From positions 10,959 to 74,958 of IMG/VR virus record IMGVR_UViG_3300031760_000035: a stretch of DNA of 64,000 nucleotides. The stretch is one strand, 5' to 3'. Below are positions 1-64,000 of this stretch, piece by piece. Within the stretch, counting starts at the first letter, position 1. Every line of letters starts with the position of its first letter. Made by a program: the position numbers and the translations under genes. The notes beneath the pieces are model-generated. The model was not told the DNA's origin, did no database searches, and saw only the letters and a list, made by a program, of their open reading frames with translations. The DNA comes from a virus. Lineage: Duplodnaviria; Caudoviricetes.

Positions 1-43
1 GCGAGCTGGGGGCATTCGTCGCTGTATGTAGGGCAATTTGCCT

Positions 44-1003
44 TTAGTCACCGCAGATGTAATGCAGCAGTCTGCACATGGCCCACGCGACATCCTCGTT
101 AGACCAACGGCTGTATGCAGCGGCCTTGTCGAAGATGTAGTCGAGGCGATCCACGTCATCCTCGTTCAGGAAGCACTCGGGAAGCACCTCGATGGCCTCA
201 AGCGGGTGTCCGTCATAGCCAATCGGGCGGTGCCTAGCCATTTCCCCTCACCTTCTCGCACTCTGCGTCGATGAGGGCAGGTATCTCGCTCTCGTGCTCG
301 CACTCGATCACGAACTCCCTGAACTTCGGCCTGTGCTTGGTCCTCACATCGACCCTCGTGCCGTTGTCGAGCCGCTGCCACGTGTCGTACTGGTAGCCGC
401 CGAGGTCAATGCGCCGCTGCGCGACGGGAATGACGGCATCGCCGACAGAAAGGCCGTCGAAGTCGGGTATCTCCTCGGCGAGCACGTCGAACTTGTACCT
501 AATCATCTGTCACCAACCAATCACCGGATTGTGTGCGATTTCGAGAACCAACTGCCTGGTGCCAACGATTTTTCGGCGTCCCTGAACGGTGTCGGCGACG
601 CCTCAGCGATGCCCACAGGGCGCACGCCCGCGTTTCCCGCCATGATTTCGTCAAGCATCATCCGTTCGAGCGTCTGCGTGAAGCGCCTATAGACGTAGGC
701 CCAGAAGAAGTCCTGGTGGTAGTCGCTCCACGTCTCAACCTCGTCAAGCAGCTCTTGTGGCAGGCGGTCTGCGAAAAGCTCCTTCGAGCGTTCGATCACG
801 TCGGTAGCCATCGCCTACTCCTCGGGAATCTCGGGCATGGGCCACGCGAAGCCGCAATCGATGAGCAGCATGTACTCAAGGCGGTCGGTAATGGCGCGAC
901 GAACGGCGTTGTCGAAAAGCTCATCGTCAAGAATCGCCGTGCTGACATGGAACTCGTTCGCCAGCTTGCGCCGCGCCATCTCGTAGTCAACAAGCGCGCT
1001 CAT
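44..1003 (-). CDS. Four short hypothetical phage genes (44-241, 234-506, 521-811, 815-1003)
   Basis: Abutting or overlapping minus-strand ORFs with SD-like GGAG upstream of several starts; no recognisable motifs. Confidence 0.5.
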
Positions 1004-1479
1004 CGCCCCATCTCCTTTAGGTGCGCTATGCCGATAGACTCCCACTGGTCTATGGAGTCGTTCACGGCACCCTCTATGGACTTGATCTTGTTGCGCTCGC
1101 TCAGCGTGTCGAACGCATCTATGACCTCGGCTATCCTGTCCGTGCTGTCGGCAAGAATCTCGCGCCACGAAGCGCCTTGGAGGTAGTAGCGCGTCACGAC
1201 CTCAACCATGAGGTTATCTGCGATCCTAGCGATCCCACGCACTATGTCCCAAGCCTCGTCAATCGGCTGTCGCAGGTCGTATGCGTCGATCTCCTGCTCC
1301 TGCCACTCAAGAAGCTCATCGACCTTGCGCATGGGGTCGAGGATTCCAGTCTTGGAATGGACTCCGTAGGAATGGCCCTGCACGCCGATGGCGGCACGCC
1401 TAATCTCGGCCTGCTCCTCGATCAGCCGTATCTCCAAGGCCGCGTCACGCGCCGCGTCAAGAACCTCGCGTACCGTCAA
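1000..1479 (-). CDS. Putative late transcriptional regulator (ArpU/RinA-like)
   Basis: 159 aa with an N-terminal coiled coil and a C-terminal 'VVTRYYLQGASWREI' sigma-70 region 4-like segment; last early-region gene before the packaging genes if the genome is circular. Confidence 0.5.
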   Translation of the reverse strand: MTVREVLDAARDAALEIRLIEEQAEIRRAAIGVQGHSYGVHSKTGILDPMRKVDELLEWQEQEIDAYDLRQPIDEAWDIVRGIARIADNLMVEVVTRYYLQGASWREILADSTDRIAEVIDAFDTLSERNKIKSIEGAVNDSIDQWESIGIAHLKEMGR

Positions 1480-1521
1480 ACGCCCTCCTCACGCCGCAAT
1501 GGTGCCAACTAGACATTATGG

Positions 1522-1568
1522 CACAACATATTGTGTTCGTAGGGCTTCTAATACACAAGATGTGGTGT
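1522..1568. promoter_or_regulatory. Paired operator-like palindromes CACAACATATTGTG (1522-1535) and ACACAAGATGTGGTGT (1553-1568) over an extended -10 promoter
   Basis: The same 14-mer recurs at 60646-60659 and 63756-63769; the minus strand reads TGcCATAAT just downstream. Confidence 0.6.
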
Positions 1569-1600
1569 ATCTGTATGCTACATGCGATTTCTGGGCGATT

Positions 1601-1876
1601 CTAGTGCGATGTGAGGTGCCATCCGCCTCAGTATCGGCACGGATAGGCCCTCAGCATCGGCGATCCACGCATTACCCGCTTCGTCGCGACGGTCAATGCC
1701 TCCATCTTCGAGCCGTAACGCACCTTCCTGCCGCATTGCTGGTGGGCCTGCTCGCCATACTCACTCGTGACCCTCGAATCGCGGTTCAGACGCCTGTTCA
1801 TGGCCCTCTTTCGGGCAACCTTCCCCTTCTTCTTGTCAAATCGCCTGCGATGCGGGCGCTTCTTGTGGCTGCGCAT
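1601..1876 (-). pseudogene. Small basic Zn-binding-type phage protein with an in-frame TGA at 1628-1630
   Basis: Frame reads RAYPCRY*GGWHLTSH-stop; the TGA sits where the second Cys of a YxCxxCxGWHLT motif is expected. Confidence 0.55.
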
Positions 1877-1881
1877 GGCCC

Positions 1882-2310
1882 TTAGCGCAAGCCGGTGCTT
1901 CCGAAGCCGTTGCTGCCACGCTCGGTGTCGGAAAGCTCGTCAACCTCGACGCACTCGCACGTCTCATGCGAGAGGATGATGATTTGGGCCACGCGCTCCC
2001 CCCTCTCCACAGTAACGAGGTCGTGACCCGCGTTGTACAGGGGCAGCATGATCTCCCCGCGATAGTCGGAGTCGATGATACCAGGCGTGTTGACGATGGT
2101 GACGCCACGCTTCGACGCCATGCCGCTTCTGGGCACGACCATCCCGAAATAGCCGCGCGGAAGCTCGATTGCCACCCCAGTGCCCACCTTGACCGTGCCC
2201 TGCGGCGCGATCTCCACCGTCTCGCGGCTAGTAAGGTCCATCCCTGCGTCACCTGGCTTCGAGTGCTTGGGCATCGGAGCGCCATCGGTGAGCTTGACGT
2301 TGATCCTCAT
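1882..2310 (-). CDS. dut: dUTPase (trimeric)
   Basis: Motifs AGMDL, PRSG, PGIIDSDYRGEI, RVAQII, RGSNGFGSTG. Confidence 0.97.
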   Translation of the reverse strand: MRINVKLTDGAPMPKHSKPGDAGMDLTSRETVEIAPQGTVKVGTGVAIELPRGYFGMVVPRSGMASKRGVTIVNTPGIIDSDYRGEIMLPLYNAGHDLVTVERGERVAQIIILSHETCECVEVDELSDTERGSNGFGSTGLR

Positions 2311-2342
2311 TCATATCCTCCCATTCGTTGTCAAGAAAGTGC

Positions 2343-2380
2343 CTATAGCCGCCAAAAACAAGCGATTCTGGCGGCTATAG
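2343..2380. terminator. 12-bp perfect inverted repeat CTATAGCCGCCA...TGGCGGCTATAG between thyX and dut
   Basis: Arms at 2343-2354 and 2369-2380; no U-tract, so terminator versus RNA stabiliser is uncertain. Confidence 0.45.
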
Positions 2381-2424
2381 ACCACACGAACACATTCCAA
2401 ACAAATCGTCGCTGTATATATGGC

Positions 2425-2967
2425 CTACGGCAGGAACCTGGTTGACTCCCCGCACGGCCTGAACTCGTTGCAGTAGAAAACCTTGTCGATTGCACGGCAC
2501 TTCGGCACGAGGAACGGCTTGAACTCGGGGTTCACCGCTATCACGGCCCTGCAAATGAGCTGCATGGCACGTCGCGTCTCGGGAGCGGACTGTCCGCAAA
2601 GGCGCATGCGGGCCATCTGGATAAGCTCTTGCGCGTTCACGTCCATCACGTGCATAACGGGAGCGTCCTGACGCGCGGCCTCTCGGTCGTACTTGTCCTG
2701 ACGGTCATTTCGCTGGCTGCTGACGTAGTGCTCGACGCCGTACTTGTGCCTACAGAAGTGGACGCTCACCCAGTACGGGAGCGTGATGCGGATTGTGAAC
2801 ATGAGCGTTCGGATGGGGCTGTGCCCCGCCTTGATGATCTTGTGCTTCCACTCGTCGCTGACAGCGCCGCCCCACTTCCTGCCAATGGTGTTCATGGCAA
2901 GCATCTTGCAACGCTCCCAGTCCTCGTCCTCTGGATGCCGCAGGACTTCAACCTTGTACTCAGTCAC
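2425..2967 (-). CDS. thyX: Flavin-dependent thymidylate synthase (short phage ThyX-like)
   Basis: GHSPIRTL...VSVHFCRHK...VSSQR matches the ThyX RHR-x7-SxR region; lies next to dut. Confidence 0.8.
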   Translation of the reverse strand: MTEYKVEVLRHPEDEDWERCKMLAMNTIGRKWGGAVSDEWKHKIIKAGHSPIRTLMFTIRITLPYWVSVHFCRHKYGVEHYVSSQRNDRQDKYDREAARQDAPVMHVMDVNAQELIQMARMRLCGQSAPETRRAMQLICRAVIAVNPEFKPFLVPKCRAIDKVFYCNEFRPCGESTRFLP

Positions 2968-5900
2968 TCTCGATCCCCTCCATGTAGCTTCGCAGCTCTT
3001 CCTGCGTCGGAACCCACACGCTCACAACCTTGTCGGTTCTGACGAGACGCCCATCGACGGTGAGCAGCCACTTGTTGCGCTCCACCTTCATGCGCACAAG
3101 GTCAATCTCCCCCTCTACGACGTGGACATCCGCATCGGCTGTCGTGAGCATCGTCACCTCGTTATCGTCCGGCATCGGCCCCTCCATCCTTCCTCAATCG
3201 CTGCAAGTTATCCTGCACGCCCTTGCAAAGCTCCTCGTACACACCGTCGCAGCCGTCCATGACGTAGATGGGTGTGCCGTTGCGCGTGTTGTCCTGGATT
3301 GCGTCAACGCAGCGGCGCATCTGCTTTATCGTGTCGCGCGACACACTGACGGTGCCGGTGAGGTGGCTGCCGTTGTGATCGCACCAGCAGTACATGTCGC
3401 GCAGGAACTTGGAAAGGTCGCGCAGGGCATCGACACTAGTGACTTTCTTCAAAGACATCCTCCTTGGGTTGGTAGATGTATATGAGCGAGTTGACCGTGC
3501 GCAGGATTTGCTGCTCCACCTGATTCCCGGCGAGCGTCGTTTCACGCGCGACAAGGGATACAAGCTCGTCCAAGGTCATGTCGGCATCGAGCACGTCAGG
3601 CCCTTGGAACGACTTGCTAATCATGATGTAGGTATCCTTCAATGGCTTCCTCCGTTCGTCGCTGTATAAAAGGGCACCCGCAGCTCTCGCCACGGGTGCC
3701 ACGATTGCCACTCTATGTTGCCGCCTAGCGCAGCACGTCCTCGATGCGACAGCTATCGAACAGGTCGTAGCCACGAAGGCCGCTGTGCTGTGGAGCGGAT
3801 GCCATGAACACGACCTTGCCGACTGACTGGCCGAACATGACTGTCGGTGTGGTTGATTTCCGCGCCGTCCAGTTCCCAGCACGAATGTCTTTGAGCCACC
3901 GCACGTACTCGTTAAAGGCGTAGACGGCATCCCTATGCGTGCTGAACCTGGCTATGACGTTCTCGCCATTGAGCGCGTGCATTGACGCTCGGATCATCTC
4001 GCGGTGAGTCATCATGGTTTGCCTCCTAAAAGTGCAAGTGCACGTCGCTGATGTCGATGCCCAACGACTCGACCTCCGACTTGTAGTAAAGCTCGGCCCA
4101 CTCCTCGTCCTCGTAGGCATAGCTCGCATAGAGATCGTGAATCAGCTTGCCCACGTCCCGCATCGAGCACCAGTCTGGCTTTGTCTCGCTAATGATGTGC
4201 TCAGTCACGGTCTTGTCATCGACGGCGCAAGGGTCATGCCACTCGCCCCAGCACGCAAGCGGGCACTCTCTACACGTTGTCGGCAGCTTGTCCATGTCTG
4301 GTATGTCGATTGCTACCAGCATCTCGGGTGTCCCTTCCTGTCGCGCCTGAGACTTCGCACGGTGTACTTGTAGCGGCCAGTGACTAGCTTGTAGAACCTG
4401 TTCAACGACCACCACTGGGGCTTGAGCCTGAACGTAATCGGCTCATTGGACAGCTCCATCAGCCTGCCAGCCCACAGTTCCGTCTCGTCATCGTCGCTGT
4501 CAGCGGTCAACGAGACGCCACCCTCATCGACGTACCCAAGGTTCTCGAACTCGTCGCTGTCAGTGGCGCAAAACATGAAGCCACCTGACGCGAGGATGCT
4601 ATCGTCACCCATCCGACTCGTCACCTCCGAAGATGACCCTCACGGCCAGAACGACCATGAGGGTCATGCACATCCCAAACCATGTCCCGCATGCAAACTC
4701 GATCATACGCACGCCTAGCAAGTGACGGTGTAGGGCGGCTTGATGGCGGTGTCACTACGGAATGTCAAGACATTCTTATCGTCATGGCTCAGAGCGTCGA
4801 TGAGCATGCTCCGAATGTGCTCATACGTCTCGTCGGCCTCGATGCGCAAGTCTGCGCAATCCTCCATGGAGTCCAGCTTGGTGCAGAGCGTGGTCGCACT
4901 GATAAGCCCATCGACCATCCACTCTGCCTGTTCCTTCGTGAATGTCACTCTACTTCCCCCTCATCGACTCGTAATCCAGCAGAACTCCCGCACCCAGGTT
5001 GTCGCTGTAACTATCGGTGCCGTCAACAGCCTCGGACATCCAGCACCCGTCACCGATTGTCGTGAGGGACTGGACATGGAACGGGCCATCATCGAACATC
5101 AGCCAGTCGCCGACGTTGATGGGATTGCCGTTTCGGTCTGTCGGCAGTTTGATCTTCCGCTTGCGCCTCTTGCTCATCTCACCCTCATTTCGTCTGGAAG
5201 AACCTTCATCGTTATGAAGTCGATGAAATCGACCTTGTACAGCGGCATGTCCTCTGGCGGCTCGTGGATTTTGAAGTCGATCTCCGGATTATGCAGCCTT
5301 CCGCAGAGCTTGCACCTCTTGCCGACGTGGAAGAACGGAACCCTCTCCCCTCTCCTGTGAATGAAAGAGCCTGTATCAATGCAGACCATCTCGTAATCGT
5401 GCTTGTGGTCGCTGCGAGCGTGCTTCTTCTTTGGCTTCTTCGACTTGAACCTCGGCTCGTCCGGCAGCGGTGCGTACTTGTGCCGCAGGGAGTCCTCGTC
5501 ATGCATCCGACGCCTCCATCCACTCTCTCGGGAGTTCACTTGCCTGCTCATTTGTGACCAGATACAAGCGCCTACAGGAATCGCAGACGTACCAGCCTTG
5601 TCGTATGTGAAGCACCGGGTTGTAGAAGCTAAAGAAGTTCGCTGGGATACGGTCAACCTCCCTGCCGCAGTAGGCACACTCAGTCATCGGGCACCTCGAT
5701 TCCAAGCTCGCGCATTTGCTCTTCGACCCACCGCTTCTCAGGTGCTCCGTAAGGCCCCCAGTCGTGCCCACTGACGTAGCAGCGGTGCATGTACTCGACC
5801 AGCTCCCGCAGCTTGGCAATCTCTGCCACGTATGCCTCAACCGTTTCGGCAGAGAACCATCGTCCGCTGTCAGGCAGCAGCTCTTCAAGCTCTGCTATGC

Positions 5901-6643
5901 GCTCCCGCAGCTTGGCGTTCTCGGACTCAAGCGCCATGCTCTCGTCCAATATGAGGCGTGCGCTTTCCTCGCCGTCCGACACGACCTCGCGCAGCCTTGC
6001 GTTCTCGGCCTCAAGCCCCTCGATTATGTCAGCCGCGCCCATCATCAGCGTCGCCGCCTGCGGCATCGCAAGACCCACGCTCTCAGCCATAGCACGCAGC
6101 TCGTCGCACTTGGCGCTAATCATGCTTATTCCGACCTCCCATCACGCCGATCGAATCGCATTGGCGTGGCTCGGTCGCCGTCCGCTCGCCTAACCCACCT
6201 GGATACAGTGGCGGGATGCACGCCAAGCGCATCAGCCACATCGTCCCTTGTCGCGGTTCCGCTCATCAGCCTATCGACCCACATATCGCGCAGGCCAACC
6301 GGCGTCTGCATCCTCCGATACGGGAACCTCGACCTGTCCGACGCTATGACCTGATTGACCCTGGCCTTGCTGTAGCCAAGCTCGTTGACAATGCGCTTGA
6401 GCGACACCCCATCGCTCCACATCCGCTCCAACAGGTCAAGCTCGGCGTCCGTCATGCCAGTATCCCAGCGCGCTTCGCAATCCTGCGAACGTCTCGGCGC
6501 TTGAGATCGAACGCAAACGCGACCTCCTCGACGGTATGACCTCCACGGAGCATCGCAATGACGTTGCCCTTGTCAACGCTCCTCATGCTCGCCTCGCACC
6601 CCTCGACGTGAACCTGCGCGACCATGCTGTTTCGCCTGAACAA
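2960..6643 (-). CDS. Run of about 12 short hypothetical genes, including two small HTH-like proteins (6126-6455, 6452-6643)
   Basis: Tightly packed ORFs with ATGA overlaps; 4950-5177 carries a YopX-like 'PTDRNGNPINVGD' motif. Confidence 0.5.
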
Positions 6644-6736
6644 TTCCCATCACTCTCCAATCGGATCGCCTCATTTGAAGTCCTCGCATCGGCATGGCTG
6701 ACCACAGCCGACGCGAGGACCAAATGCGGATTTCAA

Positions 6737-9661
6737 TTACTCGTCAACATCGCCAGTAAGGCGCAGTTTCGATGCAAAGCGCTCGATGGCGTCGGTCACC
6801 TCATGGTCATCGACCTCGTTGGCACAGCCGACAAACTCAGAGGCAAACTCCCGCAGCACGTCCTCAACGGTCGGCTCGTGGTAATGACGAAAGAAGCCAT
6901 CGAGCGCGGTCGGTGCCTGCTCCCCTTCGAGTTGCACTCCCCAATGAAGCTCTCCGCCCCATTTCTTCGGATACTTCGAAAGCATCAGCGCAATCACATG
7001 GCCACGCGCCTTGCCGCGCTCCATCATGTCTCCCACGTGGATAATCTCGCCGTCAGCGTCCACGGGAAGGAGCACGCTGGCGTCGGCGAGATTGTTCAGC
7101 TCCCGTATGGCCTTCTGGTATTCCGCGTCTATGCGGTCGGCGATGGCTGTCACGACATCGTGTGTATCTCCACAGAAGCCGTATCCCCACTTCCTCAGCT
7201 CGTCAGTGATGCTCATTCGGCATCACCCGCCAGACGGAGCTTGGCGGCGTACTTCTCCACGACACCCTTTCGGATGGTCAGCGCGTCATCCTTGCAGACG
7301 GCCAGTGCGAACTCCCGCAGCACGTCCTCGACGGTCGGCTTGCGGTAATGACAGCACATGTCGGCAAAGCGCGGGCCGTCCTCGACCATGACCACGGATG
7401 GTGGCATGAGAGCCACGACCTCCTTTGGCTTGGTGTTGTCCTTGTAGGCAATCACGTCACCAATGCGAATAGGCACGTTGTTAGCATCCACTGGCAACTT
7501 GACGTAGTTGGCGTCTCGCTCGGCCACCCACTCGTCATGCTCGCGCCACATGTCGTACATAGCGCTCTCGTGCTTCGCGTCTATGCGGTCGGCTATGCGC
7601 TCAAAGTCAGCGAGAATGCCGTCAACGTCCCCAGCGTCCAAGTCATTCATGAGACTCGGTGTCTCGCGCCAATCTTGCGCGTACTCCCTCAGCTCGTCAG
7701 TAATTCTCATTCGGCATCACCGCGCAATTGGAGCTTGGCGGCGAAGTCAGCAATGTTGCCGCTCTCCATCACGTCATCAATGTCGTAGAAACGGTGCGCA
7801 GAGTCCTCGTTCCAAGTGTTGTGGCAAAGTGTCACCACTCCACGCAGCACGTCCTCGACGGTCGGCTTGTGGTGGTGACGCAAGCGCTTACGCTTGCGTG
7901 GGCACTTGTGCTCGTCCATCGGTTCAAGCTCGCCGTTGCTCATAATGTAGCCAACAACCTCGAACGGCTCGCAAAAGCCGCCGCCAACCTTCTTCCCTTC
8001 CATCACGTCGCCGATGCGAACGGGCACACCGTCAGCATCCACGGGAATCTTGACGTAGGAGGTCATGTCTGGCAGTTCGACCGACTCCACGCCATTGCCG
8101 TAGGCTTCTGCGCAGGCGTTCTCACACTCCGCATCTATGCGGTCGGCGATGGCTCGGAGGTTTGCCTGTTGCTTGTCGGTCGGTACCCAGCCTGTATACG
8201 GGTCAGCCGCGAACAGGCGCAGCTCGTCAGTGATGCTCATTTGGCATCACCTCGCAATTGGAGCTTGGCTGCTTGCTCGTGCAACCATTCCTCGACCTCT
8301 GGCGTGCGCTCTTCCACGGCCCCGAAATGCTTCAAGCTCTCGTACAGCACGTCCTCAACGGTCGGCTTGTGACGAACACGCTTGTTGCGCGCAGTTGTCC
8401 ACTCTGCCTGCTCGCCATCTCCATCAGGGTCAACATAAAACAGCGTGTCATTTGTGCCGATACCGATTACGTCAATCGCGTCCCCGCTGTCGCACCACTC
8501 AACCACGTCGCCGACATGAACAGGCTCGCCATAGGAATCCTTTGGAAGCATCATCCAGCCAGCCCTCTCCAAGTCTGCGACAAGGGTGGCATTGCCATCC
8601 ATCAGCTCGGCGTGGCACTCGTGGTAGCCCTTGAGCCACATATCGCCGTTCTTGGCCTTGAGGTCATCGATCTCCTTCTGCATGTTGCATGCATTGTTGT
8701 ACCACTCTAGGCACTCGCGCTCCTGCTTTTCGTTGACGTGGCACGCAACCTCATAGTCACGCTCAAGGTCGTGGATGTGCTCAAGCGCCTGTTCGTAGAG
8801 GCTCTTCCAATGCTCGCGCGCACTGGTTGCTTGGTCGAAGTTGTTGCGCTGTGTCTTGCACTCGGAAGTGAGGCGCTTTACCTCGCGTTCAAGCATGTTG
8901 ATGCGTTCGGACTCGGCGGGATACATGGTGCGCTGGCGCAGCTCTTCGTTCTCGCGCTCTAGACTTGCATGGATTGCGTCGATGGCGTCGCACTTCATCA
9001 GGAAGCCCTCGTACCCAATGGTGCCGATGCGGCTTACAACCATCTGTCCGTCAGTCTCGGAGGGCTTGTACGCCTCCATGTAGCTGCGAAGGTCGCCGGT
9101 GACGGGCTTTAGTCCCTCAGCCATTGAATCGACACTGTTATCAGCAGTATGTCCAACGGGAGCAGCATCAGGGCCACCATCACGAGCTGGCACACATCCT
9201 GTGGAGTCCATTGCATCCTGCTCCTCCTTCCACATCCCGTACAGGTCGCTGAGGCTTGCTGGTGTCTGGTCACCGCCAAGCAGGTGAATCAGCTTGTCAC
9301 GCACCTCGCCAAATGAAAGATCGCTGCTGTCGATGCCCAACGCGGCAGACAGGTCGCTGTACCACTTGGCAAACGGACTGCCTGAATACTCGGGGTAGCT
9401 GACTGACATCTTCCTCAGCTCGCACAACGCCTTGTGGCGCTCGTTGCCAAGCACGTCGTATGCCACATGGGTGCTCTGCTCCCGCTTCCAGCCAAGCGCT
9501 ATCTTGTATGCGTCAACCTCCACGTTATGAGCGTCTTTGATACGCTCGCAGCACTCATGGATTCGGTCATCGATGCGTGCGCAGCAGTCGTGCCCGTACT
9601 GCACGAGGGCCTCCACCTCATCGTCAAAGCTGCCGATAGCGCATTCGTAGAAATCGCCCAA
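6737..9661 (-). CDS. Four tandem paralogous genes (6737-7216, 7213-7710, 7707-8240, 8237-9661)
   Basis: Shared blocks MSITDELR..IADRID (first three), LPxDxxGxxIxxGD and PTVEDVL..AAKLxLxGD; 23-bp repeat CAGCACGTCCTCRACGGTCGGCT at 6854, 7318, 7845 and 8345. Confidence 0.8.
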
Positions 9662-10192
9662 CTAGGCCACCTCCGTCTTAACGGTGGAGGGCCTACCCTC
9701 GCAGGCCCTCCGCTGCTTTTCCCTCTTGTATATGCGCCGTATGCTGTCTGGACTTGTCCCGTACCACGCGCCGAGCGACACGTAGCTCCAATGGGACTCG
9801 ACAAGCGACACAAGCTCGTCAAGCTCCCAGTCGCTCAGGCAGAGCGGCGAACGTCGCTTGCCCATCACCCATCCCATTCCGTGCAGTCGGCGCAGCCGAG
9901 GATTCGCGCGCAATCGTCCTGCCAGCACATGCGGTTCGTGTCAACCTCGCCTCCGAACGCGAGCATGCCGAGGACTCTCAGGCACGCACTGCAATGCACG
10001 CACTCGTCCATCCACTCTGCCCCGGTCTTCTCAGGCTCATCGTCGGGGAACTCCTGCACGCTGTCGTTGGTCAGCGTCACGTTGTCGGTGTTGAGTCGGC
10101 GGTCGATCATCACATTCCTCCCCTCGAAGCTATCACGCCGGATATGATTGCCACGGCAATGGCGACAGCCGCTATGAGACGGCGCAGGCGCA

Positions 10193-10975
10193 TCACACCA
10201 TCCATGCGACCTCCTCCACGACGAACGCATTCTCGCTGCCGAGGAACTTCGCCACCGCGTTGAGCTTGTCAACCTCCGTGAGTGCGGCATCCATCGTGAG
10301 GTACAGGCCGTAGCATCGCGGCTCAGGTGCCTTTGCCCAGATGAGGTACGCAGGCTCGGACGTGTCCGCAAGGGGAGCGCCAGTGGCCTCCATGTGCTTG
10401 GTGGTGGCGGCGTCGAACTCCTCCTGGACATCGTGGACGGCATCGCTGGTCATCGGGCGTATCTCCTCGATGGGGTCGAGCGGATAGCCGCACACGACAG
10501 TGCTCTCGGCAAGCTCGGCCTTGGAGTCCTCGCTTGGCTGCGTGTCGTGCTTGGCCGGAACTGGCTTGCGCTCAGGCTCGTCCTTGCGCTCAACCATGTC
10601 CATGAAAGCCTGCTCGTCGCGCAGGTCTTGGCACCACTTCTCCCACTGCTGCTGCGCGTTCCTCGCGTTGACTCCGACGAAGGTTTTGGACTTCGCCCTG
10701 CCTCCGATCACGCACGTGCCCTCGAACCTGTGTGGGTCAGTCGTTGAGGTCAGACGCCCGTTGGCCTTGTCACCCGCCACGATCTTCGACTTCGCCGCCA
10801 TGTCACCCGCCTCCTTCGACTTCCGCTCCTGCTTCTTGCGCTGCTCCGAGATGATGCGGTACGCGGTGCTGCGCGCAATGTTGTACCTGTCGGCTATGTC
10901 CTGCGTCCTTTCGCCGAGACAGTGCATCGTGTAGATGCCATCCTTCTCGTGCTCTGTGAGCTTGACGTTCTGCAT
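10193..10975 (-). CDS. HTH-domain protein
   Basis: N-terminal 'TQDIADRYNIARSTAYRII' helix-turn-helix. Confidence 0.6.
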   Translation of the reverse strand: MQNVKLTEHEKDGIYTMHCLGERTQDIADRYNIARSTAYRIISEQRKKQERKSKEAGDMAAKSKIVAGDKANGRLTSTTDPHRFEGTCVIGGRAKSKTFVGVNARNAQQQWEKWCQDLRDEQAFMDMVERKDEPERKPVPAKHDTQPSEDSKAELAESTVVCGYPLDPIEEIRPMTSDAVHDVQEEFDAATTKHMEATGAPLADTSEPAYLIWAKAPEPRCYGLYLTMDAALTEVDKLNAVAKFLGSENAFVVEEVAWMV

Positions 10976-11037
10976 TTCGCTCCCCTCGTATTCCTCTATG
11001 CTGTGCGCGAAGGGGCGCGCCACTATGGACGCGCCCA

Positions 11038-11706
11038 CTACATGCCAGCTCTTCTGTCAACGTTTCCAAGCGCGACGCTCGCATACCGTTCGCGGAACCT
11101 GCTCACGATAGCCATGGCAGTCTCGTTGTCACCGCTCTTCGACATGCGCCGGGCCAATGCGTCGGGCGTGAACTGGGTGGTCACGATGGTCGGGCGCTTG
11201 TTGGCGTATCGGTCATCGACAATCGCGAACAGCCTGCTCAGCGCCCACTGCGACGGAACCTCCTTGCCGAGGTCATCGATAACCAGCAGCGCGCATGACG
11301 TGTACCTGCCGATGACCTGCGACTCGCCCTCGGTTCGGCTGGAATAGCTGTCGCTTATCTCAGACAGCAGGCGCACCGACGATATGAAGCGCGCCTTTCC
11401 CCTGCCGCATGACAGCCAAGCCTTCGTCACCCTTGCCGCGAGCCACGTCTTGCCAGCCCCCTGCACGCCGCTGATGTAGAGTCCACCGCCGCCATCGAGC
11501 GCGTCGAGCATGTCGTAGTCCGGCTCTGCCGCTATGAAAAGGCTCGGGATGCCGCACGCGACAGCCTCCTGGTCAAGTGCGACGCCCTCGATCCTCATGT
11601 CGGTCTGCTTGCTGACCATCTTCGTCAGCCAGTCTGGCGGCTTAGTGCCGCTCTCCACGTACAGGTCGTAGAGTTCATCAAGGCTAACGTAGGTCTTGAG
11701 TTCCAT
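11038..11706 (-). CDS. DnaC/IstB-like AAA+ helicase loader
   Basis: Walker A GVQGAGKT, Walker B LLVIDDLG, 'IVDDRYANKRPTIVTT'. Confidence 0.9.
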   Translation of the reverse strand: MELKTYVSLDELYDLYVESGTKPPDWLTKMVSKQTDMRIEGVALDQEAVACGIPSLFIAAEPDYDMLDALDGGGGLYISGVQGAGKTWLAARVTKAWLSCGRGKARFISSVRLLSEISDSYSSRTEGESQVIGRYTSCALLVIDDLGKEVPSQWALSRLFAIVDDRYANKRPTIVTTQFTPDALARRMSKSGDNETAMAIVSRFRERYASVALGNVDRRAGM

Positions 11707-12172
11707 CCTCTCCCTCCTTTGACGAGAGAAGCGCATCCACCCTCTGAATGCGCTCTCCGATCCAACGCATGACTGGCACGGCCATGGAATTGCCAGCACA
11801 CTTGTAGCGTGGGCTGTCACAATCGCTGCTGGCCCACTTCCTCACCTTTCGGCGCAGCCTCTCCCTCTCTTCGTCGCTGTAATTGAATGACGCCGCAACC
11901 CTTTCGGTCACGGCGTCAACGTCACAGTCTCGAAGGCTCGTCCATCCTGTCGGAAAGCCCTGCAACCTCTCGCACTCGTCTGGCGTCAACCGCCTTACCA
12001 CATACTCGAAGTTGTCGGCAGAGTCGGGGACGAACATCGTCTGGTCTTGTGTCGTACTAAGCGTGTAGCTCACATCCTTGTCCCACATTGCGCCCTCGCC
12101 CCCACCAACATTGGGTGTGCCGGTGTGACGCAGCTTCAACATGTAGACGGACTTCTCATCATCCGCATCCAT
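11684..12172 (-). CDS. C5-cytosine methyltransferase C-terminal polypeptide (motifs IX-X)
   Basis: RRLTPDECERLQGFP and RYKCAGNSMAVPVMRWIG; has its own SD (GGAGGTGA) overlapping the upstream stop. Confidence 0.85.
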   Translation of the reverse strand: MDADDEKSVYMLKLRHTGTPNVGGGEGAMWDKDVSYTLSTTQDQTMFVPDSADNFEYVVRRLTPDECERLQGFPTGWTSLRDCDVDAVTERVAASFNYSDEERERLRRKVRKWASSDCDSPRYKCAGNSMAVPVMRWIGERIQRVDALLSSKEGEDGTQDLR

Positions 12173-12342
12173 ATCGCGCTCACCTCCAAGAGTCGGGTTC
12201 GAGGATCAGTCCACCCGCTCGTATCGACTGGTTGTTTGTGAACTGCTTCTGCCCGTCTGTGGCATTGAGCGTTGGGTAGCAGTCATCCCCGTTGCTTGTG
12301 AGCGGCCCACGAGCACCATGGCATCCTTTGACATGTGTGCAG

Positions 12343-14274
12343 TCAGCGTGGGAACGACCCCCCCCCCGAGCCAATTTCCGCGTTGCCGTTCGTGCTTGCC
12401 ATCACGAGGGGTTCGTCATCGTGGCGACGGTATGCGACCGCCTCTGGGCCAGACGCATCGACTGTGTGCGCGACCTCATCGGATATGCCGCATCCGTTGG
12501 CGCTCGTGTTCGCGGTTCGTATGGCTATCGCTGGCGAGTGCCAGTCTGCGGTCAACGTGTTGCAGGTGCCATCGTCGTACGTCGGCATGCTTCTCGCCGC
12601 AGCGCTCGCGCTGTACTTAAATGCGGTTATACCCCCCCTCGCAACCCTCGTCAGCGCCGTCTCTAGCTGCGGCGGCAAGCTCCTCCCTCTTCTTCTTGCT
12701 CGACGCAGGATGCCCGAACACGCCCTCGCGCTCAAATAGAACCGCTGAGGAACCCCCCCCGATCCAAGACATCCGACAAGAAAGACACGTCTGCGCCGCT
12801 GGGGAACTCCGAAGAACTGGCTGTCAAGCACTCGCCATGCCAGACCATACCCGAGTTCATCCAGCTCCGCGAGCAGGGTTCCAAAGGCTCGCCCCCTGTC
12901 TTGCGAGAGCACGCCTGGAACGTTTTCCCAGAGGAGCCACCGGGGTTCAATTTCACGAACAGCTCGTACGTACTCAAGCATGAGCTGACCTCGCGGATCC
13001 ATGAGTCCTCCGCGCTTTCCTGAGATGGAGAACGCTTGGCAGTTATGAACGGCAATTCCATCTGCTGTATATGAGTTGTCATCTTCGACCTCCAAGTTGT
13101 AGACGGTTGCCGTTCCTGATGGAGTGAACGACTGAACAATTCTCTTGACGTACCCGTTGTCAATCTGACAGCGACCGCCACTCTTGCCCAAGGTGACTTT
13201 GTACGATGGCTTGACCCGATACTCGACTCCCTTGATTACGGATGTGCCGCGCTCTGTGGGCTTAGCCACTGAACCGACTCTCGAAAGGAGCTGGATGCCG
13301 ATGGTCAACGCCTTGGATACGCTTTCAGCTGATGTGACGCCGCTCTCATACTTGTGTCCATCGGTTGCCATGTAGCCGCGAACGATTGCCTGCCGCTCGG
13401 CGTCAGACAGTGCAAGCGCCCAAGCGGGGATGTTCTTATTGGCTGCACCACGACCAAAGTGCCGTTCCAGAAAGCGGCACAACTCGGTGTTGTGGATTAC
13501 GACTCGGCATCTCGTGTCATCTATGCGCTCGACTCGATAGTTCATCTTCTGCTTGAATCGAGCTACAAAACCAACGAGCTTGCTAGGACAGATGGACAGC
13601 TCAAGCGTTCTCAGTGTTGGGTTTCTTCTGCCCTTGCCGGCTATCAAACCATCCCCGAGATACCAGCCGATTAGCTCGGCAATCTCGACGTTATCCAAGT
13701 CGTACACCTTTGGGTACTCAGGCACCAGACAATCAATGTCTGGGACCATACAGGCACAGAGTCCTACAGCGTCTTCCGCTGAGACGAACTTCTCACTCTC
13801 GAATCTGAACCAGCTACCGTCTTCGTTGGCCTTTCCCCTCTGCGTGCGCTTCGAGGTGAGGATCGGATGACTCGGCGTGCACTCAATGGGCATTACTCCG
13901 CATATCTTCAAAACGCCAACATCGGTAACTCTCGCTCCCGTGTCGAGCACCTTGCGGAGCCTGCCCTTGTGAGTCACAACCCGGTCCCCGACGCGTACCT
14001 GCTCAATGGGCTTGAACCCATCCTCGCAAAGGACTAGGGTACCCGCTGTGAAGCACGGCGTACCGCCAACGACCAAATCTACTCTACCCTTGTACGGTTT
14101 CCAATCGACGTTCGCTATGTCCCCAAGGTTGGGAACGTCTGGGTATCTGTGCGCAAGGACGGCGCTTGGGTAAGGCTCGACCTCCGCAAACGCAAGGGGC
14201 TCGAATCCAAGAACGTCCCATGCGACGCTTGCCGCCTCGATGCCAGAGCACAGTGACACGTACCTTATCGGCAC
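12343..14274 (-). CDS. C5-cytosine methyltransferase (motifs I-VIII) with intein and three poly-G tracts
   Basis: SLCSGI (I), GGTP/CQ (IV), WENVPGV (VI), PQRRRRVF (VIII); G8 at 12753-12760, G7 at 12632-12638, G10 at 12358-12367. Confidence 0.92.
   Translation of the reverse strand: MPIRYVSLCSGIEAASVAWDVLGFEPLAFAEVEPYPSAVLAHRYPDVPNLGDIANVDWKPYKGRVDLVVGGTPCFTAGTLVLCEDGFKPIEQVRVGDRVVTHKGRLRKVLDTGARVTDVGVLKICGVMPIECTPSHPILTSKRTQRGKANEDGSWFRFESEKFVSAEDAVGLCACMVPDIDCLVPEYPKVYDLDNVEIAELIGWYLGDGLIAGKGRRNPTLRTLELSICPSKLVGFVARFKQKMNYRVERIDDTRCRVVIHNTELCRFLERHFGRGAANKNIPAWALALSDAERQAIVRGYMATDGHKYESGVTSAESVSKALTIGIQLLSRVGSVAKPTERGTSVIKGVEYRVKPSYKVTLGKSGGRCQIDNGYVKRIVQSFTPSGTATVYNLEVEDDNSYTADGIAVHNCQAFSISGKRGGLMDPRGQLMLEYVRAVREIEPRWLLWENVPGVLSQDRGRAFGTLLAELDELGYGLAWRVLDSQFFGVPQRRRRVFLVGCLGSGGVPQRFYLSARACSGILRRARRRGRSLPPQLETALTRVARGGITAFKYSASAAARSMPTYDDGTCNTLTADWHSPAIAIRTANTSANGCGISDEVAHTVDASGPEAVAYRRHDDEPLVMASTNGNAEIGSGGGSFPR
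12732..13082 (-). CDS. Overlapping alternative-frame polypeptide (M.EcoHK31I beta-like), truncated at the G8 tract
   Basis: SD GGAGGT (13088-13093), ATG at 13082; reads SSGKTFQACS..WMNSGM..SEFPSGADVSFLSDVL and would continue VPQRFYLSARACSGILRRA if the tract were G9. Confidence 0.65.
   Translation of the reverse strand: MTTHIQQMELPFITAKRSPSQESAEDSWIREVSSCLSTYELFVKLNPGGSSGKTFQACSRKTGGEPLEPCSRSWMNSGMVWHGECLTASSSEFPSGADVSFLSDVLDRGGFLSGSI
13042..14055 (-). mobile_element. 338-aa intein with LAGLIDADG homing endonuclease
   Basis: Starts CFTAGTLV, ends YNLEVEDDNSYTADGIAVHN followed by Cys; LAGLIDADG-like IGWYLGDG and RGYMATDG. Confidence 0.95.
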
Positions 14275-15627
14275 CTACTCACCTCCCATGATGTCGAACA
14301 GCGTGAGCTGGGCATCACTGTCGCCGCCCTTCTCCGCGCTGTCGTTTGGCTTGTCCTCGTCATGCGGTAGCCTGCTCCGCATACGGCTGTCTGCTATCTC
14401 GCAGTAGTGGGAATCCATGTCTATGCCCACGAAGCGCATGCCCTCGTCCATGCAGGCAACGCCAGTGGAGCCACTTCCCATGAACGGGTCCATGACCACC
14501 CCCCCCTGCCTGCAAACGAGCTTCACGAGGTAGCGCATGAGCGCGTTGGGCTTGACGCACGGATGGTCGTTCTTCACGTCGCCGCAGTTGCGGTCCTTCT
14601 TGGACGCCTTCGCGCAGTAGAAGAAGCGCGCCGCACTGCCAGTGTCGCCATACCCAAGCTGATCTTGGTACTCATGGCCGTTGAACTTGCCATAGATGCC
14701 GTTCTTGCCAGGGGCCTTGACGCCGCCACCTCCACTTGACTTTCCAGTTGACGGGAACATGGCGACAACCTCGTCGCTACCGTCGTGGACGAGGTTTGCG
14801 GGGTAGCGTCCGAGCTGTTCGCTCTTCGCTATGTTCTCCTTCTTGCGCTCGACAAACGCGGCTTGCATGTCCGGATCGTCCATGAACGGACGCCGCCAAC
14901 CGTCCTGTGCGGACCCAGCCTTCATGCCGCCACCAAGGCTGTCGCTAGTGGGTATGCGGCATGCGTCGATGTTGATTGCGCCGGTGCCATACTTGCGCAC
15001 GTTGTTGACAACCGTGCCGCTCAGCGGCTTGTACGCCAGGATGATGGGTTCCCATGCGGGCTTTAGGTGCGTGTTCCACCCCTCCCACTCCCAAGCATCG
15101 TCTGGAAAGCCTTTCTCCATCATGCGTCGTACGTTCTGGCCGTGCGGCATACCGGAGCCGTAGACCCACATCATGCAGTCCTTGACAATCCAGCCTGCGT
15201 CCTCGATGGCGCACGCGATGCGGTGAAACGTCCTCGTCCCGCCAAAGCAGAGCATGTGGGCACCAGGCTTTGCGACGCGAATGGCCTCCTCGAAGATTGG
15301 GGTCATCTCCTCCTGGAATCGTCGCATCTCACCGACTGTCGGCGTCTTTCCATGGCTGTTGCCGAACTTCGGGACAGCGGCGTTGCTGTTGTCGTAGGCA
15401 CGGCCCTTCTCCATGCGCTCCGCCACGGACTCTGTGCCGTTCGGCTTCCCGAAGGTATCCCAGCTAGCGCCGCCAAAACCAAGAGCATATGGTGGGTCTG
15501 TAACAATGGCGTCCACGGAATCGCTTTCCATGGACGCCATCTCGCTCAGGCAGTCGCCGTTATGTATCGTGTATCGTTCGCTAATCTCGCTCGCCCCCGT
15601 CTCTTCTGTTCCACGCCAGCACGACAT
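14275..15627 (-). CDS. Amino (N4-C/N6-A) DNA methyltransferase, beta-class order; start uncertain
   Basis: DPPY precedes DPFMGSGSTG; in-frame G8 tract at 14499-14506. Confidence 0.9.
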   Translation of the reverse strand: MSCWRGTEETGASEISERYTIHNGDCLSEMASMESDSVDAIVTDPPYALGFGGASWDTFGKPNGTESVAERMEKGRAYDNSNAAVPKFGNSHGKTPTVGEMRRFQEEMTPIFEEAIRVAKPGAHMLCFGGTRTFHRIACAIEDAGWIVKDCMMWVYGSGMPHGQNVRRMMEKGFPDDAWEWEGWNTHLKPAWEPIILAYKPLSGTVVNNVRKYGTGAINIDACRIPTSDSLGGGMKAGSAQDGWRRPFMDDPDMQAAFVERKKENIAKSEQLGRYPANLVHDGSDEVVAMFPSTGKSSGGGGVKAPGKNGIYGKFNGHEYQDQLGYGDTGSAARFFYCAKASKKDRNCGDVKNDHPCVKPNALMRYLVKLVCRQGGVVMDPFMGSGSTGVACMDEGMRFVGIDMDSHYCEIADSRMRSRLPHDEDKPNDSAEKGGDSDAQLTLFDIMGGE

Positions 15628-15790
15628 GGTTCACTGCGGCCGGCAGCGTGCTTCTGTAGCACGACATGTCAGCCGGGCACCCATCGCCTGTGCAATAGAT
15701 CTGCGCGTAGTACTCGGCACCATCCCAACCGCATTCGAGCTTCGCGCTACTCCCACAGAAGGGGCAGTGCATCGGATCGTCCGCAGTCAT
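15581..15790 (-). CDS. Lar-like restriction-alleviation family Zn-finger protein
   Basis: CPFCG...CxxxxC...AWNRR. Confidence 0.7.
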   Translation of the reverse strand: MTADDPMHCPFCGSSAKLECGWDGAEYYAQIYCTGDGCPADMSCYRSTLPAAVNHVVLAWNRRDGGERD

Positions 15791-16464
15791 TGGAGGGCCT
15801 ATCGTTCTCGTCATCGTCACGCACTCCAACATCTTCAAATTGCGCCTGTTCAGGCTCGTAGTCCTTTACCCACTGCGTCGCCATCGCCTTGGCAATGCCG
15901 TGGAATGTCTTGCTGCGCAGCTTCGCCCTGTCATGTGGTGAAAGGCTCCATGCCTCGGCGTACCACGTCGGCATGGTGTTGCCGCTGGCATAGACCATGC
16001 GCGGCTCTGGCTCCACCACGTTCGTCGGTTGCAGCGGTGGCAACCCCTTTAGCCACAGGCAGGTCTTCTTCTCGTATGGGTCGCCGAACATCCAGGGCTG
16101 TATGATCTGGTCTGGCTTCCTGTACAGCCTGCTCATGATGCCGACAGGATTCTCGATTGCCACGCGTGGCACGTGGTCAAGGCACGTGAACGCCTTGAAG
16201 AATCCGATGCCCATGTCCTGCTGGCCGTTGCGGCGCTTTCGCTCGAACCACGCCGCACCGCTCACCGCCAGATGGGTGCATGGCGGAAACGCGATCACCA
16301 TGTCCCAGTCCATCTTCACGACCTCAAGCGCGTCTGCCTGTATGTGCCACTCAGGGTGCATGCCAGACGTGGGGAGAAGATCGCAAGAGAATGCAGTGTG
16401 CCCCCCCCCGACGCAATTCCGCAGTCACAGCCTGCGACTCCTCACATGCGCAAAGCACTCGCAT
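15747..16464 (-). CDS. C5-methyltransferase-like protein, frameshifted at a G9 tract
   Basis: MRVLCACEESQAV..R[G9]HTAFSCDL..FPPCTHL..AIENPVG; 718 nt, in frame only if the tract at 16401-16409 is G8. Confidence 0.8.
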
Positions 16465-16621
16465 CAAATCACCGTCCTTCGCTAATAGAAATGGCCCCAA
16501 TGGGCCACTTGATTTGCTTCTGCTCTTACCTGTCCTCGTTCATCGCGCCGCATCTGGGGCAGTAGTTCGGTGGCCCATTGAAGCCGCCCATCCTGTAAAA
16601 CCAGTCCCACACACAGCCGCA

Positions 16622-16740
16622 TTGACACTCCCCACGGCTAAATCATGGGGGATTCCTGCTTCGTCGAGAATGTACTCTCGTACAGGTCCAAAGTCCTCTC
16701 CACAGGCGTTGATTCCCGTGTGCCCCACGGTATGGCATAG
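16622..16740 (-). ncRNA. TnpB omega-RNA scaffold / IS200-IS605 right end
   Basis: ACCGTGGGGCACACGGGAATCAACGCCTGTGGAGA...GAAGCAGGAATCCCCC...GTGGGAGTGTCAA directly after the tnpB stop. Confidence 0.85.
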
Positions 16741-17880
16741 CTACATGGCGAGAAGTCTCTTGCCTTCTCTCGCTATATTCATAGCGGCATTGATGTCGCG
16801 GTCGTGGTGAGTTCCGCATTCTGGACATGTCCACTCGCGCATCGAGAGCGTGAGATCGTCGAAGACGCATCCGCAGTTTCCACAGGTCTTGCTGCTCGGG
16901 AACCATCGGTCGATCTTGACGAACGCCCTGCCGTACCAGTCGCACTTGTACTGAAGCTGTCGGAGTATCTCGGACATGCTCGCGTCACCGACCGCCTTTG
17001 CAAGGTGATGGTTCTTGACCATGCCCATCACGTTGAGGTCCTCGACGGCGATGGCTTGGCTCTCGCGCACCGCCTGCGTCGTCGCCTTGTGGATGGCGTC
17101 CCTGCGTTGATTGGTTACCTTCTCGTAGACAAGCGCGACCTTGCGCTTCTGCTTCTGCCAGTTGGCCGAGCCTTTCTTTCTACGGGAAAGCCTGCGCTGC
17201 TCGCGTCGGAGCTTCTTCTCGGCCCTTCGCAGAAACTTGTGATTCGGGACCTTTACTCCGTCCGAGCGGATCATCAGGTCCTTAACTCCTGCGTCGATGC
17301 CAAGCATCTCGTTCTCGCCCATCGGCATGTTCGGCTCGGGGACGTCGGTACAACAGATGATGACGTAGTACTTCCCGGACGGGACTCGCTTCACGGTGGC
17401 ATTGAGGATGCGGCCCTCTACAGGCTGCGTGATCTTGCACTTCACAACGCCAAGTTTTGGCAGCTTGACATGCGACCCATCAATCACCGTAACCTTGCAT
17501 CCAGCGGCAGGGTTACGATAGCTTTGTGTGCCATCTCGTCTTGACTTGAACTTTGGGAAACCTGGCTTTTCGCCGTTCTTCACGCGGCGGAAGAAGTTCT
17601 GATATGCCTTGTCAAGGTCTCTGATTGACTGCTGCAACGCCGAGTTGCTGACCTCGTACAACCATGGCGCGACCGTCTTCTTCCACACGGTAAGCTGTTT
17701 GCACAGATCGAACTGCGAGAGATTCTTCTTCTCGCACTCCCATGCGGCCTTCTTTGTCTCCAGTGACAGGTTGTAGACCCACCGACAAGCGCCGAAGGTC
17801 TTTTCGATTAATGCCACCTGCTCCTTGTTCGGATACAGGCGGCATCGATATGCTCTTTGTATCAATGTAAAAAACCTCAT
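16741..17880 (-). mobile_element. tnpB: RNA-guided endonuclease TnpB, non-autonomous (no tnpA)
   Basis: HTH AYRCRLYP; RuvC residues GIDAG, VEDL and DRDINAA all intact; Zn finger CGNC/CPEC. Confidence 0.95.
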
Positions 17881-17933
17881 AATATGGTGATGTGGCGGGT
17901 GAGGCATCCCGAGCGTGCGCGGAAGGCACACTT

Positions 17934-18092
17934 GTCTACCTGCGTACTTACGGGAACAGGCCGCAGTACTCATTCACTTTGCCTTGGCACACGCACTGGT
18001 TCCTGCTTCTGCGACACGTGACTAGAGCTTCCGAACGAAGCTCCCCCGCCAGAGGTGTCTCCACAGGCGTAACTTCCCACATGCCATGCGGT
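17934..18092 (-). ncRNA. Second omega-RNA-like scaffold upstream of tnpB
   Basis: ACCGCATGGCATGTGGGAAGTTACGCCTGTGGAGA...GAAGCAGGAA...GCAGGTAGAC parallels the downstream scaffold. Confidence 0.7.
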
Positions 18093-18139
18093 AGATCGTT
18101 GTTAAACTCGCTTGGTTTCAATAGCTACAACAAAAAACA

Positions 18140-18199
18140 GCAACGGTCTCGCGGGGTCTCCCAGTCATCACTGTTGATGCTCATCAAGCCTGTGTTGAT
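18140..18199 (-). pseudogene. 5' remnant of a Dam-like methyltransferase gene
   Basis: Translates INTGLMSINSDDWETPRDRC versus INAGMMSSDRGDWETPRDLFDRC at the start of 20638-21113. Confidence 0.7.
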
Positions 18200-18869
18200 C
18201 TACAATTCCCTCCCGCACATCGGGCAGTTCCTTATCGGAATGATGAGCACGACCTTGAAGCAGCCGTCTTGTGGGAGCCACACGGCAAGCGCGCTGTCAT
18301 ACAGCATCAGGACCTCGGCATCGTCACTGTAGACGATGGGCTTGTTGCGGTATTCCTCGTCAGTGCCGTTGTACTTGCAGTATGGGCAGCTCATAGCTCC
18401 CTCCCGCACATGGGGCAGAACTTGATCTCGAAGAACCTCTCGCACTCCCCCGTGGGATGCCCAATGTAATCCTCGTCAGTCTCGTAGAAGGAGCTGACTT
18501 CGATCTGCTTGCCCACTATCTCGGCATAGAGATACGTGTTGTCGGCGATAGGCTCGTGCCACCAGCCGTTCACGCCGTCCGTGCAGTACTTGCAGCTCAT
18601 GACAGCTTCCTCCCGCACATCGGGCACACCTTCGGATGGAACTGAGCGACTGCCGGGAGTGCGTACTTGCCAGCCATGTCATCGTCAATCAGGACCAGCA
18701 GCGACCACTCGCTGAACTCGAAGTCAAACCAGAGGTTGACGCGGCCCTGCGCGTGATGAACGAGGTCATCGTCCTTGGTGAACGCCCACTCGCCTACAAG
18801 GATTCCACCCTCAAGCTCGCCACCATTGCGGGCAACGGCAGCGTCTAGGTCACAGAACTCGCAGCTCAT
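18200..18869 (-). CDS. Three tandem small Zn-finger proteins (18200-18394, 18391-18600, 18597-18869)
   Basis: Each has MSCxxC...CPMCGR(E/K)L, joined by ATGA overlaps. Confidence 0.75.
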
Positions 18870-20677
18870 TCCTCGCCGCCACCAATCTCAAGCGCGTACC
18901 GACCAGTCAGGAACGGGCGCTCCTCGAACGCCACCGGGTCGTACTTCATCTCCGTTACAGGTGTCGCCTTTAGGACTGCCAGCCTTCCAGCGCAGGCTGT
19001 GCATAGGTCAACCACCATCTGCCGCATGTACTTACAGTCATTGAGGTCTGCGTTGCTGACCAGCACAGGCACCGTGTAACGAGTGAGTTCAACCTCGTCT
19101 GGCCTCACGTCAAGGGTCTTCCCACATACGTCACACGTGACGCGGATGAAATCCTTTCTTCCCATATCTACTCCCATAGCTTGATTGACAGCGTGCCGTC
19201 ATCGAGGTCGATGCCATGCTCCTTGAGCTTCTTCAACTGTTCCTTCATCTGCTCGTGCTCATCGATGATGTCGGCCAGAGTCCAAACGTAACCGTCGTAG
19301 AAGCACTCGCGCTTGCCGTTCCGCGACAACCCCAGCTCGATGTTGCCGTCCTCGTCAAGCGAGAAGTCAACCGCCTCGATGCAGCCAGTCTTGTCCCAGT
19401 TGCCGAGCCACGTTCGGTGATGCTCGTAGACGTGGGCGTAGACACCCCACCGCGTGTCATCGTCGTAGACCTCGTGCTCGTCCATTAGGTGCGTGTCCCA
19501 GTAGAGCTTCGTCGCCAGTCCGCTGCGGTTGCCCCACACGTCAATGCACATCTGGTAGAACGGGGACTCCTTGAACTCTTGGAACGTGTACTCCTTCGAC
19601 CAGTCGGTGAGTCTCTTGGGGTTGTAGCAGCCGTCGCGTAGGTTGGTGACCTGCGTACGCTGCACGCAGACGGTAACCAGGTCGTAGTAGCTGCTTGGAA
19701 TGACGCGGAGCTGCATGTCGATGATGTCGCCTTCGTGGTACTCTCGGCTGCTGAACACCCTTGGCCCCAAGCGCTCATACTCTATGATTCCATCGACCTT
19801 GCTTGCCGTGTCGTACATGAGCCGCAGGTCGCGGATGTTCTTGGGATCCGGCTTGGGTGTTTCCCTCCTGCCGTTCGGAACCATGACTACCACCTCCACC
19901 AAAGAGCTTCTATGGGCCACTCGTTCGTGACGGCATCCCAGTTGTCCTTGCCGTCAAGCTCGTAAAGCCAACTCCTGATGCACTTGAGGGCACCATCCAA
20001 CGTCCCCCAACCGTTCTCAGGCTCGTACTGCCTGTACATCTCAGGATTTCGTTGCAGCTCCCACAGTCCGCGCCACAGCTTTGGCACGACCTCCTCCATC
20101 GGGTAGTAGGCTGGATGCCAATTGCCATCTGCGTCCTGCTCGCTCTGGCTGTAGTCCCAACCCATGCAGGCACGGAACATCTTGCGGTAGTTGTAGGTGG
20201 GCGAGTCGTATTCTGGGACGTGAACCACGCAGAAGTGCTCTCCGTCATTGTCCGGCATCACCGTCTCGACGCACCAGCGGATGTCGTAGCTCACTCGGCG
20301 TCACGCTCCTCCTTCAACTCGTCAAGCACCTCGCGCCACGCCTTCTTGCGACCACCGCGCATCGCCATGAGAAGCGCTGCCTCGTCAATGACATCCTGTG
20401 CGTGGCGCTCCATCCACTTGTCCATGTAGTCGTTGACGTACTTGTGCCAGTTGACCTTCGGCTTGCCATCCTTGCCGATGCCGTAGGGGCTGTATCCGTA
20501 GTCTGAGGGAAGGGCTTCGGCAATGCCCTGACGGACTACGCTGTCGATGACCTTGGCGACCTCTTGCGCGCCGATGTTGGCTATCTGCGCCTCGATTGGC
20601 GACGTGTCGTAGGTGAACGGAATCGTAACGTTGTGAATCATGTCTCCCTCGCCTTCTTTGGCAATGCGCCACCCCAT
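18866..20677 (-). CDS. Four hypothetical genes (18866-19177, 19168-19920, 19887-20294, 20291-20677; starts approximate)
   Basis: Contiguous ORFs with phage-like codon use. Confidence 0.55.
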
Positions 20678-21113
20678 CTGACAAGAGCAGACGGGAACGG
20701 CGCACTCTGTTGCTGGACTCCGTTGATGCAGAACCTGACGCGACCGCTGAGGAACTGGATCTCTGCGGCCATAGGCTCAACCCAGTTCGTCCACCATGAC
20801 GTGTCGGTTCTCGCCGGCAGAAGCCCAACGACTATGGTGTTCGGCTTCCGCGACTCTCTTGCGGCCTTCTCGACCCACGCCCCGATCTCACGTCCGTAGG
20901 GCGGATTCATGTAGCAATGATGCCCCCCCCCCACGACCTTTCCAGGGCGTTGTCCTCCTTGGTGAAATGCTGCTCGCACAGCGCGTTATCGTCGCTGCTC
21001 GCAACGTCCAGGTCGAAGTGCCATATGCTGTCGCAGCGGTCGAACAGGTCGCGTGGCGTCTCCCAGTCGCCCCTGTCGCTGCTCATCATGCCCGCGTTTA
21101 TTGGCATGTCCAC
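20638..21113 (-). CDS. Phage Dam-like N6-adenine methyltransferase, frameshifted at a G10 tract
   Basis: DWETP..FDLDVA..W[G10]HHCYMNPPYG..LLPARTDT; 476 nt, in frame only with G8 or G11 at 20923-20932. Confidence 0.88.
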
Positions 21114-21115
21114 TC

Positions 21116-21445
21116 CTAATCAAAAAGGGCCGTCTGGCCCTCCTGCTTCTTCTTCCTTCTTGTCTCCGCATGATGCTTCGCGTCGTATCTGAGGTGGCAT
21201 CGGGCGCATCCGGCCATAAGGTTCTCTGGCCTGCAATCCTCTGGCGTGTGGTTCAGATGCATCACCGTGAGGATTCGCCCGTGGTCCTCGACCTTCTCGC
21301 CGGGTCGATAGCACTGTATGCCGCAGATTTGGCACTTCCAACCTGCGGCATCCTTCACCCTGAACGCTATCTCATCCCAGTTCTTCGGGTAGCGCTTCCT
21401 ATCCATCGGCATCGGCGTCATCCTCCAACATGCAAATGAGGTCAT
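21116..21445 (-). CDS. HNH endonuclease
   Basis: CQIC...LTVMHLNHTPEDCRPENLMAGCARCHLRYD. Confidence 0.8.
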   Translation of the reverse strand: MTSFACWRMTPMPMDRKRYPKNWDEIAFRVKDAAGWKCQICGIQCYRPGEKVEDHGRILTVMHLNHTPEDCRPENLMAGCARCHLRYDAKHHAETRRKKKQEGQTALFD

Positions 21446-22650
21446 CCGCGAGGTTGGCTAGGTTGCTCTTGGCGTTAAGCAGCTCCTGCTTAACCTTGCC
21501 ATCAGAGAGTGACGCCAGAACCTCTAGCTTCCCCTCGATCCAACCGACCGTAAGAACCATGTCCATGATGCCGCGCTTGTCGTTAATCATTGCAACTCTC
21601 CTAGAACGGAATCTCGTCCTGCCCTCTCAGGCGCAGCTTGAGGTTGTACCACTTGAACTTGACATCCTCGATGAGCGTCCTGATTGGGTGCTTGCGCCGC
21701 TGATCCTCATACCAACGCTCGGCAATCACGCACTCGGCATCGTCTGGCACTGGCTCGCCGTACTTCAACATGCACTCGCCGCAGGTGTCGTAGCCATAGG
21801 CCCTAGACTCGTATGGGCATGTCCCTGTGTAGCACATCGGCAGCTCCTAGAACGGAATGTTTTCCGGCAGCAGCTTCTTCCCGCAGAACGGGCAGTAGCT
21901 TATGGTGGCGACTCTCATGCCCACGTAGCACGACGGGTCGCCTTCCCAGTCTGGCTGATAGTCAATCAGCGCCCATTTGCCGACGCGCTCGTAGTTGCGG
22001 ATGGACATGTGCGCCTTCAACGAGCCTTCGCACCGATGCGTGACGTAGTTGCCGCGCCAGTCCTTGACGCTCATCAGACCTCGATTCCCAGCTCGCGTGC
22101 GAGAATCACGAACGTGAAGTTGCCGCACTCGTAGTCCTCGCACTTGCGCCAGTCCTTGTCACGGCACCAGAATGCCTTGCCGCAAATCTCTGGCATGAGG
22201 TTGTCCAGCAGCTCATAGCAGAAGTCCTTGAGCTTGTCGTTCTCGCCATAAAGGCGCTTGATTTCGGTGAGCATCGGCAAGTCCGACACATCACAACGCT
22301 CCACAACGTCGCGCAATGTGACCTCGGCGTACACCTTGCCGTCCTTGACGGTCATGGGATAGGTCTTCATCACTCGTCCTCCGGCGCGCACCAGTAGACG
22401 TTGACCGACCAGTGCTTGAACCCATCTGCGCGCTTCTGCGTCCACGACCAGTTGTACCAAGGCTCACCGACCTCATAGAACTCGTCACGCAGGGAGTCCA
22501 TAAGCTCGGCCATCTCATCCTTGCTGGCAATGTGGACGCTGAAACCGCCCTCGGTCGATGGGTAGTCTGGCGCGAACTTCTCGCACACATCCACGCACAC
22601 AGGCTCGATGAAGGAAGCCTCGAACTCGTCAATCCAAGACTTCGCCGAAA
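21399..22650 (-). CDS. Cluster of about five short hypothetical genes, several Cys-rich
   Basis: ORF track; one ends CPFCGKKL. Confidence 0.45.
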
Positions 22651-22652
22651 CC

Positions 22653-23469
22653 TCAATCGTCGCTGGCACCGCAATCCCTCCTGTTCCACTCCTCGATGGT
22701 TTCCCGCATGCTGTTGCTGTTGACGGTAGTAAAGACGTGCCCCAGCTCGCATATGACGATGGGGCTGTGAGTCCAATTGCTGTCACGATCCGCATAGTGC
22801 GCGACGCTCCCGCAGAAGGGGCACCGCTTAACCTGACTTGCTGCCATCGCAATCCCTCCTGTTCCACACTCTGATTACGTTGCGCTCGCCGTACTCGTAA
22901 ACGTAGTAGTCAGTCTTGACATGGCACTTCGAGCACTCAATCCTGCTATGGCTCGGTTCGTCGCTGATATAGAGGTGCTTGATGCGCGCCTTGCCGCCGC
23001 AGAACGGGCAGGGCTTCAATTGCCCTAAAGTCGTATTCATAGACCCTCCTGTTCCACGCTGCGATGGCATCGTTCTCGGAGTAGAACATCGGCCCGCTAC
23101 GCCTGTTCGCGTAGCAGCCAGCCGTCTCGCAGCCGACAAGCCAGAAGAGTCCGGCGAACATGCCAGAGTCGCTTTCGACCGCAGCCTCGCCACCGCAGAA
23201 CGGACAGGGTTTTAGCTCGCTCATGCGTCTACCCTCCTGTTCCATGCTGCGGTCACTCGCTCTTGGATTGTTCCGCTTGGTATCGTCGCGCCACATCTAA
23301 CGCAGATCACAGTGATGGCAAGTGCGTCAGCCTGCACGCCCGACCACGGATGACGAATGCCGCTCACATAGCGGTACTCAGGCTCGCCCCCGCAGAACGG
23401 GCAAGGCAACAGGCACCCGTGCTCAAGCTGCACTACAGCCATGCCCTGACCACCACCCACTTGCCCCAA
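22653..23469 (-). CDS. Four tandem Lar-like Zn-finger genes (22653-22847, 22828-23040, 22946-23224, 23221-23469)
   Basis: Each has (P)CPFCG...CxxC...WNRR; each contains TGGAACAGGAGGG. Confidence 0.75.
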
Positions 23470-25073
23470 GGCAGCGACTCCGTGATTGCACGCGCGAGGG
23501 TGTCGGCGAAGTCGCCAAGGTCAACCTCGACACCACAGAAGTCGGATAGCACGTCGCTGGGAACGTCGTTGAGTCCCAACTTGCCACTCATGCCATGCTC
23601 CACCGCGCAGTCCCACCACGACTCGAACAGAGCCTCGGCAATCTCGTCCTGCACCTCGTCCTCGTCATCGTAAATCTTGTCGAACTGGACGCCGGGAACG
23701 TCCTCACAGAACTCGCCGAACAGCAGCCAATCGACGCTCGCCTCGATGCCCTCGTGGTAGTACCAGGCGTAATCGTCGGGGCCGTTCTCGGTAATCGTTA
23801 TCATGGGCAGCTCTGGGTTCTGCTCTAGCACGGCACGCACCCTCTCCGCGCTCTGGCGGTTCAGCTCTATCGTGCGTTGCAGCGTCCTAGCCATCGAGCA
23901 CCCCGCACAGCTTCAAGGCTTCCTCTGCCGTGTCGCACCAAGCCTTAGTCTCGAAGCGGACGCACATCTTGCCGTCGTAGGTCTGGCTGGGAAACGCGAA
24001 GCACGTGCCGTTGGGGCCGTCGAAGGAAACCATGCTCATGGTTCCACTCTGCTCCCAGTCGATGCCGTTCTTGTCGAGCAGCTCCTTCAGCTTCTCCATC
24101 TCCATGTCCCCGCGCGTGCGGGCCTCAATGTCAATCATGTTCCTCCTTCTCTTGGCGTGCCATCTCGTCGTTCACGCCGTCCTCGTATCCGACCTGGTAT
24201 CCCTCGTCAAAGCCGCAGTCGTGCCAATACCTGTAGGCTTGCTCGACTGCATCCTCGTCGTTGCCGACGTATCCCTCTTCGGGCTTTGCCATTCGCTCAC
24301 CCCTAGAGTCTCGTATGGATGCGCTTCTCGTTGGTCTTCTGAGCGCTAACATCCTGCGTTGCAACCTCGACGCCGCTCAGCGCGGACGGGTCACCTGCAT
24401 CGCCGCCCAGATACATCCAAAGGGTGTACGAGGTGCAGCGCGCCGCAACGTCTGGACTCACATCATGCGCAGCGTATCCGCGCATGAGTGCCGATTGCAG
24501 GTTGACCACCTCGATTGCTCTGGGGTCTGTCAGCGGGAGCGCCCCTGACTTGACGGCTTTCAGCTCGTCGGCAAGGGCATCCATCTCGCCACGCATGTCT
24601 GCGGCGTCCCTCTTGAACTTCTTTACCTCGGCATCGTGCGCAAGCCTTGCATGAACCGCTTGGATCGACTTGTCCTCAATGTCCTTCATGGCGCTTTTGG
24701 CCTTGTCCTCATATGCCTTCTTGATGGCGTCGAAGCCAAGCTCGCCGGTGTCAAGAATCTCAAGCAGCTCCAAGAACTTGCTTATGGTTGAGTTGACTGC
24801 CTGCTTGTTTGCAGACAGCCCAGCCCTCTTTCGCGCAGCCTCGACAGCCTCGAACAGGTTCTTCTGTTTGTCCCCTTGGACTTCCTTCTCTTGGTGGCCC
24901 TTCTCGACAAGATGGGGCAGTCCGCTGCGCGTTGCATATTCGGCTATCGCTTCGCTAAGGCCGGGGAACCTTGCAAGGGACTCGTCGTTGATGGCAACGG
25001 AATACCTTGCGCCGTCGCTGCTGCTGACGATTACTTCCTTCATGTTCGGGTTGACCTCGTACTCATACTCCAT
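23433..25073 (-). CDS. Four hypothetical genes, including coiled-coil protein 24303-25073
   Basis: ORF track with SD-like starts. Confidence 0.5.
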
Positions 25074-25082
25074 GTCGCCCTC

Positions 25083-25376
25083 CTACAGATAGTTGGAACC
25101 CATGAGCGCGACGAACGCCTTGTGCTCCGGGTCGTTGATTCCCTCGCGCTCCTCCCACCTTCTCTGGCAGTCGCGCTTCACCCAGAGGTCGAGCCTTCTG
25201 TCACGGTGGACGCTGTACCTGCCCTGATGGTGGAAGTGGCACAGCGGCGCTATGCAGCCCTCGCGGTCGGAGATCGGTCTGCGCGAGCTTGGGTACACGT
25301 GATGCCACTCCACGAACGGGCTTCCGCAAATGATGCAGGCGGACATGTCATACAGCGGCGGCTTCTTGGCACCCAT
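25083..25376 (-). CDS. Small HNH-like Zn nuclease (NinG/Ref-like)
   Basis: CIICG..EWHHVY...PLCHFHH. Confidence 0.55.
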   Translation of the reverse strand: MGAKKPPLYDMSACIICGSPFVEWHHVYPSSRRPISDREGCIAPLCHFHHQGRYSVHRDRRLDLWVKRDCQRRWEEREGINDPEHKAFVALMGSNYL

Positions 25377-25774
25377 CAGTACCCCGCCTGCGGATTGGAG
25401 TACTCGCGCTGCAACTGGGAGTCAACGAGCTTGACTTGCAGCTTCGTGCTCATGATGGCCTCCAACGCGGCGCGCGTCATAGTCTCTGACACAAGCATCT
25501 TCTCGCGTGCCTCCGCCACTGGCGCGACTCCCTTGATGATCTGGGAGATGACCGTCGCTGGCATGCCCTGGTCTTTCAGCTCCAGGGTCTTAGCTGCCTT
25601 CGCGGTGTAGTATTCGCGGTCGCGCCTCGCATGCTCCGTGCCAAGCTCGCGGTACTCGTCTATGAACCTGTCGAGACGCGACCTAAGCTCGCGCTCTTCG
25701 AGGTAGAGGTCGTACTGTGGCGGCACGTCGCCGTCATAAGCCTCCGCTGGGAGGTAATCGTCGTACTGGTCCAT
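25376..25774 (-). CDS. Hypothetical helical protein
   Basis: 132-aa ORF coupled to its neighbours. Confidence 0.55.
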   Translation of the reverse strand: MDQYDDYLPAEAYDGDVPPQYDLYLEERELRSRLDRFIDEYRELGTEHARRDREYYTAKAAKTLELKDQGMPATVISQIIKGVAPVAEAREKMLVSETMTRAALEAIMSTKLQVKLVDSQLQREYSNPQAGY

Positions 25775-25790
25775 GGGCTGTCACCTCGCC

Positions 25791-26273
25791 CTATCCAGCA
25801 AGCTCAAGCGTCTGCTGCGTCCCGACCGTCTCCTCGATGGCCGCGAACACGTCGGACAGCTCGTTGAGCGCACGGTACTTTCGGACGAACGCCATAAGCT
25901 CGCGCTTCGCGCTGTCGAGCAACGCATCCCTGCTGTCGCTGCTCCTGAGCACCACGCCTATCGACCTGAACTCGCGGCTGTTATCCGACGCGACGGGAAC
26001 GAAGGCGCGAACGGGTTCACTGCTTCTCCCGACGCTCACCTCTATCGAGCGGATGATGTACGACGCCTGCCGCTCTCGGTACTTCTCTGCGGCAACGCTG
26101 TCATCCCACTCGAAGCACCCGTGCAGCGGCGCATCGTCCGGCCTGCTTGCGTTCACCAGGTTCGCTGGCGTCAATCCCCCGCTGGACTCAAGGCGCTCGC
26201 ACTCCTCGCCAGCGACCTGCGCGCTCACTGGGAGACGCGCGCCCGACTTGACCTTGTATATCACAACCACCAC
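25791..26273 (-). CDS. Hypothetical protein directly downstream of the pentamer array
   Basis: LTPANLVNASRPDDAPLHGCFEWDDSVAAEKYRERQASYII; SD GGAGGT upstream. Confidence 0.75.
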   Translation of the reverse strand: MVVVIYKVKSGARLPVSAQVAGEECERLESSGGLTPANLVNASRPDDAPLHGCFEWDDSVAAEKYRERQASYIIRSIEVSVGRSSEPVRAFVPVASDNSREFRSIGVVLRSSDSRDALLDSAKRELMAFVRKYRALNELSDVFAAIEETVGTQQTLELAG

Positions 26274-26288
26274 CTCCGAAAAGAATCG

Positions 26289-26312
26289 TGGGGCCGACGA
26301 GCGCCGACCCCA
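26289..26312 (-). terminator. Hairpin closing the array (TGGGGTCGGCG-CT-CGTCGGCCCCA, then CGATTCTTTT)
   Basis: GC-rich stem followed by a short T-run. Confidence 0.55.
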
Positions 26313-26320
26313 CCGACAAA

Positions 26321-26831
26321 GTGCCGCACGGTGACTTGCCTAGCCCCACAACGACTTGCGAGAACGTGCCTAGACTCGCCTGCCACGCCGTGCCAAATCA
26401 CGCCATACACTAGCTCGCCCAAACCAGCCGTGCCTGCCAAACCTTGCCTTGCCTTGCCACGCCCAACATCACCAAGCCTGAACTCGCCAAGCCTGCCGTG
26501 CCTCGCCTCACCAAACCGCGCGTCGCCGCGCCGTGCCAAGCCCCACCTAACCTGCCATGCCTCACCTAGCCAGAACTCGCCAAAACTAGCCAATCCCCGA
26601 CTCGCCACGCCTGCCTTGACTCGACGTGCCGTGACACGCCTAGACGTACCTGACCTATCCTCGCCTGCCGCACCAAGCCATACCACGTCCTGCCTAGCCG
26701 AGCCTAACCGCAACGAACCGCACCCTACCTGCCATGCCTCGCCTGACCTCGCCTTGCAGTACCGTGACAAGCCACACCTGCCAAGCCTCGCCTGGCCAGA
26801 ACCCGCCTTGACACGCCATTCCTTGCCTGCC
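26321..26831 (-). ncRNA. GGY-NN pentamer array: 95 pentamers in 9 units separated by GGCA (VIPR-like guide RNA array)
   Basis: Strict 5-nt register; by hand count 65/95 triplets are GGY and 82/95 are GKY; the dinucleotides are variable. Confidence 0.85.
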
Positions 26832-26848
26832 ACGTATGAATCGTTTGT

Positions 26849-27538
26849 CTAGCTGATCTTCAACTCAAACATGCCGTTCTGACCGTCCTTCTCGGGACGC
26901 CACTCTCCGATTCCGCAGCAGAAGCCGCCGAACCCGACCATGTTGAGAATCTGTTCGAGCGAGTACTTTCCGTCCTTGTTGTACTTGAGACGCAGGGGAA
27001 TCTCCCACTCCTTGAACTCGCCACGATAGCGGATGTCTGCCGACTTGCTCATTCCGCCGACGCGAACCATGTCCTCACGCATCTCTGGCACAGAGCCGAC
27101 GATCTCCGCCATATCAACGGTTGATGCGTCCGTGCCGCCCTCAAGGAAGAACGTGCCGCGAAGCTCAGTCTGCTTGACATCCAGTCCGGCTCGATATGCA
27201 CCAGAGATGATTGCCTGTTTGATGCCATTTACCGGAAATCCGAACTTTGCGCCAGCAGCGACGCAGTTGTTGAACGCGGCTTCCGCCTCCTCGTCACTGT
27301 TCCCGTCAAGCGGCTTGAGCGTGAGCCAGTACAGGCTGTTGATGAAGTCGTTGTATGGAATCTTTATGTCGTGCTTCGCGCCGACCTTCTTTCCGCGCTG
27401 CTTGTCCAGCATCATCTGCTTTGCCTTGTCGCTCCAAGCGTGGACGATGAGCGGTGTCGTGCCGACGATGGCGATGTCCACTGTCTCGATGTTGATGGGC
27501 TTGATTTCAATGGTCTTGACGCTCTTTGCAGTTGCCAT
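26849..27538 (-). CDS. RAMP/Cas7-like protein (Vipr-like)
   Basis: N-terminal IVGTTPLIVH, 'IRYRGEFKEW', and C-terminal Gly-rich loop GFGGFCCGIGEWRPEKDGQNGMF; immediately upstream of the array. Confidence 0.75.
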   Translation of the reverse strand: MATAKSVKTIEIKPINIETVDIAIVGTTPLIVHAWSDKAKQMMLDKQRGKKVGAKHDIKIPYNDFINSLYWLTLKPLDGNSDEEAEAAFNNCVAAGAKFGFPVNGIKQAIISGAYRAGLDVKQTELRGTFFLEGGTDASTVDMAEIVGSVPEMREDMVRVGGMSKSADIRYRGEFKEWEIPLRLKYNKDGKYSLEQILNMVGFGGFCCGIGEWRPEKDGQNGMFELKIS

Positions 27539-27599
27539 GATGTATAATCTCCTTTGGTGAGGAAGCGGCTCGGGCGTGGTGACCCAAGCCGCTTTGCTT

Positions 27600-28316
27600 T
27601 TACTCTGCGCCCTTCGGACGCCATTCCTTCATCTGGTACAGCGACCAGTCAACCTGGTCCAATGCGCTCTGCTGCTGCGGTGCCTCGTTGAGGTAGGACT
27701 CGAAGTGCGACGGCCTGAAAAGCGTCTCTGGCCGAAGGTACTTCTCCTGCTCGGTTCCGAGCCACTGGGAAACCTTCACGTCTATGACGTGCTTGAAGTC
27801 ATCGAGCGTGTAGCCGTCAAGGAACCTCGCACGAATCATCCTGCGCGTGGCCTCCGTGCCTACTCTGTAGTGCTTGCCGGACTTCTCGTTTAGGTAGGCG
27901 ATCACATCCCCGTAGGGCACATCCGCATCGTCGGGCTTGCCCGACAAAGTAGTTCTTTCTTTACTAGCAACCTTATCTAGTATTCTTTCTTGCTGATTTG
28001 AGGAGTCTGCTTCGTCATTCTGGCAAGTCTGCCTTGCCGATTTAGCAAGGCAGCTATGCAACGTCCTTGTTCTGCCGTCGAACGACGCAATGCTGATGTA
28101 GCCGAGACTCTTTAGCTTGGTTATCGACCTTGACACCGTGGACTCGCCACACTGGCAGAAGTCTGCGAGGTACTTGTTACTTGCGTAGCAACCCCTCTCG
28201 CCGTCAAGGCTGTCAATCTCTAGTAGAATCATCTTCTCTATCGCATTGAGCCGCATGTCAAGCCAGACGCTTGCTGGAAACCAGACGCCCTTGAACTCGC
28301 GTTTGTCTTTTCCCAT
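27600..28316 (-). CDS. Phage replication initiator (winged HTH plus conserved phage C-terminal domain)
   Basis: YASNKYLADFCQCGESTVSRSITKL; YLNEKSGK..KYLRPETLF..FESYLN. Confidence 0.85.
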   Translation of the reverse strand: MGKDKREFKGVWFPASVWLDMRLNAIEKMILLEIDSLDGERGCYASNKYLADFCQCGESTVSRSITKLKSLGYISIASFDGRTRTLHSCLAKSARQTCQNDEADSSNQQERILDKVASKERTTLSGKPDDADVPYGDVIAYLNEKSGKHYRVGTEATRRMIRARFLDGYTLDDFKHVIDVKVSQWLGTEQEKYLRPETLFRPSHFESYLNEAPQQQSALDQVDWSLYQMKEWRPKGAE

Positions 28317-28771
28317 CACGCATCGCCGCGCACGATGCAATCGATAATCGGTTGTACATCACTTGCATCGACGTACACGATGCCGTTCATCGTCCTTGTC
28401 TCTATGCCGAGCAAACGAATCGCGTTCTTGACGTTGCGTAGGGTGATGTACGGGAACCCTCGCGATGTGTCAATGACTTCGCTGAGCGCCCTCTTGACCC
28501 TGGGGAGCGACACGCTCTCGACGTTGTTCGGCTGCTTGTTGTACATCGGCATGTACTTCCAGATGTACTTATTCTCAAGCATGTCGAGATCGTCTACTGA
28601 ACACGGCATGGCGTAAGCCTCGTCATGCTCCTTGTCGGTATGGCTCGCAATACGCGACACGCCAACCCTTGTTTGGCCCACATATACGACCTCGCCGTGA
28701 TTGAGAAGGAAGTAGATGAGACACCTGTTGCGCTCATCTACTTTAATGCAGTCACTCTCCTCGAACTTCAC
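28316..28771 (-). CDS. GIY-YIG-like nuclease domain protein
   Basis: IYFLLNHGEVVYVGQT..RIASH..LENKYI. Confidence 0.6.
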   Translation of the reverse strand: MKFEESDCIKVDERNRCLIYFLLNHGEVVYVGQTRVGVSRIASHTDKEHDEAYAMPCSVDDLDMLENKYIWKYMPMYNKQPNNVESVSLPRVKRALSEVIDTSRGFPYITLRNVKNAIRLLGIETRTMNGIVYVDASDVQPIIDCIVRGDA

Positions 28772-28994
28772 CCCACCACCTCGCCGTTCTCGTCAACCCA
28801 AGCGACGTAGCCATCGGATGCCTCGACGGGAAGCGGCGGCTGCACAAGCTCGATCCGAATGATGACAGGCTCGCCGAAGTACGTGCGAAGCTCGTCAACG
28901 GAAAGGCCGTCTCCACCGAGGACGTTGATGACCACCTTCTCGGCTGAAACCTTGGCATCCTTCATGACGGCCTTGAACTCCATCGCGGCCATGG

Positions 28995-29906
28995 CTAGTT
29001 CTCCTTGGCCTTCGCGAGCCACTTCCTAGCCTGCTCGACGGCGACCGCAAGCTGCTCCCGCGTCATGTCGTTGCCCATCACGAAGCCCGTGTCCGCGACC
29101 GCCTTGGACTTGAGGACGGCAAGCGCGACCTCGCCATCGTCCTTGTCGCGAACGAGAGCCAGTTCGCGCACCGTCTCGTTGAAGATGGATTGCAGGTCGC
29201 TGGTGTCGCTTTCGACCTCGTATTCGGCTTCCTGTGGCTCCACAGGGGCATCCGCGTCAACGCTGCCGTGAACCTCAACAACGTCGGCGTGAACCTCGGT
29301 CACGTCGGGCGCGACGCCCATCTCCTCTGCGACGTACATGCCGTGGAAGTCGGACGGGAACGCGAGACGCAGGGCGGTGGCCTTCGCGCACTTCGAGATC
29401 ATCACTCCTGGCATCGACTTCCAGAGGCTCTGGTTCTTGTTGTACTCGTCAAGCGTGACCTCGGCGTACGAGTCGATGCGGCCCTTGCGGTGGACTCGCG
29501 CCCATCCACCGACAAGAACCTCGTTAGCGGCCTTGTACGTCGCGGTGCCCTCGCGCTTCTGGATGCTGCCGCTCGCGTCGAGGTACACGACGCCATGCTC
29601 CATGCCGAGGTAGTCGGGATGCGCGTTGGCTCGGCGCTCGAACACTATCTCTGCGGTGATCATCTGCGCGGGGCTGTTGCCGAACTTCACCAGGTACGCC
29701 TCGCGGATGAACGGGTTGAGTCGCTGCGCACGGCACAGCTCCATGAAGAACGTGACCTCCTGCGGGGTGGCCTTGTCGCAGATGAACTGCAACACGTCCT
29801 GCTGGGAAATCTGGATGCTGTTGCCAGCATCGTCCTTGAACTGGATGGTCTGGTTCTGCGCCGGTGCGAGCACGATGCCCGTGGGCGCGTTCTGGAAGTT
29901 GCTCAT
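28995..29906 (-). CDS. RecT/Bet-family single-strand annealing protein
   Basis: CRAQRLNPFIREAYLVKFG...LWKSMPGVMISKCAKATALRLAFP. Confidence 0.93.
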   Translation of the reverse strand: MSNFQNAPTGIVLAPAQNQTIQFKDDAGNSIQISQQDVLQFICDKATPQEVTFFMELCRAQRLNPFIREAYLVKFGNSPAQMITAEIVFERRANAHPDYLGMEHGVVYLDASGSIQKREGTATYKAANEVLVGGWARVHRKGRIDSYAEVTLDEYNKNQSLWKSMPGVMISKCAKATALRLAFPSDFHGMYVAEEMGVAPDVTEVHADVVEVHGSVDADAPVEPQEAEYEVESDTSDLQSIFNETVRELALVRDKDDGEVALAVLKSKAVADTGFVMGNDMTREQLAVAVEQARKWLAKAKEN

Positions 29907-30099
29907 TTCCTTGTGGCCCTCCTCTCGGTGGCACGCTCCTTCTCGCGCGCCCACCTTCTCACGATGATGTCGTGCGCCAGCCCCTTCCTGAGTCCCATGG
30001 CCCAGTCGATCTGGCTTGGTGCGAACGGCACAACCGGGTTGTCGAAGTATGACATGACCTCATCGGCCATGGTCATGTCCGCCGCTGACTCCTTCGCCA

Positions 30100-31098
30100 T
30101 CACTTGACCGCCGATATGCGCAGACCGCCATCGCGCAGGTATGCCGTCATGTACTGCTCGGCAAGCTCTGGGTGCTCCTCGCAGAATCGCTTCTGGTCGA
30201 ACCTGCTCACCGTTGACTTGACCCACGTTACGCGGTAGACGTCGGACACGACGCCCTTGTTGCTGCCCGCTGCGGCCCGTATGTCATTGGCTATGCGCTT
30301 GGCCTGCTCCGCATACTTCTTCTCGCAGGACTTGGCCTCTTGGTATTTGTCTACCAGCGTGTCGAAGTGGTCGTTGTTCTCGGGCGCGACGTACTCGGTG
30401 GCACCAATGCCGTACATGTCGAGCAGCGCCTTGGACTCGCTCGAAAGGCCCACGAGCTGCGGCATGACATCCTTCTCGACGTACTCGCGCCAGAAGTTGT
30501 CAACAGCCTGAGCCACTGCGGAAACGTCGCCATCGTCCCAATCGATGCGGTACTCTACGTAGTGCTGACCGCCGATGAGCGCAGCGACGTACGCGAAGCG
30601 CCAGCCAGTGACGGACATGTAGTGCGTGACCTGCGTGAGGTAGTAGTCGGGGACGCCGTGCTTCCAATCGTCCTCGCGGTTCTTCCCCACGGTCTTAATC
30701 TCAAGGATGCCCCACTCGCCATCCTTCGTGCGGATTCGACCGTCTAGGTTGGCGTGTGCCCACGGGCGCTCCCTGCTGACGAGCGAAGCCTTGAACTCGC
30801 TCACGAAGAACTCCGGGTGCTCCTCCCGGAACTTCACTCGAATGATGTCCTCAAGGCGGTTGCCCCACTCGACCGACTCCTTGCCGGAGAGATCGTCGGA
30901 ATCCTTGCGCCCGGTCTTCTCCATCCACACCTCAAGGGGCGAGCGGTAGCTGCTGATGCCCATGATTGCGGCAACGTCGGAACCGCCGACGCCGCTCTTG
31001 CGGAAGTCCAGCCACTCCTCCTCGCTGTCCATCACGTAGGCATCGAATGGGCGGTCCTTGTCTGGCACGTGCGTGGCCCTGCCGTTCAGCTTGTACAT
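30100..31098 (-). CDS. YqaJ-like viral recombination exonuclease
   Basis: GVGGSDVAAIMG, WGNRLE, ANLDG, LEIKT, YYLTQVTHYM. Confidence 0.93.
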   Translation of the reverse strand: MYKLNGRATHVPDKDRPFDAYVMDSEEEWLDFRKSGVGGSDVAAIMGISSYRSPLEVWMEKTGRKDSDDLSGKESVEWGNRLEDIIRVKFREEHPEFFVSEFKASLVSRERPWAHANLDGRIRTKDGEWGILEIKTVGKNREDDWKHGVPDYYLTQVTHYMSVTGWRFAYVAALIGGQHYVEYRIDWDDGDVSAVAQAVDNFWREYVEKDVMPQLVGLSSESKALLDMYGIGATEYVAPENNDHFDTLVDKYQEAKSCEKKYAEQAKRIANDIRAAAGSNKGVVSDVYRVTWVKSTVSRFDQKRFCEEHPELAEQYMTAYLRDGGLRISAVK

Positions 31099-31106
31099 GC
31101 GACCAC

Positions 31107-31736
31107 CTACTTGCCGAAGATGTTGCGGATGACGCTGCGGCCAAGGTCATCGTTTCCGACGATAGGCTCGCTGCCGCCGAACTCAGGCTTGTCGCTGTAG
31201 TCAGCGCAGTCAGAGTCTCGATACTCGCGCTCGTCGCAGTCGGCCACGGCATCCATGACGCCATCAAGCTCTAGGGCGTCTGCCGTGACGTTGAGCATGT
31301 CGGCGATGATGCGGCAGTCGTTCGCGTCGCCGAGGAAGTTTGCGAGGAAGCTGATTACAGGCTCCCACGTGTCGATGCGCTCTCGGTTGTTGCTGGACTT
31401 GCGGAGCGCGCATGCCATGATGCCGAAGACTGGATCGAACGTGTCGCCGCCATGTGCCTTGGAAACGACCTTTGAGCCGTCGTTGAAGAAGACGATTGTG
31501 GCAGGGCCGTTGAGGATGACCTTCTCGGGAGCGGGCGCGGCATCAACAAGACCACGACGGCCCGCCCATGCGAACAGGGCATCGAAGAAGTCCTTGTCGG
31601 CGACGCCGACAGCCTCGGCCATGAACGTGGTCTTCACGCGCGCGCCAGCATCAAAGCAGCGGTTCATCGTTATGCTCTCGATGGGAGCGGGCAGCTCGCT
31701 GCATACGGTAACTTTCATTAGGCTCTCCCTCCCCAT
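31107..31736 (-). CDS. Hypothetical phage protein
   Basis: KVILNGPATIVFFNDGSKVVSK..GDTFDP. Confidence 0.6.
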   Translation of the reverse strand: MGRESLMKVTVCSELPAPIESITMNRCFDAGARVKTTFMAEAVGVADKDFFDALFAWAGRRGLVDAAPAPEKVILNGPATIVFFNDGSKVVSKAHGGDTFDPVFGIMACALRKSSNNRERIDTWEPVISFLANFLGDANDCRIIADMLNVTADALELDGVMDAVADCDEREYRDSDCADYSDKPEFGGSEPIVGNDDLGRSVIRNIFGK

Positions 31737-32221
31737 GCTGGCTGTCCCCAGCAGAGGTTCATGAACGCGAACAGCGTCAGTCGCAGCCAGTCGTACTCGC
31801 CGTCCCTCAGAAGGGCATCGACTCGCTTGACCACGCTCTCCGACACGTCCTCGTTCTCTATCAGCTTGTCTACGCCATGCAGCTTCATGAAGGTTGACTT
31901 CTGCATCCAGACCTCCATGCGCTGAATCGAGCGCCCTGGAAGGTTCACGAACAGAAGCCCGCCGTCCTGCATGGCGTTCTCGTTCTCTATGACGGTCTGG
32001 GCCTTGAAGTTCTCAAGCATGCCCTCGCTCGGGTAGCTCTTGCAGTGCTTCGACTCGCCAGTGAGCAGGAGGTCATCGACCTCTATGAGCAGGTCGCCAT
32101 GGTCATTGCTGCCATGCTGAACGACGCGCTCGCAGACCTTCCTTCCGGCCCAGTCGTTGAGCACGTCGCGGATCGCGGACTCTTGGCGCGTGCCTATGGC
32201 TTTAGGCTTCGTCTTTCCCAT
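31718..32221 (-). CDS. Putative Holliday junction resolvase (PD-(D/E)XK)
   Basis: KAIGTRQE...DHGDL...ESKH. Confidence 0.6.
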   Translation of the reverse strand: MGKTKPKAIGTRQESAIRDVLNDWAGRKVCERVVQHGSNDHGDLLIEVDDLLLTGESKHCKSYPSEGMLENFKAQTVIENENAMQDGGLLFVNLPGRSIQRMEVWMQKSTFMKLHGVDKLIENEDVSESVVKRVDALLRDGEYDWLRLTLFAFMNLCWGQPAWGGRA

Positions 32222-32558
32222 CCGGCACCACCATCCGCTTCTTGCCGTACGGCCCGACCTTCGTCTTTAGGCCGAGCTGCCTTGCCTTGACGCTGATGAC
32301 CTGGCGGCTCGGGTGGGTGGGCATCACGTCGGCTATGCCAGCCGCGCCCATCTCCATGTAGTTCTCCTTGAGGAACGCGATCTCCTTGTCGGTCCACGGG
32401 TGCCGCGCCCTCGGTATGCCGTTCTCGTCGGCTATGGCCTGCACAGTGTTCGGGCTTACGTGGAACTGCCGGGCAATCTGCGACCGCGTGAGCGTGCTCC
32501 TTTTAAGAAGCTCTACGATGCGCGTCCTCGTCCCAACGGAAAGCGGAGTCCTATGCAC
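32202..32558 (-). CDS. HTH DNA-binding protein
   Basis: RSQIARQFHVSPNTVQAI plus a WTDKEIAFLKENY repeat. Confidence 0.6.
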   Translation of the reverse strand: MHRTPLSVGTRTRIVELLKRSTLTRSQIARQFHVSPNTVQAIADENGIPRARHPWTDKEIAFLKENYMEMGAAGIADVMPTHPSRQVISVKARQLGLKTKVGPYGKKRMVVPDGKDEA

Positions 32559-32962
32559 CGCACACCTCCTTCTCCCCTATCGCGATAACGTCGATAACGC
32601 ACTCGTCGCCCTTGGTGCCGACTATGCACAGCGACGGCTCATCGTCGGCGCAGCTCACGAATACGCTCACGTAGTCGAGCTGGTCTGTCGAACGCACGAC
32701 CTCGACCAGCTCGCGCGCCATCTTGCGTATGACGCGCTCTGGCGATAGCGCCTGCCGGATTGTCGCTTTGGCGTGGTAGTTGTGGATTGCGTCGATTGCG
32801 GTCACGGGGATGCCATCGACCTTCGGCATGTTCACCGCTACCACCTCGCAATCTCTATGCCCTGCCCCGTCCAGTAGGCGAGGTTGCTGCTCTCGTCCTC
32901 GTAGTCGAGCGACCCGCACCATCCGAGCGCCGCAAGGTAGAGCAGCAGGATCACGAAGCCGA

Positions 32963-33229
32963 TCAGGAACGGCTTGACTTCGACGCCAGCCATCTCAGGT
33001 ACGAGCTTTCGGGAATCCTGCGGTACCTCACGCCTCCGTTTGGGCACACGGCTGTAAGCTCGCCGTTCTGGATAGCCCTCTCTAGGGTCGATTTGCTGAA
33101 ACCGCTCATCTTGACCAGCTCGGACACGAGGTAGTGCCGCTCGATTGCCGTGCCGCGAGTCCTCTCTGGGATGCGGTCTGCGCGAACGTACGTCACGCCG
33201 CATATGTCTAGCTCTGCGGGAAGTTCCAT
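32963..33229 (-). CDS. Excisionase-like HTH protein
   Basis: YLVSELVKMSGFSKSTLERAIQNGELTA...RRIPES. Confidence 0.7.
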   Translation of the reverse strand: MELPAELDICGVTYVRADRIPERTRGTAIERHYLVSELVKMSGFSKSTLERAIQNGELTAVCPNGGVRYRRIPESSYLRWLASKSSRS

Positions 33230-33234
33230 TCATG

Positions 33235-34020
33235 TCACACCCCATTTCATTGGTTCGTTTGCGTTTGTTAAAATGGGGAACCGTCTCGGCCTTCGCACAG
33301 TTGAGACGGTTCTAAGAGGGGCCTCCCAGTTGGCGCTGGAAGGCCCCGTATATTTGGTGCTGTCGAAGCGCCGCGAATGACGCGACGCCTCCCCTCACGT
33401 GTACGCACCCCATCGGCCAGCGGCAGGCCATGCACCCTTCTCTTGTAGCTGCACAGCACCCGCTTACGCTTTCGCGGACCGAGTAGTATCTTGATGCGTC
33501 TATGACGATGCGCTTCCTCCACGTGGCAGAGGTCGAACGAATCCCACGTTCGTGGCTGGCGGTATGTGCGGGCCTTGTTCCGCACGGATTAGCGTGGTTC
33601 ACCCATGGGGGCGCGCATTTGCCCCACGCCAGAGCCGACTGCTCCCCAGCCTTTGCCACACTCGGTAGTGACCACCAGGCTTGCGCCCTATGCTTTTGTA
33701 AGGTACGTGCCGGGTTTCCCCAGCGGTGAATCCACTCGAATCAGGTCACGGTATGTGTGCTTAATCGAAAGGAGGGAAATGCCTGTGGCGCAACCTTCCA
33801 TCCGCATTCCCGCCAGGAGTTGTAGCAGCGGTGCGGTAGCCGAGTGGACTCATCGCAAGGGAAGTGCCCCTCCCCCTCGTGACCGTGACTGACCCTCCAT
33901 GCAAGCCCAGCTTCTTTTTCTCGTTGGGTGGATGTGTAAGTCGTTTCCTGCTCGGCACATCCGAAGCGTTGAAGGTACTCGTCAACCAGTCACGGTCACG
34001 AGAGGGAGGGGGCGGAGTGG
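33235..34020 (-). other. About 790-nt probably non-coding, hairpin-rich leader between cro and xis
   Basis: No convincing gene; 24-bp inverted repeat at 33868-33891/33987-34010 and several small stems. Confidence 0.5.
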
Positions 34021-34021
34021 G

Positions 34022-34252
34022 CTAAGAGGTAGCTTCTGCGTGGTCAGTCCAGATGTACTTCTCTTCGCATCCCATAACGTCAGCAAGAACCATGATCTCG
34101 TCAAGAAGCCAAGGACGGTTGCCGTCCATCTTGTCGTAGAGCGAGCTGCGGCTAATCCCGATGCTGTTGGCGAGAGAGCTTCTGGTCGTGTTGCTCTCCG
34201 AGATGTACCGCTCTATGTTCTGCTTGATTATCTGGGTGGTGCTACGTGTCAT
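34022..34252 (-). CDS. Cro-like HTH regulator
   Basis: RSSLANSIGISRSSLYDKMDG; divergent from the repressor. Confidence 0.8.
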   Translation of the reverse strand: MTRSTTQIIKQNIERYISESNTTRSSLANSIGISRSSLYDKMDGNRPWLLDEIMVLADVMGCEEKYIWTDHAEATS

Positions 34253-34270
34253 GTCTACCCCTTCAATTTG

Positions 34271-34349
34271 TGTCCGCTACTTCGGACATACTTAGTATTG
34301 TCCTAACTATCGGACAATGCAAGAATATATTTGTCCAGATTCGCGGACA
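34271..34349. promoter_or_regulatory. Three 18-bp operators TGTCC-N8-GGACA (34271-34288, 34299-34316, 34332-34349)
   Basis: Three palindromes seen directly between the divergent cro and cI genes. Confidence 0.85.
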
Positions 34350-34363
34350 TTATGGAGGGTGAG

Positions 34364-34576
34364 ATGACATTCGGCGAAGTCGTATCTCTGTATCTCGAAG
34401 AGGTTGGAATGTCACAGTCTGAACTGGCTCGAAAGATGAATACTGGACGCCAGACGATCAACAGTATCATCATTGATGAAAGAAGGCGTGCCCCGAGGCT
34501 GGACACAGCAATGCAAATCGCAGACGCGCTCGGCGTTCCGCTGCAAGACATGATTGACAGAATGAAGTCTGAGTAG
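34364..34576 (+). CDS. CI-like XRE repressor (short, no peptidase domain)
   Basis: MSQSELARKMNTGRQTINSII..RLDTAMQIADALGV; GGAGG SD. Confidence 0.85.
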   Translation: MTFGEVVSLYLEEVGMSQSELARKMNTGRQTINSIIIDERRRAPRLDTAMQIADALGVPLQDMIDRMKSE

Positions 34577-34713
34577 TCGGCGAGACTCACCACAAAAGTG
34601 TATCGATCCCCCATGCGGCCACACGAGGGATCGAAGAGGGCTACACCACCACTTACTGGAAGGCGGGTGGCAAGCTATGGCACGCACGAAGCGCACTGAG
34701 GAGATGGTAGCAC

Positions 34714-35874
34714 ATGGCTAAGAGGCGACTGAGGGACGAGTGGGGTTCGATCACCGAGGTCAACCGCAACGAGAGGTACCGCATCCGCTATTGGGGCAAT
34801 GATGAGAACGGCACCTATCGGCGCATGACCTGCACCGTCCGTGGTACGCGACGGGACGCGGAGCGCAAGCGGGCCGAACTGATGCTCGAACACAGTGAGG
34901 AGGCGCAATGCGTCACCGTCGATTACGTCTGGAAGCACTGGTACCTTCCGACTCTTGAGCGGCGCTGCAAAGACGGCGAGATGTCCGACAAGACCGTGAG
35001 CCAGTACAAGAGCCGCTACAGCTCCGCAATATCCGAGAGGTGGGGGCAGGTGCCGTGTGACGGAATCAGGCCACTTGACGTGCAGCAGTGGCTCGACGGC
35101 ATCAGCTACACCAAGGCGAGCCAGTCGCTCAACATGCTCAGGCCGATGCTCGACTACGCCGTTAGATATGGCGAGATACCGTCCAACCCGTTCAGGGAGC
35201 GCTACCTGCTGCCATCGAAGTCAACGGTCAAGCACATGGACGATGGCGCATGGAAGCTCGGCGAACTGAACCAATTGTGGGAGCGTGTGCGCGGCGAGTG
35301 GTTCGAGGGTGCCTTTATCTGCGCGGCGTTTGGCGGGTGCCGTGTTGGCGAGTCGATTGGCATCCAGGTAGGCGACATAAAGCGCCTTGACGCTGACGGC
35401 CTGTGTGTTGCGGTTGTCAGGGTCGAGCGACAGGTGAAGAACGCCGGTGGCGTTTCCGAGCAGTTGAAGAACCCGCAAAGCAGGAGGCCAATCGTCATTG
35501 TCGGCAGACCAGCGGAACGACTCTGTGAGATTGCCAAGAGCGCACCGATCTGGGTTACTGGCGACGGATTCGGCGGGCCAACGACGCAGTTGAGGCTCGG
35601 AACATCATGGAAGAAGATGGCAGACCGACTGCCAGATGGGATGTGGCACCCGTTCAGGAACCTCAGAAACAGCTACCAGACGTTCATGCGCTGGGAGGTC
35701 GGCCTTGCGCCGCATTACATCGAGGAGCTGCTTGGTCACAGGGGAACGACGGTCACCGACAAGCACTATGACAGGCCGGACGAGAGCGCCATCGTTGGCG
35801 TCACCGTGGCGGCATGGGAGGCATACCTAAAGGCTTCACGAGCGCAAGAAAAGGCACCCTTCGGTGCACGTTAG
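34714..35874 (+). CDS. int: Tyrosine integrase
   Basis: GCRVGE, HPFRNLRNSY, LLGH, TDKHY; N-terminal arm-binding-like domain. Confidence 0.93.
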   Translation: MAKRRLRDEWGSITEVNRNERYRIRYWGNDENGTYRRMTCTVRGTRRDAERKRAELMLEHSEEAQCVTVDYVWKHWYLPTLERRCKDGEMSDKTVSQYKSRYSSAISERWGQVPCDGIRPLDVQQWLDGISYTKASQSLNMLRPMLDYAVRYGEIPSNPFRERYLLPSKSTVKHMDDGAWKLGELNQLWERVRGEWFEGAFICAAFGGCRVGESIGIQVGDIKRLDADGLCVAVVRVERQVKNAGGVSEQLKNPQSRRPIVIVGRPAERLCEIAKSAPIWVTGDGFGGPTTQLRLGTSWKKMADRLPDGMWHPFRNLRNSYQTFMRWEVGLAPHYIEELLGHRGTTVTDKHYDRPDESAIVGVTVAAWEAYLKASRAQEKAPFGAR

Positions 35875-35880
35875 CGCTTG

Positions 35881-36071
35881 TTTGGGATATTTTGGGATAC
35901 GACAGCCTTATGCAACTACTCTGACCTGCTGTTTTTTTGCAGCCATGTACTCGCTGTAGAACTATCAGATAGGGCTTGCAAGAACAGCTTAGGCCGTTTA
36001 CGTGCAGTTATTCATTCTCTAAGATTGCTAATGGTGTCTTAGATTGAGAAATAGGGATACGATAGGGATAC
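35881..36071. other. attP candidate with arm-type repeats
   Basis: Tandem TTTGGGATA(T/C) at 35881-35900 and tandem ATAGGGATAC at 36051-36071 flank an AT-rich stretch after int; core not identified. Confidence 0.6.
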
Positions 36072-36170
36072 GGCATTGGTTTAATGTTTTATGTGTGTTC
36101 ACGGATGCCGCACAGCTCGTCGCTGTAAAAGAGAGCATCCCGCCGATTTGACGGGATGCGATGGAGTGCA

Positions 36171-36246
36171 TGGCTGGACTGGCTGGGCTTGAACCAGCGA
36201 CACGGAGCTTAACGGGCACCTGCTCTGCCAACTGAGCTACAGTCCA
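36171..36246 (-). tRNA. tRNA-Asn(GTT)
   Basis: TGGACTG/CAGTCCA acceptor, GCTC/GAGC D-stem, loop CCGTTAA, TTCAAGC T-loop, encoded CCA; T:T mismatch in the anticodon stem. Confidence 0.9.
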
Positions 36247-36247
36247 A

Positions 36248-36321
36248 TGGCAGGTCTGGAAGGTAACGCTCCCTCGTCTTTGGCTTTGGAGGCCACTGCT
36301 CTGCTATTGAGCTACAGACCT
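36248..36321 (-). tRNA. tRNA-Trp(CCA), atypical
   Basis: AGGTCTG/CAGACCT acceptor, loop CTCCAAA, encoded CCA; G27:A43 mismatch, T-loop AGCGTTA, D-loop lacks GG. Confidence 0.75.
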
Positions 36322-36329
36322 AGCTTGCA

Positions 36330-36338
36330 ATTATAGCA
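36330..36338 (-). promoter_or_regulatory. Extended -10 promoter TGcTATAAT for the tRNA pair
   Basis: Ends 8 nt upstream of the tRNA-Trp 5' end; hairpin at about 36136-36159 downstream of the tRNAs. Confidence 0.7.
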
Positions 36339-36741
36339 TATCGTCTTACATTAAGTGATGGCACCCCCGCCATGCCTAGCAGAGGTGCCTGCACCAATGG
36401 CGCTTCCATGGATGGGCCGCATGCCAGTACGGGCAGGTGACCAGCGCCGTGGTAGACCGTTTCTGTCGGGCCGTCACCGCCGCTCTACTTTTCGGGGCAA
36501 AGTAGCCAAGCCCGACCCACCCGCCTATGGGTGCCGTGCGCACGGCGTCCAAGCCCCCAATGTGGCGTTCGGCGGATAGGAACCTTTTCACGGCGCACTC
36601 TGGCGGCAGCTACCCCGGCCAGCGTCCGACGCTGGGCCACGTCCATGGTACGCACCCTCACGGAACAATTGTACCATACGACGCGCGAAACGCCCCCTCC
36701 CCCGCGCAGGGGAAGGGGGCGCTGCTGTGTGGGTGGGGTGT

Positions 36742-37395
36742 CTACGCCTTCGCCTTCGCCACGATGGCCGCGACAAGGCTGCCGGGGATGATGTCGAACG
36801 CAAGGTGCTCGACGCCGCCGAAGCTGTTGTCCTGCGCGACGCTCTCGATGGCCCCCTGCTCGGTGGCGTTGCCGAAGTTGCTGATGATGTAGAGGTGCGG
36901 CACGCCGTTGCCGTACTCCGTGTACACGTTGTAGAACGGCTGCGCGCCGCTGACGTGCGCCGTGTAGCGGTCGCCACCGCCGTCGATGTTGCCGTAGTTG
37001 TACACTGGGGCGTCGTACTGGAAGGCGTAGGTCTTGTTGTAGATGGAGCTGGCGTTCTTCAGCTTGGTCACGACGGAGAGAAGCGCTGGATTGTCCGACA
37101 GGTCGGGGCTTCCCACGCCGCTGGGGATGTTGACGGGAATCTCGACGCGCGGGTACCACAAGCCGCTGTCCCCGCCCTTCTCATGGGGCACGAAGATGGC
37201 GTGCCAGTCGAGCGCCACGATGTCCTCGGCGCTGCCCTCGAAGTGAGCGAGCGAGAGCGCGGAGCTTGTGCCACCACCGCCCCCGCCAATGACGCTGCCG
37301 AGCGCGTTGACAGCCTCGGCGATGGTGCCGCTGCTCTTGCCCTCGTAGCCCTGTTCCTTGGCAATCGCCAGAATCTCGTCCTTCTTAGTTCCCAT
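36742..37395 (-). CDS. Hypothetical protein
   Basis: 218 codons, strong GC3 bias, followed by a GC hairpin at about 36691-36721. Confidence 0.65.
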   Translation of the reverse strand: MGTKKDEILAIAKEQGYEGKSSGTIAEAVNALGSVIGGGGGGTSSALSLAHFEGSAEDIVALDWHAIFVPHEKGGDSGLWYPRVEIPVNIPSGVGSPDLSDNPALLSVVTKLKNASSIYNKTYAFQYDAPVYNYGNIDGGGDRYTAHVSGAQPFYNVYTEYGNGVPHLYIISNFGNATEQGAIESVAQDNSFGGVEHLAFDIIPGSLVAAIVAKAKA

Positions 37396-37564
37396 AATCT
37401 TTTCGCCCTCCCCTTCGTCGGATGCGAAAGAGGGGCGAGGAGGGGCCGCATCGAGCGACCCTTCCTCGCACCAACTGTTGATGGTTGCCGTGGCGTTGTC
37501 CCGCGCCGCCACATGGCACGATTGGTTGTGCCACACCATACCCACGTGGGTGGTTGGAGTTCCT

Positions 37565-37939
37565 TTACCTGTGACCCGCGCAAAGCCCGTCGATACAGAC
37601 GGGTCTGCCCAGTGCCCTGCTTGCAGCGGCCACCGCCTCTATGGCATGGCCCTCCACGAGCTGCGCCGCCCACTCCTCGGTCGGCACCCAGGACTCCGTT
37701 GGAATCCAAGAGCGCAGCCGTCCGAGGAGGTTCCATGACAGCGTGATTGCGTGCGCTATCTCGTGCAGCATCACGCGGTCGAGCAGCGGCGGCATCACTG
37801 ACTCGTTGACGTGCACCGCCCTCGTCGCCGGGTCGGTCGTGGCTATCCTCTCCAAGCCCGTTCGGTCGGTGAGGTGCCTGTCGCCAGCGGGGACGCGGAG
37901 CACGCGCCAAAGCTCGCCGTTGATGACGAACGGCCTCAT
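37565..37939 (-). CDS. Zincin-like metallopeptidase domain protein
   Basis: LHEIAHA (HExxH) motif. Confidence 0.7.
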   Translation of the reverse strand: MRPFVINGELWRVLRVPAGDRHLTDRTGLERIATTDPATRAVHVNESVMPPLLDRVMLHEIAHAITLSWNLLGRLRSWIPTESWVPTEEWAAQLVEGHAIEAVAAASRALGRPVCIDGLCAGHR

Positions 37940-37940
37940 G

Positions 37941-38213
37941 CTACATGCCGAGCATCTGCCGCAGCTCGCGCTGCATCTTCTCGCGCTCCTCGGGCGTCGC
38001 GCTGCCCATGGCGTCTCGCAGACCTTGGAGGTCGTAGCCGTACCTGCCGTTGTCGTAGCCCATGTTGGACGGACGTGACGCATAGCGCCCATTGAAGCCG
38101 CCGAGCATGATGAACAGGAGGAGTCAGAGGATGCCGTTGTCACCTCCCAGCCCATTGCCGTCACGGGCACCACCTACGACGGTGGCAAGGTCGGACAGAC
38201 TGAAATCGTTCAA
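37941..38213 (-). pseudogene. Gly-rich membrane-segment protein with an in-frame TGA at 38124-38126
   Basis: MNDFSLSDLATVVGG..GGDNGIL*LLLFIMLGG; frame continues open to TAG at 37941. Confidence 0.6.
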
Positions 38214-38282
38214 TCGTACCCCTTCCGTTTTTTGCCTACGATCCGTATGTCGAGCGTCGGTGTGCACCCCGACGCGACATGC

Positions 38283-38940
38283 CTAGCGACCGAGCATCCG
38301 AAGGACGCTGGCGAGGTCGATGCCGTACTCGCGGTAGGCGTCCTCTACGGACTTGCCGCGATTGCGCTCCATGAACTGCTGGAACGTCATGTTGGAAACG
38401 TCAGTCGCCGCTTGGGCTGACTGGCCTCGCATGTGCTGCGGTTGGCGCTGCTGATACTGCTGGCTTGGCTGCTGGTACTGCTGCGGGAACTGGCTCATGA
38501 ACCCCATTGCCCTGCGCTCCAATCACTGCGTTCACCTTCGCGGCGAACTCATCGAACTCCTGCCTGCTGACGAACTAGGCACCGTCGATGCTGAAACCCT
38601 GGCTCTCGAAGTCAGGCTCGTACCTGAACCTCTCGGGGTTCCTCCTGCCGTCCTGCTCGATGCTCAGCGTGTAGAAGTGCCTGCCGTCGATGTCGAAAAG
38701 CGGCTCGCTGACGAAGCCAGGGACGAGCATGTTGGCCGGGTAGTGCATCAGGAACCTGTTCATGGCCTCCTGCAAGCCATCGACCTTGACGGAGTTCCAA
38801 GCCTGCTGTGGCGTCTGCGGCTGTGCCGCGACTGGCTGCGTGTTGGGCATGGGACTCGTGACGCTGTATCCCTGCGGAACCGTCTGCTGCATGTACGGGT
38901 TGTTCCACGTCGGCTGGTATGGCTGGTACTGGTATGGCAT
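38283..38940 (-). CDS. Two Gln/Pro-rich hypothetical proteins (38283-38522, 38575-38940)
   Basis: Low-complexity N-termini; resemble accessory genes seen near lysis modules of gut siphophages (recall, unverified). Confidence 0.6.
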
Positions 38941-39280
38941 CCGCTATCCCTTCTTCCTCTTGGGCGCGAACACATCGACCCTGTAAAAGCACTCGGGGCA
39001 CATGCGCTCGAACCAAACGCCGCCCTTCACCGTCCTGGTCGAGTGCTCGACCATCTGCATGAGCTGTCCGCACTTGGGACAAGGAACCTGACGCGCTACC
39101 ATGGGAAGGCCATCTTTTCAGCGACGAACGTAATCAGTCCTGTCATCGCCCAAACCGCAAGGAAGAACGCCGATGCCGTAAGCGCGAATGTCGCGAAAAA
39201 CGCAGCGACACCGCATGCGTCGTGCCAGCGGTCGTGCTGCTGCTTCGGCTGATCGTAGCGATGGTCGTAGTTGTGGTGCC

Positions 39281-40009
39281 TCATCCGACCACCCGACCAG
39301 TGTCGAGGTGGCCGAGACAGACGTAGCGACGCAGGCCGCTGGATGCGCCGACATAGGTTCCCCACGCGATGCCGTCTGCGAGAACCACGCCGTCGATGAC
39401 GCAGGTGCCGCCCTTTCCGTAGGCACCCACGATCCTGGACTTTACGCTCGGCCTCTCGCGGATGTTGACCCCATCGGGGAACTTGACCTTTGCCTGCACC
39501 GTGAACGCTCCCTCCTCCTGTGAGCCGTCCTTGTACCTGTAGATGTACGTCCAGGGCCGCAAAGCGCGCACCTCCACCTCACGGCCCGTCTGGTCGCCCC
39601 TGTTGGGGCCGCTGATGCCGCCGTACTCGTCGCCGTGCGCGTCGGCCTGCAATCCGCTGCCCAGCGCAACGCCCGTGTGGCCGCGAACCCAGAGCACGTC
39701 CCCGCGCCGCGCGGTGCCCTCGAAGGACAGGCGCGTGAAGCCCTGCGCGCGGAGCTTTTCATCTTCCGAGCCAGTCCAAAGGTGACCGATGGGTTTTTGA
39801 TAGTTGCCAGACATCGCTCCATTAACGCAAACACGCACCATCTCTGAACAATCGTAATCACCGCCATGAATAGCCACCTTCGAGCCATCAGAAAGGGTGA
39901 CGGACTCTGTGGTACCGTCACCCGATCGGTTGTTCTGGCTATATCCGTGAACGTTGTGCCTTGCGATGTGTTCAGCTATCTGCGCGATTCTCTCTGGAAT
40001 CGTCAGCAT
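39281..40009 (-). CDS. Endolysin (NlpC/P60-like Cys peptidase plus SH3b)
   Basis: GYSQ..DYDCS..GDVLW..GHT; C-terminal VNIRERPS..GAY SH3-like domain; lies downstream of holin. Confidence 0.8.
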   Translation of the reverse strand: MLTIPERIAQIAEHIARHNVHGYSQNNRSGDGTTESVTLSDGSKVAIHGGDYDCSEMVRVCVNGAMSGNYQKPIGHLWTGSEDEKLRAQGFTRLSFEGTARRGDVLWVRGHTGVALGSGLQADAHGDEYGGISGPNRGDQTGREVEVRALRPWTYIYRYKDGSQEEGAFTVQAKVKFPDGVNIRERPSVKSRIVGAYGKGGTCVIDGVVLADGIAWGTYVGASSGLRRYVCLGHLDTGRVVG

Positions 40010-40529
40010 ATGCGAACCTCCAACCCATACCATGATGGGAACGATAGCCTTTTTTATTTAGACAGACATTACTAACTGCCCCTGAATCGTGACCGTCCTC
40101 GACTACATCAGACGCACTTGCATACCATTTGATTGTTGCGCCAGTCTCTAGGTCGTAACTCTCGACTGGCTTGCTGCATGTGTAGCGCGTATTGTCATAT
40201 CCGCTCAAGTACTCTAGGTTGTCGATATGGTTGTTTGTCTTGTCCTCGTCTATGTGGTTAACCTGTAGGTCGCTTGGCCCGACAAACGCAAGCATTACAA
40301 GCCTGTGCACGCTTTCTTGCTTTGGCACGCCGTCCTTGTAAAGCGTGACCTTGAGGTAACCGTTTGGAGTTATGCGTGGCTTGAGCACCTTCCCAGAATA
40401 CATGCGCATTTTCCCGCGCTGCATTCTTGCTCTTGGAAGGCTCATTACGTTGCCGAAGCTGGATACGATGTAGGCGTTTTCGTAGCCGGGGATAACGCGC
40501 CACAATTCTTGCGCCATAGCTACCACCAT
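39972..40529 (-). CDS. NUMOD4-HNH homing endonuclease
   Basis: WRVIPGYENAYIVSSFGNV; VHRLVMLAF..VNHIDEDKTNNHIDNLE; AT-richer than its flanks. Confidence 0.92.
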   Translation of the reverse strand: MVVAMAQELWRVIPGYENAYIVSSFGNVMSLPRARMQRGKMRMYSGKVLKPRITPNGYLKVTLYKDGVPKQESVHRLVMLAFVGPSDLQVNHIDEDKTNNHIDNLEYLSGYDNTRYTCSKPVESYDLETGATIKWYASASDVVEDGHDSGAVSNVCLNKKGYRSHHGMGWRFAYADDSRENRADS

Positions 40530-40683
40530 CCCTAGTGGTCACAATCCCAATGTAGATGTTGGCAGGTCAGTGGGATTAATCTGACTTTTCGGCGGCCAAA
40601 CCTAGCCAACATCCATTTTAACATACTAGCAGGTAAATGACTGATTTTGCATTACGTTGTCGCGTCAATCAATAAACGGCACG

Positions 40684-40755
40684 TCATGTCCTGCGCTGTG
40701 GCGTGGCGATGTGCTCGGCAACCTGCGCTATGCGCTCTGGCACCGACAGCGCCAC
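40684..40755 (-). pseudogene. Orphaned duplicate of the endolysin 5' end
   Basis: GTG start, MALSVPERIAQVAEHIATPQRRT* versus MLTIPERIAQIAEHIARH. Confidence 0.8.
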
Positions 40756-40757
40756 GG

Positions 40758-40973
40758 TTAGTCACCGTCCGAGGGACTGGCCGTGAGCTGCGAGATGCCC
40801 ATGACGGCGCACAGGAACGTGTAAACGACGGCGATGGTACGGCTCACCTCGTCGGCGTAGGGCCAGCCCCAGATTCCAGCAAGACCGACGTAGAGGACGG
40901 AGATCGCGGGCATGATGATGGTCACGAAGTACTTGATCGCGTCGTACCACTTGTCGGGAAGGATGTAGGTCAT
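40758..40973 (-). CDS. Holin (Dp-1-like)
   Basis: 71 aa, two hydrophobic segments, LPDKWYDAIK. Confidence 0.85.
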   Translation of the reverse strand: MTYILPDKWYDAIKYFVTIIMPAISVLYVGLAGIWGWPYADEVSRTIAVVYTFLCAVMGISQLTASPSDGD

Positions 40974-41000
40974 TTCGTTTCCTCCATTCGTCTGCCAATG

Positions 41001-41021
41001 AAAAAGGCCCCGAAGGGCCTC
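41001..41021 (-). terminator. Intrinsic terminator GAGGCCCTTCGGGGCCTTTTT
   Basis: Stem, TTCG loop and T-run. Confidence 0.7.
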
Positions 41022-41033
41022 AAACAAACGCTT

Positions 41034-41438
41034 TTATATTTCGCGATCTGGAAGCTCGTCTATGCGCCTCATGTATCCGTCGATGAACCCGTTCGCATTT
41101 AGGGCTGCATACTTGCTGTGCATGTCGTTGAGCGACGATCTCTCTTCTGGGGTAAGCCAGCCTCGCGTCAGGTACTTCTCTATGTAGTGCAGCAAGCTGG
41201 TTCGCATGGTCGTTTGCGTTGCGTCCGTCAATGCGTCCAGCTTTTTATCCTGCTCGCACATGTTGCGCTCGATGCGGTCGCGCCACTCGGCCTCGGCGTC
41301 GCGCTTCCTCTGCGTCTCGGTCCTATCTTGGTCGCGCTTCTCATCGGCCCTCTTAAACCTCGCGTTGAGCCAGAGCTGCCCTGCGCACGTGAGGAGCGCC
41401 GCCGCTATCGGTGCGGCCCAAGTGATGATGTGGTCCAT
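41034..41438 (-). CDS. Holin-associated membrane/coiled-coil protein
   Basis: N-terminal transmembrane segment; YAALNANGFIDGYMRRI C-terminus. Confidence 0.65.
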   Translation of the reverse strand: MDHIITWAAPIAAALLTCAGQLWLNARFKRADEKRDQDRTETQRKRDAEAEWRDRIERNMCEQDKKLDALTDATQTTMRTSLLHYIEKYLTRGWLTPEERSSLNDMHSKYAALNANGFIDGYMRRIDELPDREI

Positions 41439-41445
41439 GGCACCC

Positions 41446-41649
41446 CTAGTGCTCGTAGCAGCGGCTGTCGATTAGCGTGCCGTCGCTGGCGAGCAGCGCC
41501 GCAGCGTGCTGTGGAATCGAGCTTATGGCAGCGGATGCTAATATACTATGATACTTACTTTCCGCCTCAGGACGCGTGTCGTGGGCAGTCACGAGGTTAC
41601 CAACGGTGCCATCCGATGCGGTCTGTATCTCGACGACAATATATTTCAT
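41446..41649 (-). CDS. Small hypothetical protein after the tail fibre gene
   Basis: MKYIVVEIQT..AESKYHSILASAAIS. Confidence 0.65.
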   Translation of the reverse strand: MKYIVVEIQTASDGTVGNLVTAHDTRPEAESKYHSILASAAISSIPQHAAALLASDGTLIDSRCYEH

Positions 41650-41660
41650 TCTTTCCTCCT

Positions 41661-44534
41661 TTATGATGCACTTGGCATGAGCCATGTGGTCGAGAACGTC
41701 AGCCACCTGCTTGTGGTCATCGCTACCTGCGTTCCTGAGCCGTTGCGATAGCGCGAGGCTGAGACGTTGCCGGACGGACTCACGCCTAGCAGCCAGATAT
41801 CCTGATTGCTGCCCTGACATAGGACATTGATGCTATCAAGCGGCCTGTACGCGGCTGGGATGGTACCAATGGTAAGCGATCCGCCTGCCTCCACCTCCGT
41901 ACTCGGCTTGACCGCACCGACGAGCTGGCACACGCAGCCCCAGCGGATGACGTGCGGGGTGTACGAGGAGCCATAAGCGAGGCAGTTGCTTCCGAGCGAC
42001 AGCGCCGCGCTGACTGGCTCATACTCGATGTAGTGCCAGCTGTCCCACTCGCCACTGTCAGGGTCGTAGTGCCGCCTGCGGAGCATGCCGCTGTGGAGCA
42101 GCGTCATCTGGGTGTGCGACGGGACGGATGAGGCTGCGTACCCGCCATTGGTCGCGGTGAGAGTGAGCCAGCCGCCTGACTGGCCGATGCGGGCCATGTA
42201 GTCCTTGCCATCCGTGCGCCCGTTATTATGGAAGTCTATGAGGTTCGCCACCTCTACGTTGTCATCAACGTAGACCTTACCGCCGACCGTGCACGAGCCA
42301 GCAGCGTTCACATTGCCGTCCCAGTCCACGGTGAAGGCGTTGCTGAAGTCCACTATCGACTCCCCGTTGCCGATGATAAAGGCATAGGTGCCGTTTTGGT
42401 CGGTAGCGTTGTGCCTACCTATCACCGTTTGGTTGTCCGACATTGCCTTCACCCACAGGCCGTGGGCGAAGGACTGCTTGCCCGCGGCCACCGCGCTGCT
42501 CCCTCCCGCATGGGAGTTCTCGCCCCTTGCCTCGGTGAAGTACCCCTCCGCGTGGGATGCCTTGCCAGATGCCTTGGAGTTCCATCCCTCCGCGTGGGAG
42601 TCCATGCCGGATGCCGCAGTCGAACTCCCCTCCGCGTGGGACGCGTTGCCAGATGCGTTGGCTAGTATCCCCTCCGCGTGGGAGTACGCGTTGGATGCCT
42701 TGGTCAAGCGTCCCTCTGCATGGCAGTCTGGGCCGGATGCCGCAGTCGAGTCCCCCTCGGCATGGCTACAGCCCCCAGATGCGGTGGTCCCCATACCCGT
42801 GGCGAACGACATGGCCCCGATGTTGCCCTTTCTGATTCCCATGGTGTATGCCTTCGCGTACTCAGACTCCGTGGTGTAGGTCACCGATAGGATGCTGCCC
42901 TTAGCTGGGGCCGTGGCCATGCGTATCATGGATTCCCCAACAAGCGAGTAGGTAGCGATTGTGTCGTCCACCGTGACCGAGGTGATTGAGTGCACCGCGA
43001 GTCTGAGGTAGAAGTCAGTGGTCGTGCCGTCGCCTTCGTACTGCTCGTTTAACGTCGCCTGCCCCTGCTCGTCGCGGAGGTCGCTCACGTGGAGGTAGGT
43101 CGTGCCCTCCTTGTCGGTGAGCTGCAAGCTGTGGTAGTCGATGATGGCATGGCTCTCCCCGTCCGCGCCAATCTGCATCGCTGGCCTGCTGACCTCGCGA
43201 AGGACGCTCGCGTACACCTCGACGTGGTAGGTGGTCCCGACCTCAAGGGCGTACTTGTACCAGTCCTCGTCGCTGTATTCGGACTCTTGGCTGCTGTCCT
43301 TGCACTGGTAGGCAAACGAGTATCGCGCGTCCGTGGGGAAGAGCGTCTGACCAGACGCGCCGAAATCGACCAGCCTTGCGTCGGTGACCTCAACGCCGTC
43401 GAGGTAGAGCTTGTAGCTGCTCACGTCAATCGGCTTGAGCTGCCTAAGCAGCTTCTCCATTGCGGACTGTTCGCGCTCGGTGCTGCCCATGGCTGGCACC
43501 GTCTTCGTCTCTGGGGAGTCGGTCATGTCGATTGCTGGCTCCCCGCCCTCATCGACTTCGGTTGGGGTCGCATTCGTCGTGAAGTCGCGCTCGTAGACCT
43601 TCACCTCGTCGCTGATGTAGTCGAGTCCGCTGACCCGCACGTAGTCCACGCCTCCGCCCGACTTGATGCGAAACGAGGTGTCATCCATCTGGGTGTGCGC
43701 GAAGCCGTCGAAGCCAATCTGCGAACCGCTCTCGCCGAAGCGCGCGTAGACGTTGCCCGAGTCATTGCCGTCACCGTCGAACATTGCGATGTCGCTGTTG
43801 TTCACGTTGTACGTCACGACAACCTCAGCGCCCCTAGCGGGTGCGGTGGAGAACGTGATGACGTTGCCTTCAAGGCTGTACGCCCGCGTTGGGCTGTTGC
43901 GGACGGTGACCGCCTTGACCCTCGTGGGGACGCTCGAAAGCTCGAACGTGACCGTAGAGCCGTTTCCGACGAACCTTTCGGTGACGGACTGCGCTGGAAG
44001 CAGGGCCAGAAGGTTGTTCGCGCCGCTCCTGAAAAGCTGCCCTATGGAGTTGATGAGCACGTTCGCACCAGTCTGCGCGCCAGCCCACTCCTCCTGAGTC
44101 ACCTCGGTTACGTGAATGCCTGAGTCATCCGTCCAGAAGTGTTGGCCCACGGCGGATGCGACCCTCTGAGCCGCAGCCGCTATGCCATTGGTAATCTCGG
44201 CACTGCGCACAGCGGCCTCGACTGCTCGGCTCAGCGGCAACACGATTGACGCGACGCCCCTGCTGCCAACGCTCGGGTCGCTGGCATTACCGACTACGGA
44301 CACCTGACCGCCGCCGATCTCGTAGCGCACCGCATCGCCCTCGGTCGCCTCTGCCAGCACCGAGCCGTCTACGGGCGTCTCGAAGTCGTTGCCCGGTAGC
44401 CGCACCCACGCGGTGCCGTCATCGTCGCGACGGACGAAGGTTGCGGTTCCTGACTGGGGCTGCTTCTCGACGGACTTTCCGCTGCGGAGCCTGTCGGCGA
44501 GACGCCATGCAACAGGCACGCTTATCTTCTCCAA
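41661..44534 (-). CDS. Tail fibre / receptor-binding protein
   Basis: 957 aa; about eight 14-aa SHAEG (YadA-head-like) repeats near 42460-42790; repeated YxGDG/FVGNG modules. Confidence 0.75.
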   Translation of the reverse strand: MEKISVPVAWRLADRLRSGKSVEKQPQSGTATFVRRDDDGTAWVRLPGNDFETPVDGSVLAEATEGDAVRYEIGGGQVSVVGNASDPSVGSRGVASIVLPLSRAVEAAVRSAEITNGIAAAAQRVASAVGQHFWTDDSGIHVTEVTQEEWAGAQTGANVLINSIGQLFRSGANNLLALLPAQSVTERFVGNGSTVTFELSSVPTRVKAVTVRNSPTRAYSLEGNVITFSTAPARGAEVVVTYNVNNSDIAMFDGDGNDSGNVYARFGESGSQIGFDGFAHTQMDDTSFRIKSGGGVDYVRVSGLDYISDEVKVYERDFTTNATPTEVDEGGEPAIDMTDSPETKTVPAMGSTEREQSAMEKLLRQLKPIDVSSYKLYLDGVEVTDARLVDFGASGQTLFPTDARYSFAYQCKDSSQESEYSDEDWYKYALEVGTTYHVEVYASVLREVSRPAMQIGADGESHAIIDYHSLQLTDKEGTTYLHVSDLRDEQGQATLNEQYEGDGTTTDFYLRLAVHSITSVTVDDTIATYSLVGESMIRMATAPAKGSILSVTYTTESEYAKAYTMGIRKGNIGAMSFATGMGTTASGGCSHAEGDSTAASGPDCHAEGRLTKASNAYSHAEGILANASGNASHAEGSSTAASGMDSHAEGWNSKASGKASHAEGYFTEARGENSHAGGSSAVAAGKQSFAHGLWVKAMSDNQTVIGRHNATDQNGTYAFIIGNGESIVDFSNAFTVDWDGNVNAAGSCTVGGKVYVDDNVEVANLIDFHNNGRTDGKDYMARIGQSGGWLTLTATNGGYAASSVPSHTQMTLLHSGMLRRRHYDPDSGEWDSWHYIEYEPVSAALSLGSNCLAYGSSYTPHVIRWGCVCQLVGAVKPSTEVEAGGSLTIGTIPAAYRPLDSINVLCQGSNQDIWLLGVSPSGNVSASRYRNGSGTQVAMTTSRWLTFSTTWLMPSAS

Positions 44535-45568
44535 AGCGCAACCTCCCTAGCCGCTTCCTCCGTTACGCTTATGCCATACGAGCAGTCGATAGACTGCTTC
44601 AACACACGCATGTCGCCGTCGAGGCTCACTGATGGCATGGAGCCGTGGACAACCGAGTGCGGATATATGTCAGGCCACCACTTGCGCGTGTATGTCCTCT
44701 TGTCATTGGCGAGGGACATTTCCTCTAGTCGGCGGCAGCAGTACCCGTAGAGCGTTTCGCCGTTGACGCGCACGGGGCTTCCGTCGTACTCGTCGTGCGG
44801 GTACCCCCTTGCGACCGTGCTCACCTCGCTGTCTGGGTCATCGTTGACGGCAACCTCAAGCAGCTTGTCTTGCCGCGCGTAGTATCGGTTCGGGACGCCA
44901 GTGAGGTCGTAGTCCGACGCGACGTTAGGCTCAAGGAGCCGTGCGTTCGCCCTGTCGAGGAGGAGGCCGACTGTCGTTGGCCTGTTCATGAGGTGCACGG
45001 TGCCGTCGCCGTGAATCTGCATCACGCAGTTGCATGCGTCGAGCACCATATGCACCGCATCCAGGGCAGACACACCGGCGTCGAACACGACGTTCTGCGC
45101 GAGAACGGGGTCGTTCGCGCTATCGACGTAGACGGGTGCCGCCAGGCATTGCCTGAGAAGCCTAGCGGCCTGGTCCATGCACCCAGCGCCCTGCGGAAAG
45201 TACGAGCCAGCGACCATCACGCGAACTGACGCTGGGTAGAGAACGGAGTCGCCCTTTACGTCGTGCGACGCCCTTCCCTTGTCGTTCTCCTTGCGACTGC
45301 TCTGGCAGTACAGCGTGGCAACGTCAACTCGCTCGGCCATGCCGCCCTGCTGCGGGTAGAGCACTATGCGGTAGTAGCCTGGATCGAAGTCGGCAGTCGG
45401 TGCCGTGTCCGCCGTGAACGTGCCGGACTCCATGAGGGGGTTCGTGTCGCCGCAGTCGCGCTCGACGGTGGCCGAGGTGATGCCGCTGACAACGGGGCCG
45501 TCCGCCCACGTGCTCTCGTCAACGCGATAGACCCGCCACACGGACGAGTAGCCTCTGCCCCAGTCCAT
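44522..45568 (-). CDS. Baseplate hub / tail protein
   Basis: Position after the tape measure region; 348 aa. Confidence 0.6.
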   Translation of the reverse strand: MDWGRGYSSVWRVYRVDESTWADGPVVSGITSATVERDCGDTNPLMESGTFTADTAPTADFDPGYYRIVLYPQQGGMAERVDVATLYCQSSRKENDKGRASHDVKGDSVLYPASVRVMVAGSYFPQGAGCMDQAARLLRQCLAAPVYVDSANDPVLAQNVVFDAGVSALDAVHMVLDACNCVMQIHGDGTVHLMNRPTTVGLLLDRANARLLEPNVASDYDLTGVPNRYYARQDKLLEVAVNDDPDSEVSTVARGYPHDEYDGSPVRVNGETLYGYCCRRLEEMSLANDKRTYTRKWWPDIYPHSVVHGSMPSVSLDGDMRVLKQSIDCSYGISVTEEAAREVALWRR

Positions 45569-48500
45569 CAGGCCCCTTCCACGATACCCATGTACTCTTC
45601 GGCAAGCTCGACCTCAGTTGCATCGAGGGACACGCCGTAGGCGAGCGACTTGTAATCGGTCGATACGGTGTTGACCGCGACGTTCGCCATGTACGCATGC
45701 CCGTCAGCCGTGCGCACGAAGCACGCACCGGCATAGCGGGCGAGCGAGCGGACATCCTCGATGCGGTCGCGCTCCATGATCTTTATGAGGTCTGTCGTAA
45801 ACCCTCCCGTGTGCATAGCACCGGCGTTCCAGAAGCCGTCTATGCTGCCGTCCATGTACCTACGGGCCTCGAAGTCCTTTGAGTAGGAGTCAGTCGGAAC
45901 GATGTTGTACGGAAGCTCGACGTACCTGCTGCCGAACTCGATGCGCAGCGCATGGTACTTGAGCACATACGGATAGTCGTGCCATGACATGTCGCCGTCG
46001 CCAGTCCGCAGGCAGACGCGATAGGCAAGCTCGTCGCGCTTGCTGTACGGAGCGTAAGGGTCAGTGACGGTATCGCCAGCAGCGGCGTCGCTGTATATGA
46101 GGTAGATGCCATCGGTGGTCACACGGTAGACATCGAACCTGTCATCGTCATCGAAGTCGCTGCGGTCACCGATCTCGACGGTGGCGTAGAGCCTGTGGTT
46201 GCCAGCCTCATCCCACTCGTCGTGCGGCGTGACAACGGCATCGGAGTCCGTCAGTGCGGGTGCTTGCCGCGCCCACTCGACCTGGAACTCCGCGCGCATG
46301 GCTTCCGACGTGAGCCTGCTCGTACGGTTTGTGGCCGTTGCGGTGACCTCGTACGTGGCCCCGTCCCACAAGTCAAGCCCCTCCGGCAGCTCGACCGTAG
46401 CCATGTATGCGTACCCGACCGACATGTACTCTTCCAGCGCGGCCTCGGCGGCTTCCACCGAAGCAGCAACGTCCTTGTCAAGGCCGGTTGTGTCTATCGC
46501 GAGAACGAGCGTGCCATCCTTGTACGCCGTGTAGTCTGCGGCGTTGGAGAACGTGACCGTTATCGTGTCTGACTCGTCGCCGCTCCTGTCGATTGCCGTG
46601 GTCACACTGGCTGCGGAAGGCTCTGACCACTCGCCGTCAGCATATGCGCTTGCCATAGTCGCATCGACCGTCTGGATGGACTCGCCCTTGCTTACGCTGA
46701 TGACGATGCTCCCGTCCGCGTCGTTCTGCTCGATTGAATCGAACCATGCGACATCGCCGAACCTGCCTGTGAACGACTCCATAGCAGCCGGGTCGCCGAC
46801 ATCCATCGCAAATCTGGTGCTCTGAACCTCGTATGCGTCCCGCGCGTCATCGATGTCCTGCTGCAACTGCTCGTACTGGTCGGTCTTGGTGGCGTCGAAT
46901 GCGCTCCAAGATGGGGTCTTTACGCCACTCCAAACCGCATCGCCGTCCGTCTGGAAGTCCTCGCCCCAAGGCATGTCGCCACGGCAACCAAGCGCACGGA
47001 GAACGATTGAAAGCCTCGGTTGCTGGTCGCTGTAGAACTGGATGTGCGCCGGTTGCGAGGTGGCTGTTCCAGCGTAGACCGCGAGCACGGGCTTGTCGGC
47101 AACGCGGGCGGTCACGGTCGCCGACTCCCTCCACGCTCCGCTGGTCTTGACGCGGACGCGGAGCTTCACCGAGTCGGACGGCCCGCCGTACTTCCGCACG
47201 AGGGTGACCAGGCTCTTTACGCCTCGTACGCCGCCAGCGCTCGCATCAGGGATCGTGAAGGCACCCTTGGCGTCCGTACCTGCGGCGACAATCCATTCGG
47301 GGTTGGTCGTTGTCTTGCCGCCCGAAGTCTTGCTGTAGGCACCGGCTGGCACGAAAAGCTCCCACCCGGTCTGCTTGTCTGCCAGCTTCTCCTCGACGTT
47401 CTCGCGGGAGTCCGGCTGGAACGTCCAGGTCAGCGGTATCCCCTCGCCGTGCGGCGTGTAGCTCGGCGCGACGAGCGATACGGAATCTGGACGCGGCTTG
47501 GCCTTGGTGCTGGATGACGAGTCATCATCGGGGTCGGCGAGAGTCGTGCACTCCCTGATCGCGGAATAGGAGCTGTAGGTGCGGTCCTTATCGGCGAGGT
47601 CAAGGTATCTGCGCGCACGGAAGTAGTACGTCTTGTTCGGGTCGAGTCCACGCACGGTCACCACGCACTTGCCCTTGTACCTCGTGACACCACTGCGCGT
47701 GTAGGTGGACTTGTCCGTTGCCCAGGTCGCATCGAAACTGTCCGGCTGGTCAGTGCTCGTCCATGCGTCCTTGTACTCGGACCACGTAATCTCGGTCCCT
47801 GTGTTCTTGTTATCCTCGTCGTACTCGGTGGTGACAACGACAGATGTGCCGTCCTTGCCAGCCGCGCACTTGGTCACGGTGCATCCGTCGCCAGCGGCGG
47901 ACGGCGACTTGGTTTCGAGCGTCTTTAGGCGCACGGGCGACGAGTAGCGGTAGAAGATGTTCTCGATCTGGTTCCAGCTCTTGAGTCGAATCCATGTGTA
48001 GGTATCGACCGCAGGGCGGACATCGGCGACCGTGCACGAGATGGCGCAGCAGTCGCCATCGTCCTGGATGTCGAGGTCTTCCCATTCCGCGTCGGACGGG
48101 ATCTGCGACTCCGACGTGTACGTGCTGCTCTTTAGCACCTGCAAGCGGACGCCGGTGACGGGATGCTGCGGTGCCTTCGAGGTCGCCTGCTGTAGGTTGA
48201 CCCAGCACGTCACCTTGTCGGTGCTCGACTTGCTCGGGATGCCGACGCTTGTAATCTTCGGTATCTTCGGGTAGGACACGTAGAGCGTCCTGCTCCGCGT
48301 GTCGGAGTCGCCCCACCAGCCGCGAGTGTGCGCGTCAACGACTATGCGCACGTAATCGTCATAGCTCAGGCCCATGCGGTCGAACACGTCGAACTCGACG
48401 CCGCCAGTGGCGGAGCGTGCAACGACGCCGTGCAGCACAGACGTTCGCTTCTTCGGCTCGTAACGAGTGTCATAGACGGTCCTCGTCCACCAGGCGCTTT

Positions 48501-49050
48501 CGGCCTCGGCTCGACCCTCCCCCTTCGGGCATGTGACCTTGCAGCTCACGTGGCCCGTCGCGGCGTCCTGCGTAAGCGCGGTCACGGTTGGGACTCCCGG
48601 CTTCGCGGTGTCCATGACAGTCGTTGTGGCTGGACCCTTGCCCTTGCGGTTGGTGTAGCGAACCGTGCAGCGCACGCTCTTGAGGTGCCAGCCCTTGCGC
48701 CACTCGTGCGTGGCGTCGGATTTGCCTGGGTAATAGTGGTCACGATGCCATATGGTCTTCTGCCCGCGCGCGGTGAACCAGTCGAGGTTGACCGTCGCGC
48801 TGGTCTGCGTGACGTCGTAATACCTCTGGTCTACATGCTCGACCGACGTGTTCTTGTTGCCATGCCATTGCAGCATAAGCTCCCAGTGGATTTCCACGCC
48901 CTCGGCGCGCGCAGCGTTCTGCCGGTCGCTCACCCACGACTGGTTCTTCCACGTAACGGTAACGTCACGGGATGTTCCAGACTTGCGCTTCGGCGAACTC
49001 ATGTAGGCAAGTCGCGAGGTAGGTGCCTTGGTTATCGCCTTGTCTGCCAT
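45568..49050 (-). CDS. Large tail/baseplate protein with Ig/FN3-like repeats
   Basis: 1160 aa, beta-rich, 'LDPNKTYYFRARRY'. Confidence 0.6.
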   Translation of the reverse strand: MADKAITKAPTSRLAYMSSPKRKSGTSRDVTVTWKNQSWVSDRQNAARAEGVEIHWELMLQWHGNKNTSVEHVDQRYYDVTQTSATVNLDWFTARGQKTIWHRDHYYPGKSDATHEWRKGWHLKSVRCTVRYTNRKGKGPATTTVMDTAKPGVPTVTALTQDAATGHVSCKVTCPKGEGRAEAESAWWTRTVYDTRYEPKKRTSVLHGVVARSATGGVEFDVFDRMGLSYDDYVRIVVDAHTRGWWGDSDTRSRTLYVSYPKIPKITSVGIPSKSSTDKVTCWVNLQQATSKAPQHPVTGVRLQVLKSSTYTSESQIPSDAEWEDLDIQDDGDCCAISCTVADVRPAVDTYTWIRLKSWNQIENIFYRYSSPVRLKTLETKSPSAAGDGCTVTKCAAGKDGTSVVVTTEYDEDNKNTGTEITWSEYKDAWTSTDQPDSFDATWATDKSTYTRSGVTRYKGKCVVTVRGLDPNKTYYFRARRYLDLADKDRTYSSYSAIRECTTLADPDDDSSSSTKAKPRPDSVSLVAPSYTPHGEGIPLTWTFQPDSRENVEEKLADKQTGWELFVPAGAYSKTSGGKTTTNPEWIVAAGTDAKGAFTIPDASAGGVRGVKSLVTLVRKYGGPSDSVKLRVRVKTSGAWRESATVTARVADKPVLAVYAGTATSQPAHIQFYSDQQPRLSIVLRALGCRGDMPWGEDFQTDGDAVWSGVKTPSWSAFDATKTDQYEQLQQDIDDARDAYEVQSTRFAMDVGDPAAMESFTGRFGDVAWFDSIEQNDADGSIVISVSKGESIQTVDATMASAYADGEWSEPSAASVTTAIDRSGDESDTITVTFSNAADYTAYKDGTLVLAIDTTGLDKDVAASVEAAEAALEEYMSVGYAYMATVELPEGLDLWDGATYEVTATATNRTSRLTSEAMRAEFQVEWARQAPALTDSDAVVTPHDEWDEAGNHRLYATVEIGDRSDFDDDDRFDVYRVTTDGIYLIYSDAAAGDTVTDPYAPYSKRDELAYRVCLRTGDGDMSWHDYPYVLKYHALRIEFGSRYVELPYNIVPTDSYSKDFEARRYMDGSIDGFWNAGAMHTGGFTTDLIKIMERDRIEDVRSLARYAGACFVRTADGHAYMANVAVNTVSTDYKSLAYGVSLDATEVELAEEYMGIVEGA

Positions 49051-49063
49051 GGCTACCCCCTTC

Positions 49064-52000
49064 TTAGAATCCCAGGAGCCTGAGCTTGCGTTCGATGGCG
49101 TCTGCCGTCTCGTCTGGGCCGCTCACGCCGTTGACGGTGATGGAAATGCTCGGCCCCTGCTGCTGGTCGCCCAGCTTCTTCGCGACCGCATCGGATATGT
49201 CGTTGATGTACGGCATCGAGTACTTGCGGTTCGTGAGCGGGACGAGACTGTTGCCGCTGTACAGCTCAGCGCCGTCCTCGCCAACCCATCCGATGTTCGT
49301 CAGGGTGGGCCGCGTGAAGATGCCTGCCGCGTGCTTGGGCATGCGGTCGTACGGGATGTACGCGCCAGTGGCAGAGCGGCCGGGCCTTATCGTCTGCGTG
49401 ACAACGTTGTTGGTCGTGAGCGTGATCGTCTTCGACTTCATGTTGCTCGCCGCGTTAACGAGGTTCCAGATGCGGTCTGCCGCAGTGCTGCTGGACACAA
49501 CGTTGCCGACTGCGCTGTAGGAGGCCGTCTTGTTGGACATCCCCTTCGCGGCGTTGTTTAGTGCGGCGATGTTGTTTGCAGGCGTCTTGCTTGTTGCCGC
49601 GTTGCCGCTTGCGGTGAACGAAGCCCGCGTGTCGTTCATCTTTCCAGCGCTGTCGGCGAGCGCCTTGACGTTCTTTGCCGCAGCCGAGATGCCGGTCTGC
49701 TTCGCGATGATCCTGACGGGCTTCACCTCTGGGATGGACGCAAGCGCCTCGATGACGCCGCCCGCCGCGCTCGTGTCTGCCGTGACGGTTACGTTGACCG
49801 GGCGCTCCTGCTGCACCTGTTCGAGCGTCGCGTTAAGCTCATCGAGGGCCGACGTGTCGGTTGCGACGATGACCTTAACCTCAGTCTCGGAGGGCACGCC
49901 GTTCGTCGCTGTGCTAACGTCGCCGTCCTGCTTGGTGGTGACCGTCTGCTCGATTGGCTCGGACTCGATCTTCTCCTTGGTTTCGGCTGCTTGCGCCTCT
50001 GCCTCGGACGTGTCTGCCGTCACGTCGATTGACGCCTCGGCGGACTCGGCCTCGCCCTTCGCCTCATCGATGCCCTCGCTGACGCCACTGCTGTCGGCCT
50101 TGAGGGTAACGGGCTTCCATTCGCCAGCACTCTCGTCCCACCGCACGTGAACGTCGTTGATGTACGCCCAACCGTTCTCGTCAAAGGTGACGTTCGCAGA
50201 CTTCTCCTCGAAGTCAGTGTCGTTGTACTCTGCGATGAGCGTGACCAGCGTTCCTATGTCGCCGCCAGCCTGATCGACAAGCTGCTTGAACGCGGAGCCG
50301 GACATGTTGGCGAACTGCTCCTCGCTGACGCCAGCCCACTCTAGGCTCTGCGCGAGTCCCCTGATGCCATCGTCGCTGAGTCCCATGATGCTCTCAAGGG
50401 CCTCGTGCATGACGCGGTTCGTCTGCATGACTCCCTCGCGCACGCCATAGCCAGAGCCGTCGAGGTATGCGCTCGCATCCGCGACGCCGCTCATCTCCTT
50501 GCTGACCATCTCAAGCTGCTCGCCGTACTCTCGATACGCCGTGCGAAGCTCGGCGAGGTCCTGCCTGCGCTTCTGGTAGCCTTCGTCGCTATCCTTGAGT
50601 GCCTTGGTGAACTGGACCTCGTTCGTATACGCGCCGCTCTCCTTGGCTGCGTCGCGCTTCATGTCCACATAGTCGCTCAGGGCCTTCCTTGCCTGATCGA
50701 CTGCCAGCTTGGATTCCATCTGGCCCTTGTACGTCTCTGAGTAGATGTCCTCAAGCGCGTTGAGCTTGGCTTCGCGCTTCTTGGACTCAATGAGCTTGTC
50801 GATGGCGTCCTTGAGGTCGATGGCGTTGCCCTCGGCGTCCTTGTAGGAGCCAGCGAGAACGTCGTTTATGTCGTACGTCTCGCCAGTTATCTCGGCCAGT
50901 CCGTCGAGCGCCCATTGAAGCTCACCGACGCTGCCCGTGAACTTGTCGCCCTTGCCAACCGCGTTGTCGATGACCTCCTGGTACTTGCTGAGCATGCCAA
51001 GGGACTCGTTCATGCTGTCGCGGGTGCTCTGGTTTGCTTCGGTGTGATTCTTCACCGTGTCAAGGTACTCGTCCATCTTGACACGTGCGGCTGACCACTC
51101 ATCGCCGTAGCCCTTGATGTCCTTCGAGCTTGTAGCGAGGTCGCGGCCAAGGTCCTTCGTCGCGCTCTGAATGCCAAGCAGGGCTTCCGTGTAGTCATCG
51201 GAGTGCTTCTTGGCCTCCATCATGTTGGAGACGTAGTAGCCGCCGACAAGAGCCGCCAGTGCGCCGAGTGCTGTGACAGTCGCGCCGACTGGCGTGAGCA
51301 TGAACGACAGCGCGGCACCGAAGCCGGACACACCGCCCTCTGCCGTGGCGAACGCCTCGCCGAGCGTCGCGACATCGCCATTGGCAAGCAGGCTAAAGGC
51401 TGCGCCGAGGTCGCCGATGCCGTTCTTCACGTTAACGAACGTCTTTACCGCGCCGCCGACGCTGCCCGTAATCATCGTCTTGAAGTTGCCACCGAACGCG
51501 GTCATAATCGGCTGCGCCACGGCGAATGCCGCGAACAGGCCACCGACTCCGACAGCAAGGCTTCTCGTGTCATCATCGAGACTGTTTACGAATCCAGTGA
51601 GGGCATTGAGCGCGGCAGCGCCCGCGTCAAGGTACGGCACCAGTGCTGGGCCGAACGACGCCGCGAGCACCTGCGCGGAGTTCTCCAACTTTGCGAGCGA
51701 GCCGGAGAAGCCTTTTGCCTTGCGCTCGGCCTCCTCTGCCGCTGCGCCGATTCCGCTTGTGCCGTCGATGAAGCCGTCCCATGCGCCCTGCGAGATGTCG
51801 ATCGCCTTATCGACGTTCTCGACGGTGCTGGAAAGGCCGAGTAGGGTCTGCGTGATTCGCACGCCCTCGATGCCAAGGTCCTCAAGGCGTCCAAGGGAGT
51901 CCTCGCCAAGCTCATCGATGCCGCCGATGAACGCACGAAGCGCGTCTGTCGGGCGGTCGCGCCAAGACGCCGCGAACTCCTCGGCGCTCATGTGCGCCGT

Positions 52001-53947
52001 GCTTGCGAACAGCTCAAGGTCATCGCCGCCAGAGCTTACGGCTTTCTGGATTGTGGAAATTGTGGTACTGATACCTGTAGCTGCCGCCTCGCTGCGTTGT
52101 CCAGTGGAAGCGATGGCAGCAGCCCAGCCGAGGACTTCCGGCGTGGTGAATCCAGCAACGTCGGCAACTGATGAAAGGCGCTGGGCAATCTGCATGATGG
52201 CAGACTCCTGTGCGGGCATGTGGTTGCCGAGGTCAACGAGCGCATCAGCGAAGCCCTGAACGTTTCCCTCGTCCAGGTCGCCCATGACGTTGACGATCTG
52301 GCCCATCTTCAAGGCGATCTCGTCAGCATCAATGTCGGTCGCCACGTCCAGGTTTGCGGCCACCTCTGAGAAATTCTGCAACGCGTCCGCTGAGATGCCG
52401 ACCTGACCGGCGAGCGCTTCCATCTCAAGCATGGTGTCGGCGCTGGTCACGTGGGTCTGGCTGTACTTCATGGCCGCGTCGTAGAGCGCCTTGTACTGCT
52501 CCTCGGTGCCATCGACGGTCTTGCGCATGTCGCGGTATGCGGAGTCGATGTCATCGGAGGCTTGGACGATCTTCTGCCCAGCCTCGCGCATGAGGTCGCC
52601 AATCTCACTCGCTGCGTTTACGGCTGCGGTGGTGACGCCGGGGAATGACGAGCTTTCGAGCGTTTTCAGCTCGGTTTCGACATCCCTTACGGAGGTTTCC
52701 ATCTCCTGTAGCTCGCTGCAAGCCTTGGCGGTGTCGAACCTGTCAAGCGCATCCTGTCTGGCGCGCTTCGCCTCGTCAAGCGCCTCCTCTAGCTTCGAGC
52801 ACCTTTCAGCGGCCTCGTTCAGATCGTCGGGCATGCTGCCCTTGCCAGAGCCATCGACCTCAAGGAGCCGCTGGTAGTGCTTCTGGGCGTTGTCAAGCTC
52901 GCCCTCTAGCTTGCGCAAAGCCGCCTCGGACTCGGAGAACGCCTGCTTGGACTGCTCAAGCTCAAGCGTGACGTTGCCGATGCCGCTGGCTACCTTGTCG
53001 AACCCGGCATCCTTGTAGGAGGCAATCTTCTGCTTTAGCGTCTCGGACTTCTGCTTGGCAATCTCGGTCGCGTCGGCAAGTGCCTTCGCCCTATCGACCG
53101 CAAGCCCGATGTTCTTGGGGTTCTCCCTGAACGCGGCATCGAGACGCCTGAATCTGTCCGTCGCAGTCTCGGTCGCGGCGTTGAGCATCGTCATGCGGGA
53201 GTTGATGCCGTCAAACGCGCCTGACTTGGCGAAGTCTGACGCGGAGTTGATCTCGGCCATGGTGCGGCTGAGTCCGTTGATGTTCGCCTCGGTGACGGTC
53301 GCCTCGACACCCGCGTTGTGCAGGGCCTCGACCATCTTGGCGTCCTCGAACTCGTTGCTCGCCTCAGTCCACGTGTCGCGCAGCTGTTCGAGGTAGTTGA
53401 TCGTGGAGTGGAGCGTCGTGTCGTTCTTCTCGCCCCACGCCTCGACGGCATCCTGATTGCCCTTCGCCCAATCGCGAAGGTTCTTCAACTCGGACTCGTA
53501 CTCGTGCCCGCCCTGCCTGATAGCCTCGGACAGGTTGATGCCGGAAAGCTCCTCGATGCTGTCGGATACGCGCGCGATCTCGTTGGTGAGGGAGTTGTAG
53601 CGCTCCTTGGCGTTCTCTGCCGCAAGAGCAGCGTTCTCCGTCGTGTCAACGAGCTGGCCGAGGGTGGCGCTACTGTCGGACTTGCTGGCCTGTGAACGCA
53701 TCTCCTCGATGGAGCGCTTGAGCGTGTCGAGCTTGGCAGCGGAAGCCGTGGCCTCGTTCGCGATGGCACCAATCTGCGCCTTCACGACGCCGTTGTTGCC
53801 AGGGTCTATCTTCGCGGCCTTCGAGAGCTTCCTGAGTTCGCCTTCGGTCTTGTAGATGACGGAGTTGGCACCGCGCAACGCGCTCGCCAGCCTTGTGGTG
53901 TCGGCACCGATACGGATGGTAAGGCCCTTGTACGCACTAGCGGCCAT
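49064..53947 (-). CDS. Tape measure protein (TP901-like core)
   Basis: 1628 codons, helical, YKGLTIRIGADTT start, Gly/Ala-rich membrane region. Confidence 0.92.
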   Translation of the reverse strand: MAASAYKGLTIRIGADTTRLASALRGANSVIYKTEGELRKLSKAAKIDPGNNGVVKAQIGAIANEATASAAKLDTLKRSIEEMRSQASKSDSSATLGQLVDTTENAALAAENAKERYNSLTNEIARVSDSIEELSGINLSEAIRQGGHEYESELKNLRDWAKGNQDAVEAWGEKNDTTLHSTINYLEQLRDTWTEASNEFEDAKMVEALHNAGVEATVTEANINGLSRTMAEINSASDFAKSGAFDGINSRMTMLNAATETATDRFRRLDAAFRENPKNIGLAVDRAKALADATEIAKQKSETLKQKIASYKDAGFDKVASGIGNVTLELEQSKQAFSESEAALRKLEGELDNAQKHYQRLLEVDGSGKGSMPDDLNEAAERCSKLEEALDEAKRARQDALDRFDTAKACSELQEMETSVRDVETELKTLESSSFPGVTTAAVNAASEIGDLMREAGQKIVQASDDIDSAYRDMRKTVDGTEEQYKALYDAAMKYSQTHVTSADTMLEMEALAGQVGISADALQNFSEVAANLDVATDIDADEIALKMGQIVNVMGDLDEGNVQGFADALVDLGNHMPAQESAIMQIAQRLSSVADVAGFTTPEVLGWAAAIASTGQRSEAAATGISTTISTIQKAVSSGGDDLELFASTAHMSAEEFAASWRDRPTDALRAFIGGIDELGEDSLGRLEDLGIEGVRITQTLLGLSSTVENVDKAIDISQGAWDGFIDGTSGIGAAAEEAERKAKGFSGSLAKLENSAQVLAASFGPALVPYLDAGAAALNALTGFVNSLDDDTRSLAVGVGGLFAAFAVAQPIMTAFGGNFKTMITGSVGGAVKTFVNVKNGIGDLGAAFSLLANGDVATLGEAFATAEGGVSGFGAALSFMLTPVGATVTALGALAALVGGYYVSNMMEAKKHSDDYTEALLGIQSATKDLGRDLATSSKDIKGYGDEWSAARVKMDEYLDTVKNHTEANQSTRDSMNESLGMLSKYQEVIDNAVGKGDKFTGSVGELQWALDGLAEITGETYDINDVLAGSYKDAEGNAIDLKDAIDKLIESKKREAKLNALEDIYSETYKGQMESKLAVDQARKALSDYVDMKRDAAKESGAYTNEVQFTKALKDSDEGYQKRRQDLAELRTAYREYGEQLEMVSKEMSGVADASAYLDGSGYGVREGVMQTNRVMHEALESIMGLSDDGIRGLAQSLEWAGVSEEQFANMSGSAFKQLVDQAGGDIGTLVTLIAEYNDTDFEEKSANVTFDENGWAYINDVHVRWDESAGEWKPVTLKADSSGVSEGIDEAKGEAESAEASIDVTADTSEAEAQAAETKEKIESEPIEQTVTTKQDGDVSTATNGVPSETEVKVIVATDTSALDELNATLEQVQQERPVNVTVTADTSAAGGVIEALASIPEVKPVRIIAKQTGISAAAKNVKALADSAGKMNDTRASFTASGNAATSKTPANNIAALNNAAKGMSNKTASYSAVGNVVSSSTAADRIWNLVNAASNMKSKTITLTTNNVVTQTIRPGRSATGAYIPYDRMPKHAAGIFTRPTLTNIGWVGEDGAELYSGNSLVPLTNRKYSMPYINDISDAVAKKLGDQQQGPSISITVNGVSGPDETADAIERKLRLLGF

Positions 53948-53962
53948 CGGCACCACCCCCTG

Positions 53963-54590
53963 CTAAATCCATTTGCTGTAGTCCTCTGCGGTGGCGTATC
54001 GCACGTCCTCGCTGTCGGAGCTGCTTGCTGACTTGGCTGCTTCCCATGCCTCTGCACGGGACTCGAAGAGCATCCTGCACACGCCCCACGGCATCCGCAG
54101 GGCCTCTGTCCACGACACGCCCATCTTTAGAAGCTCCGTCCAGATGTGCGTGTAGACCAGAAGGATTGGCTCGCTCTTCGCCGGTTTATTTCTCGGAGTC
54201 GGCGGCTCCGGATCGAAACAAGCCCCGCTGGCACTCGTCAAAGACGGTCTGGGAAACCTGCCCCATGTCGATAGAACGCGTCTTTAGGCACCACTGGATG
54301 AACGGGGGAACGGCCTCGTACTTGCGACCGTCCGCCTTGGCGATGGCCTCGGAGGTCTTGAGCATGGCCCAGAAGGCGCGAAGCTCGGCGTTCCAGTTGT
54401 CGATGGTGTAGTCCATGGCGACGAGGTTGCCGTTCTCATCGAAGTTCTGCGCCGCGTTGCGCACGTCGATGCGACCGAACACGTCCTTGATGAGGTCGCG
54501 CTTGAACTCCTGCTCGTAGACCATGAGCGTGTAGGTCGTGGCCTCGTACTCGTGCTGGGTGCCGTTGTTCTCGTAGTCGATAGTGGGCAT
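53963..54590 (-). CDS. Tail assembly chaperone pair (54186-54590 plus frameshift extension to 53963)
   Basis: Between major tail and tape measure genes; overlapping +1 frame; TTT CGA at 54213-54218. Confidence 0.7.
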
Positions 54591-54691
54591 TGCTCTCCTT
54601 CGTCGCTGTAGTTAAGGGGAAAGCGCACAAAGAAAGACCCGCTCCCCCATACGGGAAAGCGGGCCTTCGCTGCATGCGCTGTTCGGTTGGC

Positions 54692-55306
54692 CTAGTTGCC
54701 AGATGCGGGAGCGGCACCGGGGATGATGACCGCGTTCCAGAACTTGTCGAAGGCGTCGTGAGTCTCGCCCTCGTTGGTGCAGTGGGCCTTGAGGACGTTA
54801 ATCGTCTTGGCACTGGTGCCAGTGCCGATGGTGAAGTCGCGGCCCGCTGCGGTGTAGTTGACTGAAACGGTGTCGGGGTTCGTGGAGTCCGTCATGGTGT
54901 TGGAGGACTGCGACGGGGCGGTGAATGTGACGTTGTAGCGGACGCCGCGCATCTTGCCCTCGTTGCCGCTGACCTCGTAGCCGAGGGCGAACGTGGTGCC
55001 GACAGGCTCGGTGTTCTGGATGGTCAGGCCCGAGGTTGCATCAGTCTCGTAGCCGAACATGTCGGCGTACATCTCGGGGGTGATGGCGGCGAACTCGATG
55101 GTGCCCGTCTCCTTGCCAGACGCGCTGAGCGTGGCGTAAACGCCGTCATCGGCATAGAAGTCGTTCTGGGTGGTGTCGGCGTCGGCAGACATGGACACGG
55201 CGCCGGGGATGCGCTTCCAGGGGCCGTAGGTGCCAGCGGTGCCGTTCTCGCCGGGAGTGTACACGGAGTAATGGACTTCCTTGAGTCCGTAAATGACCTT
55301 GCCCAT
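54692..55306 (-). CDS. Major tail protein (phi13-like)
   Basis: KVIYGLKEVHY..IPGAVSMS..FYADDG. Confidence 0.9.
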   Translation of the reverse strand: MGKVIYGLKEVHYSVYTPGENGTAGTYGPWKRIPGAVSMSADADTTQNDFYADDGVYATLSASGKETGTIEFAAITPEMYADMFGYETDATSGLTIQNTEPVGTTFALGYEVSGNEGKMRGVRYNVTFTAPSQSSNTMTDSTNPDTVSVNYTAAGRDFTIGTGTSAKTINVLKAHCTNEGETHDAFDKFWNAVIIPGAAPASGN

Positions 55307-55321
55307 GCTTGGGCCTCCTTA

Positions 55322-56879
55322 TCAGTTGTTTGGGTGGTAGGTGACGCTGTATGAGGTGACCCAGCAGTTCTCTGCGGGGATCCATGACTCGATGCACTTG
55401 TGCGGGCCTATGCCGTCAAGCACTTCCTCGAACCTGTCGCGAACCTCGTCATCGGGTTCCTTCTGGTAGAGGTCGATGTCGTAGCGCTGCATGAGGGCGA
55501 AGTTGCCGTTGTCGGCAAAGAACTCGCCGCCCTTGACGCGCTTGTATGTGAACCAGGGGAGCGGAGGGGCACCGCCTATGGGCCAGCCGACCTTCGTCCC
55601 CTTTAGGCCGCTCTTGAGCAGCGTGGCGTAGACAGTCTCATCAGGCGTCATCGATTGCCCCCTCAACCGCCTCGTCAACCAGCTTCTCGAAGTCCTTGAA
55701 CGCATCCTCTGCGGCAGGCTCGATGTGGACGAACGCCCTTGCGGAGCCGCCGCCCATGAGCGCATGGCCCTTCTCTAGGAGGTGGGCAAGACCGGGCATG
55801 GTCGGCGAACCGATCTCGCCATCGGTCATCTCCCCGCTCTCGGTGAGGATGTGGTGGCGTATCGACCGCGCGTACTTGCCGGTCCTGATGGTCTTGCCAT
55901 ACCATGCGACCTTGCGGCTCTTGCGGCCCGACTTCGTGTAGAGCTGCTTCCGCTTTCCCCAGCCGCCGCGCGAGTAGGACTTGCTCAGGACGGCGCGGGC
56001 GTTCTTCTTCCACGACTTCTCGCCGATGGTGAGCGCCTTTTCGACAGCCGCAGGCATCGCGGCAGAGACTCCCGTTTTGACCTTCCCAAGCAACTGCTCT
56101 AGGGTCGCTCCGAACTGGTCGGCCTCGATGCTGATGTCAGCCACCGTCATCGCCGCCCAAATCGTCAGTCTCGCCCGTGTTGCCGATGCGCTGGCCGATG
56201 GTCAGCGTTCGGTACTCGCCAGCGCCGGAGAGGTAAAGGACCTCGTACTCATCGCCGTTGTAGATGCACTGGTCCTCGCCGTTGTAGTCGATGGAGCGGA
56301 CCTGGATCATGTGCTCGTGGCGCAGGCCAACGTCCATGACGGCGACGCTGCTCTGCGCTCGAACGTCTGCCGAGCGGAGCTGCGCCATAGCCACAAGGCT
56401 CATGGTCATCTCGTTGCAGAAGATTTCGCGTGGCACCCGCTCCCCCTCATGCCAAGCCCCTGCCGCGTCTTGGTACTTCGCGGCAGGGGCAAGGAGGGTT
56501 ACGGTGTTGTTCCAGCGGCTCACGGCTCGTCACCTTCGCCGTCGCCCGCAGGGTCGCCAGTGGAATCCCCTGCGGTCGAATCGTCCGTCGCTGGATACAG
56601 GTACTCGTTCGTCTTGCTGTTGAGCAGGGCGGCGAGCATGAGCCTGTACGACTCAAGGAAGCGCTCGGCCTCGGTGTTGTCGTAGCCGTACTGGCCCTTG
56701 ACGAAGCAGATGACGGCAGACTTGGCGAGCGGGTTCATACCCTCGTCGCTAAGCTCGGAGTCATGCACGCCGCAGCGGCGCATGTCCTCGATGGCCGCGT
56801 CGATCCACATTTGGATTTCGGCGTCGGTCATCGTGCTGGTGACGCGAAGGCAGGCCCTCACATCGTCAAGCATTGCCAT
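55322..56879 (-). CDS. Neck genes: tail terminator 55322-55651, gp10-like 55641-56150, head closure 56137-56523, head-tail connector 56520-56879
   Basis: Conserved order; LAHLLEKGH; MLDDVRACLRV..IDAAI. Confidence 0.78.
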
Positions 56880-56883
56880 TCGT

Positions 56884-57201
56884 CTACTCCTCGGAAAGAA
56901 GTTCGACCAGCCTTGCCTTGGTGGCGCGCTTGGGGATGGCGATGCCATGCTCCTCGCAAGCGGCCACAAGCTCGGCCTTGGTCATTGATGCGTAGTCGGG
57001 CGAAACCTGCTCTGCGGCAGGCTCGCTGTGCTCAGGTTCGGCTGCTGAGGTGGCGACGTGCTCGATGGACACGTAGCCGTCGGGAAGGCGCTTCTCAAGC
57101 TGAGCGGCACGCTTCTCGCTGACCTCGAACACATCGCCCTCGACGCGGCTGCAACGCTCAACCAAGTCGGTGAAGCGTCGAAGGACGGTGACGCGAGCCA
57201 T
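56884..57201 (-). CDS. Small protein with HeH/Rho-N-like C-terminus
   Basis: MTKAELVAACEEHGI..ATKARLVELL. Confidence 0.65.
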   Translation of the reverse strand: MARVTVLRRFTDLVERCSRVEGDVFEVSEKRAAQLEKRLPDGYVSIEHVATSAAEPEHSEPAAEQVSPDYASMTKAELVAACEEHGIAIPKRATKARLVELLSEE

Positions 57202-57203
57202 GA

Positions 57204-58595
57204 TTAGGCACCAACCTTCTTCTTGAGCAGCGCCCAGCCGTACGGGTTGACAACGCGACCGTCAAGGGCGGTGAGCACCTTGGTCTTCTTGGCGTTGTTC
57301 TCGTGGTCATCCCAGGACACGACGGACATGGGCATGCCGGGCTGGGTGTTGATGGTGTACTTCTTGAGGTCGCCGAAGATGCCGAAGATGTCGCCGTCAT
57401 CAGCGTCATCGAAGCTCGGGAGCAGGGTGTCCTCGACAAGGTTGACGGGACGGTTGCGCAGGCGCAGTGGCTCGTCATCGTTGAGCGGGTCGGACTTGTA
57501 GAGCGGCTGGTTGTTATCGTCGCGGAGCAGGTCGATGTGCATGCCCCAAGTGGAGTCGCCGAAGACCCACTCGCCACGGCCACGGTACAGGCGGTTGAAG
57601 CCACCGTAGAGGACGGTGCGCCAGAAGCGCCAATCGTCAACCTGGTCAGCGGTGACCTCGATGATGGTGGCGTTGCCCTTGATGTAGCCGGACTGGCCCT
57701 CGGTGCCCTGACCCTTGAGGCGCGGGTCAACGAGGATGCCGAGCGGCTGGGTGGAGCCGTTGCCGCGCAGGATGGCGGACTCCTTGGCGTTCATGAAGCC
57801 CTCGGCGAGAGCGGGGGCGAGCAGCGCCTTGAAGTTGTCGCGCATGAGGGCGTCGGCCAGCATGGTGCGGGCGAAGCGGGCCTCAAGCTGGTGCCACACG
57901 AACGAGAACGTGGTGCCGTCAGGCTGCTCCTGATAGTCGGAAACCTCGGTGTCGCCGATCCACGAGTAGGTGATTTGCAGGTCGGCCTCGGTGTAGGTCA
58001 GGCCACCCTGGACGTGGACCTCGTTGACCTTGTTGCCGATGTTGCCGTACTCGCGCTCCTCGCGAATGATCTCCTCGTTGAGGGAGTTCGGGATGGCGAC
58101 GTTGGTGGAGAAGGTGTTGGCGAAGTCAGCGACCTCGTTGTAGTCACCGTGGATGCTGATGTTCTGGTTGCGCTCCTGACGGGCCTTGGCGATCATCTCG
58201 GCAGGCATCGGGGCGTGGCGCAGGATGTGCTGCGCGAGGGCGCGACGGTACTCAGCGGAATCGGTGTAGGCCCAAGAGGTCACGTCGCGGACGGTGTGAA
58301 TCTTGGAGCGCTTCTGCTGCGGCTCGGGCTTGGCCTCGGGTTCGTTGGTGGCAACGACGCGGGCAGCGCCGGACTCGACGGCAGCGAGCTTGGTGTTGCG
58401 AAGCTCGGTGGCGGCGTTGCGGCGGTTGGCCTCGGCGAGGATCATGTCGCGCTCGGCGTACAGGGAATCCTCGTCAACGCCCTCGGGCAGCTCGTCAGCG
58501 GTCAGAAGCTCGATAATCTGGTTGCGGCGAGCCTCGAAGGCGTCGGCGTCCAGGGCGCGATACTGGGTCGCGTCGTAAGGGATGAACTCGTCCAT
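57204..58595 (-). CDS. Major capsid protein (HK97 fold)
   Basis: 463 aa, N-terminal delta-like helix, ILRGNGSTQPLGIL, LDGRVVNP. Confidence 0.9.
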   Translation of the reverse strand: MDEFIPYDATQYRALDADAFEARRNQIIELLTADELPEGVDEDSLYAERDMILAEANRRNAATELRNTKLAAVESGAARVVATNEPEAKPEPQQKRSKIHTVRDVTSWAYTDSAEYRRALAQHILRHAPMPAEMIAKARQERNQNISIHGDYNEVADFANTFSTNVAIPNSLNEEIIREEREYGNIGNKVNEVHVQGGLTYTEADLQITYSWIGDTEVSDYQEQPDGTTFSFVWHQLEARFARTMLADALMRDNFKALLAPALAEGFMNAKESAILRGNGSTQPLGILVDPRLKGQGTEGQSGYIKGNATIIEVTADQVDDWRFWRTVLYGGFNRLYRGRGEWVFGDSTWGMHIDLLRDDNNQPLYKSDPLNDDEPLRLRNRPVNLVEDTLLPSFDDADDGDIFGIFGDLKKYTINTQPGMPMSVVSWDDHENNAKKTKVLTALDGRVVNPYGWALLKKKVGA

Positions 58596-58629
58596 GAGTC
58601 CGCTCCTTCCTTTTCGGTTGTAGCTTTGG

Positions 58630-59268
58630 TTAGCGGAGCCTGATAAGCTCCAACGCAGCAGCGGCCTTGGCCCTCTTTGCCTTGGCTGCTTCTAGCTCTG
58701 CACGTTGCAGCGCCTCCCGCTGCGTACGCCTCTCCTCGATCACTCCGTCAAGGTAGGAACGTGCATGTATCTCAGTGTTCGGGTTAGCGGGTATTCCCAC
58801 GGCGCTAACGTCGAACAGCTTAGATATGGCCGTGATGCGGGACGTTCTGGTTTCCTCGTCCCACTCCATGCCGTCGCTGGCGATGATGAAGCCGAAGCTC
58901 ATCTGGTCAACGAGTCCGTTGGTAATCGACTCGTAGAGGTCGCGACCACGCTGCGAACCGCCAAGGTACGCCTCGCACATGCCGCCGTGGTCATCGAACG
59001 AGATGGACAGCGAGCCGTTCTTGCTGCGTGCCATAACGTCGCCCTCGTGGTCGTACTGGAAGATGATGTCGCTGAGGTCGCACCCAGCGAAGGCGTCCCT
59101 CCCGATGACCTCGTAGATGGGCTTGCCGTCCCAGTCCTCCATGAGCCAGTAGGGCTGCTCGAACGTGGTGAAGTATCCGCGCACGGTGTAGGGCTTGGAC
59201 TCGTCCTCGACCCGCTGGAAGTTCACGGCGTCAAAGCTGCGATACTCACGATTGTTCTTGACGGGCAT
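58630..59268 (-). CDS. HK97-family prohead protease
   Basis: VRGYFTTF, FQYDH, MSFGF, DVSAVGIPANP. Confidence 0.92.
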   Translation of the reverse strand: MPVKNNREYRSFDAVNFQRVEDESKPYTVRGYFTTFEQPYWLMEDWDGKPIYEVIGRDAFAGCDLSDIIFQYDHEGDVMARSKNGSLSISFDDHGGMCEAYLGGSQRGRDLYESITNGLVDQMSFGFIIASDGMEWDEETRTSRITAISKLFDVSAVGIPANPNTEIHARSYLDGVIEERRTQREALQRAELEAAKAKRAKAAAALELIRLR

Positions 59269-59313
59269 CTCAGCTCCCCTCATATGAAGAAGGCCCCTTG
59301 CGGGGCCTCTTGT

Positions 59314-60597
59314 CTATTCGTCAACGGTCAGGTCGCCATGCCCGTCCGTGTCGTTGTATTCCTGCTCGTCGCCGCCGAGGTCGAAGTCCGACTCCTTGAC
59401 CGAGCCTGTGAGCCTGCTGCCCTGAACGACGCCGCCCATTAGGCTCTGAGCGCCGTTAGCGGCCTTGTACTCGCCGCGTGCGATGAGCACGTCGCCACCC
59501 TCGACGGGCGGCAGTTGCAGAATCTCGCGGCCCTCGTTGATGGTCATGATCCCTCGGTCGATCATGTCGCGGACCATGTTGCGCTTGGATGCGTTGGTCG
59601 CGTATTCGAGCTTGGACGAGCTGAACATCACGTAGTTGCCGTGCTTGCGCTCCACCGGCGTGAAGTTGCATTTGGTTATGGCCTCGGAGAGCATGACGGC
59701 GAAAGGCTCGACCTTGCCCTCGTACCACGCGCCGTAGTGCTCCTCGTCGTAGCTGTTCTGTAGGATGTCCTCGTTGATGCCGAAGTAGTCGTACACCTGG
59801 GAGGCCACGCGCTCCATCTCGCCCTCTTCGATGATGTAGCGCGACTCGTCAACCTGCTTGATGTCTTGGAAGGTGTTGTCGTAGACCATGATGCCCGTGT
59901 AGTTTCGGGCGCTCAGGTTGTCGATGTAGAACTGCTCGCGCTTCTTGTTGAGATCGTCGCCGTGGGTCATGCCCGTGATGCGACCGATGAAGCGGATGCG
60001 AGCGCCGTTCTTTACCGCCTGCTCCTCTGCCTGCCTCTGGGAGTCCATGAGCGCGAGGACGGGGTTCATTATGTTGTTGCCAGCACCGAAGAAGTCGGAC
60101 ATGTACTGGAACTTGGTGACTACGGCGCAGCGCGAGAACTCGATAGCCATAACGTCGCCCGTGACCATGTGGAAGATGCACCAAGGCTCGCCCTGGTACT
60201 CCGCTATCTCGGTATAAAGCGGCTTCACGGGGAACAGCGCTACGGTCTTGAGGTCCCTGTCGAGTCCAGGCACGATGAAGAGCGTGGTGTCCATCTCGTA
60301 GATGGTTGCCGCCCTCGCGAGGAAGGCGGGCCACGTCATCAGGTCGTTGGGCCATGTCTCGATCAGCTTCCGCACGTTCGGCTTGCACGTGTCGCTGCCC
60401 ACGAACTCCGGCTTTAGCTTCGAGCACGCCACCGCGAACCGCTCGATGGCCGCGCGGGTCAACGGGTGGTCATACAAAGATCCGTCCCACGTGGCAAACG
60501 TCGGGGCGGATTCAGTGAACGTGGTATATGAGTCGTGGAGGTAGGGCCGCTGCTGATGCTGCTGAACCTGCGGGAAATATTTAGACAATACTCCCAT
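59314..60597 (-). CDS. Portal protein (HK97 family)
   Basis: AIERFAVACSKL, WPNDLMT, GIMTINEGREILQLPPVEGGD. Confidence 0.92.
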   Translation of the reverse strand: MGVLSKYFPQVQQHQQRPYLHDSYTTFTESAPTFATWDGSLYDHPLTRAAIERFAVACSKLKPEFVGSDTCKPNVRKLIETWPNDLMTWPAFLARAATIYEMDTTLFIVPGLDRDLKTVALFPVKPLYTEIAEYQGEPWCIFHMVTGDVMAIEFSRCAVVTKFQYMSDFFGAGNNIMNPVLALMDSQRQAEEQAVKNGARIRFIGRITGMTHGDDLNKKREQFYIDNLSARNYTGIMVYDNTFQDIKQVDESRYIIEEGEMERVASQVYDYFGINEDILQNSYDEEHYGAWYEGKVEPFAVMLSEAITKCNFTPVERKHGNYVMFSSSKLEYATNASKRNMVRDMIDRGIMTINEGREILQLPPVEGGDVLIARGEYKAANGAQSLMGGVVQGSRLTGSVKESDFDLGGDEQEYNDTDGHGDLTVDE

Positions 60598-60604
60598 GGC
60601 ACAT

Positions 60605-60660
60605 ACTATATATTGTATGTGCCCATTTGTCAAGTGTCATTCAGACACAATATGTTGTGT
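60605..60660 (-). promoter_or_regulatory. Sigma70-type promoter TTGACA-17-TATAGT with upstream operator ACACAACATATTGTGT
   Basis: -35 at 60628-60633, -10 at 60605-60610, portal ATG 7 nt downstream, operator at 60645-60660. Confidence 0.75.
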
Positions 60661-61014
60661 TTCGCACAGAAGTTTGGGTGGCACGCGGATTTGTGTGGAA
60701 GAACAGTCGTTCGGTGAGCGGTACCATCAAAACTGCTACAATCTACCCATCAGCTATCTAACAAGGAAGTCTGTCTGGGCGAACCTGAGAGTCCTTCAAT
60801 AGTAACTCAGGGGTTCAAGTCCAACTCACTAGTCAATGCACCTCTACCTTTGCTTTAACTCTTGTTGACTAGATACATTCTCTTTCTTGCTTCTTCTTTC
60901 TCTTAAACGCCCCGTGAACGACTGGGGAAACTGCCAACATTTCAACATCGGGCCTGCGAAAACTCGTAGAAACCGCAGGTCACAAGGACATTGTTGAAAA
61001 GCATAACAACTCGG

Positions 61015-61050
61015 CAAAAAAGAGGGGAGCCTTGCAGAAACGGCTCCCCT
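61015..61050 (-). terminator. Intrinsic terminator after terL
   Basis: AGGGGAGCC...GGCTCCCCT followed by CTTTTTT. Confidence 0.7.
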
Positions 61051-61073
61051 TCGTTCGTCGCTGTAGTAAGGGC

Positions 61074-62804
61074 CTACTCGTGCCAGCCCACGGTCATCTT
61101 GTAGTCGGCCTCGTGGCGTTGGAGTTCTATGTATGCGTCGAGCAGAGCCATGTACCCATCGATGCGCGTTGACGCTCCGGCCTTCTTCACCGGCTGCACG
61201 TTCTCGTTTATGTCGATCTTCGCCGCGAGGTTGAGGTTGCACCACTCGTCAATGGGGTTGTGGTTGTTCACGATGCGATGGTCGCGGAGGTCCGCCTTGA
61301 GCTGCTTCATGGGCTGCGAGAGCGTCTGTACGCCCTGACGCACGACCTCGACGTTCTCCTCCCCCACGAGCGACTTCATCTCGCGCAGCGTCGAATCGTC
61401 CATGTGCCAAGGGTCATAGCCGACGTAGCGCGTGTACATGCCCTCGTCCGCAAGATCCTGAATCCACTCGATGAAGACCTTCTTATCGACCTTGTTGCCG
61501 GGAACGACGCGGATGAGTCCGCGAGCCGCCCACTCCTGATACGGAACGCCGTCCCTGCCGCGCTGGCTGTTGGAGTTAACCTTGACCTGCTCCTCGGCTA
61601 TCCAGTACATAGAGCGGCGGTAGATGCGGCTGTCACCGGGCTTCATGAACAGTGCCGTCGCGGCGTTGAGGTCGATGGTGTCTGCCGCATCTATGCCCAC
61701 CACGCAGTAGCGGAACACGTTGGGGTCGAAGTCGAAAAGCTCCTCGTTGACGGCTTCCTCGAAGGAAAGGTACGCGCTGGCTTGGTTGGCGGGAAGGTTG
61801 AAGTCCTTGGTCAGGACGGTCGGGAGATAGCTCGGGTCGTTCTTGGCCTTGATGACCTGCGCACGCAGGTACTCGATCTTCTTGACCGTGCCAAGGCCGG
61901 GGTTGCTCTTGAACCACATGGCCTCGTCCCAAATCTCAGAGCGGTCATCCTGCTCGAAGAGGATGCCGAGGAACCTGTCATCCTCGATCTTCCCCTCAAG
62001 CCACTGGACCGCGTAGTTGCGCTCGTGATCCCAGAGGTTGTCGCGCACGAAGCCCTGTGTGGTAATGGCAATCATAAGCGGCTGCTCGCGCGCGCCCGTG
62101 CCCTGACGGATCAGGTCGAACACCGCGCGGTCCTCTGCCGCAGCCATCTCGTCAAAGACGCACATGTGAACGTCAAGGCCGTCGAGGTGGTCTGACTGCT
62201 TCGACAGCGGGACGATGTAGCCCATGTTGCCGTCACAGATGATACCGTTCTCCGCGCGCTCTATGACCGTTCCCTTGCGCAGAATCTTGAGCAGCTTCGG
62301 TGACTGTCGCACCATGCGCCACACCGCACCATAGGCAAGCGAAGCCTGCCCCTTGGAGGTCGCGGCGTTGTATATCTGCGGGGCACCCTCGTTGTCAGCA
62401 ACGAGCATGTAAATCTCGATTGCGGCAGACAGGCTGGTTTTCCCTAGCTTACGAGAGATTTCTACGAGCGCGTACTGGTACTGACGCTTCTCGTTCTCGT
62501 CAACGAAGCCGAAGATAAGCTCGACAATCATGCGCTCGTAGGGTTCGAGGATGAACGGCACGCCGAGCTTGCCAGACGGGATTTTCAGGAACCGCTCGAT
62601 GAACTCGACTGGCCGCGTGGCGAGGTCAACGTCATAGCGCCAGTGCTTGTAGCCGTTGCGGATGCGCGGAAGCATCTTCTCGGCAAGGGCCTTGATGCGA
62701 CGGCCAGCGACGATGGAGCCGTCAAGGCATCCCATGAGGTACAGTTCGGCGTCGGTCCTCCCCTGCCCATCGACGTAGGGGTTATCGGCGTATGAAGCTG
62801 CCAA
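61074..62804 (-). CDS. terL: Terminase large subunit
   Basis: ISRKLGKT Walker A, VFDE Walker B, GIDAA nuclease, IDGYMALLDA. Confidence 0.96.
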   Translation of the reverse strand: MAASYADNPYVDGQGRTDAELYLMGCLDGSIVAGRRIKALAEKMLPRIRNGYKHWRYDVDLATRPVEFIERFLKIPSGKLGVPFILEPYERMIVELIFGFVDENEKRQYQYALVEISRKLGKTSLSAAIEIYMLVADNEGAPQIYNAATSKGQASLAYGAVWRMVRQSPKLLKILRKGTVIERAENGIICDGNMGYIVPLSKQSDHLDGLDVHMCVFDEMAAAEDRAVFDLIRQGTGAREQPLMIAITTQGFVRDNLWDHERNYAVQWLEGKIEDDRFLGILFEQDDRSEIWDEAMWFKSNPGLGTVKKIEYLRAQVIKAKNDPSYLPTVLTKDFNLPANQASAYLSFEEAVNEELFDFDPNVFRYCVVGIDAADTIDLNAATALFMKPGDSRIYRRSMYWIAEEQVKVNSNSQRGRDGVPYQEWAARGLIRVVPGNKVDKKVFIEWIQDLADEGMYTRYVGYDPWHMDDSTLREMKSLVGEENVEVVRQGVQTLSQPMKQLKADLRDHRIVNNHNPIDEWCNLNLAAKIDINENVQPVKKAGASTRIDGYMALLDAYIELQRHEADYKMTVGWHE

Positions 62805-63144
62805 GCTCGTCCTCCTCCTCGGTCACGTCGCTGCGCTTGGCGAAGTCGGACACCTTCTTGGCAAGGTCGCCCATGCGACCGATGGCCTTCTGGTACGTGG
62901 TGAACTCGGGGTTCTCAACAGTCTCGTCGTGCCGGTTGTTGACCGAGCCGACTTCCTTGACGATCATCACGCCATGGTCCTCGACCTTGTGGCGCAGCTC
63001 CTCGGTCATTGCGGCGAGGGCGTCGTACTCGATAAGCAGGTCCTCAAGCAGGGCCTTGTCGAAGCCGCTGAGGTTGTCGGCCTCCTTCTTCAACCGCTCA
63101 AGGCGCTTGCTCGGCTTCTTGTCAACGAGCTTCATCCTAGCCAT
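62782..63144 (-). CDS. terS: Terminase small subunit (P27-like)
   Basis: LRHKVEDHGV..ENPEFTTYQK; directly upstream of terL. Confidence 0.8.
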   Translation of the reverse strand: MARMKLVDKKPSKRLERLKKEADNLSGFDKALLEDLLIEYDALAAMTEELRHKVEDHGVMIVKEVGSVNNRHDETVENPEFTTYQKAIGRMGDLAKKVSDFAKRSDVTEEEDELGSFIRR

Positions 63145-63407
63145 CCAGGTCCCCCTCGTCGTAGTATCGGGTCACGCGCTGGTAGTCATCGCAGCAGCCG
63201 CTCTCGTCAACCAGCTCGTCGTAGAGGGCGCAGTAGGTGCTGCCGTCAGCAAGCACCTCGCAGAAGTCGCAGTCGGGGCAGGTGTCCAACGCTACTCATC
63301 CCCCTCGTCGCAGCCCTCGCCATAGGTTCCACGGTCGCAGACGAACTCGCCTGAGTCCTCGTCATACGTCGCGTGGTCGCACCACTCGCACTTGGAACCG
63401 TCCATGC

Positions 63408-63758
63408 CTATCCCCCAATCACGTTGCCGTTGGCGTCGAAGCGTGCGCGAGTCTTTCCCACGCCCTTGTGGACCTTCGCGTGGCAGTCCTGGCACAGGCG
63501 CTTGAAGTTGTCGAACGAGAGGGTGATGTTCGGGTCGTTGATGTTCCTCGGCGAAAGGTGGATCACGTGATGGACAACCTTCGCGGGAACAATCTCGCCC
63601 TGCTCGTAGCACATCTCGCACATGCCGGGCGGCACTATGCCGAACGGGGTATCGACGGGCATCTCCATGTAGAGCCGCCTGTTGCGCTTCCATGCCGGAC
63701 TTGCGTAGAAGGACTTCGCGAAATCGCGCGCCAAAAGGATTTCCTTTCTTTTTGCCAC
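63408..63758 (-). CDS. Packaging-associated HNH endonuclease
   Basis: FYASPAW..CEMC..VVHHVI..NFKRLCQDCHAKVH. Confidence 0.88.
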   Translation of the reverse strand: MAKRKEILLARDFAKSFYASPAWKRNRRLYMEMPVDTPFGIVPPGMCEMCYEQGEIVPAKVVHHVIHLSPRNINDPNITLSFDNFKRLCQDCHAKVHKGVGKTRARFDANGNVIGG

Positions 63759-63801
63759 AACATATTGTGGTTAGCTTTTCACTTTATACCATATCTTGTG
63801 T
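63755..63801. promoter_or_regulatory. Paired operator-like palindromes and extended -10 (TGgTATAAA) at the start of the late operon
   Basis: CCACAACATATTGTGG at 63755-63770; TACCATATCTTGTG at 63787-63800. Confidence 0.6.
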
Positions 63802-64000
63802 TTTCATTTCAGGTTTTGTGCGAAGTGACCCAAGATAATGGGTCGGTTTCAGAACCTCGGCACATGTGTCACGGAGGGCATGAGGTGACGGGCTGTGGAT
63901 CGCGCGTGCTGGGTAGGTCTTGGCCCTGACGTGTGGTGCCGTGAGGTAAGATGGTCGAAAAAAGGCCGATTTTGAAATTCGCCGCGCGTCTAATGATGTG

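Follow-up and report, generated by a model that had tools for sequence, protein, structure and literature searches.

Bacterial phasevarions are a known case of methyltransferases (MTases) switched by repeats: Type III mod and Type I hsd genes of Neisseria, Haemophilus, Helicobacter and Campylobacter carry a simple-sequence repeat in the ORF and turn ON or OFF via slipped-strand mispairing. For phages, methylases are a main means of escape from restriction-modification, but methylated DNA is a target of type IV restriction. Contingency loci have also been described in phages. The T2 modification gene agt toggles between two type IV restriction systems through an A-run, ON and OFF being favoured by different restriction systems (bioRxiv 10.1101/2025.10.21.683753), and receptor-binding genes of Fletchervirus contain poly-G contingency loci, for which that preprint cites Sorensen et al. 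2021. For a poly-G tract in a methylase gene of the Bordetella phage BPP-1, it cites Liu et al. 2004. Comparing the Bordetella sequences directly, we found that the run in this gene, bpm, is the sole G/C run of at least 7 in the BPP-1 genome, that it lies at PGG|VVLDPF, and that it is G8 in BPP-1 and vB_BbrP_003, G9 in BIP-1 and G10 in BMP-1.

The phage studied here is uncultured, temperate and siphovirus-like, with a genome of ~75 kb and 59% GC. The window that we analysed is a stretch of 64 kb within its 74,958-bp record. It is likely, judging from the sequence, that six G runs in this genome are slipped-strand contingency tracts in four orphan predicted MTase genes, and that the phage population would carry mixed methylation genotypes, which may hedge against restriction. 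A single methylase with a single run is found in BPP-1, against four methylases with six runs in the present phage, whose split C5 gene holds three of the runs. As in the T2 and Fletchervirus loci, homopolymer slippage in a phage gene would give a reversible frameshift. In contrast to T2 agt, the predicted modification is methylation, the runs are of G, the phage is temperate with 59% GC, and several loci could combine. The resemblance to phasevarions lies in the simple-sequence repeat within an MTase ORF and in the presumed ON/OFF switching by slipped-strand mispairing; here, however, the enzymes are orphan phage enzymes, and the likely benefit would be protection of the phage genome, not control of a host regulon.

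G runs of the phage genome

The window contains six G/C runs of at least 7, and these are also the whole set of the 74,958-bp record. In coordinate order they are G10, G7, G8, G8, G9 and G10, as read from a metagenome consensus in which exact run lengths are uncertain, short-read assemblies being error-prone at long G runs. All six are C on the plus strand; the genes concerned are coded on the minus strand, where the runs are of G. The longest G run of the plus strand is 5. The four predicted MTase genes hold all six. A first-pass annotation of the window had reported the same inventory, strand and gene content by eye, and a scan for similar tracts in other genes of the phage, which it had named as a possible refutation, returned none of 7 or more.

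The order-3 Markov model of the genome predicted ~0.5 runs of at least 8, with a maximum of 2 in 60 simulations, against five observed. The G7 run taken alone is within chance, as ~2.7 runs of at least 7 are expected under this model. Because the MTase genes make up 6.9% of the genome, the probability of five of five runs landing within them is ~1.6e-6. Codon use was also informative: Gly-Gly pairs are written GGGGGG in 4 of 21 cases within the MTase genes and in 0 of 83 outside them, an avoidance elsewhere that makes the runs look selected for mutability. No further simple-sequence repeats were found in the window, and the remaining long ORFs of the phage genome are uninterrupted. The wider notion that all long G/C runs of related phage contigs sit in methylases was ruled out: some, of 8 or more, lie in DnaN, replication protein O, PAPS reductase and unknown genes, and the runs are therefore not methylase-exclusive across phages.

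With regard to what characterizes a contingency locus, we thus found slippage-prone homopolymers within ORFs (six runs of G7-G10 on the coding strand), repeat excess and clustering beyond what composition and codon use predict, frames that pass between intact and truncated with length (Dam-like, small C5 and N4/N6 genes), and differing lengths in near-identical genomes for two of the six runs (N4/N6 and third C5), the other four having no close comparator within the lineage.

Runs in the N4/N6, small C5-like and Dam-like genes

The three simpler genes and their runs are as follows.

14275-15627, minus strand: beta-class N4/N6 DNA MTase, 450 aa (PF01555, 4e-34)
14499-14506, minus strand: G8 run of the N4/N6 MTase, coding Q-G-G-V directly before the SAM-binding DPFMGSG; in frame (ON)
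15747-16464, minus strand: small C5-like DNA MTase (phrog_757; PPC and ENP motifs)
16401-16409, minus strand: G9 run of the small C5-like MTase, codons 19-21 (RRGG); out of frame (OFF)
20638-21107, minus strand: Dam-like N6-adenine MTase, broken into two frames at the run (PF05869, phrog_111)
20923-20932, minus strand: G10 run of the Dam-like MTase, at W-G-G directly before NPPY; out of frame (OFF)

The runs are built on Gly-Gly(-Gly) codons, and gain or loss of one base at replication would change the frame. In these three genes this would act as a plain ON/OFF switch, lying before a motif that the enzyme needs.

The N4/N6 MTase has the motif order of the beta class, with TDPPY N-terminal and DPFMGSG (FxGxG) C-terminal. 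Its run is G8 in the window and G10 in the JGI contig L001, which is 98.7% identical; the product of the G10 allele ends upstream of DPFMGSG. The protein cluster has four members, two of which, from ENA and JGI contigs, end exactly at RQGG. Among 80 homologues, 76 have G runs of 3 or less at this site and four have G8-G10, with no intermediates. These four are the window, L001, and two more distant loci, L002 (57% aa identity) and L004 (43%). The Bordetella bpm product belongs to the same family (DPPY ... DPFxGSG order), yet the proteins are only distantly related; as in the N4/N6 gene, its run lies at GG|VV-DPF before the SAM-binding motif and its in-frame length is G8. In both lineages near-identical phages differ in run length (G8/G9/G10 in Bordetella phages).

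The first 21 codons of the small C5-like gene (16402-16464) are in a different frame from the rest, which -1 or +2 (G8 or G11) restores. For this gene, L132 has G11, and L137 and L139 have G6 with frameshifts upstream. The Dam-like gene is restored by -2 or +1 (G8 or G11). Both of its fragments match PF05869 (~4e-13 each), positions 6-59 and 60-132 of the family meet exactly at the run, and MNPPYG is present. Relatives of 154 aa can be aligned over their whole length; those at 87-88% identity read SWGGH in frame, the homologous site of L325 is G8, and two Dam proteins (P0132 and P0143) begin with MGGG at the run.

As sequenced, then, the N4/N6 gene would be ON at G8, the Dam-like gene OFF at G10 and ON at G8 or G11, and the small C5-like gene OFF at G9 and ON at G8 or G11. 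This agrees with the first-pass annotation for the N4/N6 and Dam-like genes; it had also called the small C5-like gene OFF, but its statement that G8 is needed was incomplete, as G11 serves equally. Taking window and relatives together, G8 is the in-frame length at four readable run sites.

A split, intein-bearing C5 methyltransferase

Two-subunit C5 MTases are exemplified by M.AquI, and multispecific ones by M.SPRI and M.Phi3TI of Bacillus phages; we know of no description of G-run switching in these enzymes. The C5 gene of this phage has likenesses to both kinds.

12343-14274, minus strand: C5 cytosine MTase N-terminal ORF, 643 aa (PF00145, Hint_2, LAGLIDADG_3; TIGR00675, intein_Cterm)
13042-14055, minus strand: Hint/LAGLIDADG intein, 338 aa, residues C74-N411, inserted at GGTP|C
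11684-12172, minus strand: 162-aa ORF for the C-terminal part of the C5 MTase (motifs IX-X), starting at an ATG of its own
12358-12367, minus strand: third C5 run, G10, at the 3' end of the N-terminal ORF
12180-12374, minus strand: tail ORF in frame 1, into which a third run of G9 leads, as in the ENA assembly

The N-terminal ORF, interrupted by the intein, contains motifs I-VIII, a segment that we call B and part of the recognition region. The intein is inserted at GGTP|C, and the catalytic Cys of motif IV is therefore the +1 extein residue; its removal restores PC|Q. The PF00145 motif set, namely I, IV (PCQ), VI (ENV), VIII (QRRR), IX and X, is present across two ORFs, with motifs I-VIII and IX-X separated as in M.AquI-type enzymes and the second ORF having its own Shine-Dalgarno GGAGGTG (12181-12187). 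This gene, which had first been described as rearranged, is instead a split gene with three runs, encoding a candidate two-piece enzyme. Several PTL-type modules in the variable region recall M.SPRI/M.Phi3TI-type enzymes.

The length of the third run determines the tail that is read. At G10, translation stops after 4 codons; at G9, a 59-aa tail with CYPTLNATDG follows; at G8 or G11, a 50-aa tail begins VVPTLTAH. This run would thereby select among three C-terminal tails; recognition-like modules of PTL type are present in two of the tails. In an ENA assembly of this phage (74,942 bp), the C5 product (P0125) is 697 aa long; it is identical to the window product over 638 residues and then continues in frame 1, which corresponds to G9 and not G10, although the discordant JGI and ENA assemblies may share source reads. 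At GG|VVPTL, L013 has G7, L014 has G8, which is in frame there, and both L015 and L002 have G9; the homologous run of L003 is G10.

Beyond the third run, the recognition region requires extra frame changes away from the long runs, and part of the C5 gene could therefore be decaying. The MTase region is crowded by the intein and an IS605-type TnpB gene, and in relatives by HNH genes too.

A dual-coded junction past motif VIII

The two remaining C5 runs flank segment B.

12753-12760, minus strand: G8 run, just past motif VIII (QRRRRVFLVGCLG), upstream edge of segment B
12639-12752, minus strand: segment B, dual-coded, 38 codons, as sequenced reading VPQRFYLSARACSGILRRARRRGRSLPPQLETAL, in phase with the MTase
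12632-12638, minus strand: G7 run, downstream edge of segment B
12732-13181, minus strand: overlapping +1-frame ORF, 149 aa as sequenced, spanning motifs IV-VIII (phrog_16143 match)

Motif VIII and GILRRA are 87 nt apart in the window, versus 88 or 91 nt (+1 frame) in all relatives, and peptide B was in the +1 frame in 13 of 13 other phage genes checked, P1 dmt included. Relatives pass from frame to frame at this junction without a run. In the window, the G7 run shifts reading from the B frame back to the downstream recognition-region frame, and the 149-aa overlapping ORF has lost its conserved B tail at G8, which would return at G9. In some proteins, peptide B instead heads the recognition/IX-X half. 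A word-indexed search for full-length proteins with in-frame peptide B, a short query against a very large database, matched the window protein alone, and no NCBIfam family covers peptide B.

Depending on their lengths, the flanking G8 and G7 runs would place peptide B within the enzyme, within the overlapping ORF or at the front of the downstream part. Our tentative reading, possible but somewhat doubtful, is that they act on an undescribed, widely conserved overlapping coding element past motif VIII of P1-Dmt-type C5 methylases, whose +1-frame peptide (..YFLS.KAC.GILRRA.KRGK.LP..L..AL) would be constrained more than the annotated frame. Slips would then move the peptide among nested ORF, downstream-part head and enzyme, making an architecture switch and not an expression switch. 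If translated, the dual-coded junction of P1-type dmt would be a hidden gene product in a very well-studied phage.

Probable slippage and alternative explanations

Because related and re-assembled genomes differ in run length, the phage population probably switches its MTases on, off or between forms through replication slippage. The comparison among related phages that the first-pass annotation had proposed thus returned differing lengths (N4/N6 G8/G10; third C5 G10/G9; Bordetella G8/G9/G10). Its proposal of slipped-strand MTase switching is supported as to length variation, seen in DNA or protein between independent assemblies and among Bordetella phages, but not as to plain ON/OFF for the intein-bearing C5 gene, where frame and tail would be selected.

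The tracts could also be real but of fixed, in-frame natural length, the frameshifts and assembly differences then being homopolymer miscalls. The records are indeed consensus sequences from metagenomes, the assemblies of this phage from JGI and from ENA are one G apart, as miscalls would give, and L001, which starts ~15 nt past the small-C5 run, ends beside a homopolymer as error-prone ones would have it do. We consider this explanation unlikely: the homologous site is G8, G9 or G10 in cultured sibling Bordetella phages deposited separately, the L001 difference is of two bases rather than one, GGGGGG pairs are absent elsewhere in the genome, and the remaining long ORFs are intact.

If the methylases were dispensable cargo under loss, G runs might simply be the first sites of inactivating indels. 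In favour of this, two of the four MTase genes are read out of frame, the recognition region of the C5 gene is broken also away from long runs, and mobile elements crowd the region. Against such decay, the coding sequence beside the runs is intact, with Pfam coordinates contiguous over the Dam run, run sites are kept in homologues at just 43-57% identity and in BPP-1, and G8 recurs as the in-frame length at the four readable sites; decay of this kind appears very unlikely. Recoding, in which slippage of RNA polymerase or ribosome on the runs would yield full-length enzyme and DNA length would be of little matter, has in its favour the two frames under selection at the dual-coded B junction but is highly improbable, as length differences are visible directly in DNA, relatives connect the B-junction frames without runs, and the bacterial transcriptional slippage known to us occurs on A/T runs.

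Possible consequences for the phage

Under the slippage reading, mixed methylation genotypes would hedge on two sides, against enzymes that cut unmethylated DNA and against methyl-dependent restriction. The analogy with T2 agt makes such hedging between the classical and the methyl-dependent kind plausible. The first-pass annotation expected mixed methylation from a single burst. We would instead expect diversity between bursts and not within them, because the enzymes of the infecting genotype would mark the progeny DNA; marking would lag genotype by one generation. A lysogen could also be affected by the switched MTases. If true, a phage randomly switching four methylases would hold ready a mix of epigenetic disguises, and the contingency-locus idea, recently demonstrated for T-even phages, would come to cover methylation as well as uncultured temperate phages. 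The run site in common with BPP-1 means that a cultured system is at hand.

No restriction partner for the four MTases was recognisable nearby. A DNA search of the phage collection and an IMG/VR peptide-pattern search gave no close relative, and JGI metagenomes gave one close-relative contig only, L001. A host search of genome contigs found no match above 41% identity; the TerL protein is closest to those of Firmicutes phages, at ~45%.

In this phage, long G runs are confined to methyltransferase genes

The first-pass annotation reported six G/C runs of at least 7 as the only ones in the window, and we recovered them at exactly these positions: 12358-12367, 12632-12638 and 12753-12760 in a split C5 methyltransferase (MTase) gene, and 14499-14506, 16401-16409 and 20923-20932 in the N4/N6, small C5-like and Dam-like genes (lengths 10, 7, 8, 8, 9 and 10). 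The same held for the whole virus record (74,958 bp, of which the window takes up 10959-74958), no other gene of which carried a similar tract. All six were C on the plus strand, that is, G on the coding strand, every gene of the run region being on the minus strand. The features were as follows.

11684-12172, minus strand: C5 C-terminal ORF, 162 aa, motifs IX-X, with its own GGAGGTG and ATG
12343-14274, minus strand: C5 N-terminal ORF, 643 aa, motifs I-VIII
13042-14055, minus strand: Hint/LAGLIDADG intein, 338 aa, within the C5 MTase at GGTP|CQ
14275-15627, minus strand: beta-class N4/N6 MTase, PF01555
15747-16464, minus strand: small C5-like MTase, phrog_757, PPC and ENP motifs
20638-21107, minus strand: Dam-like MTase, PF05869

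Counts of C runs were 145, 36 and 1 at lengths 4, 5 and 6, and then climbed again to 1, 2, 1 and 2 at lengths 7, 8, 9 and 10. Five runs of at least 8 were observed versus ~0.5 expected under an order-3 Markov model, by which the lone G7 had no significance taken singly. Together, the four MTase genes span 6.9% of the genome (p ~1.6e-6 for all five runs lying within them). GGG is little used for Gly (14% of codons), and GGGGGG encoded 4 of 21 Gly-Gly pairs inside methylases versus 0 of 83 outside. A search of the window for other simple-sequence repeats found none. In related contigs, long G/C runs also occurred outside methylase genes.

Reading frames at the runs

Three genes were in the states first proposed. 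The N4/N6 gene is in frame (ON), its G8 encoding Q-G-G-V immediately N-terminal of DPFMGSG. The Dam-like gene is out of frame (OFF): its two frames cover PF05869 positions 6-59 and 60-132 and meet at G10, read as W-G-G ahead of NPPY, and G8 or G11 restores a single frame. Relatives at 87-88% identity carry SWGGH within one frame. The small C5-like gene is also OFF, its first 21 codons (MRVLCACEESQAVTAELRRGG) being out of frame at G9; G8 yields RRGGHTAFSCD, as in homologues.

Run lengths differ among relatives

Comparison among related phages, suggested at first pass, revealed differing lengths at the N4/N6, bpm, C5, Dam and small C5-like sites. The N4/N6 protein belongs to a four-member cluster at 90% identity. 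Truncation falls exactly behind RQGG in two members, one from an ENA and one from a JGI contig, which then run on in the shifted frame. The JGI contig L001, which starts ~15 nt past the small C5-like run and is 98.7% identical over the N4/N6 gene, has G10 versus G8 in the window. At this site, G runs were 3 or shorter in 76 of 80 homologues; G8-G10 occurred only in the window, L001, L002 (57% aa identity) and L004 (43%), with no intermediate lengths. In the Bordetella phage BPP-1, the sole G/C run of at least 7 in the genome lies in bpm, at the homologous site PGG|VVLDPF. This run is G8 in BPP-1 and vB_BbrP_003, G9 in BIP-1 and G10 in BMP-1, the surrounding DNA being otherwise 99.7-99.9% identical.

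The C5 GG|VVPTL site has G7 in L013, G8 (in frame) in L014 and G9 in L015 and L002. Two Dam relatives start with MGGG at the run, the mark of a shifted fragment. The small C5-like family has G11 in L132 and G6 in L137 and L139, with upstream frameshifts. This phage was also assembled a second time (ENA, 74,942 bp). There, the C5 protein has 697 aa, of which 638 residues are identical before it continues in frame 1, as expected if the third C5 run is G9 and not G10; the two assemblies may share reads, and G9-G10 lengths are uncertain consensus values.

The split C5 gene

The intein is placed such that the motif IV catalytic Cys is the +1 splicing residue, and L001 and L003 have an intein at this position too. 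In L003, an HNH gene (~8860-9390) separates the C5 halves, right behind a G10 ending the first half. L001 also has a free-standing HNH endonuclease gene (905-1603), inserted where its small C5-like gene adjoins the N4/N6 gene.

As G10, the third C5 run leads to a stop 4 codons further on; as G9, to a 59-aa tail with CYPTLNATDG, the ENA allele; as G8 or G11, to a tail of 50 aa that opens with VVPTLTAH and can be aligned to the in-frame L014. The runs of this gene seem to do more than switch it ON and OFF, and the alternative tails may be alternative recognition modules. The recognition region also needs frame shifts at places other than the long runs.

A dual-coded junction

Directly behind motif VIII, the same nucleotides encode AVLFERE..GHPA.. 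or, in the +1 frame, VPQRYFLS.KAC.GILRRA.KRGK.LP..L..AL (peptide B).

12639-12752, minus strand: peptide B in the window, between the G8 and G7 runs
2501-2690: peptide B in phage P1 (L082)
2961-3182: peptide B in L063
~701-900: peptide B in L326-L332

Peptide B was +1 relative to motif VIII or the annotated CDS in 13 of 13 other genes (six IMG/VR contigs, dmt of phage P1, and six more cultured phages with hosts in Pseudanabaena, Caulobacter, Roseobacter, Vibrio and Enterobacter). In Providencia PSTRCR_117lys, a seventh cultured phage, which was outside the motif search feeding these statistics, the match to B was likewise +1 to the CDS. Over 36 codons, mean pairwise identity was 60% in the B frame versus 32% in the annotated frame, and 77 of the 78 pairs were more alike in the B frame. 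Variation piled up at B-frame third positions (185 versus 122 and 99). The +1 ORF, which lacks annotation in P1, is open over 143-221 codons in 12 complete genes of the 13 and matches phrog_16143. Its profile retrieved 5,251 cluster representatives at E ≤0.001, mostly of 150-250 aa (predicted proteins, the counts depending on the gene caller). Some of these predicted proteins (P0315, P0356, P0277 and P0334) have B in frame with PF00145 motifs IX-X.

Only in the window is B in phase with the MTase, because of G8. As sequenced, G8+G7 joins B to the enzyme and removes it from the overlapping ORF. Judging from the reading frames, G9+G6 would give back the relatives' arrangement, and G9+G7 would end the first half and let the downstream part begin with B.

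Proposed role of the runs

Bacteria are known to have repeat-switched methylases. Contingency loci of phages are already on record, and a 2025 preprint on them mentions the BPP-1 methylase poly-G as noted but unstudied (bioRxiv 10.1101/2025.10.21.683753). What is new here is one phage with four methylases under putative run-length control, a run site common to distant beta-class enzymes and the location of runs at a dual-coded junction.

Replication slippage most likely alters run lengths, which would give a population with differing sets of active methylases and C5 forms. Phage DNA would be methylated by the infecting genome's own enzymes, so that a burst should be uniformly marked and diversity should lie between bursts, not within each burst as first suggested. 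This diversity would trail the switch by one generation. ON may shield against restriction-modification and OFF may allow escape from methyl-dependent restriction; in a lysogen, OFF may also avoid self-harm. The demonstrated contingency case of T2 agt serves as a model for this benefit (bioRxiv 10.1101/2025.10.21.683753).

Source phage and further runs

The metagenome-derived source phage (59% GC) looks like a temperate, siphovirus-like phage, since it carries large terminase, portal, major head protein, tape measure protein and integrase genes. Its nearest TerL matches are Firmicutes phages (~45% identity); a scan of genome contigs found no prophage relative. No recognisable restriction endonuclease was seen in the vicinity of the methylase genes, among which sits a TnpB-type gene.

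16741-17973, minus strand: IS605-type TnpB (OrfB/TnpB) gene, domains HTH_OrfB_IS605, OrfB_IS605 and Cas12f1-like TNB
41661-44534, minus strand: 957-aa ORF, a probable tail-region protein
42500-42699: 42/84-nt tandem repeat, 2-4 copies, within the 957-aa ORF

Further runs were noticed in related contigs. In L003, G8 (20256-20263) directly follows a phage S-adenosylmethionine synthetase ORF (19015-20253) and opens an unknown ORF. Several IMG/VR contigs have, ~750 nt ahead of Dam-like genes, a conserved GC-rich element with no clear ORF, GCGGGGGCC followed by a run of G8-G10 (L285 534; L288 743; L290/L292 757). Just downstream of a Dam-like gene in L280, G9 (2167-2175) adjoins a C5-MTase motif VIII-like stretch, RRRIWIVA, making one more methylase-associated run.

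What the first reader, a model, noticed from the sequence alone, without database searches (positions are those of the whole stretch)
26321..26831. GGY-NN pentamer array with nine guide-like units: candidate non-contiguous RNA-guide (VIPR-like) system
Seen: 18 nt after the stop of the RAMP-like gene, the minus strand runs in exact 5-nt register for 511 nt. There are 95 pentamers of a near-constant triplet (65 GGY, 17 GTY) plus a free dinucleotide, broken by a GGCA tetramer into 9 units of 9-12 pentamers, then closed by a hairpin and T-run. Dinucleotide strings: U1 AA.AT.GT.AA.GG.CT.CA.GA.TT; U2 GT.TT.AC.AC.AA.GA.CA.GA.AT; U3 AG.GC.TC.GC.TA.TC.TA.AG.GT.AT.TT.GC; U4 GA.TA.CA.AC.TA.GT.AC.AC.GA.AA; U5 GT.GA.GG.TT.TA.TT.GA.CT.TA.GA.AT; U6 TA.GG.TT.AC.GC.GA.GC.TT.GA.GA.AC; U7 TT.GA.CA.TT.GA.TG.GT.AA.AA.AA.TT; U8 AC.TG.TG.GA.AG.AT.GT.TT.AC.GT; U9 GA.TA.AC.CT.AA.GT.GG.TA.AA.AC.GC.AC. 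Each unit holds 18-24 variable bases, which is spacer-like information. Five-nt periodicity does not fit codon structure but does fit one protein subunit per repeat, as in Cas7 filaments. From memory (not verified here), the recently reported VIPR phage systems have this layout and read the NN pairs as a gapped DNA target. Inference: nine guides aimed at competing phages or host loci. My spot checks found no self-target.
Basis: partly seen in the sequence, partly recalled or inferred. Interest (0 to 1): 0.95.

Follow-up and report, generated by a model that had tools for sequence, protein, structure and literature searches.

The report
Phage VIPR guide-RNA array, staggered type
A temperate bovine-gut phage carries a genuine VIPR system (a lone Cas7-like protein, nine guide RNAs written in a five-base code, and a small partner gene), a kind first published in 2026; one guide spells the capsid gene of a rival prophage, so this is a well-supported new example of a known system, not a new kind.

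Summary
On the minus strand, 26831-26321 parses as nine units of GGCA plus 9-12 pentamers: 95 pentamers, 65 GGY-NN and 17 GTY-NN. Its register score is 152; the rest of the window reaches 8 and shuffles reach 14.

The reading as VIPR-like is supported. The upstream 229-aa protein matches only the solved SUSP1 Vipr in the PDB (profile E 8e-6). It folds as a Cas7/Csm3 RAMP (Z 10.6) and keeps the GGY-binding residues.

In 114 related loci across several phyla, a same-strand pentamer array follows the gene. It is almost always punctuated by GGCA. In 106 of them a conserved 157-aa gene follows, a vap candidate.

NN content is unique to each locus, and strain variants differ almost only at NN positions. 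There is no self-target.

Guide U9, read with the published 1-nt-skip rule, matches 20/20 bases over its first ten NN pairs. The match lies at wobble-phased codons of a major-head gene of a prophage-like element, found in 35 of 201 Atopobiaceae genomes. Targets of the other eight guides were not found.

The GGCA "staggered" layout is mentioned, but not experimentally confirmed, in the VIPR preprint. Expression and processing could not be tested. This scan has already met the same array type in at least 39 other genomes. Verdict: new member of a known kind.

The parts
26849..27538 (-). vipr gene: 229-aa minimal RAMP (Cas7-like) protein
   Evidence: No Pfam family; matches phrog_4652 of unknown function. 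The only PDB sequence match is 36pp 'SUSP1 Vipr protein': E 4e-4 for the single sequence and 8e-6 for the profile over 132 residues. The AF2 model has pLDDT 85. Foldseek's top matches are Csm3/Cas7 at E 1e-5. VIA-align gives Z 10.6 with 155 residues aligned, and all top 50 rows are Cas7-family RAMPs. R172, E212, W213 and R214 align to SUSP1 R138, D177, W178 and R179 and are invariant in 31 homologues.
26832..26848 (-). 17-nt leader between the vipr stop codon and the first GGCA
   Evidence: Read directly from the sequence.
26321..26831 (-). vrRNA array: nine GGCA-delimited units of GGY-NN pentamers ('staggered' layout)
   Evidence: Pentamer blocks: U1 26827-26783, U2 26778-26734, U3 26729-26670, U4 26665-26616, U5 26611-26557, U6 26552-26498, U7 26493-26439, U8 26434-26385, U9 26380-26321. 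Each block is preceded by a GGCA tetramer. No Rfam family matches. Predicted folding energy is no different from shuffles.
26331..26380 (-). Guide U9, NN pairs 1-10 (GA.TA.AC.CT.AA.GT.GG.TA.AA.AC): the only guide with an identified natural target
   Evidence: Read with a 1-nt skip, it matches 20/20 specified bases in two metagenome contigs (L150 311-339, L151 505-533). Both sites are at codons D-Y-T-L-N-V-G-Y-K-T of a phrog_422 major-head homologue. It matches 20/22 at 49 sites in 35 of 201 Atopobiaceae genomes, with 0 hits for the reversed-pattern control. Skips of 0, 2 and 3 give nothing.
26278..26313 (-). Terminator-like hairpin (11 pairs, 8 G-C) followed by a T-rich run, closing the array
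   Evidence: sequence.
25791..26264 (-). vap candidate: conserved 157-aa accessory gene (GGAGG ribosome-binding site, then GTG start at 26264; the longest ORF starts at 26273)
   Evidence: Present on the same strand, just after the array, in 106 of 114 vipr loci; the other neighbouring genes are not conserved. Matches phrog_15946 and no Pfam family. The AF2 model has pLDDT 89. Residues 1-108 give only modest matches to winged-helix domains, Z 5-6, and Foldseek against the PDB finds nothing significant.

Best explanation
This is a VIPR (Viral Interference Programmable Repeat) locus of a temperate tailed phage of bovine-gut Coriobacteriia, probably Atopobiaceae. It consists of vipr (26849-27538), a nine-guide vrRNA array (26831-26321), a terminator-like hairpin, and a conserved vap-like gene (25791-26264).

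Inferred mechanism, by homology with the solved SUSP1 system. The array is transcribed with vipr from the early replication/recombination operon. One Vipr protomer binds each pentamer, holds G-G-Y and displays the two N bases. The filament reads double-stranded DNA as NNxNNx, skipping one target base per pentamer, and blocks transcription.

The 4-nt GGCA (GGC plus one base instead of two) breaks the 5-nt register. It delimits nine guides of 9-12 NN pairs, in place of the about 40-nt pseudoknot tail of type II vrRNAs.

At least guide U9 is aimed at codons 55-64 of the major-head gene of a different prophage-like element common in Atopobiaceae. The system therefore most likely silences competitors resident in the same host.

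Shown here: anatomy, homology, family-wide conservation, variability confined to NN, absence of self-targets, and one code-obeying natural target. Inferred: expression, cleavage or filament break at GGCA, DNA binding and repression, and the role of the vap-like protein.
For: - **Protein.** The only PDB sequence hit is SUSP1 Vipr. The fold is a Cas7/Csm3 RAMP at Z 10.6 over the full length. The residues that contact GGY in SUSP1 (R138, D177, W178, R179; paper .720927) align to the invariant R172, E212, W213 and R214.
- **Array.** The parse is exact and far above chance.
- **Family.** All but a few of the 80 IMG/VR loci and 34 genome loci with a Vipr homologue (29-82% identity; Actinomycetota, Bacillota, Alphaproteobacteria, Bacteroidota, Planctomycetota) carry a same-strand pentamer array right after the gene. 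GGCA is the dominant slip, and units are mostly 9-14 pentamers.
- **Accessory gene.** The 157-aa gene follows the array in 106 of 114 loci.
- **NN variability.** None of the nine guides is shared with any guide of the 114 related loci. In a near-identical strain (run X2), 6 of 7 substitutions inside the array fall on N4/N5, and the seventh is a pyrimidine-to-pyrimidine change at Y3.
- **No self-target.** The best match in the 75-kb record is 17/24.
- **Target of U9.** 20/22 in two of the first three host-family genomes searched. My estimate of the chance expectation there is about 0.003, assuming equal base frequencies. The same site occurs at 49 places in 35 of 201 genomes, against 0 for the control. 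There are 20/20 matches over NN1-10 in two metagenome contigs, at the same codons of the same gene family. The skipped bases are the wobble positions. The gene is a phrog_422 major head protein next to a scaffold gene. The phage's own head gene belongs to a different family, phrog_10.
- **Sister system.** A 12-NN guide of L004 matches 22/24, in codon phase, inside the vipr genes of L002, L003 and L083.
- **Skip rule across the family.** 27 guides have at least 85% NN match at skip 1, against 10-15 at skips 0, 2 and 3 and 5-14 in shuffles.
Against: - No RNA data exist, so transcription, guide boundaries and Vipr loading are untested.
- Eight of the nine guides have no target above chance in what was searched.
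- U9 mismatches every target found at its 11th NN pair.
- 13 of 95 pentamers lack G-G/T-Y, so some units may be impaired.
- Similarity to the experimentally studied Vipr is remote: 28 bits, with only the C-terminal half aligned with confidence. The H17-to-H33 alignment rests on a non-significant segment.
- The winged-helix call for the vap candidate is weak (Z 5-6).
- The staggered architecture has not been validated experimentally in the source paper, which confirmed only the hammerhead and single-guide layouts by sRNA-seq.
Confidence: 0.9

Rival explanations
1. The stretch is protein-coding: a Gly/Arg-rich repeat protein read from the stop-free frames 26261-26833 (minus strand, 190 aa) or 25773-26852 (plus strand, 359 aa).
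For: Both frames are open across the array.
Against: A 5-nt period with 4-nt slips cannot keep a codon phase. Only 15 of 94 related arrays have a stop-free sense frame, and 25 of 94 an antisense one. Array lengths are spread evenly modulo 3 (34/32/28). What is conserved across relatives is G-G-Y and GGCA, while the NN bases are free. The open frames here follow from the G-rich, stop-poor composition.
Confidence: 0.01
2. The stretch is a structural DNA or RNA repeat unrelated to guidance, for example a G-quadruplex-forming tract (GG every 5 nt) or iterons of the replication origin next to the initiator gene 27600-28340.
For: GG-N3 spacing could in principle form two-tier G-quadruplexes. The array lies 0.8 kb from a replication-initiator gene.
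Against: Across 114 loci the array travels with vipr and the 157-aa gene, not with the initiator, which is shared by only 2 loci. Iterons repeat one sequence, whereas here 190 variable bases are unique. One unit spells a foreign capsid gene in codon phase. Variation between strains falls on NN.
Confidence: 0.02
3. It is a real VIPR locus but a decaying or partly inert one. The array is a relic whose units no longer match anything, and the U9 match is historical.
For: 13 of 95 pentamers are degenerate, most of them in U8-U9. Eight guides have no target. U9 mismatches at its 3' end.
Against: vipr and the vap-like gene are intact and under conservation. Near-identical strains from a 2024 study keep the array and change NN bases while preserving Y3. 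Internal degeneracy of vrRNAs is described as frequent in functional systems (paper methods). The target databases for bovine-gut phages are thin and were searched mostly for exact matches only.
Confidence: 0.07

Closest known systems
VIPR systems with 'staggered' vrRNA arrays (bioRxiv 10.64898/2026.04.26.720920, Results and fig. S18 legend)
   Same: The Vipr RAMP is followed by a continuous GGY/NN tract in which successive guides abut with a 1-nt register overlap. The GGCA here can be read as a pentamer GGCAG sharing its last G with the next pentamer. The system is phage-borne and has an accessory gene.
   Different: Only the legend of that figure could be read, so identity of layout is inferred from its wording. 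The paper did not confirm this architecture by sRNA-seq. This locus adds a concrete separator consensus (GGCA, with CGCA, GGCG or AACA in some clades), a unit-length distribution and a natural target. The VIPR type (I-VII) could not be assigned with the tools at hand.
Type II VIPR of Escherichia phage SUSP1 (PDB 36pp; bioRxiv .720920, .720927, 10.64898/2026.10.15.759431)
   Same: The protein family is the same, as are the GGY-contact residues, the 9-16 pentamers per guide, the 1-nt-skip wobble-phased targets in coding DNA of competing elements, and the absence of self-targeting.
   Different: Sequence similarity is remote. There is no 40-nt pseudoknot tail after each guide. Here nine guides run head to tail, separated by 4 nt, with one terminal hairpin. 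The accessory protein has no detectable sequence match to a named family. The target is a prophage capsid gene, not a tail-less satellite or a regulator.
Class 1 CRISPR-Cas effector backbones (Cas7/Csm3 filaments on crRNA)
   Same: The RAMP fold is shared (Z about 10 to Csm3), with one subunit per fixed RNA increment and a thumb that flips bases periodically.
   Different: There is no CRISPR repeat-spacer array and there are no cas1/cas2 or other cas genes near the locus. The increment is 5 nt, with 3 bases sequestered and 2 read. Guides are hard-wired, not acquired.

Membership tests
VIPR | A Vipr protein: a minimal single-RRM RAMP with G-loop and thumb, homologous to published Vipr proteins | tested here: met
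   The only PDB sequence hit is SUSP1 Vipr (E 8e-6 with the profile). Csm3/Cas7 is the top fold at Z 10.6. The G-loop motif G-x-G-E-W-R-P at 209-215 is invariant.
VIPR | Residues that bind G1, G2 and Y3 of the repeat (SUSP1 H17, R138, D177, W178, R179) | tested here: met
   R172, E212, W213 and R214 align in the significant segment and are invariant in 31 homologues. D177 is replaced conservatively by E. The H17-to-H33 alignment lies in a non-significant segment, so that one residue is only plausible.
VIPR | vrRNA made of tandem GGY/NN (YNNGG) pentamers, about 9-16 per guide, with GGY conserved and NN hypervariable | tested here: met
   Nine units of 9-12 pentamers. The family-wide logo keeps G, G and Y while NN stays free. 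No guide is shared between loci. Strain substitutions fall on NN.
VIPR | A minimal locus outside CRISPR-Cas: vipr plus an accessory vap gene, with no CRISPR array or cas genes | tested here: met
   The neighbours are RecE, RecT, a replication initiator and small phage ORFs. The conserved 157-aa gene follows the array in 106 of 114 loci. Which of vap1-6 it corresponds to could not be determined.
VIPR | Viral or proviral carrier | tested here: met
   The source is a 75-kb virus record with terminase, portal, major head and integrase genes.
VIPR | Targets follow the 1-nt-skip rule (NNxNNx), mostly in coding DNA with the skip at the wobble position | tested here: met
   For U9: 20/20 over ten NN pairs and 20/22 at 49 sites, all in codon phase in a major-head gene, with none at skips 0, 2 or 3. 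A sister guide matches 22/24 in rival vipr genes. This is in silico only, and the other eight guides are unresolved.
VIPR | No self-targeting at 80% NN match or above | tested here: met
   The best match in the whole record is 17/24 (71%).
VIPR | vrRNAs are expressed as discrete small RNAs and co-purify with Vipr | not testable with these tools
   No RNA run holds the locus.
VIPR type II (SUSP1 / P. fulva clade) | Each guide is followed by a conserved tail of about 40 nt with a pseudoknot | tested here: not met
   Guides are separated by 4 nt only. A single hairpin follows the last unit. The array is not more structured than shuffles. It is therefore not filed as type II.
CRISPR-Cas | A repeat-spacer array with direct repeats of 23-50 nt, plus adaptation genes cas1/cas2 | tested here: not met
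   The only periodicity is 5 nt. No cas family appears among the ten flanking ORFs.

The most novel reading that the evidence does not exclude
The GGCA tetramer may be a new kind of guide punctuation that replaces the structured tail. A single missing base would break the Vipr filament register. Either Vipr itself (a Cas7/Csm3 relative) or a host RNase would then cut there, or the uncut transcript would carry nine independent filaments as a multivalent 'beads-on-a-string' silencer. In either case guide maturation would need no dedicated Cas6-like enzyme and no RNA structure.
Probability: 0.3. Interest if true: 0.6.

Novelty: new member of a known kind. Interest (0 to 1): 0.4.

Why it matters
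VIPR was described only in 2026, and experiments cover the E. coli and Pseudomonas type II systems. This locus is a clean example of the tail-less, GGCA-punctuated layout in a gut Actinomycetota phage.

- The same grammar is conserved across at least five phyla.
- A strain comparison shows change confined to the coding NN bases.
- There is a concrete natural target: the major-head gene of a prophage-like element present in about one in six sampled Atopobiaceae genomes.

Together these give a ready test case for how staggered arrays are matured, and for whether capsid-gene silencing is used in phage-phage competition in the rumen and gut.

It does not change the picture of what VIPR is.

Tried and rejected
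**Searches for targets that found nothing**
- Exact 1-nt-skip patterns in IMG/VR for U3, U4, U5, U6, U7, U8 and U9 (ten NN pairs): 0 hits each.
- U9 with 11 NN pairs, exact, in metagenome contigs: 0 hits.
- U1-U8 with 2-3 mismatches in three host-family genomes: nothing above chance. One U2 hit at 16/18 is at chance level.
- U6 in 121 Atopobiaceae genomes and U3 in 101: one 19/22 hit at chance level, and none.
- The nine guides read as degenerate peptides against 120 Vipr homologues: no match. These guides do not target vipr genes.
- 419 kb around ten U9 target sites: no other guide hits the same element.
- An 18/20 hit of an L083 guide in L143 lies in DNA with stops in all frames and is taken as chance.

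**RNA evidence**
- No RNA holder is listed for the locus.
- Rfam finds no family in 25700-27700.

**Tools and records that were not available**
- The metagenome records behind L150 and L151 are not held, so the rest of those target contigs could not be read.

**Other**
- vap candidate: no Pfam or PDB sequence match and no significant Foldseek PDB match.
- The VIPR type (I-VII) could not be assigned, because the paper's figures and data tables are not held.
- Complex prediction was not used, because no protein-protein binding is claimed.

Full report
**1. The observation**

The minus strand from 26831 to 26321 was read and parsed in two ways. The other was a dynamic programme that knows only 'G-G/T-Y scores, a 4-nt step costs'. 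Both give the same nine units: GGCA followed by 9, 9, 12, 10, 11, 11, 11, 10 and 12 pentamers.

The register score is 151.9. The best score anywhere else in the window on either strand is 8.2. In 200 shuffles of the array's own composition the maximum is 13.8. No second array exists in the 75-kb record.

A hairpin of 11 pairs and a T-rich run follow. The gap after the stop codon is 17 nt. The final GGCAC is probably a closing GGCA, as in many relatives.

**2. What is known**

VIPR is a published system. It has a minimal RAMP protein (Vipr) and vrRNAs of 9-16 GGY/NN pentamers. Double-stranded DNA is recognised with one target base skipped per pentamer. Targets lie in competing phages and satellites. 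There are seven types and several array layouts, including 'staggered arrays with overlapping vrRNAs' whose units overlap by 1 nt (bioRxiv 10.64898/2026.04.26.720920).

Cryo-EM shows one protomer per repeat. G1 and G2 are held by H17, D177, R138 and W178, and Y3 by R179 and neighbouring residues (bioRxiv .720927). The staggered layout was not among those confirmed by sRNA-seq.

**3. The protein**

The 229-aa product of 26849-27538 has no Pfam family and matches only phrog_4652, of unknown function. Against all PDB sequences its only match is chain 36pp_D, 'SUSP1 Vipr protein'. The E-value is 4e-4 alone and 8e-6 with a 31-member profile over 132 residues.

The AlphaFold model (pLDDT 85) matches Csm3/Cas7 RAMPs first by Foldseek (E 1e-5). 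By VIA-align the match is Z 10.6 with 155 residues aligned, and all top 50 rows are Cas7-family.

SUSP1 R138, D177, W178 and R179 align to R172, E212, W213 and R214, all invariant in the family. H33 is a plausible counterpart of H17, but that segment of the alignment is not significant. More than 6000 clusters of homologues exist in metagenomes.

**4. The family**

I fetched 80 IMG/VR loci and 34 loci from cellular genomes that encode a homologue at 29-82% identity. All but a few have a pentamer array on the same strand immediately after the gene. Some also have one upstream.

The register slip is GGCA in the large majority of cases. An unbiased slip scan and the DP parse (431 of about 540 slips) agree on this. 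Units between slips are mostly 9-14 pentamers. The layout recurs in Atopobiaceae, Eggerthellaceae, Oscillospiraceae, Sphingomonas, Nocardia and Bacteroidota. Separators are CGCA in a Planctomycetota locus and GGCG in a Rhizobium locus.

The only other conserved neighbour is the 157-aa gene that follows the array here (25791-26264). It is present, co-oriented and downstream, in 106 of 114 loci. RecE, RecT and the replication initiator are shared by 2-4 loci. The conserved module is therefore vipr, then the array, then this gene, which fits the published 'vipr plus vap' pair.

Its model (pLDDT 89) resembles winged-helix domains only modestly, at Z 5-6 over residues 1-108. Foldseek finds nothing significant in the PDB.

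**5. Non-coding and hypervariable**

Only 15 of 94 related arrays keep a stop-free sense frame, and array lengths are evenly spread modulo 3. The two long ORFs across the array in this window are therefore artefacts of composition. The array RNA is not more structured than shuffles, and no Rfam family matches.

None of the nine NN strings recurs in any of the related loci. Contigs from a 2024 bovine-gut study carry a 95-99% identical phage. In one of these runs (X2), 7 substitutions fall inside the array. Six are at N4/N5, and one is a pyrimidine-to-pyrimidine change at Y3.

Across 462 units, N4 is purine-rich and C-poor and N5 is A/T-rich. This resembles codon positions 1 and 2. It fits guides copied from sense strands, although avoidance of G-C self-pairing could also contribute.

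**6. Targets**

No site in the phage's own 75 kb matches better than 17/24 at any skip.

The closest cellular copies of the protein are in Atopobiaceae and Eggerthellaceae MAGs from sheep and goat gut. Searching those three genomes with each guide as NNxNNx gave hits only for U9, at 20/22 in two genomes. I estimate the chance expectation at about 0.003, assuming equal base frequencies.

The same site is present at 49 places in 35 of 201 Atopobiaceae genomes. The reversed-pattern control gave none. It always covers the codons D-Y-T-R-N-V-G-Y-K-T-G, with the skipped bases at wobble positions. The gene is a phrog_422 major head gene beside a scaffold gene, and is followed by adaptor and tail-fibre genes.

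All of these copies differ from the guide at NN4 (CG for CT) and at NN11. A metagenome scan for the exact first ten NN pairs then found two contigs. Both hits are at the same codons of homologues of the same gene, which here encode Leu (D-Y-T-L-N...). That is a 20/20 match.

Skips of 0, 2 and 3 give nothing. The phage's own head gene belongs to another family, phrog_10, and has no similarity to the target.

In a sister locus, a 12-NN guide of L004 matches 22/24, in codon phase, inside the vipr genes of L002, L003 and L083. The October 2026 preprint reports the same behaviour for SUSP1 relatives.

Over 479 guides and 1.3 Mb of local sequence, 27 guides reach at least 85% NN match at skip 1. This compares with 10-15 at the other skips and 5-14 in shuffles.

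Targets for the other eight guides were not found, but most of those searches could only find exact matches.

**7. How it most likely works**

By homology, one Vipr protomer sits on each pentamer and the NN pairs read DNA with a 1-nt skip. The complex would block transcription of the rival's late operon near the start of its capsid gene.

GGCA supplies GGC plus one base where two are expected. The next GG then comes one base early, so the filament cannot continue in register. I infer that this is the guide delimiter, as a cut site or as a filament break. It would take the place of the pseudoknot tail of type II.

GGY is stricter in the first two and last two pentamers of units, which fits filament nucleation or capping at unit ends.

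None of this is shown for this locus. No RNA data exist.

**8. Comparison and verdict**

All testable defining features of VIPR are met. The type II tail feature is not met, so the locus is not filed as type II. The type number cannot be assigned from the text that is held.

The layout corresponds to the 'staggered' arrays of the preprint's fig. S18 legend. This scan has already met the same array type in at least 39 other genomes, and their follow-up reports reached the same class. I did not use those reports as evidence.

Its added value is a defined natural target and strain-level evidence of NN-only change.

Noticed in passing
L141+L142, L143+L144, L145+L146, L137+L138, L147+L148, L118, L150 (target loci in Atopobiaceae genomes and a metagenome contig): The targeted major-head gene is intact (339 aa) in some genomes. 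In at least seven places it is cut off or frameshifted after 69-184 codons, and each fragment still keeps the U9 target site. This may be ordinary prophage decay, or retention of the 5' part for another reason.
   Followed up: partly
L002/L003 3611-3895, L020 3623-3936, L021 3630-3935, L058 3691-3873, L016 1134-1275, L029 3592-3853, L083 3-164: Some relatives carry a second GGCA-punctuated array upstream of vipr as well as the downstream one. The window's locus has only the downstream array.
   Followed up: no
L110 (Planctomycetota MAG), L113 (Rhizobium MAG), L037/L039: The 4-nt separator differs by clade: CGCA, GGCG and AACA instead of GGCA. This suggests co-variation of the delimiter with the Vipr lineage.
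   Followed up: no
L105 2421-4713 (Nocardia sp. genome): There are very large pentamer tracts, about 45 units in all, on both sides of the vipr homologue in a cellular Nocardia contig. My parser bridged them across the gene, so the exact boundaries need rechecking.
   Followed up: no
window 26361-26367 (U9 pentamers 3-4) in run X2: A near-identical strain changes U9 NN3 from AC to GT and NN4 from CT to CG. CG is the base pair seen at that codon in all 49 Atopobiaceae target copies. Guides may track target alleles by point mutation.
   Followed up: partly
window 25773-26852 (+) and 26261-26833 (-): These long stop-free ORFs (359 and 190 aa) across the array are composition artefacts. Gene callers may annotate them as hypothetical proteins.
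   Followed up: yes
window 12343-17973: Two large DNA methyltransferase genes (12343-14274 and 14275-15627) and a transposase of the phrog_506 family (16741-17973; earlier first-reader notes call it TnpB) lie downstream in the same phage. An integrase is at 34714-35874, and terminase, portal and major head genes are at 57204-62804.
   Followed up: partly
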